From: Candidatus Saccharimonadota bacterium | GTDB lineage: Bacteria > Patescibacteriota > Saccharimonadia > Saccharimonadales > Saccharimonadaceae | Direction of reading: 5' to 3' | Assembly: GCA_030537075.1 (NCBI GenBank) | Contig: JAUNOS010000001.1 | Location: 30,079-94,078 of the forward strand | Length of the DNA: 64,000 nt | In this document: one piece after another, positions 1-64,000 of the stretch | Layout of the letters: every line of letters starts with the position of its first letter | Numbering within the stretch: the stretch's first letter is position 1 | Made by a program: the position numbers and the translations under genes | Notes under the pieces: generated by a model | The model's input: the letters and a program-made list of their open reading frames with translations, nothing else | Told to the model about the DNA's origin: nothing | The model's database searches: none

Positions 1-79
1 CTAAAATCGTAGCGGCCAACTTGACTGTTAGCCGCTGATTGATCTTGTCAATGGTAGTCCTGACGCGCCCCATAGATCC

Positions 80-1957
80 TTACGCGTGTAGCTTCGCTTC
101 CTTTGGCAGCTTTGTGCCCTTGAGTACTTCGGCGACTGCTTCCTCTTCCAGCGTCTCATCCTTCAGCAGGGCCTCGGCCAGCTTGTCCAGATGAGATCGG
201 TTAGCCTTGAGCACCGCCATAGCGCGCTCCTTGGCTTCGTTGATCAGCTCGGCAACCTCTTGGTCGATCACCTTAGCAGTCTCGTCCGAATATGGTCGTT
301 CGCGCGTCATTTTGTCAAACATCAGCCCGCCATTATCCTCGTGGAAGACTTGGTCACGCAGACTCCTGCCCATGCCCTGCTCGATGACCATATCACGGGC
401 AATTTCAGTGGCTTTTCGCAGGTCAGAACCCGCGCCGGTGGTGATACCGTCGTCACCGTAGATGATCTGCTCGGCGATGCGCCCACCCATAGCCCGTGCC
501 AAAATATCCTTGAATTCGTAGACATTGGTGTAGCTTTTGTCTTCTGGCGGCAAGAACCAGGTCACACCACCAGTGCCGCCGCGCGGGATGATGGTCACCT
601 TGTGGACTGGGTCAGAGTCTGGCAAGACATGTCCGACGATGGCATGGCCCGCCTCGTGGTAGGCCGTCAGTTCTTTTTCCTTGTCATTCATCACCTTGGC
701 CTTGCGCTCAGGACCAATGGCCACCCGCTCAAACGCTTCAGTCAGCTCGTCGTTGGTAATCTTTTTCTTGTTGCAGCGCGCGGCGATGATGGCGGCTTCA
801 TTGGCGATATTCGCGAGGTCCGCACCGCTCGAGCCAGCTGTTTTGGCCGCTAATTTGTCCAGATTGACCGTCTCGTCCGTCGGCTTCTTCTTGAAATGCA
901 CCTTGAGGATGGCCTCGCGATCCTTACGCTCTGGCAGCGTGATATTAACCCGGCGATCAAACCGCCCAGGACGCAGCAAGGCTGGGTCCAGCACATCGGC
1001 CCGGTTGGTGGCCGCCAGCACAATGACGTTCGTGTCGCCATCAAAGCCGTCCATCTCCACCAAAATCTGGTTTAGGGTCTGTTCCCGCTCGTCGTGACCG
1101 CCGCCCATACCAGAACCGCGCTTGCGGCCCACCGCGTCGATCTCATCGATGAAAATGATACATGGGGCATTTTTCTTGGCTTTTGAGAACAGGTCGCGAA
1201 CGCGTGAGGCACCGACACCGACAAACATCTCAACGAATTCCGAGCCAGAGATAGAGAAGAATGGCACGCCAGCCTCGCCCGCCACCGCGCGCGCCAGCAT
1301 GGTTTTACCGGTACCAGGATGACCTACCAGCAGCACGCCCTTCGGAATCTTGGCGCCCAGCTCCTGATATTTTTTCGGATGTTTCAAAAAGTCCACCACC
1401 TCGTGCAAATCCTGCTTGGCATTGTCATTGCCCGCGATGTCCTCGAACAGCACTTTTTCCTTGTCTTCGCCATACAGCCGCGCCTTTGACTTACCAAAGC
1501 CCATCGCCTGGTTGTTCTGGCCTTGGGCCTGCCGCATCATAAACATAAAGAAGATCACGATGATCACTACTGGGATAATCATCACCGCCAGGTTCCACAT
1601 CACCTCGCCAGTCTGCGACTGCGGCACCGGCTCGACCGTCGTCACGCCCTGTTTTAGGCCCTGCTCATAAATGGTACTTCCTGCTTCCTTGAATGACTTT
1701 TCAGTTGGCTTGTCCTGATCTTTCGTGGTAATGCGCAGGTCATTGCCCTGAATTTCAATTTTCTTAATTTCGCCCTTATTCGCCCGGCTGATGACATCAC
1801 TCAGCGGCACCGATTTTAGCGCGCTGCCCTGACTCATCGCCGCATATACCGCAAGGCCCATAAATATCACGATCGCCCAAAACACACCTGTTTTCGCGAC
1901 TTTGCCAGCACCCTTCTTGTCATTCTTCTTCGGCATCTTTACCGCCATAAATTCCAA
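80..1957 (-). CDS. ftsH: ATP-dependent zinc metalloprotease FtsH
   Basis: 625-aa ORF with N-terminal TM segments, an AAA+ Walker A (GHPGTGKT) and second-region-of-homology motifs, and a C-terminal HEAGH zinc-protease motif. Confidence 0.95.
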
Positions 1958-1969
1958 AATCCTTTCTGT

Positions 1970-2812
1970 CTAGTCAACTCGTTTGATTATACCACTTTTC
2001 AATGACAATTTCATCTCCACCCCACGGGCCAGCTGCCACGTGGTACCCACACGGCCAGTTCTGAGCGCCATCACACCACGCTCCAGCTGCCCCGCCATCA
2101 GCGACACGCCGGTCTGCTGCCAAACAAAGCGGTGTAGCAGTTCGCCGGCCGTCACCAAGTCAATCTGGCTCATCCCATAGCGACTCATCGCTAGACTCTG
2201 GAGACGATCACACTCCCTGGTGATCTGTTTTTTCAGCACGCATTGCTGCCGCCACAGCGCCACTACCGCATCTCGCTGCGCTGGCGTACACTCGCGAAAA
2301 AGGCGCCGGCGCAGCTGATTTCGCACATACTTATCCGAGTAATTCGTCGCATCCTCGACCCACTCCAGATGATGATCCATCGCATACTCATAGATCTGCT
2401 GCTTCGTCCAAGACAGCAGCGGGCGTGCAATCCGCTCATCACTCATCGCCGCCAGCCCCCGCCAGCGCGTGCCGCGCCGCAGGTTCAGCGCCACCGTCTC
2501 CACCACGTCATCCGCATGATGCGCTGTCACCACCCGGGCATCATGCCGCTGAGCCATGGCAAACAAAAAATCATACCGCGCCTGGCGCGCCACCTCTTCA
2601 CTAGCAGCCTCGCCCAGCGCCGCCCGATGCTCCTCATATGGCAGCCCATAGTACTCAGCCAGCCCCGCCACGAACCGCGCATCCGCGTCCGCCTCAGGGC
2701 GCATCCCGTGATTGACATGGGCCACCACCAACCGGTGCCGACCCGCTCGCACCAACTGATGCAATAGCACCACACTGTCCACCCCGCCAGACACCGCCAC
2801 GATATAGTTCAT
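1970..2812 (-). CDS. tilS: tRNA(Ile)-lysidine synthetase (short form)
   Basis: N-terminal PP-loop SGGVDS in an N-type ATP pyrophosphatase fold. At 280 aa it lacks the long C-terminal domain of E. coli TilS. Confidence 0.85.
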   Translation of the reverse strand: MNYIVAVSGGVDSVVLLHQLVRAGRHRLVVAHVNHGMRPEADADARFVAGLAEYYGLPYEEHRAALGEAASEEVARQARYDFLFAMAQRHDARVVTAHHADDVVETVALNLRRGTRWRGLAAMSDERIARPLLSWTKQQIYEYAMDHHLEWVEDATNYSDKYVRNQLRRRLFRECTPAQRDAVVALWRQQCVLKKQITRECDRLQSLAMSRYGMSQIDLVTAGELLHRFVWQQTGVSLMAGQLERGVMALRTGRVGTTWQLARGVEMKLSLKSGIIKRVD

Positions 2813-2848
2813 AGGGGTATTATCTCACAACTTTGAACAATTGGAGAC

Positions 2849-2872
2849 GTAGTAGTAGTAGTAGTAGTAGTA
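2849..2872. repeat. (GTA)8 trinucleotide microsatellite
   Basis: Eight perfect tandem GTA units read directly from the sequence. They sit in the divergent intergenic region between tilS and the downstream ORF, abutting a -35 box. Confidence 0.95.
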
Positions 2873-2875
2873 CAT

Positions 2876-2904
2876 TTGACAATTAAGATAAATTTTGCTA
2901 TAAT
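2876..2904 (+). promoter_or_regulatory. sigma70-like promoter (TTGACA, 17-nt spacer, TATAAT)
   Basis: Perfect consensus -35 TTGACA (2876-2881) and -10 TATAAT (2899-2904) separated by exactly 17 nt. Confidence 0.6.
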
Positions 2905-3475
2905 ATATGTTACGGCACTAGAGATCTACGAACCACACAACCTCTGCCAAGGGGAGATTAGTGATACTTTCTGTCAACTGTTTCGCGAGGCTTACGGTGA
3001 CACATACCGGGGCGATGCGGCGCTTTTACGCAAACTGGGCGAAGCATCAGTCGGCATTCTCCGACTCACTGAAAACCGAGTGGACGCGGGGTGTGTCGTA
3101 GGCGCCGGTGGCCGTATTACCACCATAGGAACAGCGCCCGGTCACATCGTTAGCCGATTCAACCGCATGGTATCGTTCTTAGAAGAGGTTCGCGACAAAG
3201 AATGCGCGACTTGGATTTCTATTGGCCTTCAATACGACCGGATGCAGCAAGCAGCTCGACAAGCTGGCTTTACCCCATTACATGACGGCCATCAAGCTCT
3301 CGCGCTCGTAAAAGATACAGGTGAACTTGATAGATATCGCATTACGGCAGGCGGTAACGATCCTGTTATTCTTGAGAAAAACGGGTATAATCAACATATA
3401 TGGACACCTCGGCAACACCACTCACCATCCTCTGCTACGGCGACTCCAACACCTACGGTCAACTGCCAGATATGA
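2876..3475 (+). CDS. hypothetical protein, start uncertain
   Basis: 199-aa open frame whose annotated start lies inside the predicted promoter. No canonical in-frame start follows the predicted TSS, and the frame overlaps the next gene by 76 nt. It may start at a non-canonical codon, be frameshifted, or be non-coding leader. Confidence 0.25.
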   Translation: MTIKINFAIIYVTALEIYEPHNLCQGEISDTFCQLFREAYGDTYRGDAALLRKLGEASVGILRLTENRVDAGCVVGAGGRITTIGTAPGHIVSRFNRMVSFLEEVRDKECATWISIGLQYDRMQQAARQAGFTPLHDGHQALALVKDTGELDRYRITAGGNDPVILEKNGYNQHIWTPRQHHSPSSATATPTPTVNCQI

Positions 3476-4059
3476 AGGCGCGCTTTGACCAGGCTATCCG
3501 CTGGCCGCGCGTCCTGCAACAACTCCTGCCTGACAGCTATGTCATTGAAGAAGGCCTGGGCGGTCGCCTTACCAATCTCAACCATCCCGACCCGCTCAAG
3601 GTGTCAAAAAATGGCTGGCTGTATTTCCCGCCATGCCTGGCGAGTCACAACCCCGACCTTGCCATCATCATGCTTGGCACCAACGACGCGCAGCGATATT
3701 ATCACCGAAGTGCCGCCGACATCGCAGCGGCAGTTTTCACCTATGTCGATTACTGCCTTGAACATGGCACCACTCCACTGGTCGTTGCACCAGTTCGCCC
3801 CAACCCCGCGGGACTATTCGACGAAACCATTATGCCGCGCGAGCTGTGGAATTTTGATGACCAGTCAATCGACGTCCTCAATGCACTCCCCACAGCACTC
3901 GAAACATTAGCCGCTCAGCACCACATCACCTTTTTTGATGCCAATAGCTGCGCCGCGCCAGGAGCAGACGGACTTCACTGGACTGCCGAGAGCCACCAGG
4001 TCTTCGCCGCTGAACTTGCTAAACTCATTACAACCCTACCGCTCGCAAAAAGCATTTGA
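3400..4059 (+). CDS. SGNH/GDSL-family hydrolase (lipase/esterase)
   Basis: N-terminal block I motif ILCYGDSNTYG containing the catalytic Ser, followed by the LGTND block. Typical SGNH-hydrolase length of 219 aa. Confidence 0.8.
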   Translation: MDTSATPLTILCYGDSNTYGQLPDMKARFDQAIRWPRVLQQLLPDSYVIEEGLGGRLTNLNHPDPLKVSKNGWLYFPPCLASHNPDLAIIMLGTNDAQRYYHRSAADIAAAVFTYVDYCLEHGTTPLVVAPVRPNPAGLFDETIMPRELWNFDDQSIDVLNALPTALETLAAQHHITFFDANSCAAPGADGLHWTAESHQVFAAELAKLITTLPLAKSI

Positions 4060-4095
4060 AAAATCTATTTTCATCTGATACAATACAACTCACGT

Positions 4096-4172
4096 GGCAC
4101 CGTAGCTCAGCTGGTTAGAGCGCAGGACTCATAAGCCTGAGGTCGGTGGTTCGGGTCCACCCGGTGCTACCA
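4096..4172 (+). tRNA. tRNA-Met (CAU), elongator type
   Basis: Cloverleaf with acceptor GGCACCG/CGGUGCU, anticodon loop CUCAUAA, T-arm GGTTCGGGTCC and an encoded CCA. Overall similar to bacterial elongator tRNA-Met. Confidence 0.85.
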
Positions 4173-4185
4173 AAGCTGGAGAATC

Positions 4186-4221
4186 AAAAAACTTCGAAGC
4201 AAATTTGCTCGAAGTTTTTTT
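4186..4221 (+). terminator. rho-independent terminator after tRNA-Met
   Basis: Imperfect hairpin AACTTCGAAGCAAA/TTTGCTCGAAGTT followed by a T7 run. Confidence 0.6.
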
Positions 4222-4268
4222 AATTGTCAAGAAAAGGAGAGAAATGACAATGACCTTACTAGACCAGC

Positions 4269-4427
4269 CTAAAATGCGAACTCATCATCAACTTCATCCA
4301 ACGCCGCCAGCCGCCGCGCCACAAACGACCCCAGCTCATCAGTCGTGCGCTGGCGCTGCCACGTTGCCAGCTCCTGATTTTTGGTTGCCTCTAAAAATTG
4401 CGCCAGTTCGCGCTCGCTGATTTCCAT
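4269..4427 (-). CDS. small hypothetical protein (52 aa)
   Basis: Internal ATG at 4427 preceded by an AGGAG ribosome-binding site. Acidic and helical-looking. The longer upstream extension in the ORF track has no RBS. Confidence 0.3.
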   Translation of the reverse strand: MEISERELAQFLEATKNQELATWQRQRTTDELGSFVARRLAALDEVDDEFAF

Positions 4428-4577
4428 AGCTGCTCCTTTTTTGTGTTGACAATTGGTATCAATGAACCTACTTTTATAATAGCACAGAATTGACAAAAAA
4501 GCAATAGCTTTATGGCAAAATCTTTCCCTTTTCAAACCGCCTATGCTACACTGGTAAGAGAGGATTTTTAGACAAAC

Positions 4578-5309
4578 ATGACCCCCGTAATTATCTCATC
4601 TCTGGCCATCATCGTCTTTGCGGCACTGATTCACGCGAGTTTTCAATTGAGCGTGAGCGTTTTGACACTGCTCAGCGGACATTCCTTGGGTAAAAAAACC
4701 GCTCACCGCAAAGTACTGCGCCTTATCAACAGCTTCTTATGCGGCGCTTTCCTCATTACTGCGCTATTCATCTCGGCCAGCGTGTACTACCTGTCGCTCC
4801 TCATCAACCACGTCGCCAAAACCGAGCAGCTTGTGGCCTCTGTCACCTGCGGACTCATGGTCGGCCTCGGCATCGCCACTTGGGCCTTTTACTACCGGCG
4901 CGGCAACGGTACCGCCCTGTGGCTACCGCGTGGTTTTGCTGATTACCTCTCAAAGCGTTCAAAGGCCACCAAAAGCAGTGCCGAGGCGTTCGCACTCGGG
5001 CTGACCAGCGTCATCGCTGAGCTTCTCTTTATCATCGGTCCACTGCTTACCGCCACCCTCGCCATCATCACCCTGCCGACCATCGAATGGCGTCTTATCG
5101 GCATCCTGCTCTACCTCATTATCTCCATGCTGTCACTCTTGATTATCGCCGGCCTCGTCGGCAGCGGCCACAGCATCGCTCGCTTGCAAAAATGGCGCGT
5201 CGCGCATAAACGCTTTTTACAATTCACCGCTGGGGCCAGCCTTATTATTCTCTCGGCCTTTTTGTTTGCCGACCGCGTACTAGGTTTTAACGTGTACGGA
5301 GGATTTTAA
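4578..5309 (+). CDS. polytopic membrane protein (hypothetical)
   Basis: 243 aa with about 6 hydrophobic helices. No recognisable catalytic motif. Confidence 0.55.
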   Translation: MTPVIISSLAIIVFAALIHASFQLSVSVLTLLSGHSLGKKTAHRKVLRLINSFLCGAFLITALFISASVYYLSLLINHVAKTEQLVASVTCGLMVGLGIATWAFYYRRGNGTALWLPRGFADYLSKRSKATKSSAEAFALGLTSVIAELLFIIGPLLTATLAIITLPTIEWRLIGILLYLIISMLSLLIIAGLVGSGHSIARLQKWRVAHKRFLQFTAGASLIILSAFLFADRVLGFNVYGGF

Positions 5310-5594
5310 ATGACCAGCGAACGTATCGACATCGTCAAGCGCGGGCGCCGCCCAAATGAAGAATTTAGCCCTGACAAGCTTCACGCCTCCATCCTCATGA
5401 CCTGCCGCAGTCTGCGCACACCCGAAGGTCAGGCTGAAGACATCGCCAAGTCAGTCACCTTGGGCGTCATGCACTGGTGTCGGACGCGGCCCGAAATTAC
5501 CTCAAGTGACATTCGCCGCCAGGCTGGGAAGCTACTGTCACCGCTCCACCCCGATGCAGCATTTTTATATAACCACCACAAAACGATGATCTAG
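5310..5594 (+). CDS. stand-alone ATP-cone domain protein
   Basis: The 94-aa ORF starts at the ATG of a TAAATG junction with the upstream gene stop. The N-terminus (IVKRGRRPNEEFSPDKLHASI) fits the ATP-cone pattern V-KRDG--E-F---KI--SI. Confidence 0.45.
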   Translation: MTSERIDIVKRGRRPNEEFSPDKLHASILMTCRSLRTPEGQAEDIAKSVTLGVMHWCRTRPEITSSDIRRQAGKLLSPLHPDAAFLYNHHKTMI

Positions 5595-5602
5595 GAGGCA
5601 CT

Positions 5603-6976
5603 ATGGCACAAAAACCAACATTCGACTACGACATAATCATTATCGGCAGCGGCGCTGGTGGCGCACCGGCAGCGAGCATCCTCGCCCGTGCCGGCAAAAA
5701 GGTCGCTATCGTCGAAAAAGCAACGTTCGGGGGCGAATCTCCCAACTGGGGCGATATCCCGACGGGCGCACTCCTCCATGCAGCTGGAGTCTACCATGAA
5801 GCGAAAATCTCCGCCAAATTCGGCCTGCGTACTGCCGCGGTGGGCTACAACTATCCATCGCTCCTCGCCTGGAAAGACACCGCCATCAAGCGCACAGGTG
5901 CTGGTGGCAATCGTCGCTACTATGAAAAGCAAGATATCAGCGTCTTTGCGGGGGCTGCTCACTTCCTTAGCCCAAATGAAATCACCGTGAGCCGCCGCCA
6001 CCTCTCGGCTCGCAAATTTCTCATCGCAACTGGCTCGACGTGGCATTTGCCGAACATCGCCGGTCTTGATGAAACGCCGTATCACACCCCTCAGACCATC
6101 CTCGGCCTCACGCGGCCGCCGAAAACGCTCTGTATCATCGGCTCCGGCATCACCGCCATCGAACTGGCACACCTATTCTCTACCTTTGGCACGAAGGTCT
6201 ACCTCATCGAGACTGCAGCGCGCATCCTGCCTGAGTTTGACCAAGAAGTGGGCGAGCTCATCGCCGCCGAAGGCAAGGCGCACCGCGGCATCACCACGCT
6301 GACCCAAGCGAAGGTCATCGCCATCCAGAAAGATAGCATCGCGCGGCGCGTCACCTACGTTAAGGGGCGCCAAGAGCACTCACTGCGTGTCGATGAAATT
6401 CTTATCGCGGATAATCGCCTACCGACTACTGACCTGGGGCTGGAGAATGCTGGCGTGGCGTACGATGAACATGGCATCCAGACAAACCAACACCTGCAGA
6501 CCTCGGCCAGGCATATCTTTGCTGCTGGCAGTGTCGTCGATATTCACGCCCAAACCCATACCATCCTCAGTCACAGCCGGACTGCCGCACACAACATGCT
6601 ACACCGCAACATGATAGCCCTCGACGACAGCCCGGCTCTAAAAGTAGCCTTTACGAGCCCGCAGATTGCACAGACTGGACTGAGCGAAGACGACTGCCTA
6701 CGTCGTGATCTAAAGACAAATATCGCGGTGGCGCCACTGACGCTGACGGCCCGCAGCAATATCACCGACCATCGCACAGGATTTATCAAGCTTATCAGCG
6801 ACAAAAAGGGCGTCCTGATCGGCGCCGCCATCGTCGGCCCGAATGCCAGCGACCTTATCACCGAGCTCACCCTCGCCATCCGCCATGAACTCACCGCAAA
6901 GCAATTGATGATGACACCGCACTGCTTCACCGCCTGGTCGGAAGCCATCCGCATCGCCGCTGGTAAACTACTCTAA
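5603..6976 (+). CDS. FAD-dependent pyridine nucleotide-disulfide oxidoreductase (Lpd-like), lacking the redox-active Cys pair
   Basis: GSGAGG FAD-binding site plus a second Rossmann motif (GSGITAIE) and a C-terminal dimerisation domain. The canonical GGTCLNVGCIP segment is replaced by GGESPNWGDIP, so both active-site cysteines are absent. Confidence 0.8.
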   Translation: MAQKPTFDYDIIIIGSGAGGAPAASILARAGKKVAIVEKATFGGESPNWGDIPTGALLHAAGVYHEAKISAKFGLRTAAVGYNYPSLLAWKDTAIKRTGAGGNRRYYEKQDISVFAGAAHFLSPNEITVSRRHLSARKFLIATGSTWHLPNIAGLDETPYHTPQTILGLTRPPKTLCIIGSGITAIELAHLFSTFGTKVYLIETAARILPEFDQEVGELIAAEGKAHRGITTLTQAKVIAIQKDSIARRVTYVKGRQEHSLRVDEILIADNRLPTTDLGLENAGVAYDEHGIQTNQHLQTSARHIFAAGSVVDIHAQTHTILSHSRTAAHNMLHRNMIALDDSPALKVAFTSPQIAQTGLSEDDCLRRDLKTNIAVAPLTLTARSNITDHRTGFIKLISDKKGVLIGAAIVGPNASDLITELTLAIRHELTAKQLMMTPHCFTAWSEAIRIAAGKLL

Positions 6977-6998
6977 CCTGGGGTATAATACCAGGTGC

Positions 6999-7074
6999 GG
7001 GGGCGTAGCTCAGTGGTCAGAGCAGCGGGCTCATAACCTGTTGGTCGCTGGTTCAAGTCCAGCCGCCCCCACCA
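6999..7074 (+). tRNA. tRNA with CAU anticodon, probable tRNA-Ile2 (lysidine-modified)
   Basis: Cloverleaf with acceptor GGGGGCG/CGCCCCC and anticodon loop CUCAUAA. The variable and T-arm region UUGGUCGCUGGUUCAAGUCCAGC is essentially identical to E. coli ileX (tRNA-Ile2) as I recall it. The tRNA assignment is confident; the Ile2-versus-Met assignment is moderate. Confidence 0.6.
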
Positions 7075-7086
7075 CGTGAAACGTCT

Positions 7087-7545
7087 ATGAAACTCCCCCA
7101 TCTAACCATTGATTCGACCTCTGTTAAGCGCCTCATTTACCGTCTGCGGCGTGATTATCTCACCCTGAACAACATCGTCATCGCCACCGCAGGCATCATC
7201 GCTCTGAGCTGGATCTGGGGGTCAATTGAGTCAATGCAGCGAAATTATGAACTACAGCAGCTGGTGGACCAAAAAAAGTATCAAGTAGCCGTCGAAAATC
7301 TGAAAACAACACTGCTCGAATACGAGTCGAAATATTACCAAAGCGACGAATACCTCGACCTCGCAGTGCGCCAACGCATGAACCGAGCTTCGCCAGGCGA
7401 AAAACTACTCATCGTACCCTCTACCGACACCGCTCCTGCCAAACCCATCACCGCCACCTCCGAAAAGCAAGAAACCAGCAACTTCCAGCAGTGGATGAAC
7501 TTTTTATTTGGTGTGAGGCGTGGCAGTAATGGAGTAGTGGAATAG
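7087..7545 (+). CDS. FtsB/DivIC-like septum formation initiator family protein (tentative)
   Basis: 152 aa with a single N-terminal TM helix followed by a coiled-coil segment. Confidence 0.4.
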   Translation: MKLPHLTIDSTSVKRLIYRLRRDYLTLNNIVIATAGIIALSWIWGSIESMQRNYELQQLVDQKKYQVAVENLKTTLLEYESKYYQSDEYLDLAVRQRMNRASPGEKLLIVPSTDTAPAKPITATSEKQETSNFQQWMNFLFGVRRGSNGVVE

Positions 7546-7597
7546 CACCACGTCTACGCGTGGATGCCGGGGAGATAGGGCCGGCCTACAGGACGCG

Positions 7598-7966
7598 CTA
7601 CGCCGCCCGTGGCGTCAGTCCCTGGATAGCTTCCAGCGCCGCCACACGCTTCTCCAGCTTGCGCAGCTCTTCACCCTGAGTACGGTCTACGTGTGCACGC
7701 GACCCTTCCTCCAAGAAGAGTCGTCGCTCCAACCCAGCGATGTCTGCCCGGATCTCCTTCTGCCCGCCACCCCAGATCTCCTTCTGCCCGCCACTCAAGC
7801 CATCCATCCGGCTCTCCAGCCGGTCGAACCGCTCCTCAAACCGCAGCTCCATGTCCTTGATGAGGTCGCGGGTGACTTGGTTGGCCTCTTCGAGGCTTTC
7901 GAATCTTTCGTCCATACCGTCGAGCCGCTGGTTTATTTTCCTGAGCTCTTGTAATACTTCTTCCAT
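7598..7966 (-). CDS. small coiled-coil protein with internal 8-aa tandem duplication
   Basis: Start at the internal ATG (7966) preceded by a GGAGA RBS. The heptad-rich sequence contains a duplicated GGQKEI motif encoded by a 24-bp tandem repeat. Confidence 0.5.
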   Translation of the reverse strand: MEEVLQELRKINQRLDGMDERFESLEEANQVTRDLIKDMELRFEERFDRLESRMDGLSGGQKEIWGGGQKEIRADIAGLERRLFLEEGSRAHVDRTQGEELRKLEKRVAALEAIQGLTPRAA

Positions 7967-8344
7967 ATTGCAAATCTCCGTATATCTATTTAACCACACT
8001 CCCCCATCTCCGACAACCATTTCACCCTGCAAACACAGCCTGGACAGCCGATGTTGGGGGAGCCGGAGCGGTTCTATGCGGCTGCGGTGCCTGCGGTGAG
8101 GCGGAAGTTGTTGGGGGCGTTCTTCTCCGGGATCTGGCTTGATGACGATGGGGAGGGGCCGTCGGTGGTGGTGGAGGAGCAGGATGTGGTGGCCCGGTTG
8201 CGTCGTGGGTGCGAAAAAGGCGCCGGGCGGGTGCCCGACGCCTTCTGCGTCGTACCTTCGGCTCAAGACCTGAAGGTCGATTGTTCGAACGAGCCGAACG
8301 TGGTAGGCCGTACGGGACGACGTTCGAACAAAGGCCCTGAGAAC

Positions 8345-8372
8345 GAAAAAAGACCTCAAGATCATGAGGTCA
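8345..8372 (-). terminator. rho-independent terminator of tRNA-fMet
   Basis: On the minus strand, a perfect 7-bp stem GACCTCA/TGAGGTC with a 6-nt loop, followed by a U6-7 tract. Confidence 0.7.
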
Positions 8373-8393
8373 GTTGTTCGAACGAGATCATCT

Positions 8394-8470
8394 TGGTTGC
8401 GGGGGTAGGATTTGAACCTACGACCTTTTGGTTATGAGCCAAACGAGCTACCAGGCTGCTCTACCCCGCG
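8394..8470 (-). tRNA. initiator tRNA-fMet (CAU)
   Basis: 5' CGCGGGG with a C1xA72 mismatch, an A11:U24 pair, anticodon loop CUCAUAA, and an encoded CCA. Confidence 0.85.
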
Positions 8471-8532
8471 CCACGATATCTATCATAGCAGACGAAGCGG
8501 AGAATTGCAAGGGGGCGGCTGAGCCGACTTCA

Positions 8533-8949
8533 CTAAAGTTTTGCGCCGAGTGCTCTCTTAGCAGCCCGATAGTGCATGACTGCCCACACGACACCAAGCA
8601 CTGCACAGAGTAATGCCGCGACCAAGATACCTACCTTGACCTCGAACAGCTTGTAGTTGTGAATACAAAGACAAGCGAGAAAGGCAACGCCCAGAGACAC
8701 ACAAGCGACCGCAGATAGTCGCTTCCACATGGATGCCGACGCGCAGAGGCGAATTCCTAGCGTAAAGAGCAAAAGGAGCAGCGTGAGAACGAATGCACTG
8801 GCGATGATATCAAGCTTTCCGTATCCAGGGAGCTTGACGGCCAGCGGAGGCTCAACAAAGAATTTGACAGGTTGTAGAAGACCGCCAGATACCGACTCGT
8901 AGATGATCCACGCTTCAGCATCGGCGGCCATGATTCTGAGTAGTTCCAT
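8533..8949 (-). CDS. hypothetical membrane protein
   Basis: Internal ATG at 8949 chosen as start (neither it nor the upstream start has a clear RBS); upstream extension is low-complexity. Soluble N-terminal segment plus about 3 TM helices. Lower GC than surrounding genes. Confidence 0.45.
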   Translation of the reverse strand: MELLRIMAADAEAWIIYESVSGGLLQPVKFFVEPPLAVKLPGYGKLDIIASAFVLTLLLLLFTLGIRLCASASMWKRLSAVACVSLGVAFLACLCIHNYKLFEVKVGILVAALLCAVLGVVWAVMHYRAAKRALGAKL

Positions 8950-9099
8950 ATAGTCAAAGTATATCACCCCCGCTTGGTATTGTATATAATCATCAGGGGC
9001 GGGTGGGTTTGCTCGACAGGCGCCCATGAAATGGCTGGAGAGATGCCAGTCGCCCGCCCCACATAGAAGTTGACACTCTAACAATCTTGTGAGAAAATA

Positions 9100-9381
9100 A
9101 TGTTAATGATGACAGAAACGCACCCACGACCAAACTCAAAAATCAAAGAATCACAAGATGTGATCTGCGAGAGGTGTCCGTTTGCGCAAGAGATGGGGAC
9201 GAGAGTTGTGAGTGAACATGTTACGCTATCATCACCAGTGATGGACACCCCCTCGACGAAGTCCGCAAAAAGCTTTGAGGATACAATACGCGAAATCCTG
9301 AGAGATGACCCTGAAGGATTTGACGCTATTCTTCAGCAGGAGGTTGCTCACTGGTACACCAGGCAGGGATGGCTTGATTAG
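9100..9381 (+). CDS. hypothetical small protein
   Basis: 93-aa ORF with coding-like composition and lower GC. No recognisable motif. Confidence 0.4.
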   Translation: MLMMTETHPRPNSKIKESQDVICERCPFAQEMGTRVVSEHVTLSSPVMDTPSTKSAKSFEDTIREILRDDPEGFDAILQQEVAHWYTRQGWLD

Positions 9382-9468
9382 CAAGAATCATAGATACACC
9401 ATCTCTTAGGCCTCCAAGAGGGTAAATCATCCGCGCAACGGACTGTAGAACTTGTGGGCGCGAAGCCT

Positions 9469-9939
9469 CTAAAAAAGCGTATCCTGCACAGGCCGCACAG
9501 TCTCCACAACACCCTGCCCTGCAAGCTGACTATCCGTATTGAGTGCTTGTACTGCGGCAACACCACCCTCACTGTACGCCTTTGCCACCCTGCGAAACTG
9601 GTCAATGCCACGACGATTAATCTCCTTCTGCTCCTCGGAAAGTGGCCCCTGCCCCGCAAGCTCATGAGCGGCCTTGTCCCTCGCGGTCACTTCGCTAAAA
9701 CGCACATGCCCCGTCCTTCCAGGAACGAGCCTATTTGCGACACGCGTCTGATCAGTTCTGCGAAAAGACGGCGCTGGACCTACCACCCCAGGGGACGTAG
9801 TTGTCACATCAGGTGCACCGCCAGTTTCTGCATCGCGCAAGTCGCCCCAACTACCAACACCCTGATCGACACGTCTCTCTATATCATCGGGCGACCAGCT
9901 TGGCAGCGTTTCAATACTCATACTTCTATTGTACCACAA
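9469..9939 (-). CDS. hypothetical protein
   Basis: 156-aa ORF in host-like GC. No recognisable motif. Confidence 0.45.
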   Translation of the reverse strand: MWYNRSMSIETLPSWSPDDIERRVDQGVGSWGDLRDAETGGAPDVTTTSPGVVGPAPSFRRTDQTRVANRLVPGRTGHVRFSEVTARDKAAHELAGQGPLSEEQKEINRRGIDQFRRVAKAYSEGGVAAVQALNTDSQLAGQGVVETVRPVQDTLF

Positions 9940-10039
9940 AATATCTTAAAAAACAATCCCCGCACTTTGGCGAGGATTGTCTTAGGCACCTGTTTGTTTG
10001 GTACTATTGTACCGCTAACCATGTGCATAATGCAAGTGC

Positions 10040-10246
10040 TTATTTCTTTTTCTTAATGGTCAAGAAGCCGTTGCGTGGGTTTTCAGTCACGACGCGGTCT
10101 GCTGGCAGGTCAGCTGGGGTGCCCTTGGCGTTCTTTTCAACTTTCGCAAAGAAGTAAATGGTCTGTGTCTTGCCACCGCGCAATGTTACTTCAGTCTTAT
10201 GCAAGTAGTAAGTCGTACCCTTTGAGTTAGTGTGCTTGTAAGCCAT
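10040..10246 (-). CDS. small conserved hypothetical protein (68 aa)
   Basis: Compact basic protein ending in KKKK. The GA-rich stretch TAGGAGG (10254-10260; 10260-10262 overlap the GTTAAT cap) sits 7 nt upstream of the start. Confidence 0.45.
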   Translation of the reverse strand: MAYKHTNSKGTTYYLHKTEVTLRGGKTQTIYFFAKVEKNAKGTPADLPADRVVTENPRNGFLTIKKKK

Positions 10247-10313
10247 ATTGGTTCATACCTCCTATTAGTGCTATACCCTTCTAGAGTAGCGCCTCTGTTG
10301 ACCCCTGTCAAGC

Positions 10314-10976
10314 CTAGAGGCGTTTTTGGCGAATTTTCAGCAGCGTACGCAGAGCGAGCATCGAGAAGAGGCGGGCAATGATAAGGAGGCCAACCACCCC
10401 TGTTGCCAGCAGCGACCAGCCAGCAAAGTCACTGGACCAGAGCGGCGGCACGAATGTTTGGTAAAAGGGCGCTGGTGAGGGCGGTGTAAACTTAGATGCA
10501 GCGGTAGAAGCGGCTGGGTATTTGGCCCACTCTTCGTTGATGCAAGCAACATAGCGCGGGTCAGCGGTGCGGTAGAAACGCCCCCATCCGCCAGCTTGGG
10601 CCCGCGCGTCACACTCCTGGCGCACCTTGGCCACCGTGTCATTGCTCGACTGAGACTTTACCTTGGCCTCAAACTCGGCGAGGGCCGCCTTGTAGGCGCG
10701 CTCATAGGAATATTCCAGCGCGATACGCCCCGGGTCGGCATTCATGTGGCTCGAGACATAGCGCTGCAAGTCATACACGCGGCGCTGCAGTGTGTCGGTA
10801 TCGTCCTGCTTATCAGCATTGATGACCGCATCGCGGCGCTCTATCATACCGATATTATTGAGCCGTAAGAATGTCGCCGTCACAAAGCCCAGCATAACGA
10901 AGAGCACGACGAGCTGCCATGTCTTGATCTGCTCGAGCTTTTGAATCTTGCGTTTCGTGCCTCGTGTATCCGTCAT
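10314..10976 (-). CDS. membrane-anchored hypothetical protein
   Basis: Start reassigned to the internal ATG at 10976, which has an AGGAAA RBS and removes the overlap with the Mur ligase. Signal-anchor helix followed by a soluble domain. Confidence 0.5.
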   Translation of the reverse strand: MTDTRGTKRKIQKLEQIKTWQLVVLFVMLGFVTATFLRLNNIGMIERRDAVINADKQDDTDTLQRRVYDLQRYVSSHMNADPGRIALEYSYERAYKAALAEFEAKVKSQSSNDTVAKVRQECDARAQAGGWGRFYRTADPRYVACINEEWAKYPAASTAASKFTPPSPAPFYQTFVPPLWSSDFAGWSLLATGVVGLLIIARLFSMLALRTLLKIRQKRL

Positions 10977-11013
10977 CCCACCATTTCCTTCTCTATTTAG
11001 TATAGCATAGCTG

Positions 11014-12306
11014 GTGTATACTAGGGGTATGAGGATGTATTTTTCAGGGATAGGCGGTGTCGGCATCGGCCCGCTAGCGGAAATTGCACACGACGCAGGC
11101 TATGAGGTGTGCGGCTCGGACCGCGAGGCAGGACTGATGACTGAGGCGCTTCAGGCGCGCGGCATCCAGCTATCATTTGACCAGTCAGGTGCGTTTTTGG
11201 CCCAGGAGCATGCTCGGGCGCCTTTCGACTGGTTCGTTCATACGGCGGCCCTCCCGGAAGACCACCCAGAGCTGGTGCTGGCCCGGAGTCTGGGGATTCG
11301 CACCGGCAAGCGCGATGAGCTCTTGGCACAGATTATCACTGAAAAGAACTTAAAATTGGTGGCGGTGGCTGGCACACACGGCAAGACGACGACGACGGGT
11401 ATGCTGGTGTGGACACTGCAGCAGCTCGGTGTGCCAGTGAGCTATTCGGTGGGCTCAACCCTGAGCTTTGGACCGAGCGGTGCGTTTGACCCAGCCAGCC
11501 AGTATTTCATTTACGAATGTGATGAGTTTGACCGCAATTTCTTGCACTTTCAGCCGTGGCTGAGCCTGGTAACGTCGGTGGATTATGATCACCCTGACAC
11601 CTACCCGACGGAAGATGAGTACCGGTCAGCTTTTCGGCAGTTTATCGTCCAATCTAACCAGGTGGTGATGTGGCAGCGCGATGCTGACTATATCAAGAGC
11701 CGCTACCCACAGGCCTGGCAGTTACAGGACGATGAGGTCATGGCACTGGCGCTGCCTGGCGCGCATAATCGGCGCAATGGCACCCTGGTCATGAAGGCTT
11801 GCGAACGGATGGACGGACTGGACAATCAAGAGGCGCGCGGCTGGCTGGAGCAATTTCCCGGCACTGGTCGACGCTTTGAAAAACTGGCGGACAATCTGTA
11901 CTCTGACTACGGCCACCACCCGATCGAAATTGCCGCCACGCTGCAGCTGGCGCGCGAGCTGTCTGAGCACGTAGTGTTGGTGTACCAGCCGCACCAGAAT
12001 GTTCGCCAGCACGAAATTCGAGCGCAATACACTGATGAGGTATTCAGGGGAGCTGAGGAGATCTATTGGCTGCCGACCTATCTGACGCGCGAAGACCCGG
12101 CGCTGTCAGTGTTGACGCCGCATGACTTGACCGCTGGCCTGACCCACCCGAACATTCACCACGCCGAGCTGGATAACGCACTATGGGAGCGTCTCAATGC
12201 CGCGCGTGACGCAGGAAAATTGGTGCTTTGCATGGGTGCTGGCAGCATCGACGGCTGGGTACGCGGACGCTTAGGTGCCGCTTATCATTTGCCAGCCGAG
12301 AAATAG
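11014..12306 (+). CDS. murC: Mur ligase family protein, most like UDP-N-acetylmuramate--L-alanine ligase
   Basis: N-terminal MYFSGIGGVG...GYEVCGSD Rossmann motif and GTHGKTTTTGML P-loop. True start is probably the ATG at 11029 or 11035. Confidence 0.7.
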   Translation: MYTRGMRMYFSGIGGVGIGPLAEIAHDAGYEVCGSDREAGLMTEALQARGIQLSFDQSGAFLAQEHARAPFDWFVHTAALPEDHPELVLARSLGIRTGKRDELLAQIITEKNLKLVAVAGTHGKTTTTGMLVWTLQQLGVPVSYSVGSTLSFGPSGAFDPASQYFIYECDEFDRNFLHFQPWLSLVTSVDYDHPDTYPTEDEYRSAFRQFIVQSNQVVMWQRDADYIKSRYPQAWQLQDDEVMALALPGAHNRRNGTLVMKACERMDGLDNQEARGWLEQFPGTGRRFEKLADNLYSDYGHHPIEIAATLQLARELSEHVVLVYQPHQNVRQHEIRAQYTDEVFRGAEEIYWLPTYLTREDPALSVLTPHDLTAGLTHPNIHHAELDNALWERLNAARDAGKLVLCMGAGSIDGWVRGRLGAAYHLPAEK

Positions 12307-12830
12307 CTTGCCGGAACAGCTTCCCACTCACTCATAAACCGATCGACCAGTGCTAGGTATGTGTTACGCACGTTTGGCCAGATCTCATCTCCCGAGAGAG
12401 ACATAAGGTCCTCTACTGTGAGCCATCGCATATCCGTTGACTCACCCGCCGCTAGAAAGTACTTCGGATCCTCTCGCACCAGAAGCGCATAGCCAGTGTC
12501 AGAATGATAGTGATCTGGAGTAATGTCATGGGTATTCATCAAGATCGGCTGCGGGTGCAACGTAACTCCTAAGACATCCTCCTGGCGCACACGCAGCTGT
12601 GGTTGTAGTACCATTAACTGCGATACGTCATAACCCGACTCTTCCCTCACCTCGTGCAAGAGTGCCGCCCAAGGCGTTTCATCAAGTTCGATATGGCCAC
12701 CCGGCGGAAGAAGTTTTCCGAGATACTTGTGGCGGTGGAGTAGCACACGCGGATAACTACCATCAGTTCTAATAATGTAGGCTGTGACCGTGTGATCGTG
12801 CTGGTTTGGTGATGTATGTATATGTGGCAT
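12285..12830 (-). CDS. NUDIX hydrolase
   Basis: NUDIX box GGHIELDETPWAALLHEVREESG. Confidence 0.8.
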   Translation of the reverse strand: MPHIHTSPNQHDHTVTAYIIRTDGSYPRVLLHRHKYLGKLLPPGGHIELDETPWAALLHEVREESGYDVSQLMVLQPQLRVRQEDVLGVTLHPQPILMNTHDITPDHYHSDTGYALLVREDPKYFLAAGESTDMRWLTVEDLMSLSGDEIWPNVRNTYLALVDRFMSEWEAVPASYFSAGK

Positions 12831-13478
12831 TTATGATCCCTCAAGCGATTGTATAATGTCATCATAAGAAAAGCCCTGCCGCGCCAGGTAGGCGATGAAT
12901 TTCTGGCGGTCGGGGTATTTGTAGCGTTTTTTGGCGATGATCTTGGTCAGCTCTTCCTCGTCAGAGCGGATATTTTCAGCGATGAGCTGGTCGATGAGTT
13001 CGCGGTCGATGCCTTTTTGGCTGAGCTCGAGCTTCAGGCGGCGCAGACTGGTGCCTTTTTGCATAAAGCGATGCTCGAACCAAAAGCGAGCGAATTTTTC
13101 GTCGTTCAAATAATTTTTGTCGATCAATCGCTGCAGCACTCGGTCGGCTAACTCTGGCTTAACGCCTGGCTTTTCGATGATCTCACCAGTTTTAGGCGAG
13201 CGCTTTTTGGTCGGACGCGTCTTGCGCCAGAGATAATCGCGCACCTCGCGCACCGCCCGCGGCCGCATTAGACAGTAGTCCATGGCGCGGGCGTAGAGCT
13301 TGCCAAACTGACTTTCATCCTCCAGCGCGGTCAGCTCTGCCTCGGTGTACTCTCGCCCGACCTTCAGCCCCAACTCGCCCACCTGAAACACATCCAAACT
13401 AAAGCGATACTTCCCGTCAACACTGACATTGACGCGATTTTTATCGCGGGCCTGGAGGGAGATGTCGGTGATTTTCAT
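12831..13478 (-). CDS. recX: recombination regulator RecX
   Basis: 215-aa helical-repeat protein immediately downstream of recA. Composition is typical of RecX. Confidence 0.8.
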   Translation of the reverse strand: MKITDISLQARDKNRVNVSVDGKYRFSLDVFQVGELGLKVGREYTEAELTALEDESQFGKLYARAMDYCLMRPRAVREVRDYLWRKTRPTKKRSPKTGEIIEKPGVKPELADRVLQRLIDKNYLNDEKFARFWFEHRFMQKGTSLRRLKLELSQKGIDRELIDQLIAENIRSDEEELTKIIAKKRYKYPDRQKFIAYLARQGFSYDDIIQSLEGS

Positions 13479-13491
13479 GTAGACGAGAGAG

Positions 13492-14556
<1,065 letters not shown>

Positions 14557-14606
14557 ACGAATCCCTCCTTAGTTGCTATCTTTATTATACCGCCCGCGAC
14601 GGATAT

Positions 14607-14616
14607 TTGCTATAAT
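14607..14616 (+). promoter_or_regulatory. extended -10 promoter (TGcTATAAT) giving a leaderless pilin mRNA
   Basis: TG-n-TATAAT ends 6 nt before the ATG at 14623. There is no Shine-Dalgarno sequence. Confidence 0.4.
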
Positions 14617-14622
14617 AGACCT

Positions 14623-15015
14623 ATGAAAAAGCAATCCGGATTTACGGTTATCGAGGTACTGGTCGTTATCGCGTTTCTCGTGACGGCGATGATCGTGGCG
14701 ATGATACAGATAAATAACTTACACCGTGAGCGTGAGAACAATCAGAAAAAAACCGCTATCAATGCAATGTATTACAGCCTTGAGGAAGCTTTCCATAAAC
14801 GACACGGCTTCTATCCAGAACACATAGGCGAGACAACGCTACCGACTATGGACAAGGAGCTTCTGAAAGACCCTAAGGGGAAAGTCCTCGGTGATAAAGA
14901 CAGTAGCTATCGCTATGAGCCAACCCAGTGTCAAGATGGCCAGTGTAAATCATACACCCTGCGCACGCTACTGGATGGCGAAGCAGACTTCGTCAAAGAA
15001 AGTCGCCACAAATAG
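14623..15015 (+). CDS. type IV pilin-like protein (prepilin-type N-terminal cleavage/methylation domain)
   Basis: MKKQSGFTVIEVLVVIAFLV matches the G/FTxxE prepilin signal and hydrophobic helix. Start reassigned from the ORF-track start, whose extension overlaps recA. Confidence 0.7.
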   Translation: MKKQSGFTVIEVLVVIAFLVTAMIVAMIQINNLHRERENNQKKTAINAMYYSLEEAFHKRHGFYPEHIGETTLPTMDKELLKDPKGKVLGDKDSSYRYEPTQCQDGQCKSYTLRTLLDGEADFVKESRHK

Positions 15016-15021
15016 CATAGC

Positions 15022-15885
15022 CTAATCCTGGTATAGTACAGGGCGCCCGTTCTTAAAGGCTTCGATGGCGTTGTTCAAGATGGCCACCTGCTCCTTAGGG
15101 TTCGCGACGTAATGGAAAATATAGGTCGTCTCCTCACCCTCTGTGCTTAGGCGGATGGTGCCGTAATTAAAGATAGTCTGGATAATGCCTCGCTGCAAAA
15201 AGCTTGCATCCTCGATACTCCCTAGACTCACTGTTTGCTCATGCCGCGCGAAGAGGCTGGTCTGAATTTCCTGAACGACACTTTCATTTGTCATAAAAAA
15301 GCGATTCTGCAAATACACCCACAGCGCGACCGCGCCACCGAGCGCCACCAGGAGTGCAAGTAGCATCGCGATAGATACCACCAGACCCATGTTCACCGGC
15401 GCGAAGGTGAACAGACTGCTCGAGAGTGACGGAAGGATGGCAGTAAAGCCAAGGATAATGATGATGAGGAGTGAGGTCATGGCGATGGGCAGCACCATAC
15501 CGATGGGGTGGCGCTTGATGTCGAGAATGACATACTCAGCCTCGCTAAGGTTGAGGTGAGGATAATCGCGCACCGACTGCTCATGCCGCGCTTTCGTCTC
15601 ATCACTGATGGGCGCGACAACTGGCTCATATGGTCGCGTGGCGTGCACTACCTTTGGCTCATTTGCGTACTGAGCACGAATTTGAGGATCAAAGTGTTCG
15701 CCAGCGATAGCCTCAGGGCGCGTCGTGACGTGCGAAGACCGCGGAACTTCGATAGGGTCGGGAGTCATGACAGGTGGTGTGGGTGGCGGTGGCGGTGGTG
15801 CCACTGGCGGGTGGCGATATAGCGGCTGCCCATCCGTATCATACGCAACGGGCTGAGTATAATCCTGCGGTGTGTCTGGCTTCAT
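15022..15885 (-). CDS. membrane protein with bacterial PH (bPH_2/YdbT-like) domain and Pro-rich N-terminus
   Basis: Two TM helices followed by the PH-like segment ...FMTNESVVQ...GSIEDASF.... The N-terminal region is PPPPPPTPP-rich. Confidence 0.6.
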   Translation of the reverse strand: MKPDTPQDYTQPVAYDTDGQPLYRHPPVAPPPPPPTPPVMTPDPIEVPRSSHVTTRPEAIAGEHFDPQIRAQYANEPKVVHATRPYEPVVAPISDETKARHEQSVRDYPHLNLSEAEYVILDIKRHPIGMVLPIAMTSLLIIIILGFTAILPSLSSSLFTFAPVNMGLVVSIAMLLALLVALGGAVALWVYLQNRFFMTNESVVQEIQTSLFARHEQTVSLGSIEDASFLQRGIIQTIFNYGTIRLSTEGEETTYIFHYVANPKEQVAILNNAIEAFKNGRPVLYQD

Positions 15886-15914
15886 TACGCTATATTATAC
15901 CATAGTCTGAGAAA

Positions 15915-16937
15915 CTAGGCGATATCTTGCGCCGCACGGGACTTATTATTCCGGCGAGGGTTGCTCTCAGCGACCTTCCGCAAGTCTTCATGTGCATCAA
16001 ACTCGTCAACGATCTTGCGACCCAGCAGCGCCTCTATCACATCCTCCAGGCTGACGATGCCGACCGTCTCGCGAAACTCGTTTACCACGATGAAGAGATG
16101 GTGACGCGTCTTGATAAAGGCCGTCAATGCTTGCTGCAGAGAGTGGTCTTCATGAATATAGTACACTTTTTTCGTCATCGCCTGCCGTGCGGTATTGCCG
16201 GCTGTTTTACGGCTGATATCCAGAAAATCTTGCATGTAAAGCATCCCGACCACATGATCAATATCACCGTCGATAACCGGAAAGCGGCTATGTCCCGTCT
16301 TGTGCAGCGCATCCAGCACTAGCGGCCCCAAAACTTCATCTTCTGGCACCGCATCGATAATACTGCGAGGTGTCATGACGGTCTTGACGGGTCGCGTGTC
16401 AAAGGTGAGACCATTGACGATGAGCCGCTTATCATCTGGCTGCAGCGCATCACCTGATTGTTCGACCATGGCCAGTAATTCCTCCTTTGATTCGATATCA
16501 AAGGCATCGTTCGGAATGGGCGCAACCGAGCGAATCATTCGGAAGACTCGAGGATGACGCTCGATGAATGCAAGCAACTTGCCCTCGACACGCTCATATA
16601 GCGACTGAGAGAGCCGCTGAATGACTGAGATACGCGCCACCGCCCCCGACTCTAAGGCAATGATCAGGGAAATGAGAAAGCCCAGCGCCCAGTGGAATAA
16701 TTGCACACCCAGCACGCTCAAGGTCACGATGAGCATAGCCGCGATAACGCGCTGCAAAGAAAATAAATCATGCAAGAGACCTCGACGCTTCAGGAGATGC
16801 GCGGCATCCTTGTCACCCTGCTTGGCGCGGCGCTGTAACTCAAAGCGACTGTGTCGCGAAGACTGTGGATGAACTCCTAAAACTATCAGCAGCAAGGCCA
16901 AAACGAGGCCGTATAGTATTGACCATAGTATTGTCAT
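15915..16937 (-). CDS. HlyC/CorC (CNNM) family transporter (DUF21-CBS pair-CorC_HlyC)
   Basis: N-terminal DUF21 TM domain, tandem CBS region, and C-terminal transporter-associated domain. Confidence 0.85.
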   Translation of the reverse strand: MTILWSILYGLVLALLLIVLGVHPQSSRHSRFELQRRAKQGDKDAAHLLKRRGLLHDLFSLQRVIAAMLIVTLSVLGVQLFHWALGFLISLIIALESGAVARISVIQRLSQSLYERVEGKLLAFIERHPRVFRMIRSVAPIPNDAFDIESKEELLAMVEQSGDALQPDDKRLIVNGLTFDTRPVKTVMTPRSIIDAVPEDEVLGPLVLDALHKTGHSRFPVIDGDIDHVVGMLYMQDFLDISRKTAGNTARQAMTKKVYYIHEDHSLQQALTAFIKTRHHLFIVVNEFRETVGIVSLEDVIEALLGRKIVDEFDAHEDLRKVAESNPRRNNKSRAAQDIA

Positions 16938-16990
16938 ACTGTCATTGTATACTTTTTATGCTATAATAACCAGAGTTAATCGGAGGAAAT

Positions 16991-17689
16991 ATGAACGGAA
17001 AAACTTGGGCTATCTTTATCATCATCGTTGTCGCGGTTATCGGCGGCATGGTATATATCGCGACACAAAATCGCCTCGACGTCAGCAATATCGGCACAGA
17101 AGCTGCAGCAAAGTCACTGCCCGCAGAAGAGCGTAACGGCAACATCGCTGATCACACCTTTGGCAGCACTGCACCAAAAATCACCATTGTGGAGTACGGC
17201 GACTACCAATGCCCTGGCTGCCGCACTACCGCGCCTGAGGTTAAGCGCTTGACGGATAAATACAAAGAGCATGTGCAGCTCATCTTCCGTAATTTCCCTA
17301 TCGCCTCACTCCATCCAAACGCCCGGGCAGCCGCAGCTGTTGCTGAAGCCGCTGGCAAGCAAGGCAAATTCTGGGAAATGCACGACCTGCTCTACACCAA
17401 CCAGGAAGCATGGGGTGCTGCACAGCTCAAGGACCGCACCGAGCTCTTCATCGGCTACGCACAGCAGCTGGGGCTAAATATGGACGAATTTGACCGCGAC
17501 GTCGCCAGTGATGCAGTAAACAAAAAGATTAGTTTTGACACCGCCGTCGGCCGCCTGCAGCAAGTAGACGCCACGCCGACGCTGATCTTGAACGGTGAAA
17601 AACTGAAACTGGAAGATGCTGATGGCATGGAAAAAGCCATCCGCGACGCCCTCACCAAGGCCGGCGTCACACTGCCAACCGAGCAGTAA
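16991..17689 (+). CDS. DsbA-family thioredoxin-fold protein
   Basis: N-terminal TM helix and CPGC active site (YQCPGCRTT). Confidence 0.8.
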   Translation: MNGKTWAIFIIIVVAVIGGMVYIATQNRLDVSNIGTEAAAKSLPAEERNGNIADHTFGSTAPKITIVEYGDYQCPGCRTTAPEVKRLTDKYKEHVQLIFRNFPIASLHPNARAAAAVAEAAGKQGKFWEMHDLLYTNQEAWGAAQLKDRTELFIGYAQQLGLNMDEFDRDVASDAVNKKISFDTAVGRLQQVDATPTLILNGEKLKLEDADGMEKAIRDALTKAGVTLPTEQ

Positions 17690-17706
17690 ATTCGGGCCAG
17701 AAAAGT

Positions 17707-17740
17707 AAAATCACCCCGGTGCCTTTGGGGTGATTTTTGA
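17707..17740 (+). terminator. rho-independent terminator
   Basis: Stem ATCACCCC/GGGGTGAT with a 9-nt loop, then TTTTT. Confidence 0.8.
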
Positions 17741-18342
17741 TATCGCCGCTTTATCTCGGGCGATGCACTATTGTGCTATGTATGTTTGCCATTCGGCAGG
17801 CACCACATCCACTGGGACCCTTTTGCGCCGCGAAGACACAAAATTGATCGCTATTGGCATGTGTTTCGTACTCCTTGTACTTACGTGCAGCCTCACGCGC
17901 TTCGACCTTTATTACCCATTTGTTAAGCAATTGAATGCTCGGCGCGAGACACGTCACCTATAGTAGCAGATGCGGTGAGTGGCGTCAAGCCGCTACATAT
18001 ACTGCCCAACCCGCGGAATGAGCATAAACGCCCAATAAACTATGCACAAAATGAGTAATACAGCACCGTACCATATGACGACATCGGGCAGCTCTAGCTC
18101 GTGGCCCGTCTGATTGTGTTTTTCTTTTCTACATATGCAATAGCTCACAGTCTACTCCCGATTGCATCTCGTTTCATTATCTATAGCCATTCTATTTTAT
18201 CGCTAGCTCCATAGTAACATTATTCAGTACGACTGCGTTAGGGTATTTTTAGGTGGCGTAGTTAATCAAAAACGCAAAAGGAGTTGCAATAAGACTTGCT
18301 GCGGGAATTGTCGCAAAAACCATAAGTATATCCTTATCATCT

Positions 18343-18642
18343 CTAGGTAAAATTGCCTAAAGCTCCGAATATATCTAAAGCATCAAATATCCTATCAACA
18401 GCCTTTTTAAATGGTTGATCATATTTTTGTCTTTTGTATTTTAACGTGAGTAAAATTAAGCAGCCTGTTACTAGTAAAAACCAAACGCCTATTATCAAAA
18501 AAGTGTAAGAAATGCTCCAATGTTCGATTGTAAAATGAAGCACAACAGCTAAGACTGGCACAGGCAGATATAACAAAGCCAATGCTAAACAAAGGTTATC
18601 TTCTGTAGTGTCTTCTCGTTTGGTATCTGTAGTTTTGGCCAT
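18343..18642 (-). CDS. small membrane protein (99 aa) in a low-GC islet
   Basis: Two to three hydrophobic helices. The gene is about 37% GC against about 58% for its neighbours. Confidence 0.5.
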   Translation of the reverse strand: MAKTTDTKREDTTEDNLCLALALLYLPVPVLAVVLHFTIEHWSISYTFLIIGVWFLLVTGCLILLTLKYKRQKYDQPFKKAVDRIFDALDIFGALGNFT

Positions 18643-18722
18643 ACCTTCCCTTTCGTTGTGTATGCTGTTTTCTTCTTTGGTCAGTATACCAACCCAAAAT
18701 CATTTGGCAAGTAGTTTTTTGC

Positions 18723-18757
18723 AAAAAAGAGCGGCCGTGCTGCGTGGACGGCCGCTC
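18723..18757 (-). terminator. rho-independent terminator of the ABC transporter operon
   Basis: Perfect 10-bp stem GAGCGGCCGT/ACGGCCGCTC followed, on the minus strand, by a U6 tract. Confidence 0.8.
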
Positions 18758-18776
18758 CCCGGGTGAATCGCGCTGA

Positions 18777-19892
18777 TTATTCCCAGCGGAACAGCTTGAT
18801 CGCTAGAAGATAAACGATGACGATGCAGGCGATGATGAAACCAAACTGCGGCAATACCTCCATCAGGCTAGCGTTTTCGGTGGTGATCAGGCGCATGCCG
18901 TCAACCACTGGAGTCATCGGGATGAACTGACTGATGGCCTTCAGCCACTCTGGGAAGAGAAAGGCCGGGAAGAAGGCGCCCGAAAGGAACATCATCGGGA
19001 AGGAGATGAGGTTCGACAGCGGCGCGGACTGATTTTCATTCTTCGCCCAGGCGCCGATCATCAGACCGAGGCCAACCATCATGAGAGCGGCCAGTGTCAA
19101 GAACGGGACAAACAGCAGCCAGTCGCCCCGCATAGTGAACTTAAACACTAGCATACCGACGATCACCATCAGAGCAGCGCTCATCAGTGAGATGATGGTG
19201 TAGACGATGGAGGTGGCGATGATCAGTTGCCCTGAGGTGAACGGCGCTGCCCGCATACGGCGGTAGTTACCCTTTTGCTTTTCAGCCGGCATCTGGTTCG
19301 CCAGGCCGAACACACCCATGCTCATCAGACTAAAGGCCAGCAGACCAGTAAAGGTGTAGTCGAACTGCTTTAGCGCTGCGTCACCCACCGCCTCAGCAGT
19401 GACCGCGATCGGCGGCTCTGGTTGACCTAGGTGCTTATTTATCGTACCGGCAATTTTCTCCATGACAGCCGTCAGTGCCGTGGCTGACTGATCCTGGCCC
19501 TTGGAGTGCAGTACCCGGATAGTACCAGTCGGACGAGCCGCCTCGCCTTCACCGGTGATCTGACCAAACTCCTTCGGCAGCTCGATGATACCATTGATCT
19601 CCGAGCGCTTCATCTTTTCCTTAGCGTCGTCCAGATCCTTCACGGTCTTCACCTTCAGGATACCCTTGTCATCTTTCGAGGCGCCTTCGACAAATTTTTT
19701 GGCGAACTCCGTGTCTGAGTGGTTGATGATGGCAACATTAAAGCTCATCGATTGATTATTAAAAATCGAACCGAACACAAAGAGGAAAATCAGCGGAAAC
19801 AAAAAAGTGAAAAACAGCGCCATTTTGTCGCGAAACAAGCGCCGCAATCCAACATTGACTTGCCCGCCAATACCTGTCCAATACTTTTTCAT
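18777..19892 (-). CDS. ABC-2 type transporter permease
   Basis: 371 aa with about 6 TM helices, immediately downstream of an ABC ATPase (stop/start abutting). Confidence 0.85.
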   Translation of the reverse strand: MKKYWTGIGGQVNVGLRRLFRDKMALFFTFLFPLIFLFVFGSIFNNQSMSFNVAIINHSDTEFAKKFVEGASKDDKGILKVKTVKDLDDAKEKMKRSEINGIIELPKEFGQITGEGEAARPTGTIRVLHSKGQDQSATALTAVMEKIAGTINKHLGQPEPPIAVTAEAVGDAALKQFDYTFTGLLAFSLMSMGVFGLANQMPAEKQKGNYRRMRAAPFTSGQLIIATSIVYTIISLMSAALMVIVGMLVFKFTMRGDWLLFVPFLTLAALMMVGLGLMIGAWAKNENQSAPLSNLISFPMMFLSGAFFPAFLFPEWLKAISQFIPMTPVVDGMRLITTENASLMEVLPQFGFIIACIVIVYLLAIKLFRWE

Positions 19893-19893
19893 A

Positions 19894-20646
19894 CTACTCC
19901 CGAATCGCCTTTCCTGTTAGGTCAATAAACACATCTTCGAGGTTCGCCTGCACGACCTCCTGCTTTTTCTTGAAACCACGCTTCAACAGTTGCTGGATGA
20001 GGTTTTTCGGTGTATCAATCGTTATAATTTGACCATTATCCATGATCGCCAGACGGTCACAAAGCAGCTCTGCCTCATCCATGTAGTGCGTGGTCAGCAC
20101 GATGGTAATTCCCTCACTGCGGATCTCCTTGATCAAGTCCCAGAGATTGCGTCGCGCCTGCGGATCCAGACCAGTGGTTGGCTCGTCCAGAAACAGTACT
20201 TTCGGGCTGTTCACCAGGGTTGAGGCGATGGCAAAGCGCTGCTTTTGGCCGCCCGACAATTGCTCGACGTAACTTTTGGCTTTTTCCGTCAGCTGGACTT
20301 TCGCCAGCAGCGCGTCCGCATCGATCTTGATACCATATAGGCTCGCAAACATCCGCAGTTGTTCGCGCAGAGTCAGCTTGTCATAAAAATTGGTTGACTG
20401 CAGCTGAATGCCGATGATATCTTTGATTTTTTTCGGATGCCGCGCCACATCGATGCCGTCGATCTCGGCTGTTCCGCCGTCAATCGGCCGCAGTGCTTCG
20501 AGCATTTCTAGCGTCGTGGTTTTGCCAGCGCCGTTCGGTCCCAAAATGCCGAAAATTTCGCCCTGCTGGACAGTGAATGAGACGCCATCGACGACATGTT
20601 TCTTGCCGTAGGTCTTGCGCAGGTCATCCACAGAAATGATTGCCAT
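19894..20646 (-). CDS. ABC transporter ATP-binding protein
   Basis: Walker A GPNGAGKTT, signature LSGGQKQR, and Walker B LFLDEPT. Confidence 0.92.
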   Translation of the reverse strand: MAIISVDDLRKTYGKKHVVDGVSFTVQQGEIFGILGPNGAGKTTTLEMLEALRPIDGGTAEIDGIDVARHPKKIKDIIGIQLQSTNFYDKLTLREQLRMFASLYGIKIDADALLAKVQLTEKAKSYVEQLSGGQKQRFAIASTLVNSPKVLFLDEPTTGLDPQARRNLWDLIKEIRSEGITIVLTTHYMDEAELLCDRLAIMDNGQIITIDTPKNLIQQLLKRGFKKKQEVVQANLEDVFIDLTGKAIRE

Positions 20647-20920
20647 GTGCCATCATCCTTTCGTATTACGTCCCCGCGAGTATAGCCCGACTGGCAGCGT
20701 CGCAGGCACACTGGTAGTGTTTCCGACCAACCAACCGCTTACTTTTTCATCATACCACTTCTGGCGGATGAGCGCAAAAAACAGTGCCACCGCTAGGGGT
20801 GACACTGTCGTATGTAGTGCATGGACTATTTCTTGATGGCGCGCAAAATTGCCAGCAAAATGACTGCGCCGCCGAACGCGGTTGCTAGGCTCGGCAGATA
20901 TAGCACAGTCTACGAAAAAG

Positions 20921-21148
20921 CTACTGTTCACCTGGTTCAGCGAAAGTGTTAATTCCTTTGTCGAGCAGGCGCTTCTTAAGAAGAAAAACCTCCTGGCGAA
21001 CTTCCCCTTCGCGCTCCACTACCAGATGACTGAGGTAGATATGGCTAGCAACCTGTAGCACGACAAGACACAGGAATCCAACGATGAGCTGCAGACGCAG
21101 GCGACGCAATGTCCGGGCCGTGATGTCTTTTTGTGAGGTATGAGCCAT
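20921..21148 (-). CDS. small single-TM protein upstream of the ABC operon
   Basis: 75 aa with one hydrophobic helix. Possible accessory or regulatory protein. Confidence 0.35.
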   Translation of the reverse strand: MAHTSQKDITARTLRRLRLQLIVGFLCLVVLQVASHIYLSHLVVEREGEVRQEVFLLKKRLLDKGINTFAEPGEQ

Positions 21149-21171
21149 ATGATAGTTCTCCTTTTATATAC

Positions 21172-22086
21172 TTAGTGGCGGCGCAAGAAATAATACCCAA
21201 TAAGCAGCGCCATGATGATACTCACGCCGGTGATCAGCCAGAACATCAGTGGATGCTCGGCGCCAGGCACGGGCACATTCATGCCGAACAGCCCCGCCAC
21301 CATGGTCGGGATGGTCAGCGCCACCGTGATGACGGTCAGCAGGCGTATGGTTTCGTTCAGGCGAGTATCCATGACGGCGCGGTAGCTATCGCGCACATTC
21401 GTGATGGTACGCAGCAAGGATTTACAGCGGACGATGACCTGCTCCAGGTCGATAGAAATATCTTCCACGTCATCTTTGTCATCTGCCTTCAGGCGCAGCG
21501 CCCGGGTAGCCTTCAGCCGTTCGATGGCTAAGTTCATCGGGATCAGTGCGTCCAAGTAGTCGTTCAATTTCCGCTCGTATTCAGTGAGTGTGGCGATGTC
21601 GCGAGTATGCAGCGTGCGGATATCGTCCGTGGCAGCGCGCATCTGGCGGTTAATGGTCGCCACTCGCCGCTGATACTGGGTGGCAATAGCGTCAATCATA
21701 TCCACCAACAGCTCAATCTGCCGATCAGTCCGCACTCGCCGTCTGTCGATAAACGGCTGCCAGAGCCGCCCCAGGCTATCGCGCGAAATTGTCACCACAT
21801 AGTCGCGGTGAATGCCAAACAGAATTGGCGTGGTAAAATCGTTGAATTCATCATCCGTATCTGGCAAGCGCGCGATGAGATAGGTCCACTCATCCTCAAA
21901 TTCGACACGCGGCACCTCGTGCGGGTCCAGCGCGTCGCTGATCATATCGCCGTCCATGCCGAGCGTCAGCAACTCCGCCACCTCCTCGTCATTCGGCCGC
22001 TCGCAGCGCAGCCACGCCCCAGAGGCCAGCCGACCAATTTCCTCGATCGGCTGCGTCTCATTCGGGGCGTACAGATACTGAATCAT
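21172..22086 (-). CDS. corA: CorA-family magnesium/cobalt transporter
   Basis: C-terminal two TM helices with the signature GMN motif (LFGMNVP). Confidence 0.85.
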   Translation of the reverse strand: MIQYLYAPNETQPIEEIGRLASGAWLRCERPNDEEVAELLTLGMDGDMISDALDPHEVPRVEFEDEWTYLIARLPDTDDEFNDFTTPILFGIHRDYVVTISRDSLGRLWQPFIDRRRVRTDRQIELLVDMIDAIATQYQRRVATINRQMRAATDDIRTLHTRDIATLTEYERKLNDYLDALIPMNLAIERLKATRALRLKADDKDDVEDISIDLEQVIVRCKSLLRTITNVRDSYRAVMDTRLNETIRLLTVITVALTIPTMVAGLFGMNVPVPGAEHPLMFWLITGVSIIMALLIGYYFLRRH

Positions 22087-23036
22087 GCGCTAACCACACG
22101 CGTCCCGGCGGTGCCTTCAATCGCTGCTGCGGTTTTTTCCAGCGAGGTGATGATGGCCGTACGCCCCGCACCACCCTTCACAAAGCTGAGAACTGCCTGG
22201 GTTTTTGGTAGCATGGAGCCGGCGGCGAATTGCCCATCATCAATGTGTTTTTGCAATTCTTCAGCCGAGATCTCGCCAAGCGCTTGCTCATCAGGAGTGC
22301 CGAAATTGACCTTTGCTGCGTCCACCGATGTCACGATAAGCAAGGTGTCGGCCCCTAGCAAGTCAGCGAGCTTCGCAGCGCCAAAGTCCTTGTCAATCAC
22401 CGCGGCCACACCCTTCAGCTGACCTGCCTCGTCCTTCAACACCGGAATGCCGCCGCCGCCCGTCGAAATAACCGTCACACCAGCATGCACCAGCGCCTTG
22501 ATGACATCAGCCTCGACGATGGTCTCCGGCTTCGGCGAAGGCACCACGCGCCGCCAGCCGCGCCCGGCATCTTCCTTTACGGTATAGCCACGCTCGGCAG
22601 CCACCGTCTTGGCCTCTTCTTCGGTATAAAATGGCCCGATGGGCTTAGTGGGATTGGCAAATGCTGGATCCGCCTGATTCACGACCGTCTGCGTCACCAC
22701 GCTGACTGCATGATGCTGCAACCCCTCGACAGCAAAAGCATCGTGTAGCGCCTGCTGCAACCAAAAGCCGATAAGCCCCTGACTCATGGCGCCCGAATCC
22801 TCTAGTGGCAAGCTTGGCACATCTTCAGTGTTAATCGCTTCCTCATGCAGCACGATATTACCAACCTGTGGCCCATTACCGTGGACGATAGCGACATTGT
22901 GCCCTGCCTTGATAAGCGGTAGCAGCTGCCGCACCGTCTCATCCGCTACTCGTTGCTGCTGCTCAGACGAGGCTTCGCCCCGCTTTTGCAGGGCGTTACC
23001 TCCGAGCGCAACGACAATCGTTCGCTTCTGATCCAT
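22083..23036 (-). CDS. arcC: carbamate kinase
   Basis: 317 aa with N-terminal VVALGGNAL, an amino-acid kinase fold, and a 4-nt overlap with the upstream gene of the arginine deiminase operon. Confidence 0.9.
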   Translation of the reverse strand: MDQKRTIVVALGGNALQKRGEASSEQQQRVADETVRQLLPLIKAGHNVAIVHGNGPQVGNIVLHEEAINTEDVPSLPLEDSGAMSQGLIGFWLQQALHDAFAVEGLQHHAVSVVTQTVVNQADPAFANPTKPIGPFYTEEEAKTVAAERGYTVKEDAGRGWRRVVPSPKPETIVEADVIKALVHAGVTVISTGGGGIPVLKDEAGQLKGVAAVIDKDFGAAKLADLLGADTLLIVTSVDAAKVNFGTPDEQALGEISAEELQKHIDDGQFAAGSMLPKTQAVLSFVKGGAGRTAIITSLEKTAAAIEGTAGTRVVSA

Positions 23037-23039
23037 AGG

Positions 23040-24581
23040 CTAGGCCATCGCTCCGTAAATAGCTATCACCGCCAGGCTGATCACCGCAAACACCGCCATG
23101 ATAGGCAGGCTACGCTTCAGCCAGGCGCGGTACGACACGCCCGCCAGCGCCAGACCGCCCATCAGTGAGGCGATGGTTGGCGCCATCATGTTGAGCAGTC
23201 CTGAGGCAGTCGCGAAGGCCGCCACGATGACTTCCTTGCTTGAACCCACCAGGTCAGCCACTGGTGCGATAACTGGCATAGTTGCCGCCGCCAGACCTGA
23301 TGATGATGGGATGATAAAGCTCATCGGCAGATAGAACAGATACGCCAAGAGGCCGACGAAATTGCCTGCACCCTTCAGGGCGCTTTCGCCCCAGCTGATG
23401 ATGGTGTCCTGGATGGCACCGTTTTGCATCACCACGCCGACACCCGCTGCAACCGCGATGATCAGCGCCACGCTGAGCAGATCGGCCGTCCCTTTCAGGA
23501 AGGTATCCACCACGAAGACATTTTCTTTCTTAAATTGGCGGTAATAAATTGCCGCAATGATAAGCGTTGAAATCAAGAACAAGGTCGAGATTTCGTTAAA
23601 GTACCACGCACCTAGGGCTGCATTGTGTCCTGCACCCAGGACTGCGCCGATGACCGGCAGACCAACCAGCCACGTATGCAGCTGTGCAAATACCTTGATA
23701 CCAAAGTCTTCCCATGGGATGAGTGAGATGATCATGATCAAGAAAGTGAGGCCGAATACTGCCATCACTGCCTTACGTGGACCAGTGAAGCTCGGCACAT
23801 TGCTCATATCGAGCGTGGTGGTTGCTGGCTTGTAGCGCACATCGTCCTTGTACGCACCCGCTTTCACCTTGGCAGCATAGCGCATGGTAAAGGCGATAGC
23901 CGCGATGAGACACAGCACCAAGATGATGGACTGCACGCCGAGCAGATTACCCAGTGGCACATCTGCCGCGCTGGCCGCAATGCCCGTTGAGAATGGGTTG
24001 ATGGTCGAACCCAACACACCAACGCCGCCACCGAGAACGATAACCATCACCGCAGTCATGGCGTTATAGCCCGCCGCCATCATGATCGGCACCACGAGAG
24101 CATAAAAGGCCACTGCCTCTTCCTGCATACCGTAGGTCGTTCCGCCGATAGCAAAGAAGACCATCAGGATAGGAATCAGCCACTGTTCCTTGCCTTTCAT
24201 CTTCTTCAGCAGCGCACCCAAGGTTGCATCCAGTGCACCGGTCTTCATGACCACGCCCAGGAATCCACCGAGGATCAGCACGAAGACGATCACGTCAAGC
24301 TTTTCTTTCATACCCTGCACCGGCGCGATAAAGGCATCCCACGCGCCCTGACGGGTATCAGTTGTTACCTTCTCACCATCTTTTTCTTCGGTGGTGACTT
24401 TGTCAATTTGTTTGTAGGTGCCAGACACGCGCACCTCTTTGCCATCGACTGTTTTAGTCTCATACTGCCCCGATGGCACCAGCCAGGTCAGACCGGCCAT
24501 CATGGCGATGACGATGAAGAGTACGGTAAACGCTGACGGTGACCGCAGTTTCTTCTTTACTTTTTTCATTTTTTCAACCAT
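23040..24581 (-). CDS. YfcC/DcuC-family anaerobic C4-type carrier, putative arginine/ornithine antiporter (ArcD-like)
   Basis: 513 aa with about 12 TM helices and the YfcC family signature. Position between arcB and arcC. Confidence 0.75.
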   Translation of the reverse strand: MVEKMKKVKKKLRSPSAFTVLFIVIAMMAGLTWLVPSGQYETKTVDGKEVRVSGTYKQIDKVTTEEKDGEKVTTDTRQGAWDAFIAPVQGMKEKLDVIVFVLILGGFLGVVMKTGALDATLGALLKKMKGKEQWLIPILMVFFAIGGTTYGMQEEAVAFYALVVPIMMAAGYNAMTAVMVIVLGGGVGVLGSTINPFSTGIAASAADVPLGNLLGVQSIILVLCLIAAIAFTMRYAAKVKAGAYKDDVRYKPATTTLDMSNVPSFTGPRKAVMAVFGLTFLIMIISLIPWEDFGIKVFAQLHTWLVGLPVIGAVLGAGHNAALGAWYFNEISTLFLISTLIIAAIYYRQFKKENVFVVDTFLKGTADLLSVALIIAVAAGVGVVMQNGAIQDTIISWGESALKGAGNFVGLLAYLFYLPMSFIIPSSSGLAAATMPVIAPVADLVGSSKEVIVAAFATASGLLNMMAPTIASLMGGLALAGVSYRAWLKRSLPIMAVFAVISLAVIAIYGAMA

Positions 24582-24617
24582 TGCCTTGGAGCCTCCTTTA
24601 CTCCCTTATTACGACAA

Positions 24618-25607
24618 TTACAGCGTCAATGCCATGACGGCCTTGATGGTATGCATCCGATTTTCCGCCTGATCAAACACGATCGAATGTGGCGAGCGGA
24701 ACACCTCATCCGATACTTCCATAGCATCCAGCCCAAATTCTTCCTGCACGTGCTTGCCCGTCACCGTCAGCGCATCATGGAAGGCCGGCAGACAGTGCAT
24801 AAATTTCACCTCTGGATTGCCCGTCAGATCAAGCATGGCGCGGTTCACCTGATAGTGCCGCAGCTGGTCAATTCGCTCCGCAAACTTATCCTCTTCGCCC
24901 ATGGACACCCATACGTCGGTGTAAATCACCTCTGCGCCGCGCAGTGCTTCCTCGAAATTGTCGGTGAGCGTGATACGGCCGTGGCTCTCATGCGCAAAGC
25001 GGTGCGCCTGGTCGACCAGATGCTGCTCAGGACGGAGGTGCTCAGGCGACAGGATACGGAAATCCAACCCCATTTTCGCCGCGCCGATCATCAAGCTGTT
25101 GGCCATATTGTTACGGCCATCGCCAACGAAGACGAACTTGACGCCCTTGAGCCGACCTAAATGCTCCTCGATGGTCAAAAAGTCAGCCAAAATCTGCGTC
25201 GGGTGGAATTGATCCGTCAGGCCGTTCCAGACCGGCACCCCGGCATGAGCCGCCAGCTCTTCCACTGTCGAATGAGCAAAGCCGCGGAACTCGATACCAT
25301 CAAACATCCGTCCCAGCACCTTCGCTGTATCCTCGACGGTCTCTTTTTTACCCAGCTGAATATCATCTTTACCGAGGTATTCTGGCGCGATACCGAGGTC
25401 ATTTGCTGCTGCCACAAATGCACAGCGGGTGCGTGTTGACGCTTTTTCAAACAGTAGCGCGATATTCTTCCCTTCATGAATCCGGTGCGGAATACCGGCG
25501 TACTTGAGCCGCTTGTACTCGCGTGCCGTATCCAGCAGTAAGCGAATTTCGCTTGGCGAATAATCCGCCAGCGTCAGTAGTGATCGTCCCTTTAAACTTT
25601 GTGCCAT
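24618..25607 (-). CDS. arcB: ornithine carbamoyltransferase (catabolic)
   Basis: STRTR carbamoyl-phosphate site and HCLP ornithine site. Confidence 0.9.
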
Positions 25608-26855
25608 TTATACATCCTCCCGTACCAGCGGCATACTCATACAGCGTGGACCACCGCGGCCACGACCGAGCTCAGCGCCGGCCACTTCAATAACTTCCAA
25701 TCCTGCTTCACGCAGTGCTTTATTTGTCACGTAATTGCGGTCGTAGGTCACCACCACGCCTGGCGCAATGGCCAAGGTGTTGGAGCCGTCGTTCCACTGC
25801 TCGCGGGCTGCGGCGATCGGGTCGCCAGCGCCACACTCTATCAAGGTCACGTGCGGCAACTGCAAGGCCACCCGTAGCACATGCTCCAGATCAGTTTCAT
25901 GGGTAATGCGTGGAAATGCCTGACCCTCTACCTTTTCCAAAATGTAACAGTTAATCTTACCGCCATTATCGCGAATTTCCGGATGGATGGTGAACTTATC
26001 ATGATCGATCATAGTGAACACCGTATCCAGGTGCATAAAGGCATGGCTTTTCGGAATTTCCATAGCGATGACCTTCTTGAAATCCGAACCCGCAAACAGC
26101 TTGGTGGCCATTTTTTCGATCGCCTCCGCCGAGGTGCGCTCCGAAATACCGATCGCCATCACTTCACGGCTCAGCACCAGTTCGTCACCGCCCTCGATGG
26201 AGAATTTCTCATCGCGGTTATACCACACCGGCACTTCGCGGCCGGCAAAGCGCGGATGGTGGTCGATGATATAACGCATAAACAGCGACTCGCGGCGGCG
26301 GGCTGGCCAGTGCATTTTATTGATCGTCAGACCACTGCCGATCGTCGCTGCGGGGTCACGCGTAAAGTAGAGGTTTGGCATCGGATCAAGGTAGAACGGA
26401 TAGTGATTCTGCTCTACCATGTCGTGCAGCTGCTGGTGATGCTCTGGCGGTAGCGTCACCTCATCCTTGCGTACTCCAGCCATCAGCTTGCGCACCATGG
26501 CTAGTGTCGGCAGATCCAGCAAAAATTCGCGCAGCACATGTGTCACCCGGTGCGATCCGTGCTTTGAAGCCGCGAGCATCTCATCGACAAACTGCTCACG
26601 CAGCCGACCCGACACATCTGAGTCCAGCGCCTCGGTGGTCATCTGGTCCAGATACAGCACCTCAACACCACGACTGCGCAGCACCTCTGCGAACGCATCA
26701 TGTTCCTGCTGCGCCACTTCCAGATACGGAATGTCGTCAAATAAAAGATCGGTCAGGTACTCTGGAGTCAAATTTTCCAACTCCGCGCCTGGCCGATGTA
26801 ATAATACTGTCTTTAATTTGCCTATTTCCGACGTAATATGTAATGGTTGATCCAT
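25608..26855 (-). CDS. arcA: arginine deiminase
   Basis: 415 aa with a C-terminal catalytic Cys in [10 protein letters not shown]. Its stop abuts the arcB start. Confidence 0.92.
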
Positions 26856-26908
26856 ACCCCATCCCCTTTTTGTTTATAGTTCTCACCTATAATCGTAGCA
26901 CAAGCAGT

Positions 26909-27493
26909 TTAAAGTGCAAGAGCTATGACGCACAGCGAATGTTCCACCCGTACCAGACGCGCCCGCGGTTCACTGCGCAGCCACTGGTCCACCGCCTTGG
27001 CCGCCCCTGGCAGCGCTTCATTGGCATAATCATCCACCACGATGATAGCCCCTGGGCTGAGCCGATGCCGTAGCAGCTCCAGTGGCACCCGCACCGATTC
27101 ATAATAATCCCCGTCCAGAAAGGCGAAACTGACCGCCGGCGGTACGTCATCTGGCGTGAGCGCGTCAAACCAGCCCTTGTGGATGACGGGCAGCGGCAGG
27201 CCGAGCTTTTTAAAATTGGCGATGAGCTGTTTTTTAGTCGCCGCCAGCTCGCCCGGGCGAAATTGCTCGCCGGCCGGGCTGATGTCGGGGGCGGTTTTTT
27301 CGGGCAGCCCTGCGAAGGAGTCGTACACATGGAGCGTCTTGCCAGGCGCCAGCGCCTGCATCAGATGAACGCTGGTCGTGCCGACATAGCAGCCAAATTC
27401 CACCACGTCACCCGGCACTGCGGCGGTGCTAGCAAGTTCACGGAGGATTGTCCTCACTTCGCGTTCGTCAACTTGGTCAGAAAGCAACTTCAT
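26909..27493 (-). CDS. class I SAM-dependent O-methyltransferase (TylF/MycF-like)
   Basis: Start set at the ATG at 27493 (MKLLSDQ...). The ORF-track extension runs into the tRNA-Pro gene. VVEFGCYVGTTS glycine-rich SAM motif. Confidence 0.7.
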   Translation of the reverse strand: MKLLSDQVDEREVRTILRELASTAAVPGDVVEFGCYVGTTSVHLMQALAPGKTLHVYDSFAGLPEKTAPDISPAGEQFRPGELAATKKQLIANFKKLGLPLPVIHKGWFDALTPDDVPPAVSFAFLDGDYYESVRVPLELLRHRLSPGAIIVVDDYANEALPGAAKAVDQWLRSEPRARLVRVEHSLCVIALAL

Positions 27494-27538
27494 GGGTTTT
27501 ATTATACGACCAACCGGCGTATAATGCACCATAGGTAT

Positions 27539-27615
27539 CTGGGTGTGGCGCAGCTCGGTAGCGCGCACCGTTCGGGACGGTGAGGTCGCTGGTTCAAATC
27601 CAGTCACCCAGACCA
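27539..27615 (+). tRNA. tRNA-Pro (CGG)
   Basis: Acceptor CTGGGTG/CACCCAG, anticodon stem CACCG/CGGTG with loop UUCGGGA, T-arm GGTTCAAATCC, and CCA. Confidence 0.9.
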
Positions 27616-27671
27616 AACATAGTAGATGAGGTTCATTTCATGAACTTAAATACCATCTAGGCGAGGAGAGT

Positions 27672-27887
27672 ATGGGGATGGAGAATCTAGCCTGCAACTG
27701 TAAACCAGAGCTGACAGAGCAAGAAGCTGCTCAAATACTAGGGACGGGTGACTCAGAGATAGAGCTTAGCATCCGGAAACTAATCGAAGGAGCAGGCCGC
27801 GAGGGCATCGGAGTCCGGGAGTTCTACGAGCATCCAGATCTTGCTCCTTACTTCCATGAAGATGTCGAGCGTGCCCTGCAGGACTAG
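27672..27887 (+). CDS. hypothetical small protein (71 aa)
   Basis: ORF with a GGAG-like RBS, in a lower-GC segment after tRNA-Pro. Its C-terminal EFYEHPDLAPYF motif is repeated in a downstream ORF. Confidence 0.35.
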   Translation: MGMENLACNCKPELTEQEAAQILGTGDSEIELSIRKLIEGAGREGIGVREFYEHPDLAPYFHEDVERALQD

Positions 27888-28097
27888 CGTATCAACGGGT
27901 ACGTTAAGTTAGGGAGTGCTGCCACTCGTTGGTTTTGGATAGAACCTCTGTAGTTGACACTGGTGAACGGTAATTTTCCATGATTACCACGCATTATACT
28001 ATTGATGCGGCACGGAAAGGAATATTTCACTCCGTCCGATGCGGCAAATATTCAGGGCAAAGACCGATGTAAGCAGCTCATGTGCTAAAATGTATCT

Positions 28098-28640
28098 ATG
28101 GAACACGACTATGGAGCAGGGACAATCTCCCGATCGAACTCCGACCGTCTTGTGGCGGTCAGCACAGACTTGGGAGGCAATGAAGTGTGCTATATCAGAG
28201 AAAATGCTGAGTCTTTAGTGGATGAAATCGAGGAGACACTCGGCTATAAAGAAGACGAGCCAAAAATTGACGGAGAAGCAACAACTGTCAATATTCCGCA
28301 CGAAGCGTATTCAATTCTGAAGGACGAATGGGGCGAACATAAAGTACTCCCCACGATAGGTGCTTACATCATGGCGATGGTTTCGCTAAGTGATAAAGTA
28401 TCAGATATTACCGCCCTCCAGGAAAAAGTTGACCCAAATTCGGAGTGCGCAAATTTGAGGTGCCCTAAGGCGGGCGACTGTCCTTTTGTGAGACTTTGCA
28501 ATGCACGCAAAGATGTACTCCAACTACTCAAGCGCATGGGAAAAGAAGAAACTGAGTATAGGCTCTGGGCAAAAGAGGAGTCCTGGGGTGACGACTGGAC
28601 CTGGCGAATGGAATCAAAAATTGGAGGAGGGATCTTTTGA
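28098..28640 (+). CDS. hypothetical protein (180 aa, Cys-containing)
   Basis: Clean ORF in an approximately 45% GC islet. No recognisable domain. Confidence 0.45.
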   Translation: MEHDYGAGTISRSNSDRLVAVSTDLGGNEVCYIRENAESLVDEIEETLGYKEDEPKIDGEATTVNIPHEAYSILKDEWGEHKVLPTIGAYIMAMVSLSDKVSDITALQEKVDPNSECANLRCPKAGDCPFVRLCNARKDVLQLLKRMGKEETEYRLWAKEESWGDDWTWRMESKIGGGIF

Positions 28641-29103
28641 TGTATGCTGGCCGCAGACATGCGCGACTTGTATGAACATCCAGATATCAAACCTTTCAAG
28701 ATTGACAGCTTCACTATATTGGCTCATACTAAACTGTATCATGAAAGAGTGTTCGCAACCCCAGGCCGAGGTGCACTCCGAGCAAATGGAAAGCCGCGAG
28801 GCGTTATGCGAGCGGTGTCGGGGACCTTTGGGCGAGAGGGCTTTAGAGGGTGAAGGCGTGGCACTTTCACCAGAAGAGTCTCAGTTTGAGCAAGAGGACA
28901 GCCTTAGCTTGAAACATCGAATGGCGCGGTATGAGCGACCAACCCGCAAGGATCCTCTTGACAGTGTTCCGATTTTGAAAGTAGCAGGCAGGGATACTTC
29001 GCAAGGCTTTACAGTGATCCAAGGGCGAGTTCCCATCAAGTCAATTCGTTTCGATAAGAAAAGGAGCGGCAAGAAGCGGCCTAAACCACATTACTTCATA
29101 TGA
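28501..29103 (+). CDS. hypothetical protein, start uncertain (possibly about 28741)
   Basis: Overlapping frame with a CxxC...CxxC-like segment and a basic C-terminus. The reading frame is ambiguous with the 28644-28853 ORF. Confidence 0.2.
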   Translation: MHAKMYSNYSSAWEKKKLSIGSGQKRSPGVTTGPGEWNQKLEEGSFDVCWPQTCATCMNIQISNLSRLTASLYWLILNCIMKECSQPQAEVHSEQMESREALCERCRGPLGERALEGEGVALSPEESQFEQEDSLSLKHRMARYERPTRKDPLDSVPILKVAGRDTSQGFTVIQGRVPIKSIRFDKKRSGKKRPKPHYFI

Positions 29104-29573
29104 CGCGACGCATCAACATCCGAGGAGTGATTATCAATGACAAGGGCGAGCTGTTTTGCCAGCTGCTAACGGCGCGGCAGCGTGATGGGCGGGATTTTTG
29201 GTGTACGCCGGGCGGCGGGCTGGAGCCAGGCGAAAGTCTACTGGACGGGCTGCGGCGGGAGATGCTGGAAGAGACAGGCGTGACGCCAGAGATTGGCAAG
29301 CTATTGTTCGTTCAGCAGTTCACCGAGTCTGACCAGCCAACCCCTGACCGCCCCAGCGAGCAACTGGAATTCTTTTTTCACATCACCAACTGGCAGGACT
29401 ACCAAACCGTCCAGCTGGAAGCCACTAGCCACGGCGTCAGCGAGGTCATGCAGTGCGGCTTCGTTTCGCCGGTGACCACTGTTATTTTGCCCCGCTATCT
29501 CACCGAGGTTGACCTGGACTGGCTGACCGATCCTACCACACCAACTCAGATTTTGAGCGACCTACCATCATAG
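29100..29573 (+). CDS. NUDIX hydrolase
   Basis: GGGLEPGESLLDGLRREMLEETG NUDIX box. Confidence 0.75.
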   Translation: MTRRINIRGVIINDKGELFCQLLTARQRDGRDFWCTPGGGLEPGESLLDGLRREMLEETGVTPEIGKLLFVQQFTESDQPTPDRPSEQLEFFFHITNWQDYQTVQLEATSHGVSEVMQCGFVSPVTTVILPRYLTEVDLDWLTDPTTPTQILSDLPS

Positions 29574-29578
29574 TGCTG

Positions 29579-30298
29579 CTAATGCCGCTTGAAAAACTGC
29601 TGCGCCCGCGCTGATTTCGGATGGTCAATCACGTCGCTCGGCGTGCCATCTTCGACAATTCGCCCCTTGTGCAAAAACAACATCCTGGTGCCCACGTCAC
29701 GCGCAAATTTCATCTCATGCGTCACGATGAGCATCGTCATACCGCGACCAGCCACCCGACGCACCACATCCAGCACCTCACCCACCATTTCTGGGTCAAG
29801 CGCTGACGTCGGCTCATCAAATAGCATCACCTTCGGCTCCATGGCCAGCGCACGGGCGATGGCCACCCGCTGCTTCTGCCCGCCTGACAGCTGCGACGGC
29901 CGAGCGTGCGCCTTGTCTTTGAGGCCGACCTCCGCCAGTAGCTTCATGGCCAGTCGCGTTGCCTGGGCGTCAGACAGTTTGCGTAATTTTTTCGGCGCCA
30001 ACTTGATATTTTCCAGCACGCTCAGGTGTGGAAACAAATTGAACTGCTGAAACACCATGCCAACATTTTTGCGCAAACGGTTCAGGTCAGCTCGCCCGCT
30101 GGTCACCTCTATGCCGTCCACGGTGATGGACCCGCCGCTGGCCGTCTCCAGCGCGTTGATGCAGCGCAGCAGCGTCGATTTTCCAGAGCCAGATGACCCA
30201 GCAAGCACCACGACCTCGCCCTCGCTCACCTCTAGGTCGATGTCGCGTAGCACCACCACGTCGCCAAATGATTTTTTGAGATCTTTGATGCTAATCAT
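29579..30298 (-). CDS. polar amino acid ABC transporter ATP-binding protein
   Basis: Walker A GSSGSGKST, signature LSGGQKQR. GlnQ/HisP-like, 239 aa. Confidence 0.9.
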   Translation of the reverse strand: MISIKDLKKSFGDVVVLRDIDLEVSEGEVVVLAGSSGSGKSTLLRCINALETASGGSITVDGIEVTSGRADLNRLRKNVGMVFQQFNLFPHLSVLENIKLAPKKLRKLSDAQATRLAMKLLAEVGLKDKAHARPSQLSGGQKQRVAIARALAMEPKVMLFDEPTSALDPEMVGEVLDVVRRVAGRGMTMLIVTHEMKFARDVGTRMLFLHKGRIVEDGTPSDVIDHPKSARAQQFFKRH

Positions 30299-30947
30299 CT
30301 TTTAATTTCCTTTCGATTCGCGCCGCCACCCTTGTGAGCAAGCTGGTCATCACCAGATACAGCAGCGCCGCCGCAAACAGCGACTGAAACGCCGTCGCCG
30401 TCTGAAAGCGAATATTATCCGCGCCGCGAATGATGTCGTTCAGTCCGATCCATCCCACCACTGACGTCTCTTTCAGTAGCGCAATACACTCACTGATCAG
30501 CGTCGGCAGGGAGTTGCGCAGCGCCTGCGGTAAGATAACTAGTCGCATAGCCTGCCAATGACTCAGCCCCAGGGCGCGCGCCGCCTCCATCTGCCCCTTG
30601 TCGATACTCTTCACGCCCGCGCGGATAATTTCCGCGATATAGGCTCCGCTATTGATACCGAAGGCGATGGCCGCCACGATAAGCTTTGGCATAAATTGAT
30701 ACGACCCGAACACTACGTAGTACATAATGAGCAGCTGCACCAAGAGCGGCGTGCCGCGGATGATCGTCACATAGGTTTTGCCTATCCAGCGCAGCGGCGC
30801 GATGTGCGACAGCCGCATCAAGGCCACCACCAGCCCGATGATCAGGCCGAGGATGAGCGACAGCACCGTCAGCACCAAGGTAACTTCCAGGCCATGCCAC
30901 AGATACAGCCAGCGGCCATCGCCGAAGATCACTTCGATGATATTCAT
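30291..30947 (-). CDS. amino acid ABC transporter permease (His/Gln family)
   Basis: 218 aa with 5 TM helices and an EAA-like loop. Overlaps both neighbouring genes. Confidence 0.88.
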   Translation of the reverse strand: MNIIEVIFGDGRWLYLWHGLEVTLVLTVLSLILGLIIGLVVALMRLSHIAPLRWIGKTYVTIIRGTPLLVQLLIMYYVVFGSYQFMPKLIVAAIAFGINSGAYIAEIIRAGVKSIDKGQMEAARALGLSHWQAMRLVILPQALRNSLPTLISECIALLKETSVVGWIGLNDIIRGADNIRFQTATAFQSLFAAALLYLVMTSLLTRVAARIERKLKDD

Positions 30948-31750
30948 GGGCGCGCTCCTGCTGCCGACTCACCGAAATATTTACGGATCAAGGCATCGTA
31001 ACGCCCGTCTTGCTTCATGTCGCGGATGACTTGGTCGGCGGCCTGCTTGAGGGCGTCATTGCCCTGCTTGATAGCGATGGCGTACTGCTCGCTGCTCAAC
31101 TCACCCGGCACAATTTCCAGCGACGGAAACCCCTTGATATACTGCGCGGCCGGCGCGTCATCCAAAATCACCGCATCCACCCCGCCGATAGCCAATTCAC
31201 TCAGCACCGTCGGTACACTGGGAAATTGCGCCACTTTGGCACCTGAAATCTTTGAGGCCAGCGTGTCGCCCGTCGTCCCAAGCTGCACGCCAATTTTCCT
31301 CCCCTCAAGTGCCCCTGCCGTCCGCAGTGAACTGCCTTTTTTCACGATAATCCGCTGCGACGCCGTGTAGTAGGCATCCGAAAACAGCACATTCTTGGCG
31401 CGCTCCGGCGTCATGGACATCCCCGCGATCACCATATCGACCCGCCCGGCATCCAGCGCTGGCAACAGCCCATCGAACGACATATCCTCTACCCGCAGCT
31501 CCTTGCCCATACTCTTGGCAATTTCCCGCGCCAGATCGACATCAAAGCCCACTACCTCAGCCCCTTCACGATACTCAAACGGCTTGAACCCAGCATTTGT
31601 TCCCATGATCAGCACCTCTTGAGTATCGCCAAAATTTCCCTCGCGCTGCATGATATCGACGAACATCCAGCCGACCAGCACCAAAAACAGCCCCAGCCCG
31701 ATCCACCACGAGGGGCCAAAGAGTCGCGTCTGCCCACCAGTTCGCTTCAT
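30944..31750 (-). CDS. amino acid ABC transporter substrate-binding protein (family 3), membrane-anchored
   Basis: Start set at the ATG at 31750 (GGGAG RBS). N-terminal TM anchor followed by a periplasmic-binding fold. Confidence 0.8.
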   Translation of the reverse strand: MKRTGGQTRLFGPSWWIGLGLFLVLVGWMFVDIMQREGNFGDTQEVLIMGTNAGFKPFEYREGAEVVGFDVDLAREIAKSMGKELRVEDMSFDGLLPALDAGRVDMVIAGMSMTPERAKNVLFSDAYYTASQRIIVKKGSSLRTAGALEGRKIGVQLGTTGDTLASKISGAKVAQFPSVPTVLSELAIGGVDAVILDDAPAAQYIKGFPSLEIVPGELSSEQYAIAIKQGNDALKQAADQVIRDMKQDGRYDALIRKYFGESAAGARP

Positions 31751-31808
31751 ACTCCCAGTATAGCGCGTTTGCCCTGCCGGGCCAACAAGTGGTAAAATAA
31801 CAAGTATT

Positions 31809-33362
31809 ATGGTGAAAAAAGCTCTCAGGGCGTCAATTCGTCCCCTTATCATCTTGCTGCTGGCACTAGCAGCCGTCCTGTTCGTTGCTGTTCAGTTCAA
31901 GATGACCAAATTTAACGATGCGAAGATTGACGAAATCCTGTTTTATCTCAACAACGGCCTGGCCGGTGGACAAACCGGCAGTCTGAGCGATGCCGTCTGG
32001 TCCTATCTGCCATGGGCGGTGCTACTCTTTATCATCCTATGGCTACCGACCACCGCTTGGATGCGCCGCCTGCTGAGCCGAGCACTGCGTCCGCTGGCCC
32101 GCTTCGTGCCGCGCCCCCTGAAAAAACTGGGTGGCTTTACCATTCGCAAGCAATTTCTCTACGCCGTCGCCCTCTGCACTATCAGCTGCGTGATGATCCT
32201 GCAAAGCTTTAGTATCCCAGCCTACGTCGCGGCGCTGGCCCAGTCGACCAAGCTGTACGAAGAGCACTATGTCGATCCGCGCTCGGTGGAGCTGACCTTT
32301 CCGGAGAAAAAGCGCAACCTGATTTACATCTACCTAGAGTCGGTGGAAAATACCGTGCTGTCGCGAGAACACGGCGGCATGAATGAACGCTCGGTGATGC
32401 CAGAACTTGAAACACTGGCGCGTGAAAACCTTAATTTTTCTCATACCAACTCGGGGCTCGGTGGCGCACTGCCAGCGCACGGCACCACCTGGACGGTGGG
32501 CGGCATGACAGCGCAGTCAGCGGGCGTACCGCTCAAGCAAACTCTGGCAGGCGGGCGTGACCACAACTCGATGAGCGAGTTTAACCATTTTCTGCCCGGC
32601 GCTCACACCCTCGGCGATATCCTGAAGGCCAACGGCTACAACCAGTCATTTGTCATGGGCTCGGACGCGGCCTTTGGTGGGCGCGACAAACTGCTCACGC
32701 AGCACGGCGATTATCAGCTGCTTGATTTCAATTGGGCGCGGCGCGAAGGCAAGATTCCTGCTGACTACAAAGTATGGTGGGGCTACGAAGATAAGCGGAT
32801 GTTTGAGTTTGCCAAAGAAGAAGCCACTCGCCTCAGCCAGCTTGATAAACCATTTAACCTGCAGCTGCTGACGGTTGACACTCACTACGTCGATGGCTGG
32901 ATGGATGAAACCTGTCCGCAAGACTACGCGCATAAATACGACAATGTGCACGCTTGTTCATCTCGCCAAGTGAAGGCCTTCATCGACTGGCTGAAGCAAC
33001 AGCCGTTTTATGACAATACCACCGTCATTATCACCGGTGACCATCTGGGAATGCAGACCGATTATTACACTGAAAAAATTGCTGGGCAAGACTACCAGCG
33101 CACCATCTTTAACGCTTTTTTGAACCCTGCCCTGCAGCCACATCAGTCTCACAGCCGCCAATTCACCAGTTTTGACATGTACCCGACGACCCTGGCGGCC
33201 ATGGGTGTGCAGATCAAGGGCGAGCGCCTCGGCCTCGGCACCAATCTTTTCTCCGGCGAAAAAACCCTGGTGGAGCGCCTGGGCGGCATCGACCAATTGA
33301 ACCAAGAGTTGCCAAGGCGCTCGTCGTTTTACGAGCGCCAGCTAATGACAAGGGGTAAGTAG
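31809..33362 (+). CDS. LTA synthase family (sulfatase/phosphoglycerol transferase) membrane protein
   Basis: N-terminal TM helices followed by an alkaline-phosphatase-superfamily extracellular domain of LtaS/MdoB type. Confidence 0.8.
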   Translation: MVKKALRASIRPLIILLLALAAVLFVAVQFKMTKFNDAKIDEILFYLNNGLAGGQTGSLSDAVWSYLPWAVLLFIILWLPTTAWMRRLLSRALRPLARFVPRPLKKLGGFTIRKQFLYAVALCTISCVMILQSFSIPAYVAALAQSTKLYEEHYVDPRSVELTFPEKKRNLIYIYLESVENTVLSREHGGMNERSVMPELETLARENLNFSHTNSGLGGALPAHGTTWTVGGMTAQSAGVPLKQTLAGGRDHNSMSEFNHFLPGAHTLGDILKANGYNQSFVMGSDAAFGGRDKLLTQHGDYQLLDFNWARREGKIPADYKVWWGYEDKRMFEFAKEEATRLSQLDKPFNLQLLTVDTHYVDGWMDETCPQDYAHKYDNVHACSSRQVKAFIDWLKQQPFYDNTTVIITGDHLGMQTDYYTEKIAGQDYQRTIFNAFLNPALQPHQSHSRQFTSFDMYPTTLAAMGVQIKGERLGLGTNLFSGEKTLVERLGGIDQLNQELPRRSSFYERQLMTRGK

Positions 33363-33363
33363 C

Positions 33364-35598
33364 CTACTCTGTCTGGTTCTGCTCTAGCGAGGTGATTTTT
33401 TGGATCATCGGTAATACCAGCCAGATACCTATGCTACCGAGGAGCAAGCTACCGCCCACGATGGCAAAGTATGTCGGCGACAGACTGACCCGCACCGTCG
33501 ATGAAAAGCTCTGCAAAAAGACGGTCGCCACCCAGATGCCTGCACCAGCTGCCAGCACCGAGGTACTGATGAGCGGAATTAACGACTCGACCAGCACAAC
33601 TCGCTTCATTTGCCCGACCGTCATACCACTCAAGCGCAGCGTAAAGAGTGAGCGTCGTCGCTCTAACAGGCCGCCGATTGTCGAAACGATCAGGCTCGCC
33701 ACTGCCACGAACAAGGTAACACCGATACCAACATAGGTCAGCGCCGCCAGATCATTGATAACAGGATTGACAACTGGTTTTTGCGCTCGCGTACCGTCCG
33801 CGATAGCCAGTTGACCAGCCGCTGGCATGTAACTGAGCGCCAGGCTGCGCAGCGCATCAATTTTCTCACCGTTCAGTCGCACGATATAGCGCGCTGGTGC
33901 ATCTGCTGGCACTTCTTTGGCATCGATAGTCTCAATGTTGTCCACGACGGGGCTTAGGAAATTGATGCGGGTCAACGCGTCATCAGCCGCACCAGCTGGA
34001 CAGCGGTGCTTCGTATAGGCGGCTGCCACACGACAGGACAGTACCATACCCTTGTCCGTTTCGGTCACAACATCCGTCGAGCTAATGAATGACTGCTTGC
34101 GCAAGGTTGCCTCAAAGTCAGCTGGTAACTGGTCTGAGTAGACAATAGCAGTACCTGACTGCAACTGTGAATAACCATTGTCTTGAATCGACTGCAGGGA
34201 GAGATTACCTACCCCGCTGACCGCTGCCAGGTAAAAGCTACCAGCAAACAGGGCGAGCACCAGCCCACTCACGCTGCGGAAAATAGTCCGGGCATGTCCC
34301 GTGATGCGTCGCGATGCCAGCAGCGTGGTGGCCCGCCTGGTGTGATTGGCAAACACTTTCGACAGCCGACTGGTCAACCATGACCCTGCAAGCAACAAGC
34401 CAAACATTACCAACAACACACCACCCAGCACCAGCAGCATCGGCGCAATACTGTCATTGGCCTGTGCCTTGAGCCAGCTACTCCCCGCAGGCACACTCAA
34501 CCAGGTAAAAATCCCCACACCCGTTAACAGCGGCAGGACACGCCAGGCACGCGGCCGTTTGTCCAGGCGCTCGCGGCGAGCCACTCCCAGCGGCGAGGTG
34601 CGGACTTTGCGCATCGCACGCCAACTAGCGAACAAGCTACAGCCCAGCGTGATCAGTGCGAAAATAAGGTATTGGACTGGTTCAACACGCAAATCACCCG
34701 TCCAGAATCGCATATCGCTGAAGGTAAAGTTGCCGAGCAACTGTTCATATGCCGCCCAATATACCAGTGAGCCAACGATCATACCCAACATTGTCGCAAC
34801 AAATGATTCAAACAGCAGTATATGGTTGATTTGTGACCGTGTTGCCCCGATCAGCCGCAAAGCGGCATAGCGCTGTTCACGCTGAGCACTTCCCAGCTGC
34901 GTTGCCACTGCCACAAACATGACAATCGGAAAGAGCAAGATGATGCCACCGAACGAGAATATGAGTAGTGATGCTGGATCAAGCTCAAACAAAGGCTTGT
35001 GTTTTAGTGACTCCAAACTGTACAACTTTGCCGGCTGTTGTTCCGACCGCTGCCATGCTGCCACCTGCTCATCCGTCGCACCTCGTACCACCTGCAAGCT
35101 GTCTGGCGAAACAACATACTGTTCCGGCATCGTTCCGATATTCTTCGTACCAAACCGTTCGCCAATCTTGTCTTCTGGGTGTTGACGGATGATTTCCGCC
35201 AGCTTTGGCGATACATAATATTCACCGGCCCGTGGCGTTTTCATGCCGGGAAACTCAGGAGAATTGTCGCCTGTAGCGTGCAGAAATACCTGAATGATTT
35301 CCTGGTCGCGCCACTTAGAGGTGTTCCCAAACACCGTCGGCAACGTGTTCACCTGCAGCGGTGCCACCCCATCGATAGGTCGCTGAGCTTGTTTCGTCAC
35401 CTCGGAAGCAAATGGACTATCAGAAGGGGTTGCCACTGACTGCCACGCATAGCGCTGCTGACGAGCCATCAAGCCATTGATGCCCGCCAAAAAACTCAGC
35501 AACATCAGCGTGCCCAGTCCGATAGCTGCTACCGTCAGCCCCAACCGTCCGATTGATTGACGCCCAGATTTTTTGAAAAGTAACCATGAAATTCTCAT
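33364..35598 (-). CDS. FtsX-like ABC transporter permease (744 aa, duplicated FtsX domain)
   Basis: Ten predicted TM helices in two FtsX modules. 4-nt overlap with the upstream ATPase. Confidence 0.85.
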   Translation of the reverse strand: MRISWLLFKKSGRQSIGRLGLTVAAIGLGTLMLLSFLAGINGLMARQQRYAWQSVATPSDSPFASEVTKQAQRPIDGVAPLQVNTLPTVFGNTSKWRDQEIIQVFLHATGDNSPEFPGMKTPRAGEYYVSPKLAEIIRQHPEDKIGERFGTKNIGTMPEQYVVSPDSLQVVRGATDEQVAAWQRSEQQPAKLYSLESLKHKPLFELDPASLLIFSFGGIILLFPIVMFVAVATQLGSAQREQRYAALRLIGATRSQINHILLFESFVATMLGMIVGSLVYWAAYEQLLGNFTFSDMRFWTGDLRVEPVQYLIFALITLGCSLFASWRAMRKVRTSPLGVARRERLDKRPRAWRVLPLLTGVGIFTWLSVPAGSSWLKAQANDSIAPMLLVLGGVLLVMFGLLLAGSWLTSRLSKVFANHTRRATTLLASRRITGHARTIFRSVSGLVLALFAGSFYLAAVSGVGNLSLQSIQDNGYSQLQSGTAIVYSDQLPADFEATLRKQSFISSTDVVTETDKGMVLSCRVAAAYTKHRCPAGAADDALTRINFLSPVVDNIETIDAKEVPADAPARYIVRLNGEKIDALRSLALSYMPAAGQLAIADGTRAQKPVVNPVINDLAALTYVGIGVTLFVAVASLIVSTIGGLLERRRSLFTLRLSGMTVGQMKRVVLVESLIPLISTSVLAAGAGIWVATVFLQSFSSTVRVSLSPTYFAIVGGSLLLGSIGIWLVLPMIQKITSLEQNQTE

Positions 35599-36347
35599 TG
35601 CACTCCTCCAGTGGTGTTCATTGTTTTGCGAGCGGCCCGCGCGCCAGTCGTCGGACTATGCGACGGCTCAACACCAGCCGCAGTGGTGATCTGTCCATCG
35701 CGCACGATGATTTCGCGGTCAGCGTATGCCGCAATGGTTGGTTCGTGTGTCACCATGACGACCGTTGTGCCATTTTCTTTGGCGGTTTTGATAAATAGCT
35801 CCATGACTTTTTCAGAATTCAGGCTGTCCAGCGACCCTGTTGGCTCGTCAGCAAACAGCACCTTCGGCTCAATCACCATAGCGCGCGCAATCGCCACCCG
35901 CTGTGCCTGACCGCCAGAAATTTCGCCCGGCAGACTGGCTTCTTTGCCCCTCAAGCCCACTGCCGCAATCCATTTTTTAGCGCGAGCATACGCGTCCTTG
36001 CGACTGACTCCATTGAGCAGCAGCGGCAACGCCACATTGTCATGCACGCTCAGCTCTGGCACCAATTGCCCAAACTGAAACACGAACCCAAACGCCGTAC
36101 GCCGCAGGATACTACGTTCCTTGTCGTTCATCGTATCAATCCGCGTGCCGTCAAACAAAATCTCGCCCTCATCGACATTGGTAATAGCCGCCAAGCTATG
36201 CAGCAGCGTCGATTTACCAGAACCGCTCGGCCCCATGATGGCTAATACTTCGCCTGGTTTGATGTCCAAACTAACACCACGCAGGGCATGCGTTTGACCG
36301 AATGATTTTTTGATATTTCTGGCGCTAATAATTGGTGCTACAGACAT
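35595..36347 (-). CDS. ABC transporter ATP-binding protein (MacB/LolD-like)
   Basis: Walker A GPSGSGKST, signature ISGGQAQR, Walker B LFADEPT. Confidence 0.9.
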   Translation of the reverse strand: MSVAPIISARNIKKSFGQTHALRGVSLDIKPGEVLAIMGPSGSGKSTLLHSLAAITNVDEGEILFDGTRIDTMNDKERSILRRTAFGFVFQFGQLVPELSVHDNVALPLLLNGVSRKDAYARAKKWIAAVGLRGKEASLPGEISGGQAQRVAIARAMVIEPKVLFADEPTGSLDSLNSEKVMELFIKTAKENGTTVVMVTHEPTIAAYADREIIVRDGQITTAAGVEPSHSPTTGARAARKTMNTTGGVQ

Positions 36348-36865
36348 AATTCCTCCTTTAGTTTTGTTAATCGCGAGCTGGTCATATCGATCCAGCGTAG
36401 GTCTGCTTCGATGTGATACAACGCATGGTCGATCAGCAGGGTCGTCGCCAGGTCGCTGTCACGACGCTGTCGCGTTAGTTGACGCATCCGCTCGATGTGC
36501 GTGTGGCGCTGCGCATCCAGGTATGGCGCTGCATCGCCATCTCGCATCAACGCTAGCACCGTCTTCATGTACATGGTTGTTTGTAGGTATTGCGACGGTG
36601 CTTCGGGCATAGCCAACCATGCCTCAAATGCCTCCTGGCCGCGCGGCGTGATCTGATATTTGACTCGCTCTGGTCCGCCACTTTCATCGGTATCCTTGAC
36701 CTCTTCCACTTTGCCGTCTCGCTTCAGGCGTGACAGTGTCGAATAAATCTGACCGCTTAAAATTGGCTTATCTTTCCCAAAGAGCGAATCATACTTTTTC
36801 TTTAGCTCGTAACCGTAGTTTGGCTCCGAGGCTAAAAATCCTAATAGGGTATAGTTTGCGCTCAT
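36338..36865 (-). CDS. PadR-family transcriptional regulator
   Basis: N-terminal winged-helix region LGFLASEPNYGYEL...GQIYSTLSRL, typical of PadR. Overlaps the ATPase start by 10 nt. Confidence 0.8.
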   Translation of the reverse strand: MSANYTLLGFLASEPNYGYELKKKYDSLFGKDKPILSGQIYSTLSRLKRDGKVEEVKDTDESGGPERVKYQITPRGQEAFEAWLAMPEAPSQYLQTTMYMKTVLALMRDGDAAPYLDAQRHTHIERMRQLTRQRRDSDLATTLLIDHALYHIEADLRWIDMTSSRLTKLKEELCL

Positions 36866-36997
36866 GTCTCTGAGTATACACTGAGTGTATAGTTAATACA
36901 AGGGGTTTTCCAAAAAATATACACTGGGTGTATAGTAAATCAAGGAGAAAAAATCGCCGCATAGCGGCGATTGTATTGCTCGGGAGCGTGAGTTTAG

Positions 36998-38011
36998 CTA
37001 CTCAGCGTACCCGTCTGGATTTTCCGACTGCCACTTCCATGAGTCACGGCAGGCGTCCTGAATACTCAGCTCAGCCTGCCAGCCCAGCTCCTCTCTCGCT
37101 AGGCTCGGGTCAGCATAACACGCCGCGATATCGCCAGGGCGACGGGCCACCACCTGATAGGGAATCTCCCGCTCAGCTGCCCGCTCAAAGGCATGGACCA
37201 ATTCCAGCACTGAGGTGCCTTGACCGGTACCGACATTATAATATTTATATTCATTGGGCGCACCGAGATGCTCCAGTGCCGCCACATGCGCCTTTGCCAG
37301 ATCAACCACGTGGATGTAGTCGCGCACGCCCGTGCCATCCACGGTGTCGTAGTCATCACCGAACACGCTGAGCTGTTCGCGCTTACCGACCGCCACTTGC
37401 GAAACGAAAGGCAGCAAGTTGTTCGGGATGCCCGATGGGTCCTCGCCGATCAGGCCGCTGGGATGAGCGCCCACGGGGTTGAAATAGCGCAGCGAGGTGA
37501 ATTGCCAGCCTTCATTCGTCGCTGCCGTGTCGCGCAGAATTTGCTCGATCATCAATTTCGTCTGGCCATACGGGTTAGTCGCCGATAGTGGCATATCCTC
37601 GGTGATCGGTAGCTTCGCTGGATCGCCATAGACGGTGGCCGAGCTTGAAAAGACCAGCTTTTTCACCTCATGCTGGCCCATCACATCCAGCAGTGTCAGC
37701 GTGCTTTCCAGGTTATTTTGATAATACCACAGCGCCTTCGCTACCGACTCGCCGACCGCCTTCAGCCCCGCAAAGTGAATGACCGCGTCAATCTTCTCGC
37801 TGTCGAACAGCGCCGCCAGCCGCGCCCGGTCGCGCAAATCGAACTCATGAAACGGCACCGCCTGCCCGGTGATCCGCTCCACTCGCCGTAGGCTTTCAGC
37901 TGATGAATTTGATAAATTATCGACGACTACCACGCTGTGACCTGACGCCAGCAGTTCGATGATAGTATGGCTGCCGATATAGCCTGCTCCTCCGGTAACT
38001 AGAATATTCAT
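36998..38011 (-). CDS. galE: UDP-glucose 4-epimerase
   Basis: Start set at the ATG at 38011 (MNILVTGGAGYIGSH Rossmann motif). YxxxK catalytic motif present. The 49-aa upstream extension in the ORF track is rejected. Confidence 0.9.
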   Translation of the reverse strand: MNILVTGGAGYIGSHTIIELLASGHSVVVVDNLSNSSAESLRRVERITGQAVPFHEFDLRDRARLAALFDSEKIDAVIHFAGLKAVGESVAKALWYYQNNLESTLTLLDVMGQHEVKKLVFSSSATVYGDPAKLPITEDMPLSATNPYGQTKLMIEQILRDTAATNEGWQFTSLRYFNPVGAHPSGLIGEDPSGIPNNLLPFVSQVAVGKREQLSVFGDDYDTVDGTGVRDYIHVVDLAKAHVAALEHLGAPNEYKYYNVGTGQGTSVLELVHAFERAAEREIPYQVVARRPGDIAACYADPSLAREELGWQAELSIQDACRDSWKWQSENPDGYAE

Positions 38012-38028
38012 ATACCCAGTATAGCACT

Positions 38029-38919
38029 TTAGCGGGCAGTCGTCAGTCGGGCACCCATGCGCTCGATGTCCGCTACGCCGCCGAGGTCTTTGACACGAGT
38101 AAAGCCAGCAGCCTCCAGGAGGCGCTTGGCCTCGGCGGAGCGGTTGCCGCTGCGGCAATAGACGTACAATGTTGTGTTTTTATCAACATTTGGCATCACG
38201 CCAGACTGGAGCCGATCCAGTGGCCAATTCACCGCCTGCTGTACGTGACCATCCTGAAATTCCCCAGGCGTTCGCACGTCAATCAGCTGCGCACCCCTTG
38301 CCAAGTCATCCGTCACGGCCGCGAACTGCTTAGTCTGACGTATCATGTGGCGCAGTTGGTCAATCGCCCGCTTTCGACGCTCCTCAGTCCAGTAGCTATC
38401 AGGGGTCGCCGTCTCGCCATCAGCCGTTGTCTCCTGTAAGAAATGTCCTACGATGTCACCGCCACGCAGCGCCGTCACGTCAGGCACATAGACCCGCGGA
38501 TTGCCCTGCTCATCTTTACGCAGGTGCGGCTTTAGTTTCTCGACAATTGACTGATACAGCTCATTCTGCTCCTGGCGCGCCGTCCGAATATCCAGATAGT
38601 AAATCGCCGCCAGCCCCTCCGCCTTGGCCGCCTCATCGACGATTGGGGCTAACTTTTGACACCACGGACATTCCTTAAAGCCGAGGAAGATGAGCCCATC
38701 GCCCCGCTCAAATAGTTCGCGCGCCCACTCCGGCGTCACTGGCTGAAAGCGATGATCCTCAGCAACTCCCGAGTACTGCTGTCGAAAGGCCTCGTCACCA
38801 CGTCGAACTTTTTCCACCGTTGGCGGTGTCGGCTGCTGCGGGCGCGTCACCAGCCAGCCAATGCCAGCGACCACCACCAAAAAACTAATAGCAATAATGA
38901 TCGGTGTACGTTGCTTCAT
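38029..38919 (-). CDS. membrane-anchored thioredoxin-fold plus rhodanese-domain protein
   Basis: N-terminal TM helix, CPWC thioredoxin-like motif, and C-terminal rhodanese active-site loop CRSGNRS. Confidence 0.65.
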   Translation of the reverse strand: MKQRTPIIIAISFLVVVAGIGWLVTRPQQPTPPTVEKVRRGDEAFRQQYSGVAEDHRFQPVTPEWARELFERGDGLIFLGFKECPWCQKLAPIVDEAAKAEGLAAIYYLDIRTARQEQNELYQSIVEKLKPHLRKDEQGNPRVYVPDVTALRGGDIVGHFLQETTADGETATPDSYWTEERRKRAIDQLRHMIRQTKQFAAVTDDLARGAQLIDVRTPGEFQDGHVQQAVNWPLDRLQSGVMPNVDKNTTLYVYCRSGNRSAEAKRLLEAAGFTRVKDLGGVADIERMGARLTTAR

Positions 38920-38952
38920 ACTGCTTAGTATAGCGCGTCTGGCACGGTGAAG

Positions 38953-39933
38953 CTAGCGAATTAGCTGCATGGAAAGTGCTGCGTATAACAGAAGGAAGGC
39001 CACGCCGTCCCACAGCTGCAGCCGCTTGGTGAGCGACCCCAGGCCCAGCATGGCTGCCGCCACCAGTACACCGGCCAGCATCCAGAGGCCACTCGAAAGA
39101 TCCACCGTTTGCGGCGTCAAAGCACCCGCCAGCCCCGCGATGAGTAGGATATTGAAAATACACGAGCCGATAATATTGCCCACCACCAAGTCGCCCTCCT
39201 TACGGCGCAGTGCCTTGAGCGACACCACCAGCTCTGGCAAGCTGGTACCGATAGCCAGCGCGAAGAAGCTGGCCACACCTGTACCGATACCGATGGCTTT
39301 GACGATAGCAAGCAGGCTGTCCACCGCGTAGGTCGAGGACACCGCCAGGAGGATGATCGAACCGACCAGTTGTAGCCACACCCACCATGCCAGACGCTGG
39401 GTCTTTGGTGCTTTGGCGGCTTTTTGACGCCGCGATTGCACCATCAGCTGCATCAAGGTCACTAGCCCGCGCTGAAAATCTTGCCGGTCGGAATGGAGCA
39501 GACTGTACAGCAAATAGCCCGCGCAGCCGATGAGTAAAATGACCGCCTCCGGACTACTCAGCACGCCATCTGCGATTAAAATCACAAACAAAATCGTCGT
39601 TGAAATCAGCAATGGAATGTCGATATCCATCAAATCTTTCTGGAAGCGAATGGTGCCCATCATCAGCGTGGCGATCCCGATGATCACCAGCACATTAGCG
39701 ACATTGGAGCCGAGGACATTACCCAGCGCGATCTCGGTATTGCCGCTCAATACCGCTGCTATACTGGTCGCCAGCTCCGGCAAGCTGGTGCCGAGGCCCA
39801 CCAGCAGCACGCCCATCACAAATGGCGGCATGCGGAAAAATTCACCGACCGCTTTGGCTGCCGTCAAAAACCAGTCGGCGGACTTCACCACGATGACCAT
39901 TGACAACACGAAAATAAGTACTTGTATCAGCAT
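38953..39933 (-). CDS. CaCA-family sodium/calcium exchanger (YrbG-like)
   Basis: Two alpha-repeat modules (GNVLGSNVANV / GNIIGSCIFNI) with about 10 TM helices. Confidence 0.8.
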   Translation of the reverse strand: MLIQVLIFVLSMVIVVKSADWFLTAAKAVGEFFRMPPFVMGVLLVGLGTSLPELATSIAAVLSGNTEIALGNVLGSNVANVLVIIGIATLMMGTIRFQKDLMDIDIPLLISTTILFVILIADGVLSSPEAVILLIGCAGYLLYSLLHSDRQDFQRGLVTLMQLMVQSRRQKAAKAPKTQRLAWWVWLQLVGSIILLAVSSTYAVDSLLAIVKAIGIGTGVASFFALAIGTSLPELVVSLKALRRKEGDLVVGNIIGSCIFNILLIAGLAGALTPQTVDLSSGLWMLAGVLVAAAMLGLGSLTKRLQLWDGVAFLLLYAALSMQLIR

Positions 39934-39950
39934 TCCTTGCCCATTATAGC

Positions 39951-40205
39951 CTAGTTCGCCTCAGTCGGCAAAGGATCATCAGGCAGCGCTACCTCAAACA
40001 CCTTCTGCCGGCTCGTCGCGCCCCGCACCAGCCGCACGGATGACTTCGGAACTTTGTAGTGCTGCGCCAGGAGCATGATGGCTTCGTTATTTGCGCGATT
40101 TTCCAGTGCCGGGGCTTTGGTGTAGATGGTGTAGGCGCCGCCAGGGTTCTTGACGACCTCTTGGCGGTGGCGGGAGTTGGGTTTGAGGAGGGCGACGAGT
40201 TTCAT
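39951..40205 (-). CDS. DUF167 (YggU/UPF0235) family protein
   Basis: 84-aa protein with the conserved GxANxAxxxxLA-like core (GGAYTIYTKAPALENRANNEAIMLLA). Confidence 0.6.
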   Translation of the reverse strand: MKLVALLKPNSRHRQEVVKNPGGAYTIYTKAPALENRANNEAIMLLAQHYKVPKSSVRLVRGATSRQKVFEVALPDDPLPTEAN

Positions 40206-40790
40206 CTACCAACTCATCTCCTGAAGCTCTTCGGGCAGGATGCGCTGCACGCTGACCGAGCCGGCCATGAGGCGATAATCAGCCAGCTGCTCTGGGGGCC
40301 AGTAGTCATTGATGTCGTCCTGCACCACCTGATGCTCGGCACAGTAGCGCTGTAGCTCCGGTATCAGCGGACCTTTTCGAGGAAACTCCAGCACACCCGC
40401 TTGATCGATGGTAAAAGCGATTGACACTCCCTCGGTCATCCTGCCCTCCTGGCGAATGTATAGTGCCGTCACCAAGCGCACCATCGGCGGCAAGTGAAGC
40501 GCTTTTTGATCATTCTTTTCGATGAGTGAGATGTTGTGGCGGGCTAATTCTTGCGCCATCTTCTCACGAAGTGCCGTCAATTCATCCTTGCTCCGCACCA
40601 TGTAGCAGTGACTACATTCACTCGTCAATGCCCGCATGTATTCCAAGACTGGCGCCATATTCACTGGCGGGTTATCCCGTGCCAAAATTTCAGCCGCAGC
40701 AAGGACCGCACGCGCCAAATCATCGTCTTGCGCCTGCTGCGCGGATTCGGCAAGGCGGAGGAGGGGGCGGATGTGGTGTATAGTTTCCAT
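40206..40790 (-). CDS. hypothetical protein
   Basis: 194-aa ORF in host GC with its stop adjacent to the DUF167 start. No recognisable motif. Confidence 0.5.
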   Translation of the reverse strand: METIHHIRPLLRLAESAQQAQDDDLARAVLAAAEILARDNPPVNMAPVLEYMRALTSECSHCYMVRSKDELTALREKMAQELARHNISLIEKNDQKALHLPPMVRLVTALYIRQEGRMTEGVSIAFTIDQAGVLEFPRKGPLIPELQRYCAEHQVVQDDINDYWPPEQLADYRLMAGSVSVQRILPEELQEMSW

Positions 40791-40844
40791 ATTACCACTT
40801 TAGCCCTAATAAGAGCGGTTGACAAGCCTAGGGATACCAAAGGG

Positions 40845-41297
40845 TTAGAGATGCCTCCTAATGACGCCCTGGCCATCCTTTATATTAACCTCAAAACCAT
40901 ATTTTTCATACCAATATCGCAATTTATCAAAATGATCTGCATCAGTATTGCTTAGATTTCCACAAATTGTACGGCAACCAATTTCTTTCGATAGACTAAT
41001 TAAAAACTCCAACATCCTAGAGCCATAACCCCTATTCTCAATTTTCGAAACAATATCCCCTAAGAACATCTCTCGCTTATGTTTGTGATAGACGATATCC
41101 ATACGCACTATCCATCCCTTGTGCCTTCTGTGATACATATCGACACGCGCCACGCCTTCATCTATCAGTTCTTCAATTCTTTGACCAAGGCTAATAAACC
41201 ACTCTCCATCCGGCGATATCAAGACCATATCGCTAATCCTTTCATTGTACGCAAGCTGACTCAAAAACTCTTTTTTCTTTGATCTAAACAATACCAT
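40845..41297 (-). CDS. GNAT family N-acetyltransferase
   Basis: Acetyl-CoA-binding motif region (...RGYGSRMLEFLI...) and length of about 150 aa. Confidence 0.7.
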   Translation of the reverse strand: MVLFRSKKKEFLSQLAYNERISDMVLISPDGEWFISLGQRIEELIDEGVARVDMYHRRHKGWIVRMDIVYHKHKREMFLGDIVSKIENRGYGSRMLEFLISLSKEIGCRTICGNLSNTDADHFDKLRYWYEKYGFEVNIKDGQGVIRRHL

Positions 41298-41312
41298 AAA
41301 AACCTCTGGCTC

Positions 41313-44150
41313 CTACACACCATCTATGAATGTAGTCAAAAACTTCCGCAGTCCATCACGCAGGCGGTCTACAATACTATCAAGCTCTAGCAGTCTTGGC
41401 TGCTCAATTAGCAGATCATTCAGCTCATGGTCGCGCGGCTTGTGTCCGCCAGAAAGATAGCGTGCCACAACCTTCTCAGCTTTCGCCTTGTCAATTCCAT
41501 TCTCGCGGCACAGCTTTTCAAACTCAGCCCGACGCTCGGCATCAAGAAATTCATAAAACTCTCGCTCAACATCACCCGACTCTTCTATGTTCGGCAGATT
41601 ATTCTGCAGAAACCGCTCAATAAGCTCCCGTTTGCTACGCAATTCGCTATCCGACTTCATCAAGCCGTCAATCGTCTGTCTAATCTCCTTCTGCCTCGAT
41701 TCACTTGCACCGACCATCTGTGCCACCAAGCGTAAAATAAAGCCCACATTTATTTCATCACGTTTCACCAGCTCTAGTTCGAAATCAAGATCCGCTAAAA
41801 TTGAAACTTTTTCCGCACTGCCTGGCCTGACAGAGTCGTAAATATCAAGATATTTACTCTGGTATTCCTCAATCTCTTGCTCTTCAATGTCAATGTCGTC
41901 GAAGTGAAATTCCGTGAATGAAATCAAGATATTTTTTAATTTTAGCAGCTCGCGAAATGCCTTCACAAAGCCCTCTTTTTGCTCTTCGCTCAGCAAATTA
42001 TCAACCGCATCTGGCGTATTAGCAGCTTGACGCAATACCGCCACTTGCCGATTAAACATTTCGACATACTCATGATACGGCTGCATAAACACCCGCTCCT
42101 GCGCCTCTTTATTTGCGAACAACCTCAGCGCTTCATTGGTGTTTTTCCGCAGGTTGCGAAACGCCACGATATTACCATGTGATTTCGTTTCGTTAAGAAT
42201 GCGGTTAGTGCGAGAATACGCCTGGATAAGTCCATGGTATTGTAAGTTCTTATCAACATATAGCGTATTGAGCGTTTTACTATCAAAACCGGTCAAGAAC
42301 ATGTTAACCACCAGCAGGATATCAATCTCACGCATCTTAACACGATCGGCAATATTACGGTAGTACTCATAAAAACTCGCCGAGTCCTTGGTGGTGTAAT
42401 TCGTGCCAAACATTTGGTTATAGTCGGCAATGTAACTCTCTAGCCTATCGCGCGAATGCAGATTCACCTTGCCATCATCTGGCATAACGTCCTCGTCCAA
42501 AATACTATCAGCGTCTTTATCCTCTTCATTCGCCGTATAACTAAAAATGGTGGCGATTTTCAGATTGTGCTCACCCGCCTCTTTTTTACGCTTGAACATT
42601 TCGTAATATTTTGCCAACATATCCGTGCTAGAAACAGCAAATATCGCGGTAAACTCACGGTTTCTCGTCTTGGCGTTGTGATTTTTGATAATGAAATCAA
42701 CATTTTGCTCCACCCAGTTTTCAGATTCAAACACCTCACGCACATTGATGCCCGGCACCTTTTCATCCGCAAGATTACGACCGTTGTATTTCACACCACT
42801 ATAGTATTCAACCGAAAATCGCAGCACATTTTCATCATTAATCGCGTCAACGATGGTGTATTCGTGTAACCTATCACCAAACAAATCCTTGGTAGTGCGC
42901 TTACCAAGTTCATTGCCACTGGCGTTTTCTGCAAAAATTGGCGTCCCAGTAAAGCCAAACATCTGGTAGTTTGTGAAGTATTCGGTGATTCGCTTGTGCG
43001 TTTCACCAAACTGACTACGGTGACACTCGTCAAAAATAAAGATAACTTTCTTATCACGCTGTTCATCCATCTTTAAAGCATGTCGTTCACGACTAATTGC
43101 CGTGTTTAGCTTTTGGATGGTTGTGACGATCAGTTTTGTATCTGGGTCATTAAACTGCTTTACCAAGTTTGCCGTATTGGTCGTTGTATCAACACTACCC
43201 TCTTTGAAGCTATTGAACTCACGGATTGTTTGATTATCCAAATCCTTACGGTCAACGACAAATACCACCTTGTCAACCTGCGGATTACTAATTAAAAGCT
43301 GGCTCGCCTTAAATGATGTCAGCGTTTTACCACTGCCCGTCGTATGCCAAATATAGCCGCCATGTATGCTATTCTCCACCCTATCGGCAATCGCCTCTAC
43401 TGCATAAAACTGGTACGGCCGCAGCACAAGTAGCGTTTTATTTGTCGTTAGTACGGTATATTTGGCAATCATTTTGGCGATATGGCAGCGGTCCAAAAAC
43501 ACTTGGGCGAACTGCTCTAGCCGGCTAATCTTTTGATTATCCTTGTCTGCCCAAAAGCTCGTAAATTTAAATGACGCCTTTTTACTATTGCCATACCCAA
43601 CTGTATTGGCATAATACTTAGTGTTCACTCCATTTGAAATTACAAAAATCTGCACAAAATCAAACAAGCCATAGCCTGCACTATATGAATGGCGACGGTA
43701 GCGATTGACTTGATTAAACGCCTCTTTCAGCTCAATCCCCGCCCGCTTGAGCTCGATCTGTACCAGCGGCAAGCCATTGATTAAAATCGTCACATCGTAG
43801 CGATTTAGATACTCGCCATCATTACTAATCTGGTTCGCCACCTGAAATTCGTTTTGACACCACTTTTCAATCTGTAAAAATTCGATCAATTGCGTCGTGC
43901 CGTCATCCCGCCTCAAGGCAAACTTATCCCTGAGGGCAAGGGCTTTATCAAACACCGTACCTTTTGAGAGGTGATGAAGAATCTGCTTAAACTCAGCGTC
44001 AGAAAAGGCAGTGTTATTATGCTTTTCTAGTTGCACCTTAAGGTTAGCAACCAAATCAGCCTCGTCCTTTATCACTACCCGCTCGTAACCCTGACCAGCC
44101 AGCTGCTGCATCAAGGATTCTTCAAGCTGTGATTCGGATTGGGTAGTCAT
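41313..44150 (-). CDS. hsdR: type I restriction enzyme R subunit
   Basis: 945 aa. N-terminal nuclease region, DEAD-like helicase motifs (Walker A TGSGKT, DECH), and C-terminal HsdR domain. Confidence 0.93.
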   Translation of the reverse strand: MTTQSESQLEESLMQQLAGQGYERVVIKDEADLVANLKVQLEKHNNTAFSDAEFKQILHHLSKGTVFDKALALRDKFALRRDDGTTQLIEFLQIEKWCQNEFQVANQISNDGEYLNRYDVTILINGLPLVQIELKRAGIELKEAFNQVNRYRRHSYSAGYGLFDFVQIFVISNGVNTKYYANTVGYGNSKKASFKFTSFWADKDNQKISRLEQFAQVFLDRCHIAKMIAKYTVLTTNKTLLVLRPYQFYAVEAIADRVENSIHGGYIWHTTGSGKTLTSFKASQLLISNPQVDKVVFVVDRKDLDNQTIREFNSFKEGSVDTTTNTANLVKQFNDPDTKLIVTTIQKLNTAISRERHALKMDEQRDKKVIFIFDECHRSQFGETHKRITEYFTNYQMFGFTGTPIFAENASGNELGKRTTKDLFGDRLHEYTIVDAINDENVLRFSVEYYSGVKYNGRNLADEKVPGINVREVFESENWVEQNVDFIIKNHNAKTRNREFTAIFAVSSTDMLAKYYEMFKRKKEAGEHNLKIATIFSYTANEEDKDADSILDEDVMPDDGKVNLHSRDRLESYIADYNQMFGTNYTTKDSASFYEYYRNIADRVKMREIDILLVVNMFLTGFDSKTLNTLYVDKNLQYHGLIQAYSRTNRILNETKSHGNIVAFRNLRKNTNEALRLFANKEAQERVFMQPYHEYVEMFNRQVAVLRQAANTPDAVDNLLSEEQKEGFVKAFRELLKLKNILISFTEFHFDDIDIEEQEIEEYQSKYLDIYDSVRPGSAEKVSILADLDFELELVKRDEINVGFILRLVAQMVGASESRQKEIRQTIDGLMKSDSELRSKRELIERFLQNNLPNIEESGDVEREFYEFLDAERRAEFEKLCRENGIDKAKAEKVVARYLSGGHKPRDHELNDLLIEQPRLLELDSIVDRLRDGLRKFLTTFIDGV

Positions 44151-44173
44151 GATTGCCTTTCTTTATTCAGTTT

Positions 44174-44210
44174 TGTGAAAATAGTAGATTTTTTGGTGTT
44201 TTTTACACGC
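44174..44210. repeat. ~37-bp element, copy A (direct repeat of 46474-46510)
   Basis: TGTGAAAATAGTAGATTTTTTGGTGTTTTTTACACGC. About 30/37 identical to copy B. Lies in the hsdR upstream region. Confidence 0.7.
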
Positions 44211-44236
44211 CAATAGCCTGTTAAAATTATATAAAA

Positions 44237-44674
44237 TCATGTGAAATTTTCCCAAATTTCATCAAATTCACTCTCAAGAATCGACTTAATATACTGGGTT
44301 TCGCCACAATTTTTCGGCAAATCATTCTTGCTATAAATTAGTAATATTTTCATCTGTCGTTTTGCGGCAGAATAGTACACCACACATCTATTGCCCGCAT
44401 CTTTGGCTGCAACCTTTGTCTGAGCAACCCTAAAGTCATACTTAAAGATCCATTGACCATCAGCATGCCACAACTCATCCACCTGCTGGGTGTGCTGCAA
44501 AGTATTTTCGGCAAACGAAATACGCGCAAGGTCTTGAAAGATAGACTCTTCGGTTACCTCCCACTGCTTGCCTCTGTATTTTTTCTGAAAACCTTTTAGA
44601 AAATGCCTACGAGCGTAATCTGTATACTCAACGCCTATCAAAACATTGCTAGTTGGTATACGGTTTGTAAACAT
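44237..44674 (-). CDS. putative toxin of a Panacea-associated toxin-antitoxin pair (145 aa, unclassified)
   Basis: Overlaps the 3' end of the upstream HTH-DUF4065 gene by 26 nt in another frame, with an internal AGGAAG RBS. No recognisable toxin fold by eye. Confidence 0.5.
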   Translation of the reverse strand: MFTNRIPTSNVLIGVEYTDYARRHFLKGFQKKYRGKQWEVTEESIFQDLARISFAENTLQHTQQVDELWHADGQWIFKYDFRVAQTKVAAKDAGNRCVVYYSAAKRQMKILLIYSKNDLPKNCGETQYIKSILESEFDEIWENFT

Positions 44675-45341
44675 GTTGCGGATCTTCCTGGGTGATTAGA
44701 CTATATGGAATATATTCGCCATCGGCGCAAGCCTGCCAAGGTCGCTGCGCGTGGGTGAAATTGACTATTTCCTCAGTTCTAGCACTCTCCCAGGTTTTAC
44801 AGATTTCATCAACGCGCTTTTTCTCATCAGCCGACAACAGATCTTCTTGTGGTTTTGTTGATGCACTTCGGCTAATCATAAACGCACCGCGATCAAGCAC
44901 CTCTATATTGATTTTTCCACCGTCATAAAGGGACTCTGTTAGCTCAAAGAAAGTGTCTGCAACCGGTCCGTACTGCCTGCGCACATACCTCATGCCGGTC
45001 ATAGGCTCCAGTGTGTCATAATACCAGCTAAAGTCAATTAGGTACAGGATCTTGGCTAGCTTAGTTTTAGGAACCCCCCCTTTAAAATGACTAAGAACAT
45101 ACAAATATAACTGTTCAAATTTCTCGTTATTCCGCGGCGTATCAATTAGCTCAGAAATAGAAACATCATAAATTTTAGCCAGTCTTTCTAGTAGCTCAAT
45201 ATTTGGCTTGGATTTTCCAGACTCAATATTTATATAGGTCGCTCTACTAATGCCCAGTTGCCCAGCAACGGCATCTTGCGTCAAATCTTTACTGCTCCTT
45301 AGATTCTCAAGGTTTTGTGCGACTGTGCTTGTGATACTCAT
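44649..45341 (-). CDS. HTH-XRE plus Panacea (DUF4065) domain antitoxin-like protein
   Basis: N-terminal XRE helix-turn-helix (LTQDAVAGQLGISRATYINIESGK). C-terminal region KLAKILYLIDFSWYY...YGPV is characteristic of DUF4065/Panacea. Confidence 0.75.
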   Translation of the reverse strand: MSITSTVAQNLENLRSSKDLTQDAVAGQLGISRATYINIESGKSKPNIELLERLAKIYDVSISELIDTPRNNEKFEQLYLYVLSHFKGGVPKTKLAKILYLIDFSWYYDTLEPMTGMRYVRRQYGPVADTFFELTESLYDGGKINIEVLDRGAFMISRSASTKPQEDLLSADEKKRVDEICKTWESARTEEIVNFTHAQRPWQACADGEYIPYSLITQEDPQHVYKPYTN

Positions 45342-45507
45342 TTTTCGCCCTTTCTTTGATATAAATATAGCATTTTAATTCATAAATGTCAAATATTTAT
45401 ACGTCTTTGTACTATTTATTGTATCAATGACCAAGCTTAAGCGCAATAAGTTTCTGACATTCTTGTAACTTGATGTAAATAATACTCATCATTTCCTTGA
45501 AAAATAC

Positions 45508-45536
45508 TTGACACCACCCTTGCGCTGTCATACAAT
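45508..45536 (+). promoter_or_regulatory. sigma70 promoter (TTGACA, 17-nt spacer, TACAAT) for the 257-aa gene
   Basis: Near-perfect consensus hexamers with 17-nt spacing. Gives an approximately 125-nt leader containing a GC hairpin (CGCCC-CGAAA-GGGCG, 45551-45565). Confidence 0.6.
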
Positions 45537-45668
45537 ATAAGCGAGAAAGACGCCCCGAAAGGGCGCCCTTCGTTAAAATATATAGTACCCACTAAAATTA
45601 TTTTAACTTTCTCATACTAATTGAAATTTAAACGAAGGTCAAGCGGAGGGACAGGCTGGAGTAACACG

Positions 45669-46394
45669 ATGGCAGAAAATAGGTCATCAGTCGTATCTGT
45701 GGGCGACTTAAATATCTCACAGAAGCATACCACAATAATTGTCGAACCAACCGCGTTCGCTGATGGCTTCGACAAAGACGCTTACGACACGGCGGAACTA
45801 TCCACTCTATTGTGGGTCGAAAATCCCGAAGAGAGGTGGGTCGAAATACCGCTACCGTTCGCAACGGAAAATTTCAGCGCGTCTGTTTCGGTAATATCTG
45901 CCGGACCCGACGAGTATAGGGATCGCATCTTTAGCGTTTCCCAGATTCGAAACGGTTTCGAAAAATATATCCCCTACTTGAGGCATCTGGGAACTTCAGA
46001 AGAGTTGCTCGGTAACAAGAAAGCACTGAGGAACATCCTAAAAGGTATGCGCGTAGCTATGGTCAAACTTCCGGCTGGCAACTTGGTTGTAAAAATCCAG
46101 TGTAGCCAGATTATCAAGAAGGACCCCGATGATATGAATGGCAAAACCTTCAGCTTCAAAGCCTTTGCGCCGCTTCCGAGCTTTTTCGTGAAAAACGCTG
46201 CGCCACTCAAACTGCACGTTATCTTCAAGGACGTAGACACAATTTCAAGAGAAATTGAAACACCAACTCTGTCCTATCCGTTCGGAGATATCCCTACGGT
46301 AGACAGCCAAGAGACAACGTTTGGCGGCGATAAATTATACTACTGGAAATGGCAAAATGACCCGGTGGTAGAGTTTAAGTACCGATACTTATAA
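45669..46394 (+). CDS. hypothetical protein (241 aa from the ATG at 45669), cassette cargo of unknown function
   Basis: GGAG RBS 8 nt upstream of the ATG at 45669. The ORF-track TTG start at 45621 is less likely. No recognisable domain. Strong dedicated promoter and terminator. Confidence 0.55.
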   Translation: MAENRSSVVSVGDLNISQKHTTIIVEPTAFADGFDKDAYDTAELSTLLWVENPEERWVEIPLPFATENFSASVSVISAGPDEYRDRIFSVSQIRNGFEKYIPYLRHLGTSEELLGNKKALRNILKGMRVAMVKLPAGNLVVKIQCSQIIKKDPDDMNGKTFSFKAFAPLPSFFVKNAAPLKLHVIFKDVDTISREIETPTLSYPFGDIPTVDSQETTFGGDKLYYWKWQNDPVVEFKYRYL

Positions 46395-46410
46395 TTGGCA
46401 ATATGGCGAT

Positions 46411-46441
46411 AAGGGGCAGATTGACTGCCCCTTATTTTTTC
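46411..46441 (+). terminator. rho-independent terminator
   Basis: Stem AAGGGGCAG/CTGCCCCTT with a 5-nt loop, then T8. Confidence 0.8.
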
Positions 46442-46473
46442 ACGAATGCGCGATCAGGTGGTATTGTAGTTGG

Positions 46474-46510
46474 TGTGAAAATTGATAGATTTTTGGTGTT
46501 TTTCACACCT
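46474..46510. repeat. ~37-bp element, copy B (direct repeat of 44174-44210), itself a hairpin
   Basis: TGTGAAAATTGATAGATTTTTGGTGTTTTTCACACCT. Its ends GGTGTGAAAA/TTTTCACACC form a perfect 10-bp inverted repeat. Confidence 0.7.
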
Positions 46511-46844
46511 CTTTACTTTTCTGTATTAAGCCCCGAATTCTGCTTATGTCGTCTCGCGATTGACTTATTTCCATATTCAGCTGATTGACCACATCATTAG
46601 CAATGTCATGAAATAGATCAGTTCCTTCATCTTCAAGTACGAAACTCACTTGATTATCGCTATTTATCGCAAAATCAAAAACTTTATCAAATAGGACTTT
46701 GATGTCATCTGTAGAATTATCCGACAAACTCACTTTAGAGCCTATCCCCTTAAACTCTAAGCATATGTTGTCGCTACTAGAAGCAGACCTATCTCCACTA
46801 ATCACTACATTTATTATATTTTTTCTATCTATCTCCATAAACAT
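46503..46844 (-). CDS. small acidic hypothetical protein (113 aa), translationally coupled to the PHP-ATPase
   Basis: Start ATG at 46844 overlaps the upstream stop (46825) by 20 nt. Asp/Glu/Ser-rich. Confidence 0.5.
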   Translation of the reverse strand: MFMEIDRKNIINVVISGDRSASSSDNICLEFKGIGSKVSLSDNSTDDIKVLFDKVFDFAINSDNQVSFVLEDEGTDLFHDIANDVVNQLNMEISQSRDDISRIRGLIQKSKEV

Positions 46845-48936
46845 TCTTTCTACTATTAAACATCTCTTCTCCTCCTTCTAAATGAGTAATTGCAACCTTG
46901 AACCAATCTTCCATTTTTCCTTTGCTTGCGCCTACTAATTCACCGGAATACATATTGCCACAATAGTATGTCTCATCGTCCGGATAATTGCAATATACAA
47001 CTTGGCTCGGTAGTGTATTGACTGCAATATTTGCATCATGCGTGGAAATCACTATTGTTTTTCCCAGCTCTCTTATATTCTTTATTTGCGGTAACAGGTG
47101 ATTAACTATATATTTATGACCAAGACCCCTCTCTATCTCGTCAAATAGGTAGCAATCGTATTCGGGATTCTCTAGCGCGGCACTAACAGATAGAATAGCC
47201 CTTTCTCCCTCCGAAGGCTTATAGTTATCATCACCTTTTATCCTGATTGATTCTCGTTTTTTAATTATATCTGTAATAAATTTATTAACATCAACCCCCT
47301 GTTCTGCTACTTTAAAATATTCATTAATGTTAGAAAATTTTGTTACATTAAAGTTCTCAATTTTCTTTACGACACCCCTGTTAAAAACGATTCGATTCTT
47401 ATCAAACACAGAATCTTTCCTATGTTTATCTCTCTGGCTAAGGCAAACGACCTCAACTCCTAGGGTCACATCACCCTTACCAGGCAAGTATCCTATTGGA
47501 AAGGCACTCTCAGACTGTATTTGTTTCATGTTTTCTACTAACCTACTGTTTGCTTCAAGCCTCTCAAGTCTGCTTGCAAATAGTTTTGAGAGTCCAATAT
47601 TTGTAGGCTTAGGTTTGCTGCCAGTACATTTTTTCAGCGAGTCTTTAATAGATACGATAAATCGCTCTGTGAATTTGTCAGAGTATTGTTTTGCTAAAGT
47701 ATCTTTAGCTTCAGACATAATATCCCGCTTCAACAGAGACAATTCTTTCATCAAACTATCTTTGTCTCTCGACGTAATCTTGGTAGTTTTATTTAATGCG
47801 ACTACTTTATCTACTTTATCCATATTTTCTTCGCACGCATCCATTATGGCCTGCATTTTATGTGAATTCAGGTCGGTAAAGCTACAATCTGCCTTTAAAA
47901 CTCTCTTCGCGCGCGCATTTGTTATTTTGCTCTGGTTAGCAGATTTATATTCTTTAATGAAATCGCGGACAGGAGACTCTCGATAATTCAAAATTTTTTG
48001 GATATCTTCTTTGATCTCCCGCAAGATATCTTCATTTATTTTTTCTCTCTCAGCGTAGCTATTGATTATTTGATCATAATATCTTTGATAATCCGAGCCT
48101 TTATGCAGAAAACATTTTTTACCTGATGCTGCAAACGCTGGCATAATATAATCTTCCATTAATATAGTTTTGCCAGATCCTTTTTCACCAAATACTATAT
48201 TTATATCGTCGTATATACTCACTATTCCCGCATCGGTTTTTACGTTAAGGCTACTTGAGCCATCAAGAGCATTTTTTACAAACATTTTTGGATCTTTTGC
48301 TAACTCGTAGAATTTACCAAAACTATCTATAGAGAACTTTACTTCTGGCGTCATAGACGCGCTATAGTTGTCCCAGTCTTTAACATCGCTACCAATCAAA
48401 CATAGTCTATTGATTCTATGATTAACTATACCCATAGAGAGAGTATTTGCCGTTTCCATAATTAACACATAGCCGGCAAGGCCTGATTCAAGATCACTCC
48501 TTTCATTCGGCCTAAATCCATTGGCCTTATCATAGAAATGAGGTATTATAATAATTTTATCTTTAGGTAATTGATTTGTGCGATTAATAAATTCTTTGTA
48601 TGAAAATGAAAATGTATTATAGTTTCGATTCGGGTCGCCATCATACGCACTACTGAACTCTTCAGTAATTCCCGGATCGCATACCACAATAACTTGTCTA
48701 TTTTGACCATCTTCTAATTTGATATCCAGTTCTATGCCTGGTATTACAACAATGCCTTCACCCAATTCAACTACCTTATTGTACTCATTCACATCGAACT
48801 TGTTGTGATTGGTGATCGAACAAAAGCCGACTCCGCAGTTTCTCATTTTTTCGATGTATGCTTCTGGGGTGATTTCACGTTTCTTTCCATCACCGGTCTT
48901 TAGGCACTGTGTATGTGTGTGCAAATCAATTCTCAT
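46825..48936 (-). CDS. PHP-domain phosphoesterase fused to an OLD/RecF-like ABC ATPase (Ppl-like antiphage architecture)
   Basis: N-terminus MRIDLHTHT (PHP HxH motif) with further His/Asp/Glu metal ligands. Central Walker A GEKGSGKT. C-terminal Walker B/D-loop YLFDEIERG and H-loop ISTHD. ATGA overlap with the hsdS stop. Confidence 0.72.
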   Translation of the reverse strand: MRIDLHTHTQCLKTGDGKKREITPEAYIEKMRNCGVGFCSITNHNKFDVNEYNKVVELGEGIVVIPGIELDIKLEDGQNRQVIVVCDPGITEEFSSAYDGDPNRNYNTFSFSYKEFINRTNQLPKDKIIIIPHFYDKANGFRPNERSDLESGLAGYVLIMETANTLSMGIVNHRINRLCLIGSDVKDWDNYSASMTPEVKFSIDSFGKFYELAKDPKMFVKNALDGSSSLNVKTDAGIVSIYDDINIVFGEKGSGKTILMEDYIMPAFAASGKKCFLHKGSDYQRYYDQIINSYAEREKINEDILREIKEDIQKILNYRESPVRDFIKEYKSANQSKITNARAKRVLKADCSFTDLNSHKMQAIMDACEENMDKVDKVVALNKTTKITSRDKDSLMKELSLLKRDIMSEAKDTLAKQYSDKFTERFIVSIKDSLKKCTGSKPKPTNIGLSKLFASRLERLEANSRLVENMKQIQSESAFPIGYLPGKGDVTLGVEVVCLSQRDKHRKDSVFDKNRIVFNRGVVKKIENFNVTKFSNINEYFKVAEQGVDVNKFITDIIKKRESIRIKGDDNYKPSEGERAILSVSAALENPEYDCYLFDEIERGLGHKYIVNHLLPQIKNIRELGKTIVISTHDANIAVNTLPSQVVYCNYPDDETYYCGNMYSGELVGASKGKMEDWFKVAITHLEGGEEMFNSRKNVYGDR

Positions 48937-50042
48937 ACAAACATCCTTTGCAATAGTGCTTTTTTGAACTTTTTTAGCTCCTCTAGTTTTTGAGTTTCGA
49001 GGGTGATTTTTTCGTCGATTTGGGAGAGGAAAGCGGCGATTTTCTGTTGCTCTTCAATTAGAGGCATTCCCAGTGTATAGATATTGCATATCACAGATGG
49101 GTGTGCCTTCGTGGTATAATCAAATACCTGTCTACCTTGCAGATATTGAAGTTGGCTCGCTAAAAACTTTGTATCTACTAGATTTTCATCAATAACTTTA
49201 ATAAACCCAGAAACATTAGTTATGGAGAATCTATGAGTTGGTCTATAGAAGAAATCACCCCCACCATCAATAGACCAAGTTATCATCTCGCTGTCAAACA
49301 TATAATTTCCGTACCTACCAAAAAGACCATTATTTTTCACAGAGGAAGAGTAGATGGGATACTCTCCGGGGTTGGCATCTACATCAGTGGCCGATATCAC
49401 CATGCCACGACCCATATTGATAAATCCTTTATCAACGATATCGCCTAGCTTTGTCGTCTCCCACTCTGGGAAGTCACTACCATCATCGCGCTTGAAGCGG
49501 AGAGTGCGGGTGAAGATTTTTTGGGTGAGGCCGCGTTTGTAGGCTTCGAGTTTTTCGACTTTGCGGCTAGTGAGCTCAATCCGCTCATCCACCGCCGTCA
49601 AAAACTCAGCGATTTTTTCTTGCTCCTGCTTGCTCGGGATGTTAACCTTAACTTTTTCTATCGTTGACTTAGATAAACTTGGTACACCTGTAGCTTCATT
49701 GTATCGTTGCCAATTGATATTGTTAAAAATTTCAAAGACAAACCTGGGACAAGAATCAACATAATCACGAGTGTAAAATAGTGTATCTACCGTCCAAAAT
49801 TTACCAGATAGAAATTGCGGTTTATCAATCGTGCCTTTGCGACCAATTGCAACACTTTCGCCTTCATATAGGTAATCGTCAACACTGAGCATATATCCGC
49901 CAGTGCCATACACTGGAATATCGCCTTCACCTAGATGCTTATAGTCACGACCGTTGCCAATAGTTAAGATGTCGCCGATCTTTTTCGTAGACCAGTCGTC
50001 GGTGAATTCAGGAAATCGCAAACTAGGCTTCATTACGTACAT
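48933..50042 (-). CDS. hsdS: type I restriction-modification specificity subunit
   Basis: 369 aa with two target-recognition-domain halves separated by conserved helical spacers. Positioned with hsdM and hsdR. Confidence 0.88.
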   Translation of the reverse strand: MYVMKPSLRFPEFTDDWSTKKIGDILTIGNGRDYKHLGEGDIPVYGTGGYMLSVDDYLYEGESVAIGRKGTIDKPQFLSGKFWTVDTLFYTRDYVDSCPRFVFEIFNNINWQRYNEATGVPSLSKSTIEKVKVNIPSKQEQEKIAEFLTAVDERIELTSRKVEKLEAYKRGLTQKIFTRTLRFKRDDGSDFPEWETTKLGDIVDKGFINMGRGMVISATDVDANPGEYPIYSSSVKNNGLFGRYGNYMFDSEMITWSIDGGGDFFYRPTHRFSITNVSGFIKVIDENLVDTKFLASQLQYLQGRQVFDYTTKAHPSVICNIYTLGMPLIEEQQKIAAFLSQIDEKITLETQKLEELKKFKKALLQRMFV

Positions 50043-50820
50043 CTCTATCTAAATACTTATTTTCGTTATTAAGCCACCGTTGCCTAAGGCGCTTACTTGC
50101 AGGCGTATCTCCCATCTGCCATTCATTTGCGTAAGGAACATACCCCAATGCGACCAAAAAATTAATGGCATCCGCATCATACTTAATACCCAACCTCAGC
50201 TTGACTTCACTTAGTCTCCAATACGGTTTTACATCAAGAAACTCACGAAGGTCACTAGGATAATTAATATTGCTTGCAGCCCACCGCTCAAACACTTTCT
50301 GTAAACGCTTATTTTTTATTTGATATATTTTTTTAGCTATTTTACGTAAGCCAAATCTCGCAACTGACATGATTCCAATCGTATCAGCAACAAATCCCCA
50401 CCAGTCAAAAAGTTCCACCCCAGACGCGCCCAAGCCTGAAGGTATGCTAATTGCGACACTTCTACCGTCACCAAATATAATACCAGCCCCTAAGGCTTCG
50501 TCGATTTCGCGTAATGTCCAGTCCTCATAAAAGCCCTCTAGATCACCTGTTTTTTTGACTGTATCATCGCCGTTTATTTTGTATGGTATTCCCCATGCGC
50601 TGTCGGTTTTTTTCTCCTGATCCGACCCTTTATCTATAGCTATACCGATTGGGGTTTGATTTGTAATTACCCCATCTTTCTCAAAGACTTCATTATATGT
50701 AGATATAATTACTGAACGCAGCGACTCATCAAGGTTAACTTCTTTTCTAATGACGATAGGTTCGTCGAGCATGTCTCCATACTGAGTCGTCCTAAATATT
50801 AGGTCAATTTTTTCCATCAT
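50023..50820 (-). CDS. hypothetical protein (265 aa) inserted between hsdM and hsdS
   Basis: ATGA overlap with the hsdM stop and 20-nt overlap with the hsdS start. Lower GC. No recognisable domain. Confidence 0.6.
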   Translation of the reverse strand: MMEKIDLIFRTTQYGDMLDEPIVIRKEVNLDESLRSVIISTYNEVFEKDGVITNQTPIGIAIDKGSDQEKKTDSAWGIPYKINGDDTVKKTGDLEGFYEDWTLREIDEALGAGIIFGDGRSVAISIPSGLGASGVELFDWWGFVADTIGIMSVARFGLRKIAKKIYQIKNKRLQKVFERWAASNINYPSDLREFLDVKPYWRLSEVKLRLGIKYDADAINFLVALGYVPYANEWQMGDTPASKRLRQRWLNNENKYLDRDVRNEA

Positions 50821-52367
50821 GGCGCCTCAATCCCCAATTCTTTGCAAAACTCAGCGATTTTCGCGTCAACTTCGGCGGATTTTTGGTCGATTTGTTTGAT
50901 TTCGGCGGTGACTTCGGCAAGGTCAATTTCCGGCTCAGGTTCAAATGTATCGACATAGCGCGGAATGTTAAGATTAAAGTCATTTTCGGCGATTTCGGCT
51001 AGGCTAGCGTTGTGACTGTATTTGTTGATTTCGGCGCGGGTGGCGTAGGTTTCGATAATTTTGTCGATATTTTTGGCGCTAAGGTAATTTTGATTCTTGC
51101 CTTTGGTGAATTCGCGGCTGGCGTCGATGAAGAGTACGCTTTCTTCTGGCGTGCGGCATTTTTTGAAGACTAAAATACAGGCAGGGATACTTGTTCCGTA
51201 AAATAGGTTTGCTGGCAAGCCAATAATCGCGTCAAGGTAATTACGCTGCTCAATAATAAAGCGACGAATCGCCCCTTCGGCTGCACCACGAAACAGTACG
51301 CCGTGCGGCATAATAACTGCCAGCGTGCCGCTATCATCCAGTTGGTGGATCATGTGGGTAATGAAGGCGTAGTCTGCCTTACTTTTTGGTGCTAGACGAC
51401 CATACGGTGAAAATCGATCATCACTCAGGTGAATTGGGTCAGCCGACCACTTGGCACCAAACGGCGGATTGGCCACAATCGCTTCAAACCGCTTATCATA
51501 ATGCTGCGGGCGCTCGAGTGTATCATCCTGCTTAATATCAAAATCTGCATAGTGCACATCGTGCAAAATCATATTCATGCGAGCCAAGTTGTAGGTAGTA
51601 TTATTTAGCTCTTGGCCATAAATCTTATCAATTTCCCCAATATGCTTTTTAACACGAAGTAGCAAAGATCCAGAACCGCAAGTTGGATCGTATGCATTGC
51701 GCAGACGATCCCGACCTTGCGTCACAATGCGAGCCAAGATTTCAGAAACATCCTGCGGCGTATAGAATTCGCCCGCCTTTTTGCCTGCACCAGCCGCAAA
51801 TTTGCCGATGAGGTATTCGTACGCATCACCCAGGATATCAATCTGCGAATCTCCAAGCTGAAAATCAATCCTACTAAGGTGACTTAGTACTTTGGCGATG
51901 AGCTTATTACGCTCGGCGACTGTTTTACCAAGTTTAATATTATGAAGGTCGAGATCTGAAAAGAGATTACCGAAGTCTTCTTCGCTATCGCTTCCCATGG
52001 TGGACTTTTCAATACCGTGCAAAATCCGCTCAAGGTCTTCAGTGAGTGTACTATTATTTGCCGCACCTTCGGCGATAACCGTAAATAAATCTTCGGGGGC
52101 AAGAAAGCAGCCCAGCTTGTCAATTGACTGCTTCTTTATCGCCTTTAGATACGCTTCTTTTTGCGGGTGGTCTACAAGTGCTTCGTAGGTCGCGTGCTCC
52201 GGCTCAAGCAAATGATTGGCGTAATCGGTAATCTTTTCTGAAAGATATTTATAAAAAATAAGACCAAGCATATAGTCACGGTAGTCATCCGCGTTCATCT
52301 TGCCATGAAATTCATCGGCTACCTTCCATAGTTGCGCATGCAAATTGCGGCGCTGGTCCTCGGTCAT
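50817..52367 (-). CDS. hsdM: type I restriction-modification DNA methyltransferase subunit (N6-adenine)
   Basis: N-terminal HsdM domain, SAM motif I (DPTCGSGSLL) and catalytic NPPF (ANPPFGAKW). GGGGAGAGG RBS. Confidence 0.95.
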   Translation of the reverse strand: MTEDQRRNLHAQLWKVADEFHGKMNADDYRDYMLGLIFYKYLSEKITDYANHLLEPEHATYEALVDHPQKEAYLKAIKKQSIDKLGCFLAPEDLFTVIAEGAANNSTLTEDLERILHGIEKSTMGSDSEEDFGNLFSDLDLHNIKLGKTVAERNKLIAKVLSHLSRIDFQLGDSQIDILGDAYEYLIGKFAAGAGKKAGEFYTPQDVSEILARIVTQGRDRLRNAYDPTCGSGSLLLRVKKHIGEIDKIYGQELNNTTYNLARMNMILHDVHYADFDIKQDDTLERPQHYDKRFEAIVANPPFGAKWSADPIHLSDDRFSPYGRLAPKSKADYAFITHMIHQLDDSGTLAVIMPHGVLFRGAAEGAIRRFIIEQRNYLDAIIGLPANLFYGTSIPACILVFKKCRTPEESVLFIDASREFTKGKNQNYLSAKNIDKIIETYATRAEINKYSHNASLAEIAENDFNLNIPRYVDTFEPEPEIDLAEVTAEIKQIDQKSAEVDAKIAEFCKELGIEAP

Positions 52368-52413
52368 CCTCTCCCCTATTTAGCACTCATCTTACAGTGT
52401 TATCTAAGGGGTA

Positions 52414-53061
52414 TTATAGCATATTTGCGATACTTCGGTAATCTTGTTTGGTGATAATAAGATGGTCGATGAATGTAATGTCGAGCAATTCAGCAGCCTC
52501 TTTTAGTCGCCTTGTCACGACCACATCCGCCTCACTCGGCCGCAAACTCCCACTCGGATGATTGTGCGCTACGATGATACTGGCAGCCCGGTCGGCGATG
52601 GCGGGGGCGAAGACTTCGCGCGGATGCACCAGGCTGGCGGTGAGGGTGCCGATGGAAATAACATGTTTGTTGATCAGCCGATTTGCCCCATCCAGCGTCA
52701 AGCAGACGAAATATTCTTGCTGTTTGTCGCGAATATCTACCAATTGCTCAGCCGCCTTTTCGGGCGAGTCAATCACCGGTCGATCAGGCTCCAGCAAATG
52801 TTGTCGCGCCAGTTCAAAACTCGCCAAAATTACCGGAATCTTGGCCGCACCTAGACCCCCGACCTGCCGCAGATCATCATACGATACGTCCGCACCCTTC
52901 ACCTGCAGCACCTTTAGCACCCGCCGGGCGATCACACTTACATCCGCCTGCTTATTGCCACTACCGATAATCGCCATCAGTAGCTCCAGGTCAGACAACC
53001 TGGCCGCGCCATATAGCGCCAACTTCTCACGCGGGCGATCCATAGGGCGACGGTCGTGCAT
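52414..53061 (-). CDS. radC: RadC-family JAB/MPN domain protein
   Basis: JAMM motif HNHPSGSLRPSEADVVVT with a helix-hairpin-helix-like N-terminus. Confidence 0.88.
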   Translation of the reverse strand: MHDRRPMDRPREKLALYGAARLSDLELLMAIIGSGNKQADVSVIARRVLKVLQVKGADVSYDDLRQVGGLGAAKIPVILASFELARQHLLEPDRPVIDSPEKAAEQLVDIRDKQQEYFVCLTLDGANRLINKHVISIGTLTASLVHPREVFAPAIADRAASIIVAHNHPSGSLRPSEADVVVTRRLKEAAELLDITFIDHLIITKQDYRSIANML

Positions 53062-53097
53062 TTTCAGACTCTTAACAGCACAAGCTCCTAGGCAACC

Positions 53098-53826
53098 CTA
53101 TTGTTCATCATCTTTCGCCACATGCTTGCCACTCCGCACTTTTCGCACATTATAGTTCATGAGATGCCTTCCAAAATACCTATAGGCGATGACCTGCAAA
53201 AACGACAATTCCTGGCGGTGCTCACGTAGTAGTGCGTCAGGATTGTCATATAGACCAAAATCCTGATTAATGCCTTTGCTTTGGATATAGGTATTGTTAC
53301 GGTTAAACTCTACAACGGGACTTTGGAAATTATCTACCGCAACACCATAACCACAAAAAGTACCCGTACACGAGCTATACGCCCGTTGCAGCTCAGAAAG
53401 ATACTGCTTATCTAAAATGAAACCTTCTAGCTCATACCACACACCATCAAGATATACTTCGACCCAGCTATGAAGAATGTTTCGCGGGGCATTTTTATAC
53501 ACAATTCCCGTCATTGCACCCTTTTGCAGCTTTTTGTCAATTGTAAACCCATGTGTCCTACACGGTATGCCGCAGGCACGCAATAATGCCATAAGAAGCG
53601 TCCCCTTGGTATTGCATTGCCCATAGCCATCGCGAAGCACTCGAGACGCAGAGACGCTATCATCGCTATTGTAGCCAAAAAGTATCTCATCACGGACATA
53701 GTCATAGATTGCCCTAATTCGCTCAAAGTCAGGTAAATCCTTCCATTTACGCCTTTTGATGAGTTGCTGAATACGGACATTGTCATAGTCCAGCATTGCT
53801 GTTTTTTCAAGATATTGTGTATTCAT
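53098..53826 (-). CDS. transglutaminase-like cysteine protease superfamily protein
   Basis: Core GYGQCNTKGTLLMALLRACGIPCR with the catalytic Cys, plus downstream His/Asp. Confidence 0.72.
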   Translation of the reverse strand: MNTQYLEKTAMLDYDNVRIQQLIKRRKWKDLPDFERIRAIYDYVRDEILFGYNSDDSVSASRVLRDGYGQCNTKGTLLMALLRACGIPCRTHGFTIDKKLQKGAMTGIVYKNAPRNILHSWVEVYLDGVWYELEGFILDKQYLSELQRAYSSCTGTFCGYGVAVDNFQSPVVEFNRNNTYIQSKGINQDFGLYDNPDALLREHRQELSFLQVIAYRYFGRHLMNYNVRKVRSGKHVAKDDEQ

Positions 53827-53891
53827 CTGAAGCCCCTTCTACTCTTGCATTGACCCTATTATGATAACATTATTTCGCGTATTTTTGTAGT

Positions 53892-54743
53892 TCACACCCC
53901 GAGCAGCAGCACCATCGTCACCACCGCCCCAGTCACATAATTCAGCCACAAAAAGCGTCGCCAGCCAGCCCGTGCTGTGGCGGAAGTATCATCACGAATT
54001 CGCACAAACGGCAGCAGATTGATAATATACAAACCACCCGCGGCCGCCACTGGCCACGCCGCCGCGCCCAGACATACCACCAATCCGACCGCTGCCATGT
54101 ACAGCACTATCGCCAGCCATACCGTTGCCCGTGCGCCAAACACAGTGGCGATGGAGCGGATCTTGGCTTCGCGATCTGGCACAATATCCTGCACCGCACC
54201 AAACGCCTGACTGGCCATACCCCAGCAGAAAAACGCCGCAGCCGCCAGCCAGCCCGCCTGCGTCGTGCCGACCAGCGAATAGGCATAGATAAGCGGCCCA
54301 ACAAAATGCAAACTCGAGGTTACCGAATCAAGCAGTGGCACTTCCTTAAACCGCAAACCTTTGGCACTATACGCCACCACAAAAAACAGCACGCCAGCTA
54401 GCACCAACGCACTGTGCCAACCGCCCAGCCACGTCAACGCCACCACAAACGGCACGCACGACAGCACCGCCGACCAGACGATGAGTGGGTGATACCGCCG
54501 CGGCGTTACCGCCCCTTCCACACCGCCCTTGCGAGGATTTCGCATGTCGGATTCATAATCGCACACATCATTGATGCCATACATCAGCAAATTGTACGGG
54601 ATGAGGAAAAACAGGGTGCCGATGATCAGTCGCGCATCAATCACCCCACCCATCACCAGGTATCCCGCCGCGAAAGGATACGCCGTATTCACCCACGACA
54701 GCGGCCGCGAGGTCATATATAACAATCTAAGCTTTTCTTTCAC
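53892..54743 (-). CDS. crtEb: UbiA-family prenyltransferase, lycopene elongase-like
   Basis: About 8 TM helices and a NDxxDxxxD motif (NDVCDYESD). Last gene of the crt operon, in the position of C. glutamicum crtEb. Confidence 0.72.
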   Translation of the reverse strand: MKEKLRLLYMTSRPLSWVNTAYPFAAGYLVMGGVIDARLIIGTLFFLIPYNLLMYGINDVCDYESDMRNPRKGGVEGAVTPRRYHPLIVWSAVLSCVPFVVALTWLGGWHSALVLAGVLFFVVAYSAKGLRFKEVPLLDSVTSSLHFVGPLIYAYSLVGTTQAGWLAAAAFFCWGMASQAFGAVQDIVPDREAKIRSIATVFGARATVWLAIVLYMAAVGLVVCLGAAAWPVAAAGGLYIINLLPFVRIRDDTSATARAGWRRFLWLNYVTGAVVTMVLLLGV

Positions 54744-55023
54744 GATCCACCCCCTTCCAAATTGCCGGCACAGCTAGCCCCGCCAGCAGCGCGTAAAACA
54801 AATCTTCAATCGGTGCCAGCCCCACGCGGATGCCCAAAATTTTCTCCGCAGGATAGATGAACATACCAAGGTAAATCAGCAGCGAATCAAACACAATTGT
54901 CGTGAGCAGCAACACCACCAGCGTCACCCACACCGCACGCCCCACGACCAGCAATTTTCGCCACGCCAGCACACCCAGCACCACCGCTAAAAACAGCCCA
55001 TTCAATACTACATATGTTGCCAT
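54727..55023 (-). CDS. crtYf: lycopene cyclase domain protein (heterodimeric C50 epsilon-cyclase subunit)
   Basis: 98 aa with 3 TM helices and a lycopene_cycl domain containing the PIED motif. Confidence 0.65.
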   Translation of the reverse strand: MATYVVLNGLFLAVVLGVLAWRKLLVVGRAVWVTLVVLLLTTIVFDSLLIYLGMFIYPAEKILGIRVGLAPIEDLFYALLAGLAVPAIWKGVDRERKA

Positions 55024-55322
55024 CGCTTCACTCCCGCCCGATACACCACCAGGCTAAAATAACTCAAAAACAGCAAGAAAAACAGTTCCTCTAGCGGAAA
55101 TTCTGGCAATAAATAGATGTCCGACATATACGGCGAGTGTCCGCTGAGAAAAATGCCGAGCGAAATACCGCAGATATCCCACACGATAAACACGCCAGTC
55201 ATGATCAGTACCGTCAGCACCGTGCGGCGTGCATCATACCAATACGCCAACCCGTATCGCCAATCCAGCACCGCCATCCCCGCGAAGCTTGCCACAATCC
55301 CCGCCAAGTACAGCCAGTTCAT
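55008..55322 (-). CDS. crtYe: lycopene cyclase domain protein (heterodimeric C50 epsilon-cyclase subunit)
   Basis: 104 aa with 3 TM helices and the PEFPLEE motif. 4-nt overlap with crtI. Confidence 0.65.
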   Translation of the reverse strand: MNWLYLAGIVASFAGMAVLDWRYGLAYWYDARRTVLTVLIMTGVFIVWDICGISLGIFLSGHSPYMSDIYLLPEFPLEELFFLLFLSYFSLVVYRAGVKRWQHM

Positions 55323-56833
55323 AGATCCTCCTTGGTGAGCGGCCCGGGGCGGCGATTGCCCATCATACGCTTGAAAGTCAGCTGCGCACTAATCAGACAC
55401 ATCGGCAGACCAATCCCCGGCAGTGTCCCCGCACCAACATAATACAGATTCGATACTTTTTTGCTGCGATTACGCGTGCGAAAGATGACGCTTTGGCGAA
55501 GTAGATGTGATTCGCCGCCAAACGCATTGTACTGCCAGGCATTGAATTGATCGCCAAATTGTTCTGGGCCATACACCAGTTGAGTAACAATTCGCTCCGG
55601 CAAATCTGGGGCGTCGGCCATCTCAGCAAGAATCTGAACGATCTTATCCACACACGCCGCTTCCTGTGCTGACGTCAGCGTTACACCGGCCGGCAACGGC
55701 AGCAAGACAAACAGATTTTCATGCCCAGGCGGAGCGAGCGACGGGTCAGCCTTGGTTGGATTGCACACATACAGCGACGCATGCTCTGGCACGGTGTGTG
55801 TTTCATAAATCGCAGCAAAGTTTTCACGCCAGCGCTTCACAAAATAGAGATTGTGATGTTGCAGCTGCGGCAGTTCACCCTTCACACCGAGCGACACTAA
55901 CAATGCACCGGGGCCAGGCTGGCGTTTGCGCCAATACTTTTCTGGGTAGCTTCTCGCGGCAGGTGGCAGCAGCCGGGTTTCGGTGTGATGCACATCGGCC
56001 GCTGATACCACCATGTCTGCTTCGATAATTTCGCCATTCGCCAGTTCAATGCCAGTCGCCTGGTCGCCGTCCAGCACGATCCGCTGCACCGATGCGTCGT
56101 AATGATACTCCACCCCCAGACTCCGCCCCAGCTGCTCCATGCTACGCGCCAGTTCCAGCATGCCACGCCGCGGATAGTACACCCCGCTGCGAAAATCCAA
56201 ATGACTCATCAGACTATACACCGCCGGCGCCTGAAACGGACTCGAACCCAAAAACACCATGTGATACTCTAACAGCTGCTTAAGCCTAATATCGTCAAAC
56301 CAGCGGCTGACATGCGCATCCAGCGTCCGCCACACCAACGGCAACATGGTTGGCAGGTGACGCAGAAGCGGCCACTGCAGCACATCGCTCACTCGCGTAA
56401 AATTGTTATACAGGGCATGCCGCACGGCCACCTCATACACCTGACTACTGCGCGCTACATATCGCTGCAGCTTTTTTCCCGCACCAGGTTCGATCGCTTC
56501 AAACAGTGCCGCGTCCGCGTTAACATCGCCCTGAATCACCAGCGGCTGATGGCCTTCACTCCAGACTTTGTAGCCTGGCGAAAACCGCACCAAATCAAGT
56601 TCCTCGCGAGCCGAACGATCAAACAATTGATAATACTGCTCAAAAATCTCGGGCATCAAATACCACGACGGGCCAAGGTCAAATACAAAACCATCTTGTT
56701 CGACCGCTTGGATCCGCCCGCCAGCCGCCTGGTTTTTCTCGTACACCGCCACGGTATGCCCCGCCTTGGCCAGCAGATTCGCCAGTGCCAAACCGCCGTA
56801 ACCCGCACCAATAATCACTATCTTTTTCGTCAT
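55319..56833 (-). CDS. crtI: phytoene desaturase
   Basis: N-terminal FAD fold IVIIGAGYGGLALA...YEKNQAAGGR. 504 aa, typical of bacterial CrtI. Confidence 0.9.
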   Translation of the reverse strand: MTKKIVIIGAGYGGLALANLLAKAGHTVAVYEKNQAAGGRIQAVEQDGFVFDLGPSWYLMPEIFEQYYQLFDRSAREELDLVRFSPGYKVWSEGHQPLVIQGDVNADAALFEAIEPGAGKKLQRYVARSSQVYEVAVRHALYNNFTRVSDVLQWPLLRHLPTMLPLVWRTLDAHVSRWFDDIRLKQLLEYHMVFLGSSPFQAPAVYSLMSHLDFRSGVYYPRRGMLELARSMEQLGRSLGVEYHYDASVQRIVLDGDQATGIELANGEIIEADMVVSAADVHHTETRLLPPAARSYPEKYWRKRQPGPGALLVSLGVKGELPQLQHHNLYFVKRWRENFAAIYETHTVPEHASLYVCNPTKADPSLAPPGHENLFVLLPLPAGVTLTSAQEAACVDKIVQILAEMADAPDLPERIVTQLVYGPEQFGDQFNAWQYNAFGGESHLLRQSVIFRTRNRSKKVSNLYYVGAGTLPGIGLPMCLISAQLTFKRMMGNRRPGPLTKEDL

Positions 56834-57654
56834 ACTCCCACCGCTCCTCGCACAAATAACACTAATTTCACTCCGTTCGTCACCCGAATCCGCCGCGTTT
56901 TGATATCTGCCACCGAGGCGTGCTGCAGCCGCTGAAACAGTGCATTGTAATATAGCAAACTGGTGCGAACTGCGCGCCGGGCGGCTGGCGGCAAATGGGG
57001 AATCGCCCGCTGAGCCGCCGCGATATCAGCCGCAATATCGGCTTCAATGGCTCGCTTATCGCTCTCGGTGAACGATTGATAGTCAACGCCCGGAAAATAC
57101 ACCCGCCCCAGCGCTTCGCAATCCGCCTTCATATCACGCAAAAAATTCACCTTTTGATAGGCCGCACCTAGGTGCGCCGCCCCCGTTCGCAGCCGCTCAT
57201 ACTGCGTAGCGTCACCCTCGACAAACACCTTTAGGCACATCAGCCCCACCACTTCTGCCGAGCCATAGATATAGCGTCGATACGCCGCCTCGTCATAGGT
57301 AGTAGCGGTCATATCCATCCGCATACTGGCAAAAAACGGTTCGATCAGTGCTTTTGTGATGTCGTATCGCTGTGCGGTGAGGGCAAAAGCGTGCAGTATA
57401 GGGTTGGTCGAGTAGCCTTGTTGGCGGGCTTGGTAGACCGCCGCTTCAAAGTCATCCAGCTGCTGGGCTGCGTCATCACCACGATAACTATCGACGATCT
57501 CATCCGCCAGCCGCACCATGCCATACACCGCGTAAATATGCGGCCGAATACGCGCAGAAAACAACCGACTGCTGAGCGAAAACGACGTCGAATATCGCCG
57601 CGTCAGTCGCTCGGCCAGCTCATAACTCACCCGTTTGTACAGCTCCACTAGCAC
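56830..57654 (-). CDS. crtB: phytoene synthase
   Basis: Squalene/phytoene synthase fold with Asp-rich regions (ADEIVD, FLRDMKAD) and YIYGSAEVVG. Confidence 0.9.
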   Translation of the reverse strand: MLVELYKRVSYELAERLTRRYSTSFSLSSRLFSARIRPHIYAVYGMVRLADEIVDSYRGDDAAQQLDDFEAAVYQARQQGYSTNPILHAFALTAQRYDITKALIEPFFASMRMDMTATTYDEAAYRRYIYGSAEVVGLMCLKVFVEGDATQYERLRTGAAHLGAAYQKVNFLRDMKADCEALGRVYFPGVDYQSFTESDKRAIEADIAADIAAAQRAIPHLPPAARRAVRTSLLYYNALFQRLQHASVADIKTRRIRVTNGVKLVLFVRGAVGV

Positions 57655-58697
57655 CGCCTTTCTTGCAGGCGGTCAACCAATTGCTCAAGCTCATCACGGC
57701 GAAATCCCGGCGGTAATTTGGCGAGCTCTGCCCGCGACCGAGCAAAATACCGCTGAGTGATGGCTTCAGTTTTGTGGCGAGCACCCGATACTTCAATGTC
57801 TCGTTTTAATTGACGCAGCGCCTCGCTCGGTGCGTCATGCACGCCAAACCACTGCTCGTAGCGCGCGGCCTGTTCGGCATTCATCGCTGCCTGATGCTGG
57901 GCGATAAGCACCGTTCGCTTGCCTTCACGAAGATCCGTGTCGGTTGATTTGCCCGTTGCTGCCTCGTCGCCAAACACACCGATCAAGTCATCCTGCAGCT
58001 GAAAGGCAATACCGCACTGTTCGCCAAATGCCTGCAACACCGCCCGGGTTGATACATCAAGCTCGGCCGCCATCGCCCCCGCCAGCAGTGGCCCCACAAA
58101 GCTGTAGCTGGCCGTTTTATAGCGGTAGATTGTCATTGGATCAAACGTTTCATCCACTACAAACGCCGCCTCGACATCCAAAAGTTCGCCGCCGATCACC
58201 TCGAACACCGACTGACTGAGTCGTTCAGAGATATGGCGAATCACCGCTGGCGAAAATGGCGCCGACTGCACCATGCGGTACGCCTCGGAGAGCAGGGCAT
58301 CACCCGCCAACACCGCCGCACTGTTGGCGTAATGGGTGGCGTAATGGCCGGGGAGCACCGACACGTAGCTCGCTTCGTACGCGCCATTGATGGTCGGCTG
58401 ACTGTGCCGCACCACATCTTGATCAATCACATCATCATGCACCAGCATCGCTACATGCAGTAGCTCCTGCGCCGCCGCCACTGGCACGATTGCCTCATCT
58501 AATTTGCCATACCCCACCACCGTCAAATATGGCCGCATTCGCTTGCCACCCGCCTGGTACACGCGAGCGATCTCCCGCCACAACTGCTCGTAGCGCGGGT
58601 GAATCGTCGCCGCCTGCCGAACTCGCTCACGAAGACACTCCGCGATATACGCGTCAACTGCCCCCCTGACCTCAGCCAGCAACGAATTGGCTTTCAT
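57648..58697 (-). CDS. crtE: polyprenyl (geranylgeranyl) diphosphate synthase
   Basis: First and second Asp-rich motifs (LVHDDVIDQD, QLQDDLIGVFGD). Confidence 0.85.
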   Translation of the reverse strand: MKANSLLAEVRGAVDAYIAECLRERVRQAATIHPRYEQLWREIARVYQAGGKRMRPYLTVVGYGKLDEAIVPVAAAQELLHVAMLVHDDVIDQDVVRHSQPTINGAYEASYVSVLPGHYATHYANSAAVLAGDALLSEAYRMVQSAPFSPAVIRHISERLSQSVFEVIGGELLDVEAAFVVDETFDPMTIYRYKTASYSFVGPLLAGAMAAELDVSTRAVLQAFGEQCGIAFQLQDDLIGVFGDEAATGKSTDTDLREGKRTVLIAQHQAAMNAEQAARYEQWFGVHDAPSEALRQLKRDIEVSGARHKTEAITQRYFARSRAELAKLPPGFRRDELEQLVDRLQERRC

Positions 58698-58730
58698 AGG
58701 TCTATTGTAGCAGGTTTTATCGGTAATCCG

Positions 58731-59189
58731 TCACGACACTTGCAGCCGCCTCAACTCCGCCACCACCTGCTCGCCATGGCCCAGCGGCGTGACGCGACCA
58801 TAGACTTTTTGCACCACGCCGTCCGGGTCGATCAAAAAGGTGCGCCGCAAAATCCCTTCGCGGCCAAACATTTTCGGACCCCACGTGCCATACGCCGTGA
58901 TCACCGTCTTTTCCGGGTCGGACAGCAAGTGAAACGACAAATTATACTTTTCCTTAAATTTCTCGTGCGCTTCGGGCGGATCCATACTGATACCAATCAC
59001 CTCCGCACCCAGCGCCGCCAACTCATCGCGCGCATCGCGCAGACTACACGCCTCTACCGTGCACCCCGGCGTGTCATCCTTCGGATAAAAATATAACACC
59101 ACCCAGCGTCCACGAAAACCCTTAAGACTCACGCCGTTCAAGCTAAAATCTGGTGCCGGGTAGGGGGTTGGTTGCATCGCCATCATCAC
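58731..59189 (-). CDS. bcp: peroxiredoxin (Bcp/PrxQ type)
   Basis: Thioredoxin fold with peroxidatic Cys in the FYPKDDTPGCT motif. 152 aa. Confidence 0.85.
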   Translation of the reverse strand: MMMAMQPTPYPAPDFSLNGVSLKGFRGRWVVLYFYPKDDTPGCTVEACSLRDARDELAALGAEVIGISMDPPEAHEKFKEKYNLSFHLLSDPEKTVITAYGTWGPKMFGREGILRRTFLIDPDGVVQKVYGRVTPLGHGEQVVAELRRLQVS

Positions 59190-59326
59190 GCTCCTTTGTT
59201 TTTCTGGGCCTTGCCCGTTACGTCTTTTATTATCATCTGAACAATATCATCTTGGCTCATCGTCTCATTAATCAGCGTTTCACCAGGCACGTCGAGATAG
59301 TCTTTCTCTCTTCGCCATGCCCTCCA

Positions 59327-60952
59327 TTATACCGCACCCGAGCGGCGGCGCACCACCGTAAAGACTGCGACCACACCGAGCAGCGCTGCTAACCATGAGG
59401 AGCCATAGCCAGCATTTGGTGCCTCTGATTCTGCATGATCACTATCGCGCCCCGTCAGCGTAGTATCATCATCTCTTTTTGTTGTATTATAGACAACGTT
59501 TGTTAATACTTCTCGGTAGGGTTCACCGTCGACTCGGCTATCAATCTCTTCCATCTCCACACCAGCGGGAGAAAGCAATACCTCATCGCAGACGATCTCT
59601 TCATCACTTGCCACCGAAAGCGCTGCTTCCGGCGGGATTACTCCCATCTCCTCGTTGGTGGTATTATGCTCGTTCACGCCTGCCGGCATATGCTCCATCC
59701 GCATGGGAGCTTCCGCCAAAGACGCAGAAATCGACTGCTGTTCACTTACAATAGCAGGATCTTCTCTGCCTGAAACCACCACTGTATCAGGCATCAATGG
59801 CGTCGTCACCACTGGCACCGACTCGACAGAGGGTGTCTTGATGATAATCTCTGGTGCATCCATCTCCAGAACATCTGGTAGTTCGTGCATCACCTCCCGC
59901 ATCATAGGCGGCGCCACCTCGACCGTGAAATCAGCACTCTTACTGACAAGGGTCGCCCCATCATCCCGTATCGTTAAGGTTGCTTTGTCCCCCTGCTCAG
60001 GTTGCGACAGCAGTACCTCTTCATAGGTCGTCGCACCCCATGACACCACTGGGTCTTGGCAAGGTATACCACACTCAACAGTCTCGGCTGTCGCCGGACG
60101 ATACTCGATTGTTTGAATATTTGGCGCAGCATTCGCCTCAAGGTCTAGTTCAGTGCTCACCTCAACAGCCTGCTCGATGCTCGCTTCGGCGGTTGGTTCT
60201 CTATGCGTCTCAATAGTTGGCTGCTCAGTACTCATCTGGACAGGCGGCTCAATACAAGGCTGGCTGACTGAAACAACAGGAGTCTCGACTTGATCCGTAG
60301 CTACTCGGACCTCCTGACACACCACTGCAGGAGCGACATCAATACCATCACTCAACACTGGCTCCGCCCCCATCTCTGGTGCTGTATCTAGCTCTTGTTC
60401 AACCACTAACTCCGATACCGGGTCAGGGTCAAGGGATGGCACTGGATCAGGGACGGCTTCCGGTACTAGGCCAGGGTCCAAGGCTAACTCGGGTTCCGTG
60501 GCTGAATCAGGATCAAACACCGACTCCAGCTCTGGCTCTGACACCGCCACCGGCATCGTCCATGATGGAGGCGGCACTTCCCGATGTTCCGCCGCCTCCC
60601 CCTCATCGTGCTCAGCGGTCGGCGACGTAGGCGACTCCCCCTCACTCGGCGCGGGCTCAGGATCAGCCGATATCGCCACCTGCGCCCACACTACCGCGGG
60701 GCCATCGTCATCCAGCAGCGCCGCAGCATAATCAAGCTCGACTGACGCCTCCGCCATCGGTTCAGTTGACTCATTCGATTGGCTTTGCGCTTCACGAGCA
60801 CGCGCCTCGGCAGCCTGCGGCAATATACATCGCTGCATGAATGGACAGCCAACGCACGATACGCAGGCCGCCGCCCCCATCGCTGCGGAGGGCACCTCGG
60901 AGGTGCCTTCTACCTCAACGACGTCAACAGGATTCTCCAGCCGCTCACTCAT
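59327..60952 (-). CDS. acidic Pro/Glu/Asp-rich protein with N-terminal Cys cluster and C-terminal TM anchor
   Basis: N-terminal CVSCVGCPFMQRC (C-x2-C-x2-C-x5-C), a long disordered acidic region, and a C-terminal hydrophobic helix followed by RRRSGAV. ATGA overlap with the upstream gene. Confidence 0.5.
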   Translation of the reverse strand: MSERLENPVDVVEVEGTSEVPSAAMGAAACVSCVGCPFMQRCILPQAAEARAREAQSQSNESTEPMAEASVELDYAAALLDDDGPAVVWAQVAISADPEPAPSEGESPTSPTAEHDEGEAAEHREVPPPSWTMPVAVSEPELESVFDPDSATEPELALDPGLVPEAVPDPVPSLDPDPVSELVVEQELDTAPEMGAEPVLSDGIDVAPAVVCQEVRVATDQVETPVVSVSQPCIEPPVQMSTEQPTIETHREPTAEASIEQAVEVSTELDLEANAAPNIQTIEYRPATAETVECGIPCQDPVVSWGATTYEEVLLSQPEQGDKATLTIRDDGATLVSKSADFTVEVAPPMMREVMHELPDVLEMDAPEIIIKTPSVESVPVVTTPLMPDTVVVSGREDPAIVSEQQSISASLAEAPMRMEHMPAGVNEHNTTNEEMGVIPPEAALSVASDEEIVCDEVLLSPAGVEMEEIDSRVDGEPYREVLTNVVYNTTKRDDDTTLTGRDSDHAESEAPNAGYGSSWLAALLGVVAVFTVVRRRSGAV

Positions 60953-61611
60953 GACTCAAAAAACGTCTCCGTTGAAATCCGCTGCGTGTCCACTCCCGCC
61001 GCCACTAATTTTTGCCACACATTACGTACAAAATCCACGCTGCCACACACCAAAAAGTGCGCCCCGCTTGAAGCCTCCTGGACAATTGCCGCCACCTCAA
61101 AGCGACCATTGCGCCAACCATTCACCTCCTCAACTTTTTGGCGAGTACTAAAGTGCGTCACCCGAATGCGCGAATTCGCCAGCTCCTCATCAAACACCGT
61201 TCTATCGGGCGAACGATGACTAAAATACAGATAAGTATCCTGCTCGGCACTGGCTAGCACACTCCACACCGGCCCCAGCGCACAACCCGCCGCGATCCCC
61301 ACCAGCGGCCGCGTGGTCTGTGGATTGAAATACCCATAGGGCTGGCTGATACGCAGTTCATCGCCAGCTGCTCGCTGGCACAGATAGCTCGAAAACTCAC
61401 CACCGACATCCTTGACGGTAATTGACGCCAATTCCTCGTGCGGCAGACTCGACAAACTATACGCCTTACCCGCCGTCACCGCACTCCCCGGAATATACAC
61501 CGTGATGTATTGACCGGCGGTAAACGCAAACGGGCGACGAAAATACAGTGTCACCACTTCAGGGTTTTCCCGGCGCACTTTTTCGACCGTCACTGTTAGC
61601 GAATGGTGCAT
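60949..61611 (-). CDS. FAD/NAD(P)-binding oxidoreductase (ferredoxin/flavodoxin-NADP reductase-like)
   Basis: FAD-binding FR-type beta-barrel (RxYS-like GKAYSLSS) followed by an NAD-binding segment (LVGIAAGCALGP). Overlaps nrdG by 16 nt. Confidence 0.65.
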   Translation of the reverse strand: MHHSLTVTVEKVRRENPEVVTLYFRRPFAFTAGQYITVYIPGSAVTAGKAYSLSSLPHEELASITVKDVGGEFSSYLCQRAAGDELRISQPYGYFNPQTTRPLVGIAAGCALGPVWSVLASAEQDTYLYFSHRSPDRTVFDEELANSRIRVTHFSTRQKVEEVNGWRNGRFEVAAIVQEASSGAHFLVCGSVDFVRNVWQKLVAAGVDTQRISTETFFES

Positions 61612-62345
61612 TGTATCACATACCTTTCCATAATTCTCTGCGCCGCCGTAAACTCTTCTTCGGTGAAGGTGTCAAATTCGGCAAACTGCGGGCTAAGGGT
61701 TTTGCCCGGTCGAAAATGCTGCAGCGCAAATCGCTTGGCACCACGCACCAACTGACCAATCCTCTCAAAGTCCTCCACCGCCAGCTGCTGGCACACCACC
61801 GTGGTGCGAAACTCATGCCCCACACCCGAATTGATCAGTAGCCGAATGCTCTCTTTTATCGCCGCCAGATCGACCGGCCGAGCAGCGATCTCAATATACT
61901 TTTCCAGTGGCCCCTTGATGTCCATCGACACAAAATCAATCCAGCCCTTTTCGATCATCTCCCGCAGCATCGCTGGATGCGTACCGTTACTATCCAGCTT
62001 GACGTCATAACCAAGCGACTTGATCAGCCGACACAGCTCCGGCAGCTCCTCATGCACCGTCGGCTCACCGCCGCTCACCACCACGCCGTTCAGCCGCCCG
62101 CGCCGCTTTTCCAAAAAGACGAATATTTCATCCAGCGGAATACTCGGCGCCAGGCGCTCTGGCAGCACCAGCTCGGGGTTGTGGCAGTAGCCGCAGCGCA
62201 TATTACAGCCAGCCGTAAACAGCGCCGCCGCCACATGACCCGGATAATCCACCAAGGTCAATTTCTGCACGCCGCCGACCGGCACCGCAGGCCAGACTTT
62301 AGGCGGCTGCCACTGCGAGCCTGGCATCGTGCGCCGCTCCATCAT
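61596..62345 (-). CDS. nrdG: anaerobic ribonucleoside-triphosphate reductase activating protein (radical SAM)
   Basis: CNMRCGYCHNP radical-SAM cluster motif and glycine-rich SAM site. Confidence 0.9.
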   Translation of the reverse strand: MMERRTMPGSQWQPPKVWPAVPVGGVQKLTLVDYPGHVAAALFTAGCNMRCGYCHNPELVLPERLAPSIPLDEIFVFLEKRRGRLNGVVVSGGEPTVHEELPELCRLIKSLGYDVKLDSNGTHPAMLREMIEKGWIDFVSMDIKGPLEKYIEIAARPVDLAAIKESIRLLINSGVGHEFRTTVVCQQLAVEDFERIGQLVRGAKRFALQHFRPGKTLSPQFAEFDTFTEEEFTAAQRIMERYVIQCTIR

Positions 62346-64000
62346 AATGTTCGCGCATCACAAATTCAGCCTGCTTGCCCTTGTTCCAGTGCGACACTGG
62401 CCGCAGGAATCCAACCACGCGGGAGTAAATTTCCGTCTCGCCGCCACAGGTCGGACAGGCTTGATGCTCGCCCGCCAAGTAGCCGTGGTTGCGGCAAACG
62501 CTAAAGCTCGGACTAAACGTAAAGTACGGCAATTGGTAATTGGTGCAGATATTTTTCACCAGCTGCTTCAATGTTTCAGGGTCACTCATCCGCTCGCCGA
62601 GGAAAAAGTGAATCACTGTGCCGCCAGTATATTTGGTTTGCAAGGCGTCTTGCAGCTCCAGCAGCTCGAACAAATCGTCGGTGTAATTGACCGGCAGGTG
62701 CGTCGAATTGGTGTAAAACGGCTCGATATCATCCGCGCCGGTGCCGTTGGCAAAATGCGCCCGCGCACCAAAGTCCTTGCGGTCAATTTGCGCCAATCGA
62801 TAGGTTGTCCCCTCGGCCGGCGTGGCCTCAAGGTTGTAGTTATTACCGGTATCTTTTTGGTACTCAACCAGCCGATCGCGCATAAAATCCATCGTCCGCT
62901 CAGCAAACGCCCTGCCCTCCCGAGAGCCAATGTCCACTCCTAGCAAATTTAGCGCCGCCTCATTCATACCGATCAGCCCAATGGTCGAAAAGTGATTTTT
63001 CCAATATTCATTGAAGCGCTTTTTGATATCGCGCAGGTAAAATTTAGTGTACGGGTAGAGGTTGGCGTCGGTCAATCGCTCCAGCACTTTACGCTTGGTT
63101 TCCAGACTATCACGCGCCATATCCATCAGCCGCGCCAGCCCCTCACGGAACGCCGCCTCGTCTTTCGATTTCAGCGCCAGCCGCGGCAAATTGATGGTCA
63201 CCACGCCAACCGACCCGGTCATTGGGTTGGAGCCAAACAGCCCGCCGCCGCGATATTCCAATTGCCGATTATCGATCCTCAGCCGACAGCACATCGAACG
63301 CGCATCTTCCGGATCCATGTCAGAATTGACGAAATTCGAAAAGTACGGAATGCCATATTTGGCGCTGGCCTCCCACAGATTTTCGATGACTGGATTATCC
63401 CAATTGAAATCCTCTGTGATGTTGTACGTCGGAATCGGAAAAGTGAACACCCGGCCCGACGCGTCGCCCTCGCTCAGCACTTCCAGCAGTGCCTTGTTGA
63501 AGGTGTTCATTTCCGACTGGTAATCGCCGTAGTTGGTTTCCTGAATTTCGCCGCCGATGATGACCGGGTTGCCCGCCATGTGCTTCGGACACTCCAGGTC
63601 CAGCGTGATGTTGGTAAACGGCGTCTGAAAGCCAACGCGGGTCGGCACATTGACGTTGAAAACAAATTCTTGCAGCGCCTGCTTGACCTCGGCGTAGCTC
63701 AAATTGTCGTGACGAATGAACGGCGCCAGCAGCGTGTCAAAGTTCGAAAAGGCCTGGGCGCCCGCCGCCTCGCCCTGGAGGGTGTAAAAGAAATTGACGA
63801 CCTGCCCCAGCGCCGAGCGAAAATGCTTGGCTGGCTTTGAGGCAACCTTGCCCTGCACGCCCGTAAAGCCTTCGCGCAGCAGATCCATCAAGTCCCAGCC
63901 CACGCAGTACACGCTGATGAGGTTCAGGTCGTGCATATGTAGGTCGCCCGATTTGTGCGCTCGCGCCATCTCTGGGGTGTAGATTTTATCTAGCCAATAG
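62299..64000 (-). CDS. nrdD: anaerobic ribonucleoside-triphosphate reductase, class III (5'-partial; continues beyond the window end)
   Basis: C-terminal glycyl-radical region and Zn-ribbon CPTCGG. The open frame continues to position 64000 without a stop, so the N-terminus lies outside the window. Confidence 0.9.
   Translation of the reverse strand, partial: YWLDKIYTPEMARAHKSGDLHMHDLNLISVYCVGWDLMDLLREGFTGVQGKVASKPAKHFRSALGQVVNFFYTLQGEAAGAQAFSNFDTLLAPFIRHDNLSYAEVKQALQEFVFNVNVPTRVGFQTPFTNITLDLECPKHMAGNPVIIGGEIQETNYGDYQSEMNTFNKALLEVLSEGDASGRVFTFPIPTYNITEDFNWDNPVIENLWEASAKYGIPYFSNFVNSDMDPEDARSMCCRLRIDNRQLEYRGGGLFGSNPMTGSVGVVTINLPRLALKSKDEAAFREGLARLMDMARDSLETKRKVLERLTDANLYPYTKFYLRDIKKRFNEYWKNHFSTIGLIGMNEAALNLLGVDIGSREGRAFAERTMDFMRDRLVEYQKDTGNNYNLEATPAEGTTYRLAQIDRKDFGARAHFANGTGADDIEPFYTNSTHLPVNYTDDLFELLELQDALQTKYTGGTVIHFFLGERMSDPETLKQLVKNICTNYQLPYFTFSPSFSVCRNHGYLAGEHQACPTCGGETEIYSRVVGFLRPVSHWNKGKQAEFVMREHYDGAAHDARLAVAAA

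What the first reader, a model, noticed from the sequence alone, without database searches (positions are those of the whole stretch)
41313..52367. Type I R-M system split and invaded by a composite defence island, with nested genes translationally coupled to hsdM and hsdS
The R-M genes hsdM (50817-52367), hsdS (48933-50042) and hsdR (41313-44150) are present, but three kinds of foreign gene are interleaved. First, a 265-aa unknown is wedged between hsdM and hsdS with an ATGA overlap at the hsdM stop and a 20-nt overlap at the hsdS start. Second, immediately after hsdS there is a 703-aa PHP-phosphoesterase/ABC-ATPase fusion (ATGA overlap) and then a 113-aa acidic protein (20-nt overlap). Third, a 2.3-kb cassette separates this operon from hsdR; it carries an HTH-Panacea antitoxin, a putative toxin and an independently transcribed 257-aa gene. 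The whole segment is lower in GC than the surrounding genome. Tight coupling means the unknown proteins are made stoichiometrically with the methylase and specificity subunits. This resembles the E. coli prr locus, where the PrrC anticodon nuclease is embedded in and silenced by a type I R-M complex. Here, though, there are several different and uncharacterised effector candidates, so it may be an undescribed R-M-guarded abortive-infection assembly.
Basis: partly seen in the sequence, partly recalled or inferred. Interest (0 to 1): 0.85.

Follow-up and report, generated by a model that had tools for sequence, protein, structure and literature searches.

The report
Restriction operon carrying swappable defence cargo
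An intact type I restriction-modification operon in an oral Saccharibacteria genome carries three slots of unrelated, strain-variable cargo genes (likely anti-phage modules); this kind of embedding is already described, but several of the cargo families are uncharacterised.

Summary
All ORFs, overlaps and the GC dip are real. The window comes from a Candidatus Saccharibacteria MAG. HsdM, HsdS and HsdR are complete: the system is interleaved with other genes, not broken.

There are three cargo slots.
- Slot 1 (hsdM/hsdS) holds a 265-aa protein. Its family was found mainly in Saccharibacteria and other CPR genomes, it has a beta-grasp-like N-domain and it matches no known family.
- Slot 2 (after hsdS) holds a PHP phosphoesterase fused to an SMC/AriA-like ABC ATPase, plus a small acidic partner. 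This is an autonomous two-gene module. An overlapping partner ORF follows in all 82 loci tested. Only 5 of 45 lineages have hsd genes nearby. It is a weak full-length relative of PADLOC candidate PDC-M49A and has the domain composition of Ppl.
- Slot 3 is a 2.3-kb cassette bracketed by a 35-nt direct repeat. It carries a conserved HTH-Panacea/145-aa pair and a 241-aa orphan gene.

Strains 77-94% identical in the shared DNA carry different cargo in slots 1 and 2, with breakpoints exactly at gene junctions. A more distant locus lacks the cassette.

The PrrC-like "R-M-guarded assembly" reading is therefore not supported. The locus is an embedding hotspot of the kind described by Payne et al. (2024). 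Defence function is inferred, not shown.

The parts
52414..53061 (-). radC-like JAB gene (215 aa), the left end of the block shared between strains
   Evidence: Pfam RadC 1.4e-41. blastn homology to strains L105 and L110 ends at 53066. radC is also upstream of hsdM in L039.
50817..52367 (-). hsdM, type I methyltransferase subunit (516 aa), intact
   Evidence: TIGR00497 at 468.5 bits against cutoff 242.75; N6_Mtase 4e-109; HsdM_N. Annotated as MDO5343379.1.
50023..50820 (-). Slot 1 cargo: 265-aa protein of a family found mainly in Saccharibacteria/CPR. N-terminal beta-grasp (ubiquitin-like) domain and helical C-terminal domain; no predicted membrane helix.
48933..50042 (-). hsdS, specificity subunit (369 aa) with two target-recognition domains
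   Evidence: Methylase_S 1.5e-41 in two stretches. Only the conserved central and C-terminal stretches align to other strains (49461-49649 and 48929-49052), so the recognition domains differ.
46825..48936 (-). Slot 2 cargo, gene A: N-terminal PHP phosphoesterase fused to an SMC/Rad50/AriA-like ABC ATPase with a coiled-coil insert (703 aa)
   Evidence: Weak PHP and AAA_21 hits. PDC-M49A 1.3e-10. TrlF_fam_ATP 1.3e-16, N-terminus only. PDB profile search best hit AriA, 7.6e-7, residues 232-641. AF2 pLDDT 84. Foldseek hits Pol III alpha PHP, metal phosphoesterase 3e0f and SMC heads. Invariant residues in 26 sequences: H6, H8, D16, H44, E69, H133, D184; G250-T257 (Walker A); S575-E578; D599 and E600; H633.
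46503..46844 (-). Slot 2 cargo, gene B: small acidic partner (113 aa, pI 4.4), always paired with gene A
   Evidence: An overlapping downstream ORF is present in all 82 loci that could be tested. All 83 partners form one family by iterated HMM, with pI 4.05-5.10. tblastn gives 28-43% identity across phyla.
46474..46508 (.). 35-nt palindromic element, copy B. It contains the stop codon of the 113-aa gene and marks the right edge of slot 2 and the left edge of the cassette.
   Evidence: Repeat family D2; unique in the window. Homology to strain L105 stops exactly at 46508. Conserved at both positions in L105. Folds as a 10-bp stem, -11.7 kcal/mol, z -4.6.
46410..46436 (.). GC-rich hairpin between the convergent 113-aa and 241-aa genes; probably a terminator for both
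   Evidence: 11-12-bp stem, -22.9 and -20.9 kcal/mol on the two strands, with a U-run on the + strand.
45669..46394 (+).
   Evidence: NCBI start at 45669, MDO5343374.1; 12 members in its 90% cluster. No match in Pfam, NCBIfam, PADLOC or PHROGs, nor in phage records, viral contigs or PDB. Promoter-like site on the + strand at 45508-45536, 11 of 12 matches.
44649..45341 (-). Slot 3 cassette: HTH-Panacea (PanA-type) antitoxin/regulator, 230 aa
   Evidence: SocA_Panacea 3.5e-15 (57.4 bits against cutoff 25.7) and HTH_3 8.7e-14. Promoter-like site TTGACA-17-TATATT at 45392-45364. 63% identical orthologues paired with the 145-aa family in L015-L019.
44237..44674 (-). Slot 3 cassette: 145-aa putative PanT toxin; new family with a sub-threshold resemblance to HigB-2/RelE
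   Evidence: 127 homologues at mostly 49-60% identity, most close to 145 aa. Always downstream of HTH-PanA with about a 23-nt overlap in the 5 loci looked at. The five best PDB profile hits are all HigB-2-type toxin chains (four named HigB-2), but at E 0.23.
44174..44208 (.). 35-nt element, copy A, just upstream of hsdR; the right edge of the cassette
   Evidence: Repeat D2, start-to-start spacing 2300 nt. Conserved in L105. In L026 the small partner gene ends 7 nt before the hsdR ATG, with no cassette.
41313..44150 (-). hsdR, restriction/translocase subunit (945 aa), intact, with an EcoR124-like C-terminal domain
   Evidence: TIGR00348 at 498.7 bits against cutoff 284.55; HSDR_N, SWI2_SNF2, T1R_D3-like; EcoR124_C 1.8e-62. 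Homology to L110 ends at 41314, the hsdR stop.

Best explanation
This is a complete EcoR124-like type I restriction-modification locus (radC-hsdM-...-hsdS-...-hsdR) in a human-oral Candidatus Saccharibacteria genome. It acts as a scaffold for exchangeable accessory cargo.

Three slots are filled in this strain.
- Slot 1 (hsdM/hsdS junction): a 265-aa protein with a beta-grasp-like N-domain, from a family found mainly in Saccharibacteria/CPR; function unknown.
- Slot 2 (after hsdS): an autonomous two-gene module. Gene A fuses a PHP metal-phosphoesterase to an SMC/AriA-like ABC ATPase with a coiled coil. Gene B is an obligate small acidic partner.
- Slot 3 (between slot 2 and hsdR): a 2.3-kb cassette bounded by a duplicated 35-nt palindromic element. 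It carries a PanA-type HTH antitoxin with a 145-aa putative toxin, and a divergently transcribed 241-aa orphan.

Shown:
- The anatomy.
- The autonomy and strict pairing of the PHP-ATPase module.
- The conservation of the PanA/145-aa pair.
- Cargo replacement at exact gene junctions between related strains.

Inferred:
- Slots 1 and 2 are co-transcribed with hsdMS, from a promoter near the end of radC, and end at the hairpin at 46410-46436.
- The PHP-ATPase pair works as an ATP-driven nuclease defence in the manner of OLD, Gabija, PARIS or Ppl. The ABC/coiled-coil part would be the sensor or clamp, the PHP domain the phosphodiesterase effector, and the acidic partner a regulator or inhibitor.
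- PanA/145-aa is a type II TA/Abi-like module, autoregulated through the HTH.
- The modules act independently of the Hsd proteins. Embedding gives co-inheritance and co-expression rather than physical silencing.
For: Intact R-M genes.

Organism: the 703-aa protein is 100% identical to a protein of a Candidatus Saccharibacteria MAG on a 287,798-bp contig.

Autonomy of the PHP-ATPase pair:
- The pair occurs outside type I R-M in Saccharibacteria (L002, beside a type II R-M and prophage-like genes), Streptococcus suis (L004, beside Mrr, with DpnII R-M genes about 3-6 kb upstream), Mammaliicoccus (L007, mobile element) and Lentibacillus (L008, flanked by IS elements).
- An overlapping downstream ORF is present in all 82 testable loci.
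- All 83 partners form one acidic family.
- Only 5 of 45 lineages (85% clusters) have hsd genes in their flanks. Among the clusters with at least 3 kb on both sides, 1 of 20 does.

Architecture of the 703-aa protein. Six other family members tested match PDC-M49A, three of them along nearly the whole protein, but weakly (E 1e-11 to 1e-29). The window protein matches at 1.3e-10, best over its N-terminus.

Cargo swapping:
- Strain L105 (77-81% nt identity in the backbone) has radC-hsdM-[NYN]-hsdS-[395 aa + 151 aa]-241-PanA-145-hsdR. Homology breaks at 50817, at the hsdS ends and at 46508.
- Strain L110 (92-94% nt identity) keeps slots 2 and 3 but has an unrelated 209-aa gene in slot 1.
- The L022 group has hsdM-RhuM-[PHP pair]-hsdS-hsdR beside the same p194/DUF167 neighbours.
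- L026 has hsdS-[PHP pair]-hsdR with a 7-nt spacer and no cassette.

Cassette edges: 35-nt repeat.

PanA/145-aa pair: conserved in L015-L019. PanAT biology, including HTH-PanA and antitoxin-first order, is described in PMC8832971.

Embedding of defence genes in type I R-M is documented in 10.1101/2024.01.29.577857. Slot-1 alternatives in relatives hit defence models: RhuM = PDC-S05 at 1.8e-146; NYN = NYN and HEC-09, weakly.
Against: - No experiment shows defence by any cargo gene.
- The 265-aa family also sits next to rpoB-rpoC (L014). The L110 slot-1 allele is a Cys-rich protein with an N-terminal hydrophobic stretch (by eye) and no defence flavour, so not all cargo need be defensive.
- No recombinase is found in or next to the slots, so the exchange mechanism is unknown.
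- Only 7 of the 9 canonical PHP metal ligands could be identified as invariant. PHP activity is therefore plausible, not certain.
- The PHP pair recurs in type I R-M loci of Saccharibacteria in two different positions. This leaves some room for a functional link.
- The HigB-2 similarity of the 145-aa protein is below significance (E 0.23).
Confidence: 0.72

Rival explanations
1. One reading: a PrrC-like guarded system. The embedded proteins (the 265-aa protein and the PHP-ATPase pair) would bind the HsdM/HsdS complex, be kept silent by it, and fire when a phage anti-restriction factor disables the R-M enzyme.
For: - Overlapping reading frames with hsdM and hsdS.
- The PHP pair is embedded in type I R-M in five lineages and at two different positions.
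- Its ATPase is most similar to AriA of PARIS. From my own knowledge, PARIS senses the anti-restriction DNA mimic Ocr.
- A relative of the 265-aa protein lies downstream of hsdM in L011 and next to a type III R-M in L010.
Against: - 40 of 45 PHP-ATPase lineages have no hsd gene in the flanks, unlike PrrC, which is almost exclusively embedded.
- Strains with the same HsdM and HsdR carry unrelated slot-1 and slot-2 genes.
- No PrrC or RloC model hit.
- The module has its own invariant partner, which is a more likely regulator than HsdMS.
Confidence: 0.1
2. The PHP-ATPase pair is not immunity but a DNA-end processing or repair machine, analogous to SbcCD or Rad50-Mre11 (an SMC-like ATPase plus a phosphoesterase nuclease). 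It would have landed in the operon by chance.
For: Foldseek hits to SMC and Rad50 heads and to a phosphoesterase nuclease fold. The architecture resembles Rad50/Mre11 (my own knowledge).
Against: - Patchy distribution, with 40-50% identity shared between Saccharibacteria and Firmicutes.
- Location on mobile elements and beside R-M, Mrr or IS genes.
- Low GC relative to the host genome.
- Present or absent among close strains.
- Related to a candidate (PDC-M49) that was itself defined by embedding in defence systems.
Confidence: 0.07
3. The cargo, especially PanA/145-aa and the orphans, consists of selfish addiction or hitch-hiking genes that stabilise or simply ride a recombination hotspot, without protecting against phage.
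For: TA modules can act as addiction modules (my own knowledge). The L110 slot-1 allele and the L014 context show no defence signature. No family-level defence hit for the 265-, 241-, 145- or 113-aa proteins.
Against: [quoted passage not shown] PanA/145-aa neighbours in other genomes are R-M genes.
Confidence: 0.11

Closest known systems
Defence genes embedded in type I R-M, BREX, DISARM and Hma operons ('guilt-by-embedding', Payne et al. 2024, bioRxiv 10.1101/2024.01.29.577857)
   Same: Extra genes are nested between hsdM, hsdS and hsdR. The cargo includes ABC-ATPase/nuclease modules, RhuM (PDC-S05) and NYN (HEC-09-like) in sister strains. The same cargo is more often found non-embedded elsewhere.
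   Different: - The host is a CPR bacterium.
- Three slots are filled at once.
- Strain-level allele swapping with breakpoints at exact gene junctions, and a 35-nt repeat at the cassette edges, are documented here.
- PADLOC recognises none of the window's cargo proteins with a strong match; the only hits are weak and sub-family level.
PADLOC candidate PDC-M49 (two-gene, untested)
   Same: The A protein is about 680 aa. Six other PHP-ATPase family members tested match its HMMs, three of them along nearly the whole protein (E 1e-11 to 1e-29), and the window protein matches at 1.3e-10, best over its N-terminus. Both are two-gene cassettes.
   Different: Scores are far below what a family member would give. 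No PADLOC model, and so no PDC-M49 B-protein model, hits the small acidic partner. This looks like a sister clade, not the same family.
Ppl (Gao et al. 2020), a single-gene PHP + ATPase anti-phage system
   Same: The same pair of domains in one polypeptide: a PHP phosphoesterase and an ABC-type ATPase (PMC11482910; Payne et al. list Ppl among the ABC-ATPase defences).
   Different: Ppl is a single-gene system, whereas this module always has a second gene. No PplA model appears among the PADLOC hits of the window protein or of six other family members.
PARIS (AriA/AriB), and OLD/Gabija-type ABC-ATPase + nuclease systems
   Same: The ATPase with a long helical insert is most similar in sequence to AriA (8ux9, E 7.6e-7). 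The general logic is an ABC ATPase coupled to a nuclease.
   Different: The nuclease here is a PHP domain fused in cis, not a Toprim protein. The partner is a roughly 110-aa acidic protein with no Toprim.
E. coli prr locus (PrrC anticodon nuclease within EcoprrI)
   Same: An effector gene nested in a type I R-M operon.
   Different: No PrrC or RloC homology. The cargo is autonomous and interchangeable. There is no evidence of masking by Hsd proteins.
PanAT toxin-antitoxin systems (Kurata et al. 2022, PMC8832971)
   Same: An HTH-Panacea antitoxin is encoded first and overlaps a small downstream partner. The pair is conserved across genomes.
   Different: The 145-aa partner belongs to no named toxin family. 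It has only a sub-threshold resemblance to HigB-2.

Membership tests
Type I restriction-modification system | HsdM, HsdS and HsdR are all present and full length | tested here: met
   TIGR00497 at 468.5 bits (cutoff 242.75). TIGR00348 at 498.7 bits (cutoff 284.55). Methylase_S in two stretches. All HsdR domains present.
Type I R-M, EcoR124-like (type IC) subgroup | HsdR C-terminal domain of the EcoR124 type | tested here: met
   PF12008 EcoR124_C 1.8e-62. Classical criteria such as complementation and cross-hybridisation cannot be tested here.
PrrC/RloC-type R-M-masked anticodon nuclease | Homology to PrrC or RloC (ABC ATPase plus a C-terminal anticodon nuclease domain) | tested here: not met
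   No PrrC or RloC model among the PADLOC hits of any cargo protein, even at E up to 10.
PrrC/RloC-type R-M-masked anticodon nuclease | Near-exclusive embedding in type I R-M loci | tested here: not met
   Only 5 of 45 PHP-ATPase lineages have hsd genes nearby. Payne et al. describe PrrC as almost exclusively embedded.
PrrC/RloC-type R-M-masked anticodon nuclease | Physical masking by the Hsd complex and release by a phage anti-restriction factor | not testable with these tools
   Needs co-purification and phage assays.
Ppl (Gao 2020) | PHP domain and ATPase in one protein | tested here: met
Ppl (Gao 2020) | Match to a PplA profile | tested here: not met
   No PplA model appears among the PADLOC hits of the window protein or of six other family members. 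I did not confirm independently that this PADLOC copy holds a PplA model.
Ppl (Gao 2020) | Single-gene system | tested here: not met
   An obligate overlapping partner is present in all 82 testable loci.
PDC-M49 (PADLOC candidate) | A protein matches a PDC-M49A model | tested here: inconclusive
   Window protein: E 1.3e-10, best stretch in the N-terminus. Six other family members tested match at E 1e-11 to 1e-29, three of them along nearly the whole protein. This indicates superfamily-level similarity.
PDC-M49 (PADLOC candidate) | B protein matches a PDC-M49B model | tested here: not met
   None of the five small partners tested hits a PDC-M49 model; four have no PADLOC hit and one only a weak Cas8b hit.
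PARIS | AriA ATPase together with an AriB Toprim effector | tested here: not met
   AriA-like similarity only. No Toprim protein; the partner is a 113-aa acidic protein.
PanAT toxin-antitoxin | Panacea (DUF4065) domain above the Pfam threshold | tested here: met
   57.4 bits against cutoff 25.7.
PanAT toxin-antitoxin | Conserved bicistronic pairing with the same partner in other genomes | tested here: met
   In L015-L019, PanA is 63% identical and the 145-aa partner 49-51% identical, with about a 23-nt overlap.
PanAT toxin-antitoxin | Partner is toxic and is neutralised by PanA | not testable with these tools
   Needs expression assays.
RelE/HigB-fold toxins | Significant sequence or structure match of the 145-aa protein | tested here: inconclusive
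   The five best PDB hits are HigB-2-type toxin chains, but at E 0.23. No Pfam hit.

The most novel reading that the evidence does not exclude
In oral Saccharibacteria the type I R-M operon could be a dedicated cargo-exchange platform for immune genes. Fixed junctions (the hsdM stop, the hsdS start and stop, and a 35-nt palindromic element) would serve as recombination points, so that unrelated modules are swapped in and out without an integrase, in an integron-like way.

In addition, the AriA-like PHP-ATPase/acidic-partner module could act as a back-up that senses phage anti-restriction proteins when the surrounding R-M enzyme is disabled.
Probability: 0.15. Interest if true: 0.8.

Novelty: new variant of a known kind. 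Interest (0 to 1): 0.5.

Why it matters
CPR bacteria such as Saccharibacteria have tiny genomes and rarely carry CRISPR-Cas (PMC6509639, abstract). How they resist phage is therefore poorly known. This locus shows a compact way of stacking and exchanging accessory, probably immune, modules inside one R-M operon.

It also yields concrete candidates for testing:
- A PHP-nuclease/ABC-ATPase plus acidic-partner module with at least 680 homologues (the search scored only 8,000 candidates). Named homologues come from Streptococcus, Staphylococcus, Listeria and Enterococcus.
- A 265-aa protein family found mainly in Saccharibacteria and other CPR genomes.
- A new Panacea-associated putative toxin family.

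The natural allele series among strains amounts to a ready-made experiment for asking what each slot contributes.

Tried and rejected
- megablast of the 11-kb region against all complete E. coli genomes: no match.
- Literature on 'TrlF' and 'PDC-M49': nothing relevant. A search for PHP/ABC-ATPase defence papers returned nothing.
- The 265-aa protein in the word-indexed 5.8-billion protein search found only its own cluster. The exhaustive HMMER search was needed to find relatives.
- Alignment A2 was too diverse for locus retrieval; the closer alignment A3 worked.
- Membrane-protein idea for the 265-aa protein: rejected, maximum hydropathy 1.13. Foldseek against PDB gave nothing significant; the best hit was EccD-type ubiquitin-like domains at E 2.8e-3.
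- The 241/257-aa protein: no hit in phage records, viral contigs, PDB or any HMM library.
- The afdb50 fold library was not available.
- An RNA role for the 35-nt element: only copy B folds stably. Rfam finds only four tRNAs in the window. No tRNA gene lies within about 13 kb of the island and no integrase-type family was found among the genes scanned in and beside it.
- Slot-1 alleles (209 aa versus 265 aa versus NYN) are not homologous.

Full report
**1. Observation**

All nine ORFs are at the stated coordinates. The overlaps were read directly from the sequence:
- hsdM/265-aa: ATGA, 4 nt.
- 265-aa/hsdS: 20 nt (11 nt from the second ATG).
- hsdS/703-aa: ATGA, 4 nt.
- 703-aa/113-aa: 20 nt (14 nt from the second ATG).
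- PanA/145-aa: 26 nt.

GC falls to 36-46% over 41-54 kb, against about 53-59% in the flanks. HsdM, HsdS and HsdR are full length and well above the curated cut-offs. HsdR has an EcoR124-type C-terminal domain. The system is therefore interleaved with other genes, not inactivated.

The exact proteins belong to a Candidatus Saccharibacteria MAG (287,798-bp contig; MDO5343371-79). NCBI starts the '257-aa' gene at the ATG at 45669, which gives 241 aa.

**2. The 703-aa/113-aa pair is an autonomous two-gene module**

- The 703-aa protein has at least 680 homologues; the search scored only the 8,000 best candidates. Those listed are 40-51% identical, and the named ones come from Saccharibacteria and from Firmicutes such as Streptococcus, Staphylococcus, Listeria and Enterococcus.
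- In Saccharibacteria L002, S. suis L004, Mammaliicoccus L007, Lentibacillus L008 and L020, it is followed by an overlapping 100-130-aa gene and is not inside a type I R-M system.
- A metagenome scan added 80 loci. In all 82 loci where it could be tested, a same-strand overlapping ORF follows.
- All 83 partners fall into one family by iterated HMM, and all are acidic (pI 4.05-5.10).
- Of 45 lineages (85% clusters), only five have hsd genes in the flanks. Of the 20 clusters with at least 3 kb on both sides, one does.

**3. What the 703-aa protein is**

- A profile search of the PDB gives AriA of PARIS as the best hit (E 7.6e-7, residues 232-641).
- The AF2 model (pLDDT 84) matches the PHP domains of Pol III alpha, a metal phosphoesterase (3e0f), and SMC/Rad50-type heads.
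- Invariant residues in 26 sequences:
  - PHP-type ligands H6, H8, D16, H44, E69, H133 and D184;
  - Walker A, G250-T257;
  - an ABC-signature-like S575/G577/E578;
  - Walker B, D599/E600;
  - H633.
- PADLOC's PDC-M49A models match six other family members that were tested, three of them along nearly the whole protein, but weakly (E 1e-11 to 1e-29). The window protein matches at 1.3e-10, best over its N-terminus. None of the five small partners tested hits a PDC-M49 model, and no PplA model is hit.
- PDC-M49 is an untested two-gene candidate that was itself defined by embedding in defence systems.
- Ppl is a validated single-gene PHP + ATPase defence (PMC11482910).

I conclude that the module is a sister clade of PDC-M49, with Ppl-like domain content and an obligate partner. 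The mechanism is inferred by analogy with OLD, Gabija, PARIS and Ppl: an ABC/coiled-coil sensor driving a PHP phosphodiesterase, with the acidic protein as regulator.

**4. The 265-aa protein**

- The word-indexed search found only its own cluster. Exhaustive HMMER found 103 distant relatives, most of them 240-320 aa. Forty of them have no meaningful Pfam hit.
- In reference genomes it was found only in MAGs: three Saccharibacteria, one Parcubacteria and one unclassified bacterium.
- Contexts of these relatives:
  - type III R-M, two small genes, then the relative, then ParA (L010);
  - hsdM-NYN-Fic, then the relative (L011);
  - NYN, a 337-aa gene, then the relative (L012);
  - rpoB-rpoC, then the relative (L014).
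- The AF2 model is confident (pLDDT 87).
- Its function remains unknown.

**5. The 2.3-kb cassette**

- The HTH-Panacea protein and the 145-aa protein recur as an overlapping pair in L015-L019 (63% and about 50% identity), next to other R-M genes.
- This fits the published PanAT pattern of an HTH-PanA antitoxin encoded first (PMC8832971).
- The 145-aa family (127 homologues) has only a sub-threshold HigB-2 resemblance (E 0.23).
- The 241-aa gene is divergently transcribed from a pair of strong promoter-like sites and has no detectable relatives outside its 90% cluster.
- The cassette is bracketed by a 35-nt imperfect direct repeat (44174-44208 and 46474-46508) that is unique in the window.
- In L026 (HsdR 60% identical), the small partner gene ends 7 nt before hsdR, so there is no cassette.

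**6. Strain comparison, the decisive evidence**

| Locus | Identity to window | Arrangement |
|---|---|---|
| L105-L109 (at least one from a human oral metagenome) | 77-81% nt in the backbone | radC-hsdM-[NYN 192 aa]-hsdS-[395 aa + 151 aa]-241-PanA-145-hsdR |
| L110/L111 | 92-94% nt | Same left flank as the window. Slots 2 and 3 are kept. Slot 1 holds an unrelated 209-aa gene, the HsdS recognition domains differ, and there is no transglutaminase-like gene. DUF8371 and Cas9 lie beyond hsdR. |
| L022 group | HsdM 41%, HsdR 42% aa | hsdM-RhuM-[PHP pair]-hsdS-hsdR, beside the same p194/DUF167 neighbours |

- Against L105, blastn homology to the window is confined to 41373-46508, two short conserved hsdS stretches, and 50817-53066.
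- The breaks therefore fall at the hsdM stop, at the hsdS ends and at the end of repeat copy B.
- The 35-nt element is conserved at both positions in L105.
- In the L022 group, L039 has radC upstream of hsdM.
- Slot-1 alternatives hit defence models: RhuM = PDC-S05 at 1.8e-146; NYN = NYN and HEC-09, weakly.

Thus the hsd operon is a scaffold whose slots hold interchangeable cargo.

**7. Interpretation**

The single 'R-M-guarded Abi assembly' analogous to prr is not supported, for these reasons:
- the cargo modules are autonomous;
- they are exchanged without any change in HsdM or HsdR;
- they lack PrrC or RloC homology;
- they are mostly found outside R-M loci, whereas PrrC is almost exclusively embedded.

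Embedding of defence genes in type I R-M is a published phenomenon. What is new here:
- the CPR host;
- three slots filled at once;
- junction-precise allele swapping, and the 35-nt repeat;
- several unrecognised families.

No recombinase was found, and only copy B of the 35-nt element folds stably as RNA. The exchange mechanism is therefore open.

**8. Verdict**

This is a real and well-defined locus of moderate interest. It is a new variant of a known kind. Defence function is inferred from context and architecture, not demonstrated.

Noticed in passing
window 53892-56833 (- strand); L110 1-3825: UbiA prenyltransferase, two small lycopene-cyclase-like genes (98 and 104 aa) and a phytoene-desaturase-like amine oxidase. 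In strain L110 the block continues with phytoene synthase and polyprenyl synthase. The gene order resembles a C50-carotenoid cluster as known from Actinobacteria (my own knowledge), which is unexpected in a reduced Saccharibacteria genome and may reflect transfer from the host.
   Followed up: no
window 53098-53826: A transglutaminase-like 242-aa gene (GC about 46%) is absent from the 92-94% identical strain L110, where the UbiA gene directly abuts radC. It is therefore a strain-specific insertion next to the island.
   Followed up: partly
L110 15593-20336; window 40206-41297; L105 4097-5512: The region beyond hsdR differs between strains. The window has GNAT-p194-DUF167. L110 has a DUF8371 protein followed by Cas9, that is, type II CRISPR-Cas in a Saccharibacteria genome. 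L105 has a Der-like GTPase.
   Followed up: no
L105 10844-12487: The alternative slot-2 cargo is an unknown 395-aa plus 151-aa gene pair with no Pfam hit on record and no meaningful PADLOC match. It is another untested candidate module.
   Followed up: partly
L110 6093-6722: The alternative slot-1 cargo is a 209-aa Cys-rich protein with an N-terminal hydrophobic stretch (by eye). It is unrelated to the 265-aa and NYN alleles and does not look like a defence gene.
   Followed up: partly
L022 3936-6352: Two unknown genes (220 and 585 aa), with no Pfam hit on record and no PADLOC match, lie directly upstream of hsdM and overlap it, in the RhuM-type locus.
   Followed up: no
window 44174-44208 and 46474-46508: The 35-nt element has inverted ends (TGTGAAAA ... 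TTTTCACA). Copy B contains the stop codon of the 113-aa gene, and copy A has GTG TAA at the same relative position. This suggests that the original gene end was duplicated when the cassette entered.
   Followed up: partly
window 4096-8470: Three tRNA-Met (CAT) genes lie within 4.4 kb.
   Followed up: no
window 18001-19000 and 28001-29000: Two further local GC dips (0.433 and 0.488) elsewhere in the window were not examined.
   Followed up: no

Follow-up and report, generated by a model that had tools for sequence, protein, structure and literature searches.

The panAT locus

When a gene for a helix-turn-helix (HTH) and Panacea protein runs out of frame into a short gene that resembles no common toxin, do the two form a toxin-antitoxin (TA) module, and is the toxin of a new type? 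A locus of this kind lies in the window, the whole 64,000-nucleotide stretch of Candidatus Saccharimonadota DNA that was analyzed here. The original prediction took the pair for a TA module and suggested that its 145-aa partner protein may be a new type of PanT toxin. We conclude that the locus is likely to be a bicistronic type II TA module of the PanAT class, with a toxin that is best read as a HigB2-type ribosome-dependent mRNA endonuclease. The module consists of the following elements.

45364..45392, minus strand: sigma-70-type promoter of panAT, with TTGACA, a 17-nt spacer and a TG-extended TATATT (11 of 12 matches)
44649..45341, minus strand: panA, a 230-aa antitoxin with an ATG start (ORF listing and Pfam)
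44684..44689, minus strand: internal Shine-Dalgarno AGGAAG for panT (sequence), 9 nt upstream of the toxin ATG
44649..44674, minus strand: out-of-frame panA/panT overlap of 26 nt (ORF coordinates)
44237..44674, minus strand: panT, a 145-aa predicted toxin with an ATG start and a HigB2-like fold of the RelE/ParE superfamily (ORF listing, AlphaFold2 and Foldseek)

Both domains claimed for the upstream gene are present. The HTH at the N-terminus of PanA is of the XRE type and scores above the Pfam gathering threshold (HTH_3, residues 12-65, nt 45147-45308, E = 8.7e-14). It is followed by a SocA_Panacea domain (DUF4065, PF13274; residues 95-203, nt 44733-45059, E = 3.5e-15) whose score of 57.4 bits exceeds the cut-off of 25.7 and which covers the Pfam model in full (1-113 of 113).

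The start of the 145-aa ORF 26 nt inside panA, in another frame and behind its own AGGAAG, is likewise confirmed by the coordinates. The AGGAAG is embedded in panA codons Q218-E219-D220, and CAGGAAGAYCC (or CAGGAGGA) occurs in the same position at approximately 31 of the 43 homologous loci examined. Because this internal Shine-Dalgarno lies inside the end of panA and the two genes overlap by 26 nt, they are probably translationally coupled. The CAGGAAGAYCC segment (44684-44694 in the window; loci L009-L049) does double duty as the invariant PanA codons Q-E-D-P and as the toxin ribosome-binding site, and the first ~8 toxin codons (MFTH...) overlap the PanA C-terminus in another frame.

The panAT promoter lies approximately 23 nt upstream of the panA ATG, and, on inspection by eye, most homologous loci also have a TTGACA box upstream of panA, about as far away. 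In the window the promoter is bracketed by a 9-nt inverted repeat, TATAAATAT/ATATTTATA (45360-45368 / 45393-45401). This repeat is a candidate operator within AT-rich DNA in which its significance could not be shown. In one subclade (loci L024, L028, L029, L030, L032, L036, L040 and L043), a palindrome of the type ACGCAACA-N-TGTAACGT / TACTGTACA..TGTACAGTA is found upstream of panA. It lies directly upstream of the TATTGACA -35 box, again in AT-rich DNA, and could serve as a PanA operator.

Conservation of the gene pair

A scan of 185,579 species-representative genomes yields 44 loci with the toxin family. Most belong to Ca. Saccharibacteria and other Patescibacteria (Nanosyncoccus, Peregrinibacteria, Nomurabacteria), and a few come from Firmicutes, Sphaerochaetaceae and one Pseudomonadales MAG. 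The original prediction regarded the gene overlap as a hallmark of TA coupling and proposed a search for the 145-aa family beside other Panacea genes. That search finds the pairing almost everywhere: 43 of the 44 loci have a plus-strand ORF directly at the toxin start, typically of 223-244 aa and usually with an overlap of 23, 26, 11 or 20 nt. Every one of the 39 abutting ORFs scanned with Pfam carries SocA_Panacea, and 35 carry HTH_3.

Three homologs found in assemblies repeat this arrangement, each behind a 226-235-aa HTH and SocA_Panacea gene with a 23-nt overlap. Their surroundings are unrelated to one another (a ParB-methylase, T4SS genes and SmpB/DnaE). Even a 126-aa family member that is only 26% identical has an HTH-Panacea gene directly before it. 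The neighborhood by which PanA proteins are recognized, a conserved TA-like pair of genes in diverse genomes, is therefore found here with flanks that are unrelated between loci. Judged from sequence, panAT is an autonomous and mobile operon whose two genes are translationally coupled, in keeping with a type II TA, and this branch of toxins appears to be dedicated to Panacea antitoxins. No relatives were detected on plasmids or phages with tblastn or on viral contigs in an IMG/VR scan, so there is no sign that the module is phage- or plasmid-borne.

A low-GC type I R-M island

The panAT genes are contained in a low-GC island at approximately 41.0-52.4 kb of the window, which has 36-46% GC compared with 53-58% in its flanks. 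Besides panAT, the following genes were located in or at the edge of this island.

50817-52367: hsdM, type I R-M
50023-50820, minus strand: 265-aa ORF between hsdM and hsdS that overlaps both and has no Pfam match
48933-50042: hsdS, type I R-M
46825-48936, minus strand: 703-aa protein with N-terminal PHP and AAA/ABC-type ATPase motifs; the gene overlaps hsdS
46503-46844, minus strand: 113-aa ORF that overlaps the 3' end of the 703-aa gene by 20 nt
45508-46394, plus strand: 241-aa ORF (ATG at 45669) with promoter and leader, the lone plus-strand gene in a long minus-strand run
41313-44150: hsdR, type I R-M
40845-41297, minus strand: 150-aa ORF directly downstream of hsdR, at the GC boundary of the island

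Between hsdS and hsdR lie approximately 4.8 kb of unrelated cargo, made up of panAT and three other genes. The 703-aa protein matches a TrlF-family ATPase at its N-terminus only (NCBIfam, E = 1e-16) and a PDC-M49A candidate (PADLOC, E = 1e-10), with weaker matches to AriA and AAA_21. Together with the 113-aa ORF, this gene may form a second pair of defence genes within the R-M operon. The 150-aa ORF has a weak similarity to GNAT acetyltransferases (Acetyltransf_7, E = 7e-5) that falls below the gathering score. No tRNA gene is present in the 36-58 kb segment of the window, and none flanks the island; no integrase occurs among the few flanking ORFs that were scanned.

The 241-aa ORF is preceded by a near-consensus promoter (TTGACA, 17 nt, TACAAT at 45508-45536) and then by a leader of approximately 125 nt. 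This leader folds no better than shuffled sequences (z = -1.0). The sole Rfam match within 44000-47000 is a non-significant tracrRNA (E = 0.5) on the strand opposite to the 241-aa ORF, and the protein itself has no match in Pfam, PADLOC, NCBIfam, PHROGs or the PDB.

The location of panAT in an R-M island fits a defence role or an addiction role alike. One possible role, which we entertain only tentatively, is abortive-infection defence, in which the Panacea domain would sense a phage trigger and release the RNase; this is compatible with the mechanism that we prefer for the toxin. The company of type I R-M genes and the PHP and AAA gene (TrlF/PDC-M49A-like) within one low-GC island is consistent with such a role, and the NetFlax authors hypothesize a sensory Panacea domain and note links between TA systems and phage defence (PMC10440598). 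However, no PADLOC model matches the pair as a system, other members of the family occur in non-defence contexts, and the absence of detected relatives on phage, plasmid and viral contigs also argues against it. More broadly, the biological role of panAT might be to stabilize the island, to abort infections or both, which is speculative.

The PanA protein

The PanA protein has 761 homologs at E <= 1e-10, and 40 of them were aligned as input for an AlphaFold2 model. The mean pLDDT is 77 overall and approximately 90 for the HTH (3-66) and a helical Panacea core (72-184), and it drops below 50 in segments 110-121 and 196-230. These two segments are nearly invariant in the alignment despite their low model confidence. 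Many of the invariant residues of PanA are found in them (Y119, R121, R122, G125, P126, H197, Q199, P201 and W202, and further G208, E209, I211, P212, Y213, I216, P221, V224 and P227). Because high conservation here coincides with low confidence in the monomer, we propose 110-121 and 196-230 as the segments most likely to fold upon toxin binding. The conservation of the last ~8 codons of PanA may partly come from the overlapping toxin reading frame instead.

A fold search with the PanA model returns matches to the HTH domain only. This domain resembles the controller (C) proteins of R-M systems, both in PADLOC (Control_protein, E = 2e-7) and in its structural matches (C.BclI and C.AhdI).

Fold of the 145-aa protein

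By eye, the 145-aa protein had been assigned to none of the common toxin families, and for curated domain libraries this holds. The window protein has no Pfam match at E <= 0.1 and no PADLOC match, and NCBIfam and PHROGs return noise only. None of the curated models of the RelE/ParE superfamily (Pfam/NCBIfam RelE, ParE, HigB, YoeB, YafQ and Gp49) recognizes it. Its sequence is identical to MDO5343372.1 of a Candidatus Saccharibacteria MAG. Homologs from metagenomes number 127; they share 50-60% identity with it, and almost all have the same length of 145 aa. When 1.84 billion representative proteins were searched exhaustively with a profile, 179 clusters at 50% identity were obtained (E <= 1e-3), from which 101 full-length representatives were aligned. 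There is no convincing Pfam family for 38 close relatives or for these 101, a single one of which touches PF06296 RelE (E = 0.014).

Comparisons with known structures point to one family. A phmmer search against all PDB sequences finds V. cholerae HigB-2 as the sole, weak match (E = 0.04, residues 82-134). The profile of the 101 representatives retrieves HigB-2 alone (E = 0.014), and hhalign aligns the C-terminal half of HigB2 with a probability of 87.6%. An hhalign comparison with an approximate E. coli RelE sequence is not significant.

The AlphaFold2 model, computed from an alignment of the 38 homologs, is confident (mean pLDDT 92.9, pTM 0.87) and has the topology beta-alpha-alpha-alpha-beta-beta-beta-beta-alpha-alpha. 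A RelE/ParE fold is defined by an N-terminal strand, two to three helices, an antiparallel sheet of three to five strands and an optional C-terminal helix, and the modeled protein has this organization. A Foldseek search had been named in the original prediction as a check on the partner; with this model it returns HigB2 (E = 5e-4). The agreement of modeled topology and Foldseek match indicates that the 145-aa protein is a divergent toxin of the RelE/ParE fold, closest to HigB2, and that no new fold is involved. The absence from common families thus extends to sequence models but not to the fold. Compared with classical RelE-family toxins, the protein has approximately 35-55 additional residues; it carries extra residues at the N-terminus and has two helices at the C-terminus.

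Active site and predicted mechanism

The active site of V. cholerae HigB2 was defined by mutagenesis as R51, R64, Y82 and K84 (Hadzi et al. 2017, PMC5416850). In HMMER alignments, three of these four residues (R64, Y82 and K84) correspond to R96, Y114 and K116 of the window protein, which are kept in 100, 99 and 100, respectively, of the 101 diverse members. The Y114 position is Phe in 16 of the 38 close relatives. The equivalent of R51 is R82, a K or R in only about half of the 101. On the same strand as R82, K78 is kept in 100 of 101, and E125 is equally conserved. A conserved basic and aromatic active site on the sheet surface, which marks the HigB2 subgroup, is therefore present, and the predicted active-site residues of PanT are K78, R96, Y114 and K116.

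If PanT had the same fold and the same neutralization by PanA but another target, then it might be a ParE-type poison of DNA gyrase. We consider this unlikely. RNase members rank above ParE in both structure searches, and the toxin family is basic (median pI 9.3), with a window toxin that is less basic than this median, whereas PanA is acidic (5.3-5.6; pI 5.25 for the window protein). The conservation of the active site, this pairing of a basic toxin with an acidic antitoxin and the structural ranking lead us to favor a HigB2/RelE-type ribosome-dependent mRNA endonuclease over a gyrase inhibitor.

For such an endonuclease, a plausible sequence of events can be outlined. The panA and panT genes would be transcribed from the one sigma-70-type promoter upstream of both. 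PanA would bind PanT directly and neutralize it, as known PanA proteins do, and a dimer of its N-terminal HTH could autorepress the operon by analogy with XRE-type antitoxins. Free PanT would most likely enter the ribosomal A site and cleave mRNA by means of R96, Y114 and K116, with K78 as a possible further participant, as its fold and conserved active site suggest. This cleavage would be expected to arrest translation and growth.

The family might alternatively be a functionally distinct clade of the RelE fold that has another substrate or mode of action, such as ribosome-independent RNA cleavage, and that is released when Panacea senses a phage or host cue in the episymbiotic Saccharibacteria. 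This idea, to which we give a small chance, draws on the invariant E125/T126 of the toxin family, on the extra elements at its N- and C-termini, and on the loop and tail of PanA, which are invariant yet unmodeled. It also draws on the lack of a Pfam model, the constant pairing with PanA and the enrichment in CPR bacteria.

A quite improbable reading is that no growth-arresting TA exists here and that the RelE-fold protein is inert or a co-regulator, with HTH-PanA acting mainly as a transcription factor or sensor for its neighbors, for example the R-M island. The likeness of the PanA HTH to C proteins, the position of panAT inside a type I R-M operon and the reduced basicity of the window toxin are compatible with a regulator. 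However, the pair travels as a unit to contexts without R-M genes (ParB-methylase, T4SS, SmpB/DnaE and IleRS), the strict conservation of the putative catalytic residues suggests an active enzyme, and the PanA proteins examined experimentally up to now are antitoxins (Kurata et al. 2022, PMC8832971).

That the 145-aa protein is a structurally new type of PanT toxin unrelated to the classical families, as the original prediction had considered, is extremely improbable: its extra length and the failure of Pfam, PADLOC and NCBIfam to match it, or of any model to match the 101 members convincingly, would agree with this, but the RelE/ParE-fold model and the HigB2 match rule it out at the level of the fold.

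Relation to known TA systems

Panacea and PanA were defined by Kurata et al. 2022 (PNAS, PMC8832971), who reported 343 PanAs with an HTH domain and, among the partner toxins, MqsR-like, PemK and ParE domains. Their Dataset S1 lists a PanT group, pT15/T14, of 'hypothetical proteins' with HigB-2 as the top HHpred match (99.73%) and marked 'notest'. T14 occurs with HTH-PanA in A|T order in Ca. Saccharimonas aalborgensis, TM7 HOT_356, Pedobacter, Flexibacter and Cryosericum, and with an HTH-less PanA in Methanobacteria; listed members include WP_015641600.1 and WP_129619247.1. The same dataset contains T28 and T59 as other RelE/ParE-like PanT groups. According to NetFlax (PMC10440598), Panacea can either neutralize the toxin directly or serve as an accessory or sensor domain.

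T14 and the window module have in common an antitoxin-first pair with a short overlap, an HTH-PanA, HigB-2 as the best structural homolog and an occurrence in Saccharibacteria. The overlap is 11 nt for T14 in Saccharibacteria, compared with 26 nt for the window panT and 23-26 nt for its close relatives; an 11-nt overlap as in T14 also occurs in more distant members of the window toxin family. Compared through the Dataset S1 descriptions rather than through sequences, the window module matches every descriptive feature of T14. A look-up of 20 family representatives and a profile search for the named RefSeq members returned no WP accessions. Because T14 is already listed by Kurata et al. 2022, we describe the window module as a new, or possibly already listed, representative of a known kind of system, a PanA paired with a HigB2-like toxin of the RelE fold. 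Its toxin family may be T14 itself or a sister group.

The window toxin differs from V. cholerae HigB2 (PDB 5ja8/5ja9/5mje/8a0x) in several respects. The two are approximately 16-19% identical, and the window protein has 145 aa compared with 110 aa in HigB2. Its N-terminus is extended by 13 residues, its helices are longer and there is one more helix at the C-terminus. The equivalent of HigB2 R51 is not conserved in its family. In the V. cholerae system, higB2 precedes higA2. The partner of the window toxin is instead encoded upstream and consists of an N-terminal HTH followed by Panacea. HigA2 has an N-terminal disordered neutralizing segment and a C-terminal HTH (PMC5416850), and an antitoxin of this type, which would define a HigBA2 module, is absent from the window locus.

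Archaeal RelE (P. horikoshii PHS013, 1wmi) and YoeB (7v6w, 2a6q) share 12-18% identity with the window toxin. Sequence profiles reveal no relationship to them (no Pfam RelE/YoeB match), and their antitoxins are RelB or YefM rather than PanA. The MqsR:PanA pair of B. fungorum and the RNase PanTs validated by Kurata 2022/Ernits 2023 likewise combine a PanA, in some cases with an HTH, with an RNase that targets translation. MqsR:PanA neutralizes through a zinc-binding domain, however, which the window PanA does not have, and the validated RNase PanTs are MazF/PemK-like or MqsR-like, whereas the window toxin is HigB2-like.

Implications

The window module reveals no new toxin fold or new principle. 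It contributes a well-defined branch of the RelE/ParE superfamily, which is overlooked by current domain libraries and found mainly in Saccharibacteria and other CPR bacteria. The TA and defence genes of CPR bacteria are poorly annotated, and a family model would let panT genes be annotated. The conserved, unmodeled loop and tail of PanA are candidates for how an HTH-Panacea protein neutralizes a RelE-fold toxin.

What the first reader, a model, noticed from the sequence alone, without database searches (positions are those of the whole stretch)
46503..48936. PHP phosphoesterase/ABC-ATPase fusion plus 113-aa acidic partner coupled to hsdS
The 703-aa protein starts with the PHP metal-binding motif (MRIDLHTHT) and continues into an OLD/RecF-like ABC ATPase (GEKGSGKT ... 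YLFDEIERG ... ISTHD). PHP-plus-ATPase is the architecture I recall for the single-gene antiphage system named Ppl in large-scale defence screens; I am not certain of that recollection. Here, unusually, it is translationally coupled to the hsdS stop (ATGA), and a 113-aa highly acidic protein is coupled to its own stop by a 20-nt overlap. The acidic partner could be a DNA mimic or inhibitor that holds the nuclease in check, or an anti-restriction-like decoy.
Basis: partly seen in the sequence, partly recalled or inferred. Interest (0 to 1): 0.75.

Follow-up and report, generated by a model that had tools for sequence, protein, structure and literature searches.

The report
Two-gene Ppl-like nuclease defence module
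Inside a restriction-enzyme operon sits a conserved gene pair, a nuclease-ATPase fusion distantly related to the known antiphage protein Ppl plus a small acidic partner that Ppl lacks, which is most likely an untested two-component variant of that phage-defence system.

Summary
A 703-aa ORF (46825-48936, minus strand) starts inside the hsdS stop codon (ATGA). A small ORF overlaps its end. The large protein is an N-terminal PHP phosphoesterase fused to an SMC/AriA-like ABC ATPase. It is a full-length but remote homologue of Ppl/TrlF (hhalign 99.2%). It is not a member: it gives no PADLOC Ppl hit and scores 60.6 bits against the NCBIfam TrlF cutoff of 350.

The main new result is that the small ORF is a real, obligate partner. 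The likely product is 111 aa, from the second ATG.
- A homologue overlaps the large gene's stop in every locus examined, across five phyla.
- It is absent from four Ppl/TrlF loci.
- It is never fused to another domain.
- It is consistently acidic (mean net charge -14.5).
- It is under purifying selection (dN/dS 0.13).

The pair also stands alone on plasmids and in a streptococcal pur-operon hotspot, and it repeatedly nests inside restriction-modification operons. A sister clade is PADLOC's untested candidate PDC-M49A.

Best reading: a two-component Ppl-like antiphage nuclease. The partner's role as inhibitor or regulator is inferred, not shown. It has no significant match to any solved structure, only a weak RNase H-like topology.

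The parts
46825..48936 (-). Large subunit, 703 aa: PHP phosphoesterase fused to an SMC/AriA-like ABC ATPase
   Evidence: ORF. More than 680 homologues of about 700-720 aa. AF2 mean pLDDT 85.6. hhalign to Ppl/TrlF 99.2% over the full length. dN/dS 0.10 against a 91%-related strain.
48262..48936 (-). PHP domain (aa 1-225). Invariant residues D4, H6, H8, N43, H44, E69, H133 and D184 lie on its motifs IDLHTHT, ITNHN, GIELD, PHF and GSDVK; their role as metal ligands is inferred
   Evidence: Pfam PHP E=3.3e-4. NCBIfam TrlF N-terminus E=1.3e-16. Foldseek to the Pol III alpha PHP domain and to PHP phosphoesterase 3e0f, E about 1e-4, prob 1.00. Invariant columns. The 'ITNHN' and 'GSDxK' motif variants are shared with Listeria TrlF.
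46828..48252 (-). ABC ATPase (aa 229-703). Walker A at 48166-48189; basic helical insert at 47521-48036; signature-like PSEGERA at 47197-47217; Walker B at 47131-47154; H-loop ISTHD at 47035-47049; conserved C-terminal LEGGxEMFxxRxxxY tail
   Evidence: AAA_21 E=2e-5. Family profile against PDB sequences hits AriA of PARIS at 5.8e-7 over aa 232-641. Foldseek hits SMC2/SMC3/Smc/RecN heads at E down to 4.8e-6. The insert has pI 9.0-9.4. The C-terminal tail aligns with TrlF.
46503..46838 (-). Small acidic partner, 111 aa (113 aa if translated from the ATG at 46844)
   Evidence: A homologue overlaps the large gene's stop in 31 of 31 close loci and in 4 of 4 distant loci. 133 clusters among 1.84 billion representatives, all stand-alone proteins of 50-147 aa. 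dN/dS 0.13. Family mean net charge -14.5 and mean pI 4.27. AF2 pLDDT 78 with topology b-b-b-a-b-a-a. No Pfam, PADLOC or NCBIfam family.
46825..46844 (-). Overlap of the large-gene stop with the small-gene start (14 or 20 nt), taken as translational coupling
   Evidence: Sequence. Overlaps of 11-17 nt are conserved in a S. aureus plasmid, Streptococcus, Clostridium, Photobacterium and Leptotrichia-type contigs.
48933..48936 (-). ATGA overlap of the hsdS stop with the large-gene start; an AAGGA Shine-Dalgarno-like sequence lies 7 nt upstream
   Evidence: Sequence. The related strain L059 has the same 4-nt overlap.
48933..52367 (-). Host operon context: hsdM (50817-52367), orf265 of unknown function (50023-50820) and hsdS (48933-50042), all overlapping head to tail with the module
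   Evidence: Pfam and PADLOC assignments; coordinates.
41313..44150 (-). Context: hsdR of the same Type I system. It is separated from the module by a convergent unknown ORF and by a pair of overlapping genes, an HTH-Panacea antitoxin-domain gene and a downstream ORF of unknown function
   Evidence: PADLOC REase_I at 1055.9 bits, with Pfam HSDR_N and EcoR124_C.

Best explanation
This is a self-contained two-gene antiphage module carried as cargo inside the Type I restriction-modification operon of a Candidatus Saccharibacteria genome.

**Large protein.** It is a remote homologue of the single-gene defence protein Ppl (NCBI name: TrlF family). An N-terminal PHP metal-dependent phosphoesterase or nuclease is fused to an SMC/AriA-like ABC ATPase that contains a basic helical insert. 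By homology with Ppl, it is inferred to be a nucleotide-gated nuclease that attacks phage DNA, probably at DNA ends. A review describes Ppl as a 3'-5' ssDNA exonuclease held off by bound NTPs. The ATPase head would act as the switch.

**Small protein.** The roughly 110-aa acidic protein is made from an overlapping reading frame. It is inferred to be a stoichiometric regulatory subunit. Most likely it is an inhibitor or gate that docks on the basic insert or DNA-binding surface and keeps the nuclease silent until infection.

**Shown:** the domain architecture, the homology to Ppl, the obligate conserved pairing, the conserved acidity, purifying selection, and the mobile, restriction-linked genomic contexts.

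**Inferred:** antiphage function, nuclease substrate, physical interaction of the two proteins, and the direction of regulation.
For: **Architecture and homology**
- hhalign of the family profile against a TrlF protein gives 99.2% probability and E=2.6e-19 over aa 2-707 versus 14-864. That TrlF protein itself hits PADLOC Ppl at 2.2e-41.
- BLASTP is colinear at both ends, including the shared motif variants ITNHN and GSDxK and the C-terminal tail.
- The AF2 model has pLDDT 85.6. Foldseek hits PHP domains, SMC/RecN heads and AriA. The profile hits AriA at 5.8e-7.

**Partner**
- A homologue lies immediately downstream and overlapping in all 31 close loci and in 4 distant loci. These span Saccharibacteria, Bacillota, Bacteroidota, Fusobacteriota and Gammaproteobacteria.
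- The reverse look-ups from two small proteins found a PHP-ATPase gene just upstream at every place shown.
- There are no fusions among 133 clusters.
- It is absent from 4 Ppl/TrlF loci in all six frames.
- dN/dS is 0.13. Acidity is conserved. The insert in the large protein is basic.

**Defence context**
- Type I restriction-modification genes are the commonest neighbours.
- In related Saccharibacteria the same radC-hsdM...hsdR slot carries RhuM, Fic, Schlafen/AlbA_2 and AAA_13 cargo.
- In Leptotrichia-type contigs the pair lies between a methyltransferase and a ResIII/RE_endonuc gene.
- In streptococci it lies in a purK-purB hotspot beside PDDEXK_4 or Mrr_cat nucleases.
- In Photobacterium it is next to a Type II system. 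In S. aureus it is on an IS257-flanked plasmid segment.
- The sister clade matches PADLOC's defence candidate PDC-M49A at 1e-31 to 1e-37.
- The Ppl mechanism comes from the review PMC12904381 and the Ppl architecture from PMC11482910.
Against: - There are no experimental data for this family. PDC-M49A is only a candidate, and no paper mentioning it was found.
- This sequence's own Pfam scores are below the gathering thresholds.
- Defence context is present in only about a third of loci. The remaining loci are uninformative.
- Nothing shows that the two proteins bind each other. AlphaFold-Multimer was not available.
- The window copy is the least acidic of its close family, with net charge -9.
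- The PHP motif variants (TDH to TNH, DxH to DxK) could in principle mean altered or lost catalysis. They are shared with Listeria TrlF, a member of the Ppl family, and E. coli Ppl is described as an active exonuclease.
Confidence: 0.6

Rival explanations
1. The pair is a toxin-antitoxin or nuclease-immunity addiction pair. The PHP-ATPase would be a toxic nuclease and the acidic protein its antitoxin, as with barstar or the colicin immunity proteins. Its primary role would be to stabilise plasmids and genomic islands rather than to sense phage.
For: - A small acidic protein is encoded immediately downstream in an overlapping frame.
- The pair occurs on plasmids next to Fst toxin-antitoxin loci and IS257, and on Clostridium and Photobacterium plasmids.
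- Its distribution is patchy and mobile.
- Broken copies are frequent.
Against: - Canonical type II antitoxins usually precede the toxin and carry a DNA-binding domain. The partner has neither feature.
- The large protein is homologous to a validated defence protein that works without any antitoxin.
- The contexts are dominated by restriction systems rather than plasmid-maintenance genes.
- The two roles are not mutually exclusive, since abortive-infection systems often behave as toxin-antitoxin pairs.
Confidence: 0.15
2. The pair is a restriction-linked guard or accessory. It would work together with the surrounding restriction-modification enzyme in one of two ways. It could act as a backstop that fires when phage anti-restriction proteins disable the enzyme, like PrrC with EcoprrI or like PARIS sensing Ocr. 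Or it could process the DNA ends made by HsdR.
For: - It is translationally chained to hsdM-orf265-hsdS here and in the related strain.
- It sits between modification and restriction genes in other Saccharibacteria and in Leptotrichia-type contigs, and lies adjacent to a complete Type I gene set in Lactococcus.
- The ATPase's closest solved relative by sequence is AriA of PARIS.
- Ppl is reported to need free 3'-OH ends.
Against: - Many loci have no restriction-modification genes within 8 kb, including the S. aureus plasmid, the streptococcal pur hotspot and several Bacillales. The pair therefore cannot depend on a specific restriction partner.
- There is no AriB-like TOPRIM partner.
- Restriction operons are general landing pads for unrelated cargo.
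Confidence: 0.15
3. It is an ordinary member of the single-gene Ppl family, and the small downstream ORF is a chance or non-functional reading frame.
For: The PHP-plus-ATPase architecture is the same as Ppl, and it is a full-length remote homologue.
Against: - There is no PADLOC Ppl hit and the TrlF score is far below its cutoff.
- The small ORF is conserved across phyla with invariant residues.
- Its dN/dS is 0.13.
- It is absent from Ppl/TrlF loci.
Confidence: 0.02
4. It is a housekeeping DNA-repair complex analogous to SbcCD or Mre11-Rad50, that is, a phosphoesterase nuclease combined with an SMC-like ATPase.
For: It combines a metal-dependent phosphoesterase with a coiled-coil ABC ATPase, and the ATPase folds like SMC and RecN heads.
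Against: - It lies in a low-GC island of 36-46% GC within a 55% GC genome.
- Its distribution across five phyla is patchy, and it occurs on plasmids and at insertion hotspots.
- Pseudogenised copies exist.
- It is not part of any conserved repair operon.
Confidence: 0.05

Closest known systems
Ppl (PplA; NCBIfam 'TrlF family AAA-like ATPase', NF045780; PADLOC PDLC02208)
   Same: - N-terminal PHP domain followed by an ABC/SMC-like ATPase, colinear over the whole length (hhalign 99.2%).
- Shared unusual PHP motif variants (ITNHN, GSDxK) and a shared C-terminal EGGxExFxxR..Y tail.
- Found on mobile elements.
   Different: - Only about 25% identity at the two ends.
- About 160 residues shorter (703 aa against 867-944 aa), mainly in the region after Walker A and in the helical insert.
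- Fails both curated family models.
- Always paired with an overlapping gene for an acidic protein of about 100-120 aa, which the four Ppl/TrlF loci examined lack.
PADLOC phage-defence candidate PDC-M49 (PDC-M49A models PDLC04678 and PDLC04680)
   Same: - Sister clade at 26-29% identity with the same length and architecture.
- It has the same overlapping small partner.
- The window protein hits PDLC04678 weakly (E=1.3e-10).
   Different: - The window clade matches only partially at 38 bits, whereas sister-clade proteins match full-length at 105-127 bits.
- No PADLOC model matches the small partner.
- The candidate is untested as far as could be found.
PARIS (AriA ABC ATPase plus AriB TOPRIM nuclease)
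   Same: - AriA is the closest solved structure by sequence profile (5.8e-7 over the whole ATPase).
- Both are two-component ATPase-plus-nuclease defence designs.
- PARIS reacts to an acidic, Ocr-like DNA mimic.
   Different: - Here the nuclease is a PHP domain fused in cis, not a separate TOPRIM protein.
- The second gene is a small acidic protein with no similarity to AriB.
Restriction-linked cargo genes (PrrC/EcoprrI; RloC and the 'rlo' genes; RhuM, Fic and Abi-type genes inside hsd operons). The named examples are from my own knowledge
   Same: The module is nested and co-oriented within a Type I operon. The same slot in related genomes holds other cargo such as RhuM, Fic and AAA_13 genes.
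   Different: - There is no sequence relationship to PrrC or RloC.
- The module also occurs away from any restriction system.
Nuclease-immunity pairs (barnase-barstar, colicin DNase-Im) and SbcCD/Mre11-Rad50, as working analogies from my own knowledge
   Same: - A small acidic protein is encoded just downstream of a nuclease gene.
- A phosphoesterase nuclease is coupled to a coiled-coil ABC ATPase.
   Different: - There is no homology to either.
- Binding and inhibition are untested.

Membership tests
Ppl / TrlF | N-terminal PHP domain with conserved metal-binding motifs | tested here: met
   - D4, H6, H8, H44, E69, H133 and D184 are invariant in 24 sequences.
- Pfam PHP E=3.3e-4.
- Foldseek hits PHP domains at E about 1e-4.
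- The region aligns with the TrlF PHP domain.
Ppl / TrlF | C-terminal ABC/SMC-like NTPase with Walker A, signature motif, Walker B and H-loop | tested here: met
   - The motifs GEKGSGKT, PSEGE, LFDEIE and STH are invariant.
- The profile hits AriA at 5.8e-7.
- Foldseek hits SMC heads.
Ppl / TrlF | Match to the curated family models (PADLOC Ppl PDLC02208; NCBIfam NF045780 at 350 bits or more) | tested here: not met
   - There is no Ppl hit even at E<=10.
- TrlF scores 60.6 bits, from the PHP end only.
- As a positive control, Listeria TrlF hits Ppl at 2.2e-41.
Ppl / TrlF | Single-gene system | tested here: not met
   - The partner is conserved in all loci of this family.
- It is absent from four TrlF loci.
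Ppl / TrlF | Antiphage activity; NTP-inhibited 3'-5' ssDNA exonuclease | not testable with these tools
   Known for E. coli Ppl only from the literature.
PADLOC candidate PDC-M49 | Full-length match to a PDC-M49A model | tested here: inconclusive
   - The window protein scores 38.3 bits (E=1.3e-10) in fragments against PDLC04678 and gives no hit to PDLC04680.
- Sister-clade proteins score 105-127 bits full-length.
PARIS | AriA-type ABC ATPase | tested here: met
   Met at superfamily level only: profile E=5.8e-7 over aa 232-641, and PADLOC AriA models at E=2e-6 to 1e-5.
PARIS | AriB TOPRIM (DUF4435) nuclease partner | tested here: not met
   - The partner has no PADLOC or Pfam hit.
- Its fold is unlike TOPRIM.
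Type II toxin-antitoxin / nuclease-immunity pair | Small partner encoded adjacent to the nuclease and translationally coupled | tested here: met
   The 11-20 nt overlap is conserved across phyla.
Type II toxin-antitoxin / nuclease-immunity pair | Partner binds and neutralises a toxic enzyme | not testable with these tools
   No complex prediction or experiment was available. Only the charge complementarity between the acidic partner and the basic insert is suggestive.
Restriction-dependent guard (PrrC-like) | Obligate association with a Type I restriction-modification system | tested here: not met
   - Restriction genes are adjacent in roughly a third of loci.
- They are absent around the pair on a S. 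aureus plasmid and in the streptococcal pur operon.

The most novel reading that the evidence does not exclude
The small protein would be a self-encoded DNA mimic or immunity subunit that plugs the DNA-binding or basic insert surface of a Ppl-like PHP exonuclease. The module would be a restriction guard. Phage anti-restriction or DNA-binding proteins, or nucleotide depletion, would strip or outcompete the acidic plug and unleash the nuclease when the surrounding restriction enzyme is being defeated. That would be a new gating principle for the Ppl superfamily, and it would explain why the pair so often sits between modification and restriction genes.
Probability: 0.15. Interest if true: 0.8.

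Novelty: new variant of a known kind. Interest (0 to 1): 0.55.

Why it matters
Ppl is catalogued and studied as a single-gene system. This work delineates a broad sister lineage in which the same enzyme core is always paired with a dedicated acidic partner that has no family assignment.

The lineage has more than 680 large-subunit sequences. It spans five phyla and includes oral streptococci, staphylococcal and listerial elements, and the ultrasmall Saccharibacteria.

If the partner gates the nuclease, the pair offers a simple system for asking how SMC/ABC-ATPase-coupled nucleases are kept silent and then triggered. It would also add a missing second component to PADLOC's PDC-M49 candidate.

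It further documents the radC-hsdM...hsdR operon of Saccharibacteria as a variable defence-cargo slot.

Tried and rejected
- **Is the small protein a split-off domain of Ppl/TrlF or of the large subunit?** hhalign of the small-protein profile against TrlF and against the large family gave 0.7-1% probability. Rejected.
- **Single-sequence searches.** The PHP domain alone against PDB sequences returned only noise. The single small-protein query in the word-indexed database found one relative. An alignment query was needed.
- **Literature.** Searches for TrlF, PplA, PDC-M49 and PHP-ABC conflict systems found nothing on a two-gene PHP-ATPase system. The first TrlF search returned only spectroscopy papers.
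- **Unavailable or uninformative tools.** The AFDB fold library was not available. The promoter and terminator scan was not informative, with terminator-like sites at the level expected by chance.
- **Phage genomes.** The only matches were two unannotated Listeria phage records, matched over the PHP end alone (aa 1-261, 25% identity) exactly as the Listeria TrlF plasmid genes are. No member of this family was found.
Full report
**1. Observation**

The region lies in a low-GC island (about 36-46% GC from 41 to 54 kb, against about 55% in the flanks). All of the following genes are on the minus strand:

| Gene | Coordinates | Note |
|---|---|---|
| radC | 52414-53061 | |
| hsdM | 50817-52367 | |
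| orf265 | 50023-50820 | unknown function |
| hsdS | 48933-50042 | |
| 703-aa ORF | 46825-48936 | |
| small ORF | 46503-46844 | 113 aa from the first ATG |

- hsdS ends in ...GTATGA, and the 703-aa ORF starts at that ATG.
- The small ORF overlaps the 703-aa stop by 20 nt from the first ATG, or by 14 nt from the second.
- The second ATG (46838, 111 aa) is the better start. It aligns with the conserved 'ME' start of the homologues. It also has better spacing from the purine-rich GAAAGA stretch that could serve as its ribosome-binding site. Gene callers chose it in a 91%-identical strain.
- The exact 703-aa protein is on record as a hypothetical protein of a Candidatus Saccharibacteria MAG.

**2. 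The large protein**

Alone, it scores just under Pfam's thresholds for PHP (21.5 bits) and AAA_21 (25.2 bits). The family evidence is much stronger.
- There are more than 680 homologues of 700-720 aa. Many carry precomputed PF02811, PF13304 or PF02463 hits.
- The invariant residues are D4, H6, H8, N43, H44, E69, H133 and D184 in the PHP part. In the ATPase part they are GEKGSGKT, S575/G577/E578, D599/E600 and T632/H633.
- AlphaFold2 with the family alignment gives mean pLDDT 85.6.
- Foldseek against the PDB returns SMC2, SMC3, Smc and RecN heads (E down to 4.8e-6). It also returns the PHP domains of Pol III alpha and a PHP phosphoesterase (E about 1e-4), and PARIS AriA.
- A family profile against PDB sequences puts AriA first, at 5.8e-7 over aa 232-641.

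So the protein is a PHP nuclease or phosphoesterase fused to an SMC/AriA-type ABC ATPase with a helical insert. It is not OLD-like, because there is no TOPRIM domain.

**3. Relation to Ppl**

The literature held here describes Ppl as a single gene with ATPase and PHP domains (PMC11482910). A 2026 review describes E. coli Ppl as a 3'-5' ssDNA exonuclease. NTPs bound to both domains inhibit it, and nucleotide depletion plus free 3'-OH ends release it (PMC12904381).

- NCBIfam's best hit for the window protein is 'TrlF family AAA-like ATPase', but at 60.6 bits against a cutoff of 350 and only over the PHP end.
- I fetched an annotated TrlF gene from Listeria plasmid pLIS21. It hits PADLOC's Ppl model at 2.2e-41, so TrlF and Ppl are the same family.
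- The window protein gives no Ppl hit even at E<=10.
- BLASTP against the Listeria protein nevertheless aligns both ends colinearly. Residues 1-261 align at E=1e-10 and residues 577-700 at E=2e-7.
- The aligned regions include the unusual motif variants ITNHN and GSDxK and the C-terminal EGGxExFxxR..Y tail.
- hhalign of the family profile gives 99.2% probability and E=2.6e-19 over the full length.

Conclusion: the window protein is a remote full-length homologue of Ppl, about 160 residues shorter, and not a member of the curated family.

**4. The small protein is a real, obligate partner**

- A scan of one genome per species found 33 loci encoding relatives of the large protein.
- In all 31 of those with at least 34% identity to the large protein, a homologue of the small protein lies immediately downstream and overlaps its stop.
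- The 26-29%-identity relatives also have an overlapping ORF of about 100 aa. These are two MAGs, a Clostridium plasmid and a Photobacterium plasmid. The small-protein HMM detects that ORF (E 2e-8 to 3.5e-5; hhalign 90%).
- Starting from two small proteins, every place shown had a 702-723-aa protein just upstream with an 11-nt overlap.
- Four Ppl/TrlF loci (Listeria, Serratia, Pseudomonas, Sulfitobacter) have no such ORF in any frame.
- An exhaustive HMMER search of 1.84 billion representatives found 133 clusters. All are stand-alone proteins of 50-147 aa, with no fusions.
- Against the 91%-related strain, dN/dS is 0.10 for the large gene and 0.13 for the small gene.
- The family is consistently acidic: mean net charge -14.5, mean pI 4.27, 24% Asp plus Glu. 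The window copy (-9) is among the least acidic of its close family.
- It has no Pfam, PADLOC or NCBIfam family.
- Its AF2 model (pLDDT 78) is b-b-b-a-b-a-a.
- The invariant residues are core hydrophobics plus a polar stripe (D82, N88, E90, S94) on one helix. There is no conserved acid on the first strand. I read it as a non-catalytic binding module.
- The large protein's helical insert (aa 301-472) and the following segment are basic (pI 9.0-9.4), while the rest is acidic. That is a plausible docking or DNA-binding surface.

**5. Context**

The pair is mobile and tends to sit among restriction genes.
- **Close relative.** The 91%-related strain has the same layout, followed by DUF8371 and Cas9.
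- **Other Saccharibacteria.** The layout is radC-hsdM-RhuM-[pair]-hsdS-(AAA_13)-hsdR, with Fic and Schlafen/AlbA_2 genes in the same slot in one genome.
- **Leptotrichia-type contigs.** The pair lies between SNF2-DUF4391-N6_N4 methyltransferase genes and a ResIII/RE_endonuc gene.
- **Further Type I neighbours.** These occur in Lactococcus, Salibacterium, [Eubacterium] yurii and a Bacillota MAG.
- **Photobacterium.** An Eco57I-type methylase and a BsuBI/PstI endonuclease are adjacent.
- **Neighbour survey.** Across 28 non-redundant loci, Type I R and S subunits and ResIII are the commonest neighbour families.
- **Stand-alone occurrences.** The pair is also found on a S. aureus enterotoxin-D plasmid beside IS257. 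In mitis-group streptococci it is inserted between purK and purB, with a PDDEXK_4 or an Mrr_cat nuclease.
- **Decay.** Split or truncated copies occur.
- **Sister clade.** It matches PADLOC's candidate PDC-M49A full-length at 1e-31 to 1e-37, whereas the window clade matches only weakly. No paper mentioning PDC-M49 was found.

**6. Mechanism**

What is shown:
- the architecture;
- homology to a validated nuclease defence protein;
- an obligate, co-translated, acidic, never-fused partner;
- purifying selection;
- genomic contexts rich in defence genes.

What is inferred:
- The large protein is a nucleotide-gated PHP nuclease acting on phage DNA, as described for Ppl.
- The partner is a stoichiometric regulatory subunit, most likely an inhibitor that docks on the basic insert or DNA path.
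- Infection relieves that inhibition.

Rivals are a toxin-antitoxin or addiction role, a restriction-dependent guard, a repair complex, or plain Ppl with a spurious ORF. The last is refuted by the conservation data. The guard idea is attractive because of the AriA similarity and the repeated nesting in restriction operons, but the pair also occurs without any restriction system.

**7. Verdict**

- The Ppl recollection is right about architecture and homology, but wrong about membership and about the system being a single gene.
- The partner's proposed role is plausible but untested.
- This is a new two-component variant of a known kind, namely the Ppl-like PHP-ATPase nucleases. Only its large subunit is partly anticipated, by an untested PADLOC candidate.
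- It is a solid, testable candidate rather than a surprise. Interest is 0.55.

Noticed in passing
window 50023-50820 (-): orf265 sits between hsdM and hsdS and overlaps both (4 nt and 20 nt). It has no Pfam, PADLOC or NCBIfam hit. The same slot holds a different 209-aa ORF in the 91%-related strain and RhuM in other Saccharibacteria. It therefore looks like a second, variable cargo position in the operon.
   Followed up: partly
window 44237-45341 (-): An HTH plus SocA/Panacea antitoxin-domain gene (230 aa, 44649-45341) overlaps a 145-aa ORF of unknown family (44237-44674), lying between the module and hsdR. It is probably a Panacea-type toxin-antitoxin pair with an unclassified toxin. Both genes are conserved in the related strain (dN/dS 0.13 and 0.04).
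   Followed up: partly
window 45621-46394 (+) and about 46418-46436: A 257-aa ORF with a TTG start and no family hit converges on the small gene. Between the two stops lies the hairpin GGGGCAG-tcaat-CTGCCCC, possibly a two-way terminator. Strong promoter-like sites (11 of 12 matches) diverge at 45364-45392 (-) and 45508-45536 (+).
   Followed up: no
window 40845-41297 (-) versus L059:15593-20336: Downstream of hsdR the window has a weak GNAT-like 150-aa ORF. The 91%-related strain instead has a DUF8371 gene followed by a Cas9 gene. The island's far end therefore differs between close strains.
   Followed up: no
L017, L018, L030 (Desemzia sp. RIT 804, NZ_JAFEMV010000001.1): Three identical copies of the pair are spaced exactly 73,123 bp apart on one contig. 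This is either a tandem triplication or a 73-kb circular element assembled as a concatemer.
   Followed up: no
L003:3849-7938, L004:11535-12638: In related Saccharibacteria, the radC-hsdM...hsdR operon carries Schlafen/AlbA_2-HATPase_c_4, Fic/DOC, RhuM and AAA_13 (the Pfam ATPase family I recall as containing PrrC/RloC) genes. The operon is a hotspot for defence-type cargo.
   Followed up: partly
L040:6449-7981, L054:7555-8307: In mitis-group streptococci the purK-purB gap is a variable insertion site. It holds the pair together with either a PDDEXK_4 nuclease plus a 77-aa ORF, or an Asp/Glu racemase-like gene and an Mrr_cat nuclease.
   Followed up: no
L008, L029, L031; plasmid hits H9-H14: The large gene is split into two or three ORFs in some MAGs. 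On several S. aureus and S. epidermidis plasmids it is reduced to C-terminal remnants (aa 260-701 or 559-701). These could be decay or assembly errors.
   Followed up: no
L062:6083-7240 (Pseudomonas avellanae plasmid): One Ppl/TrlF gene is overlapped at its 3' end by a 385-aa 'RNA-binding domain-containing protein'. This is a different possible partner, unrelated to the small acidic family.
   Followed up: no
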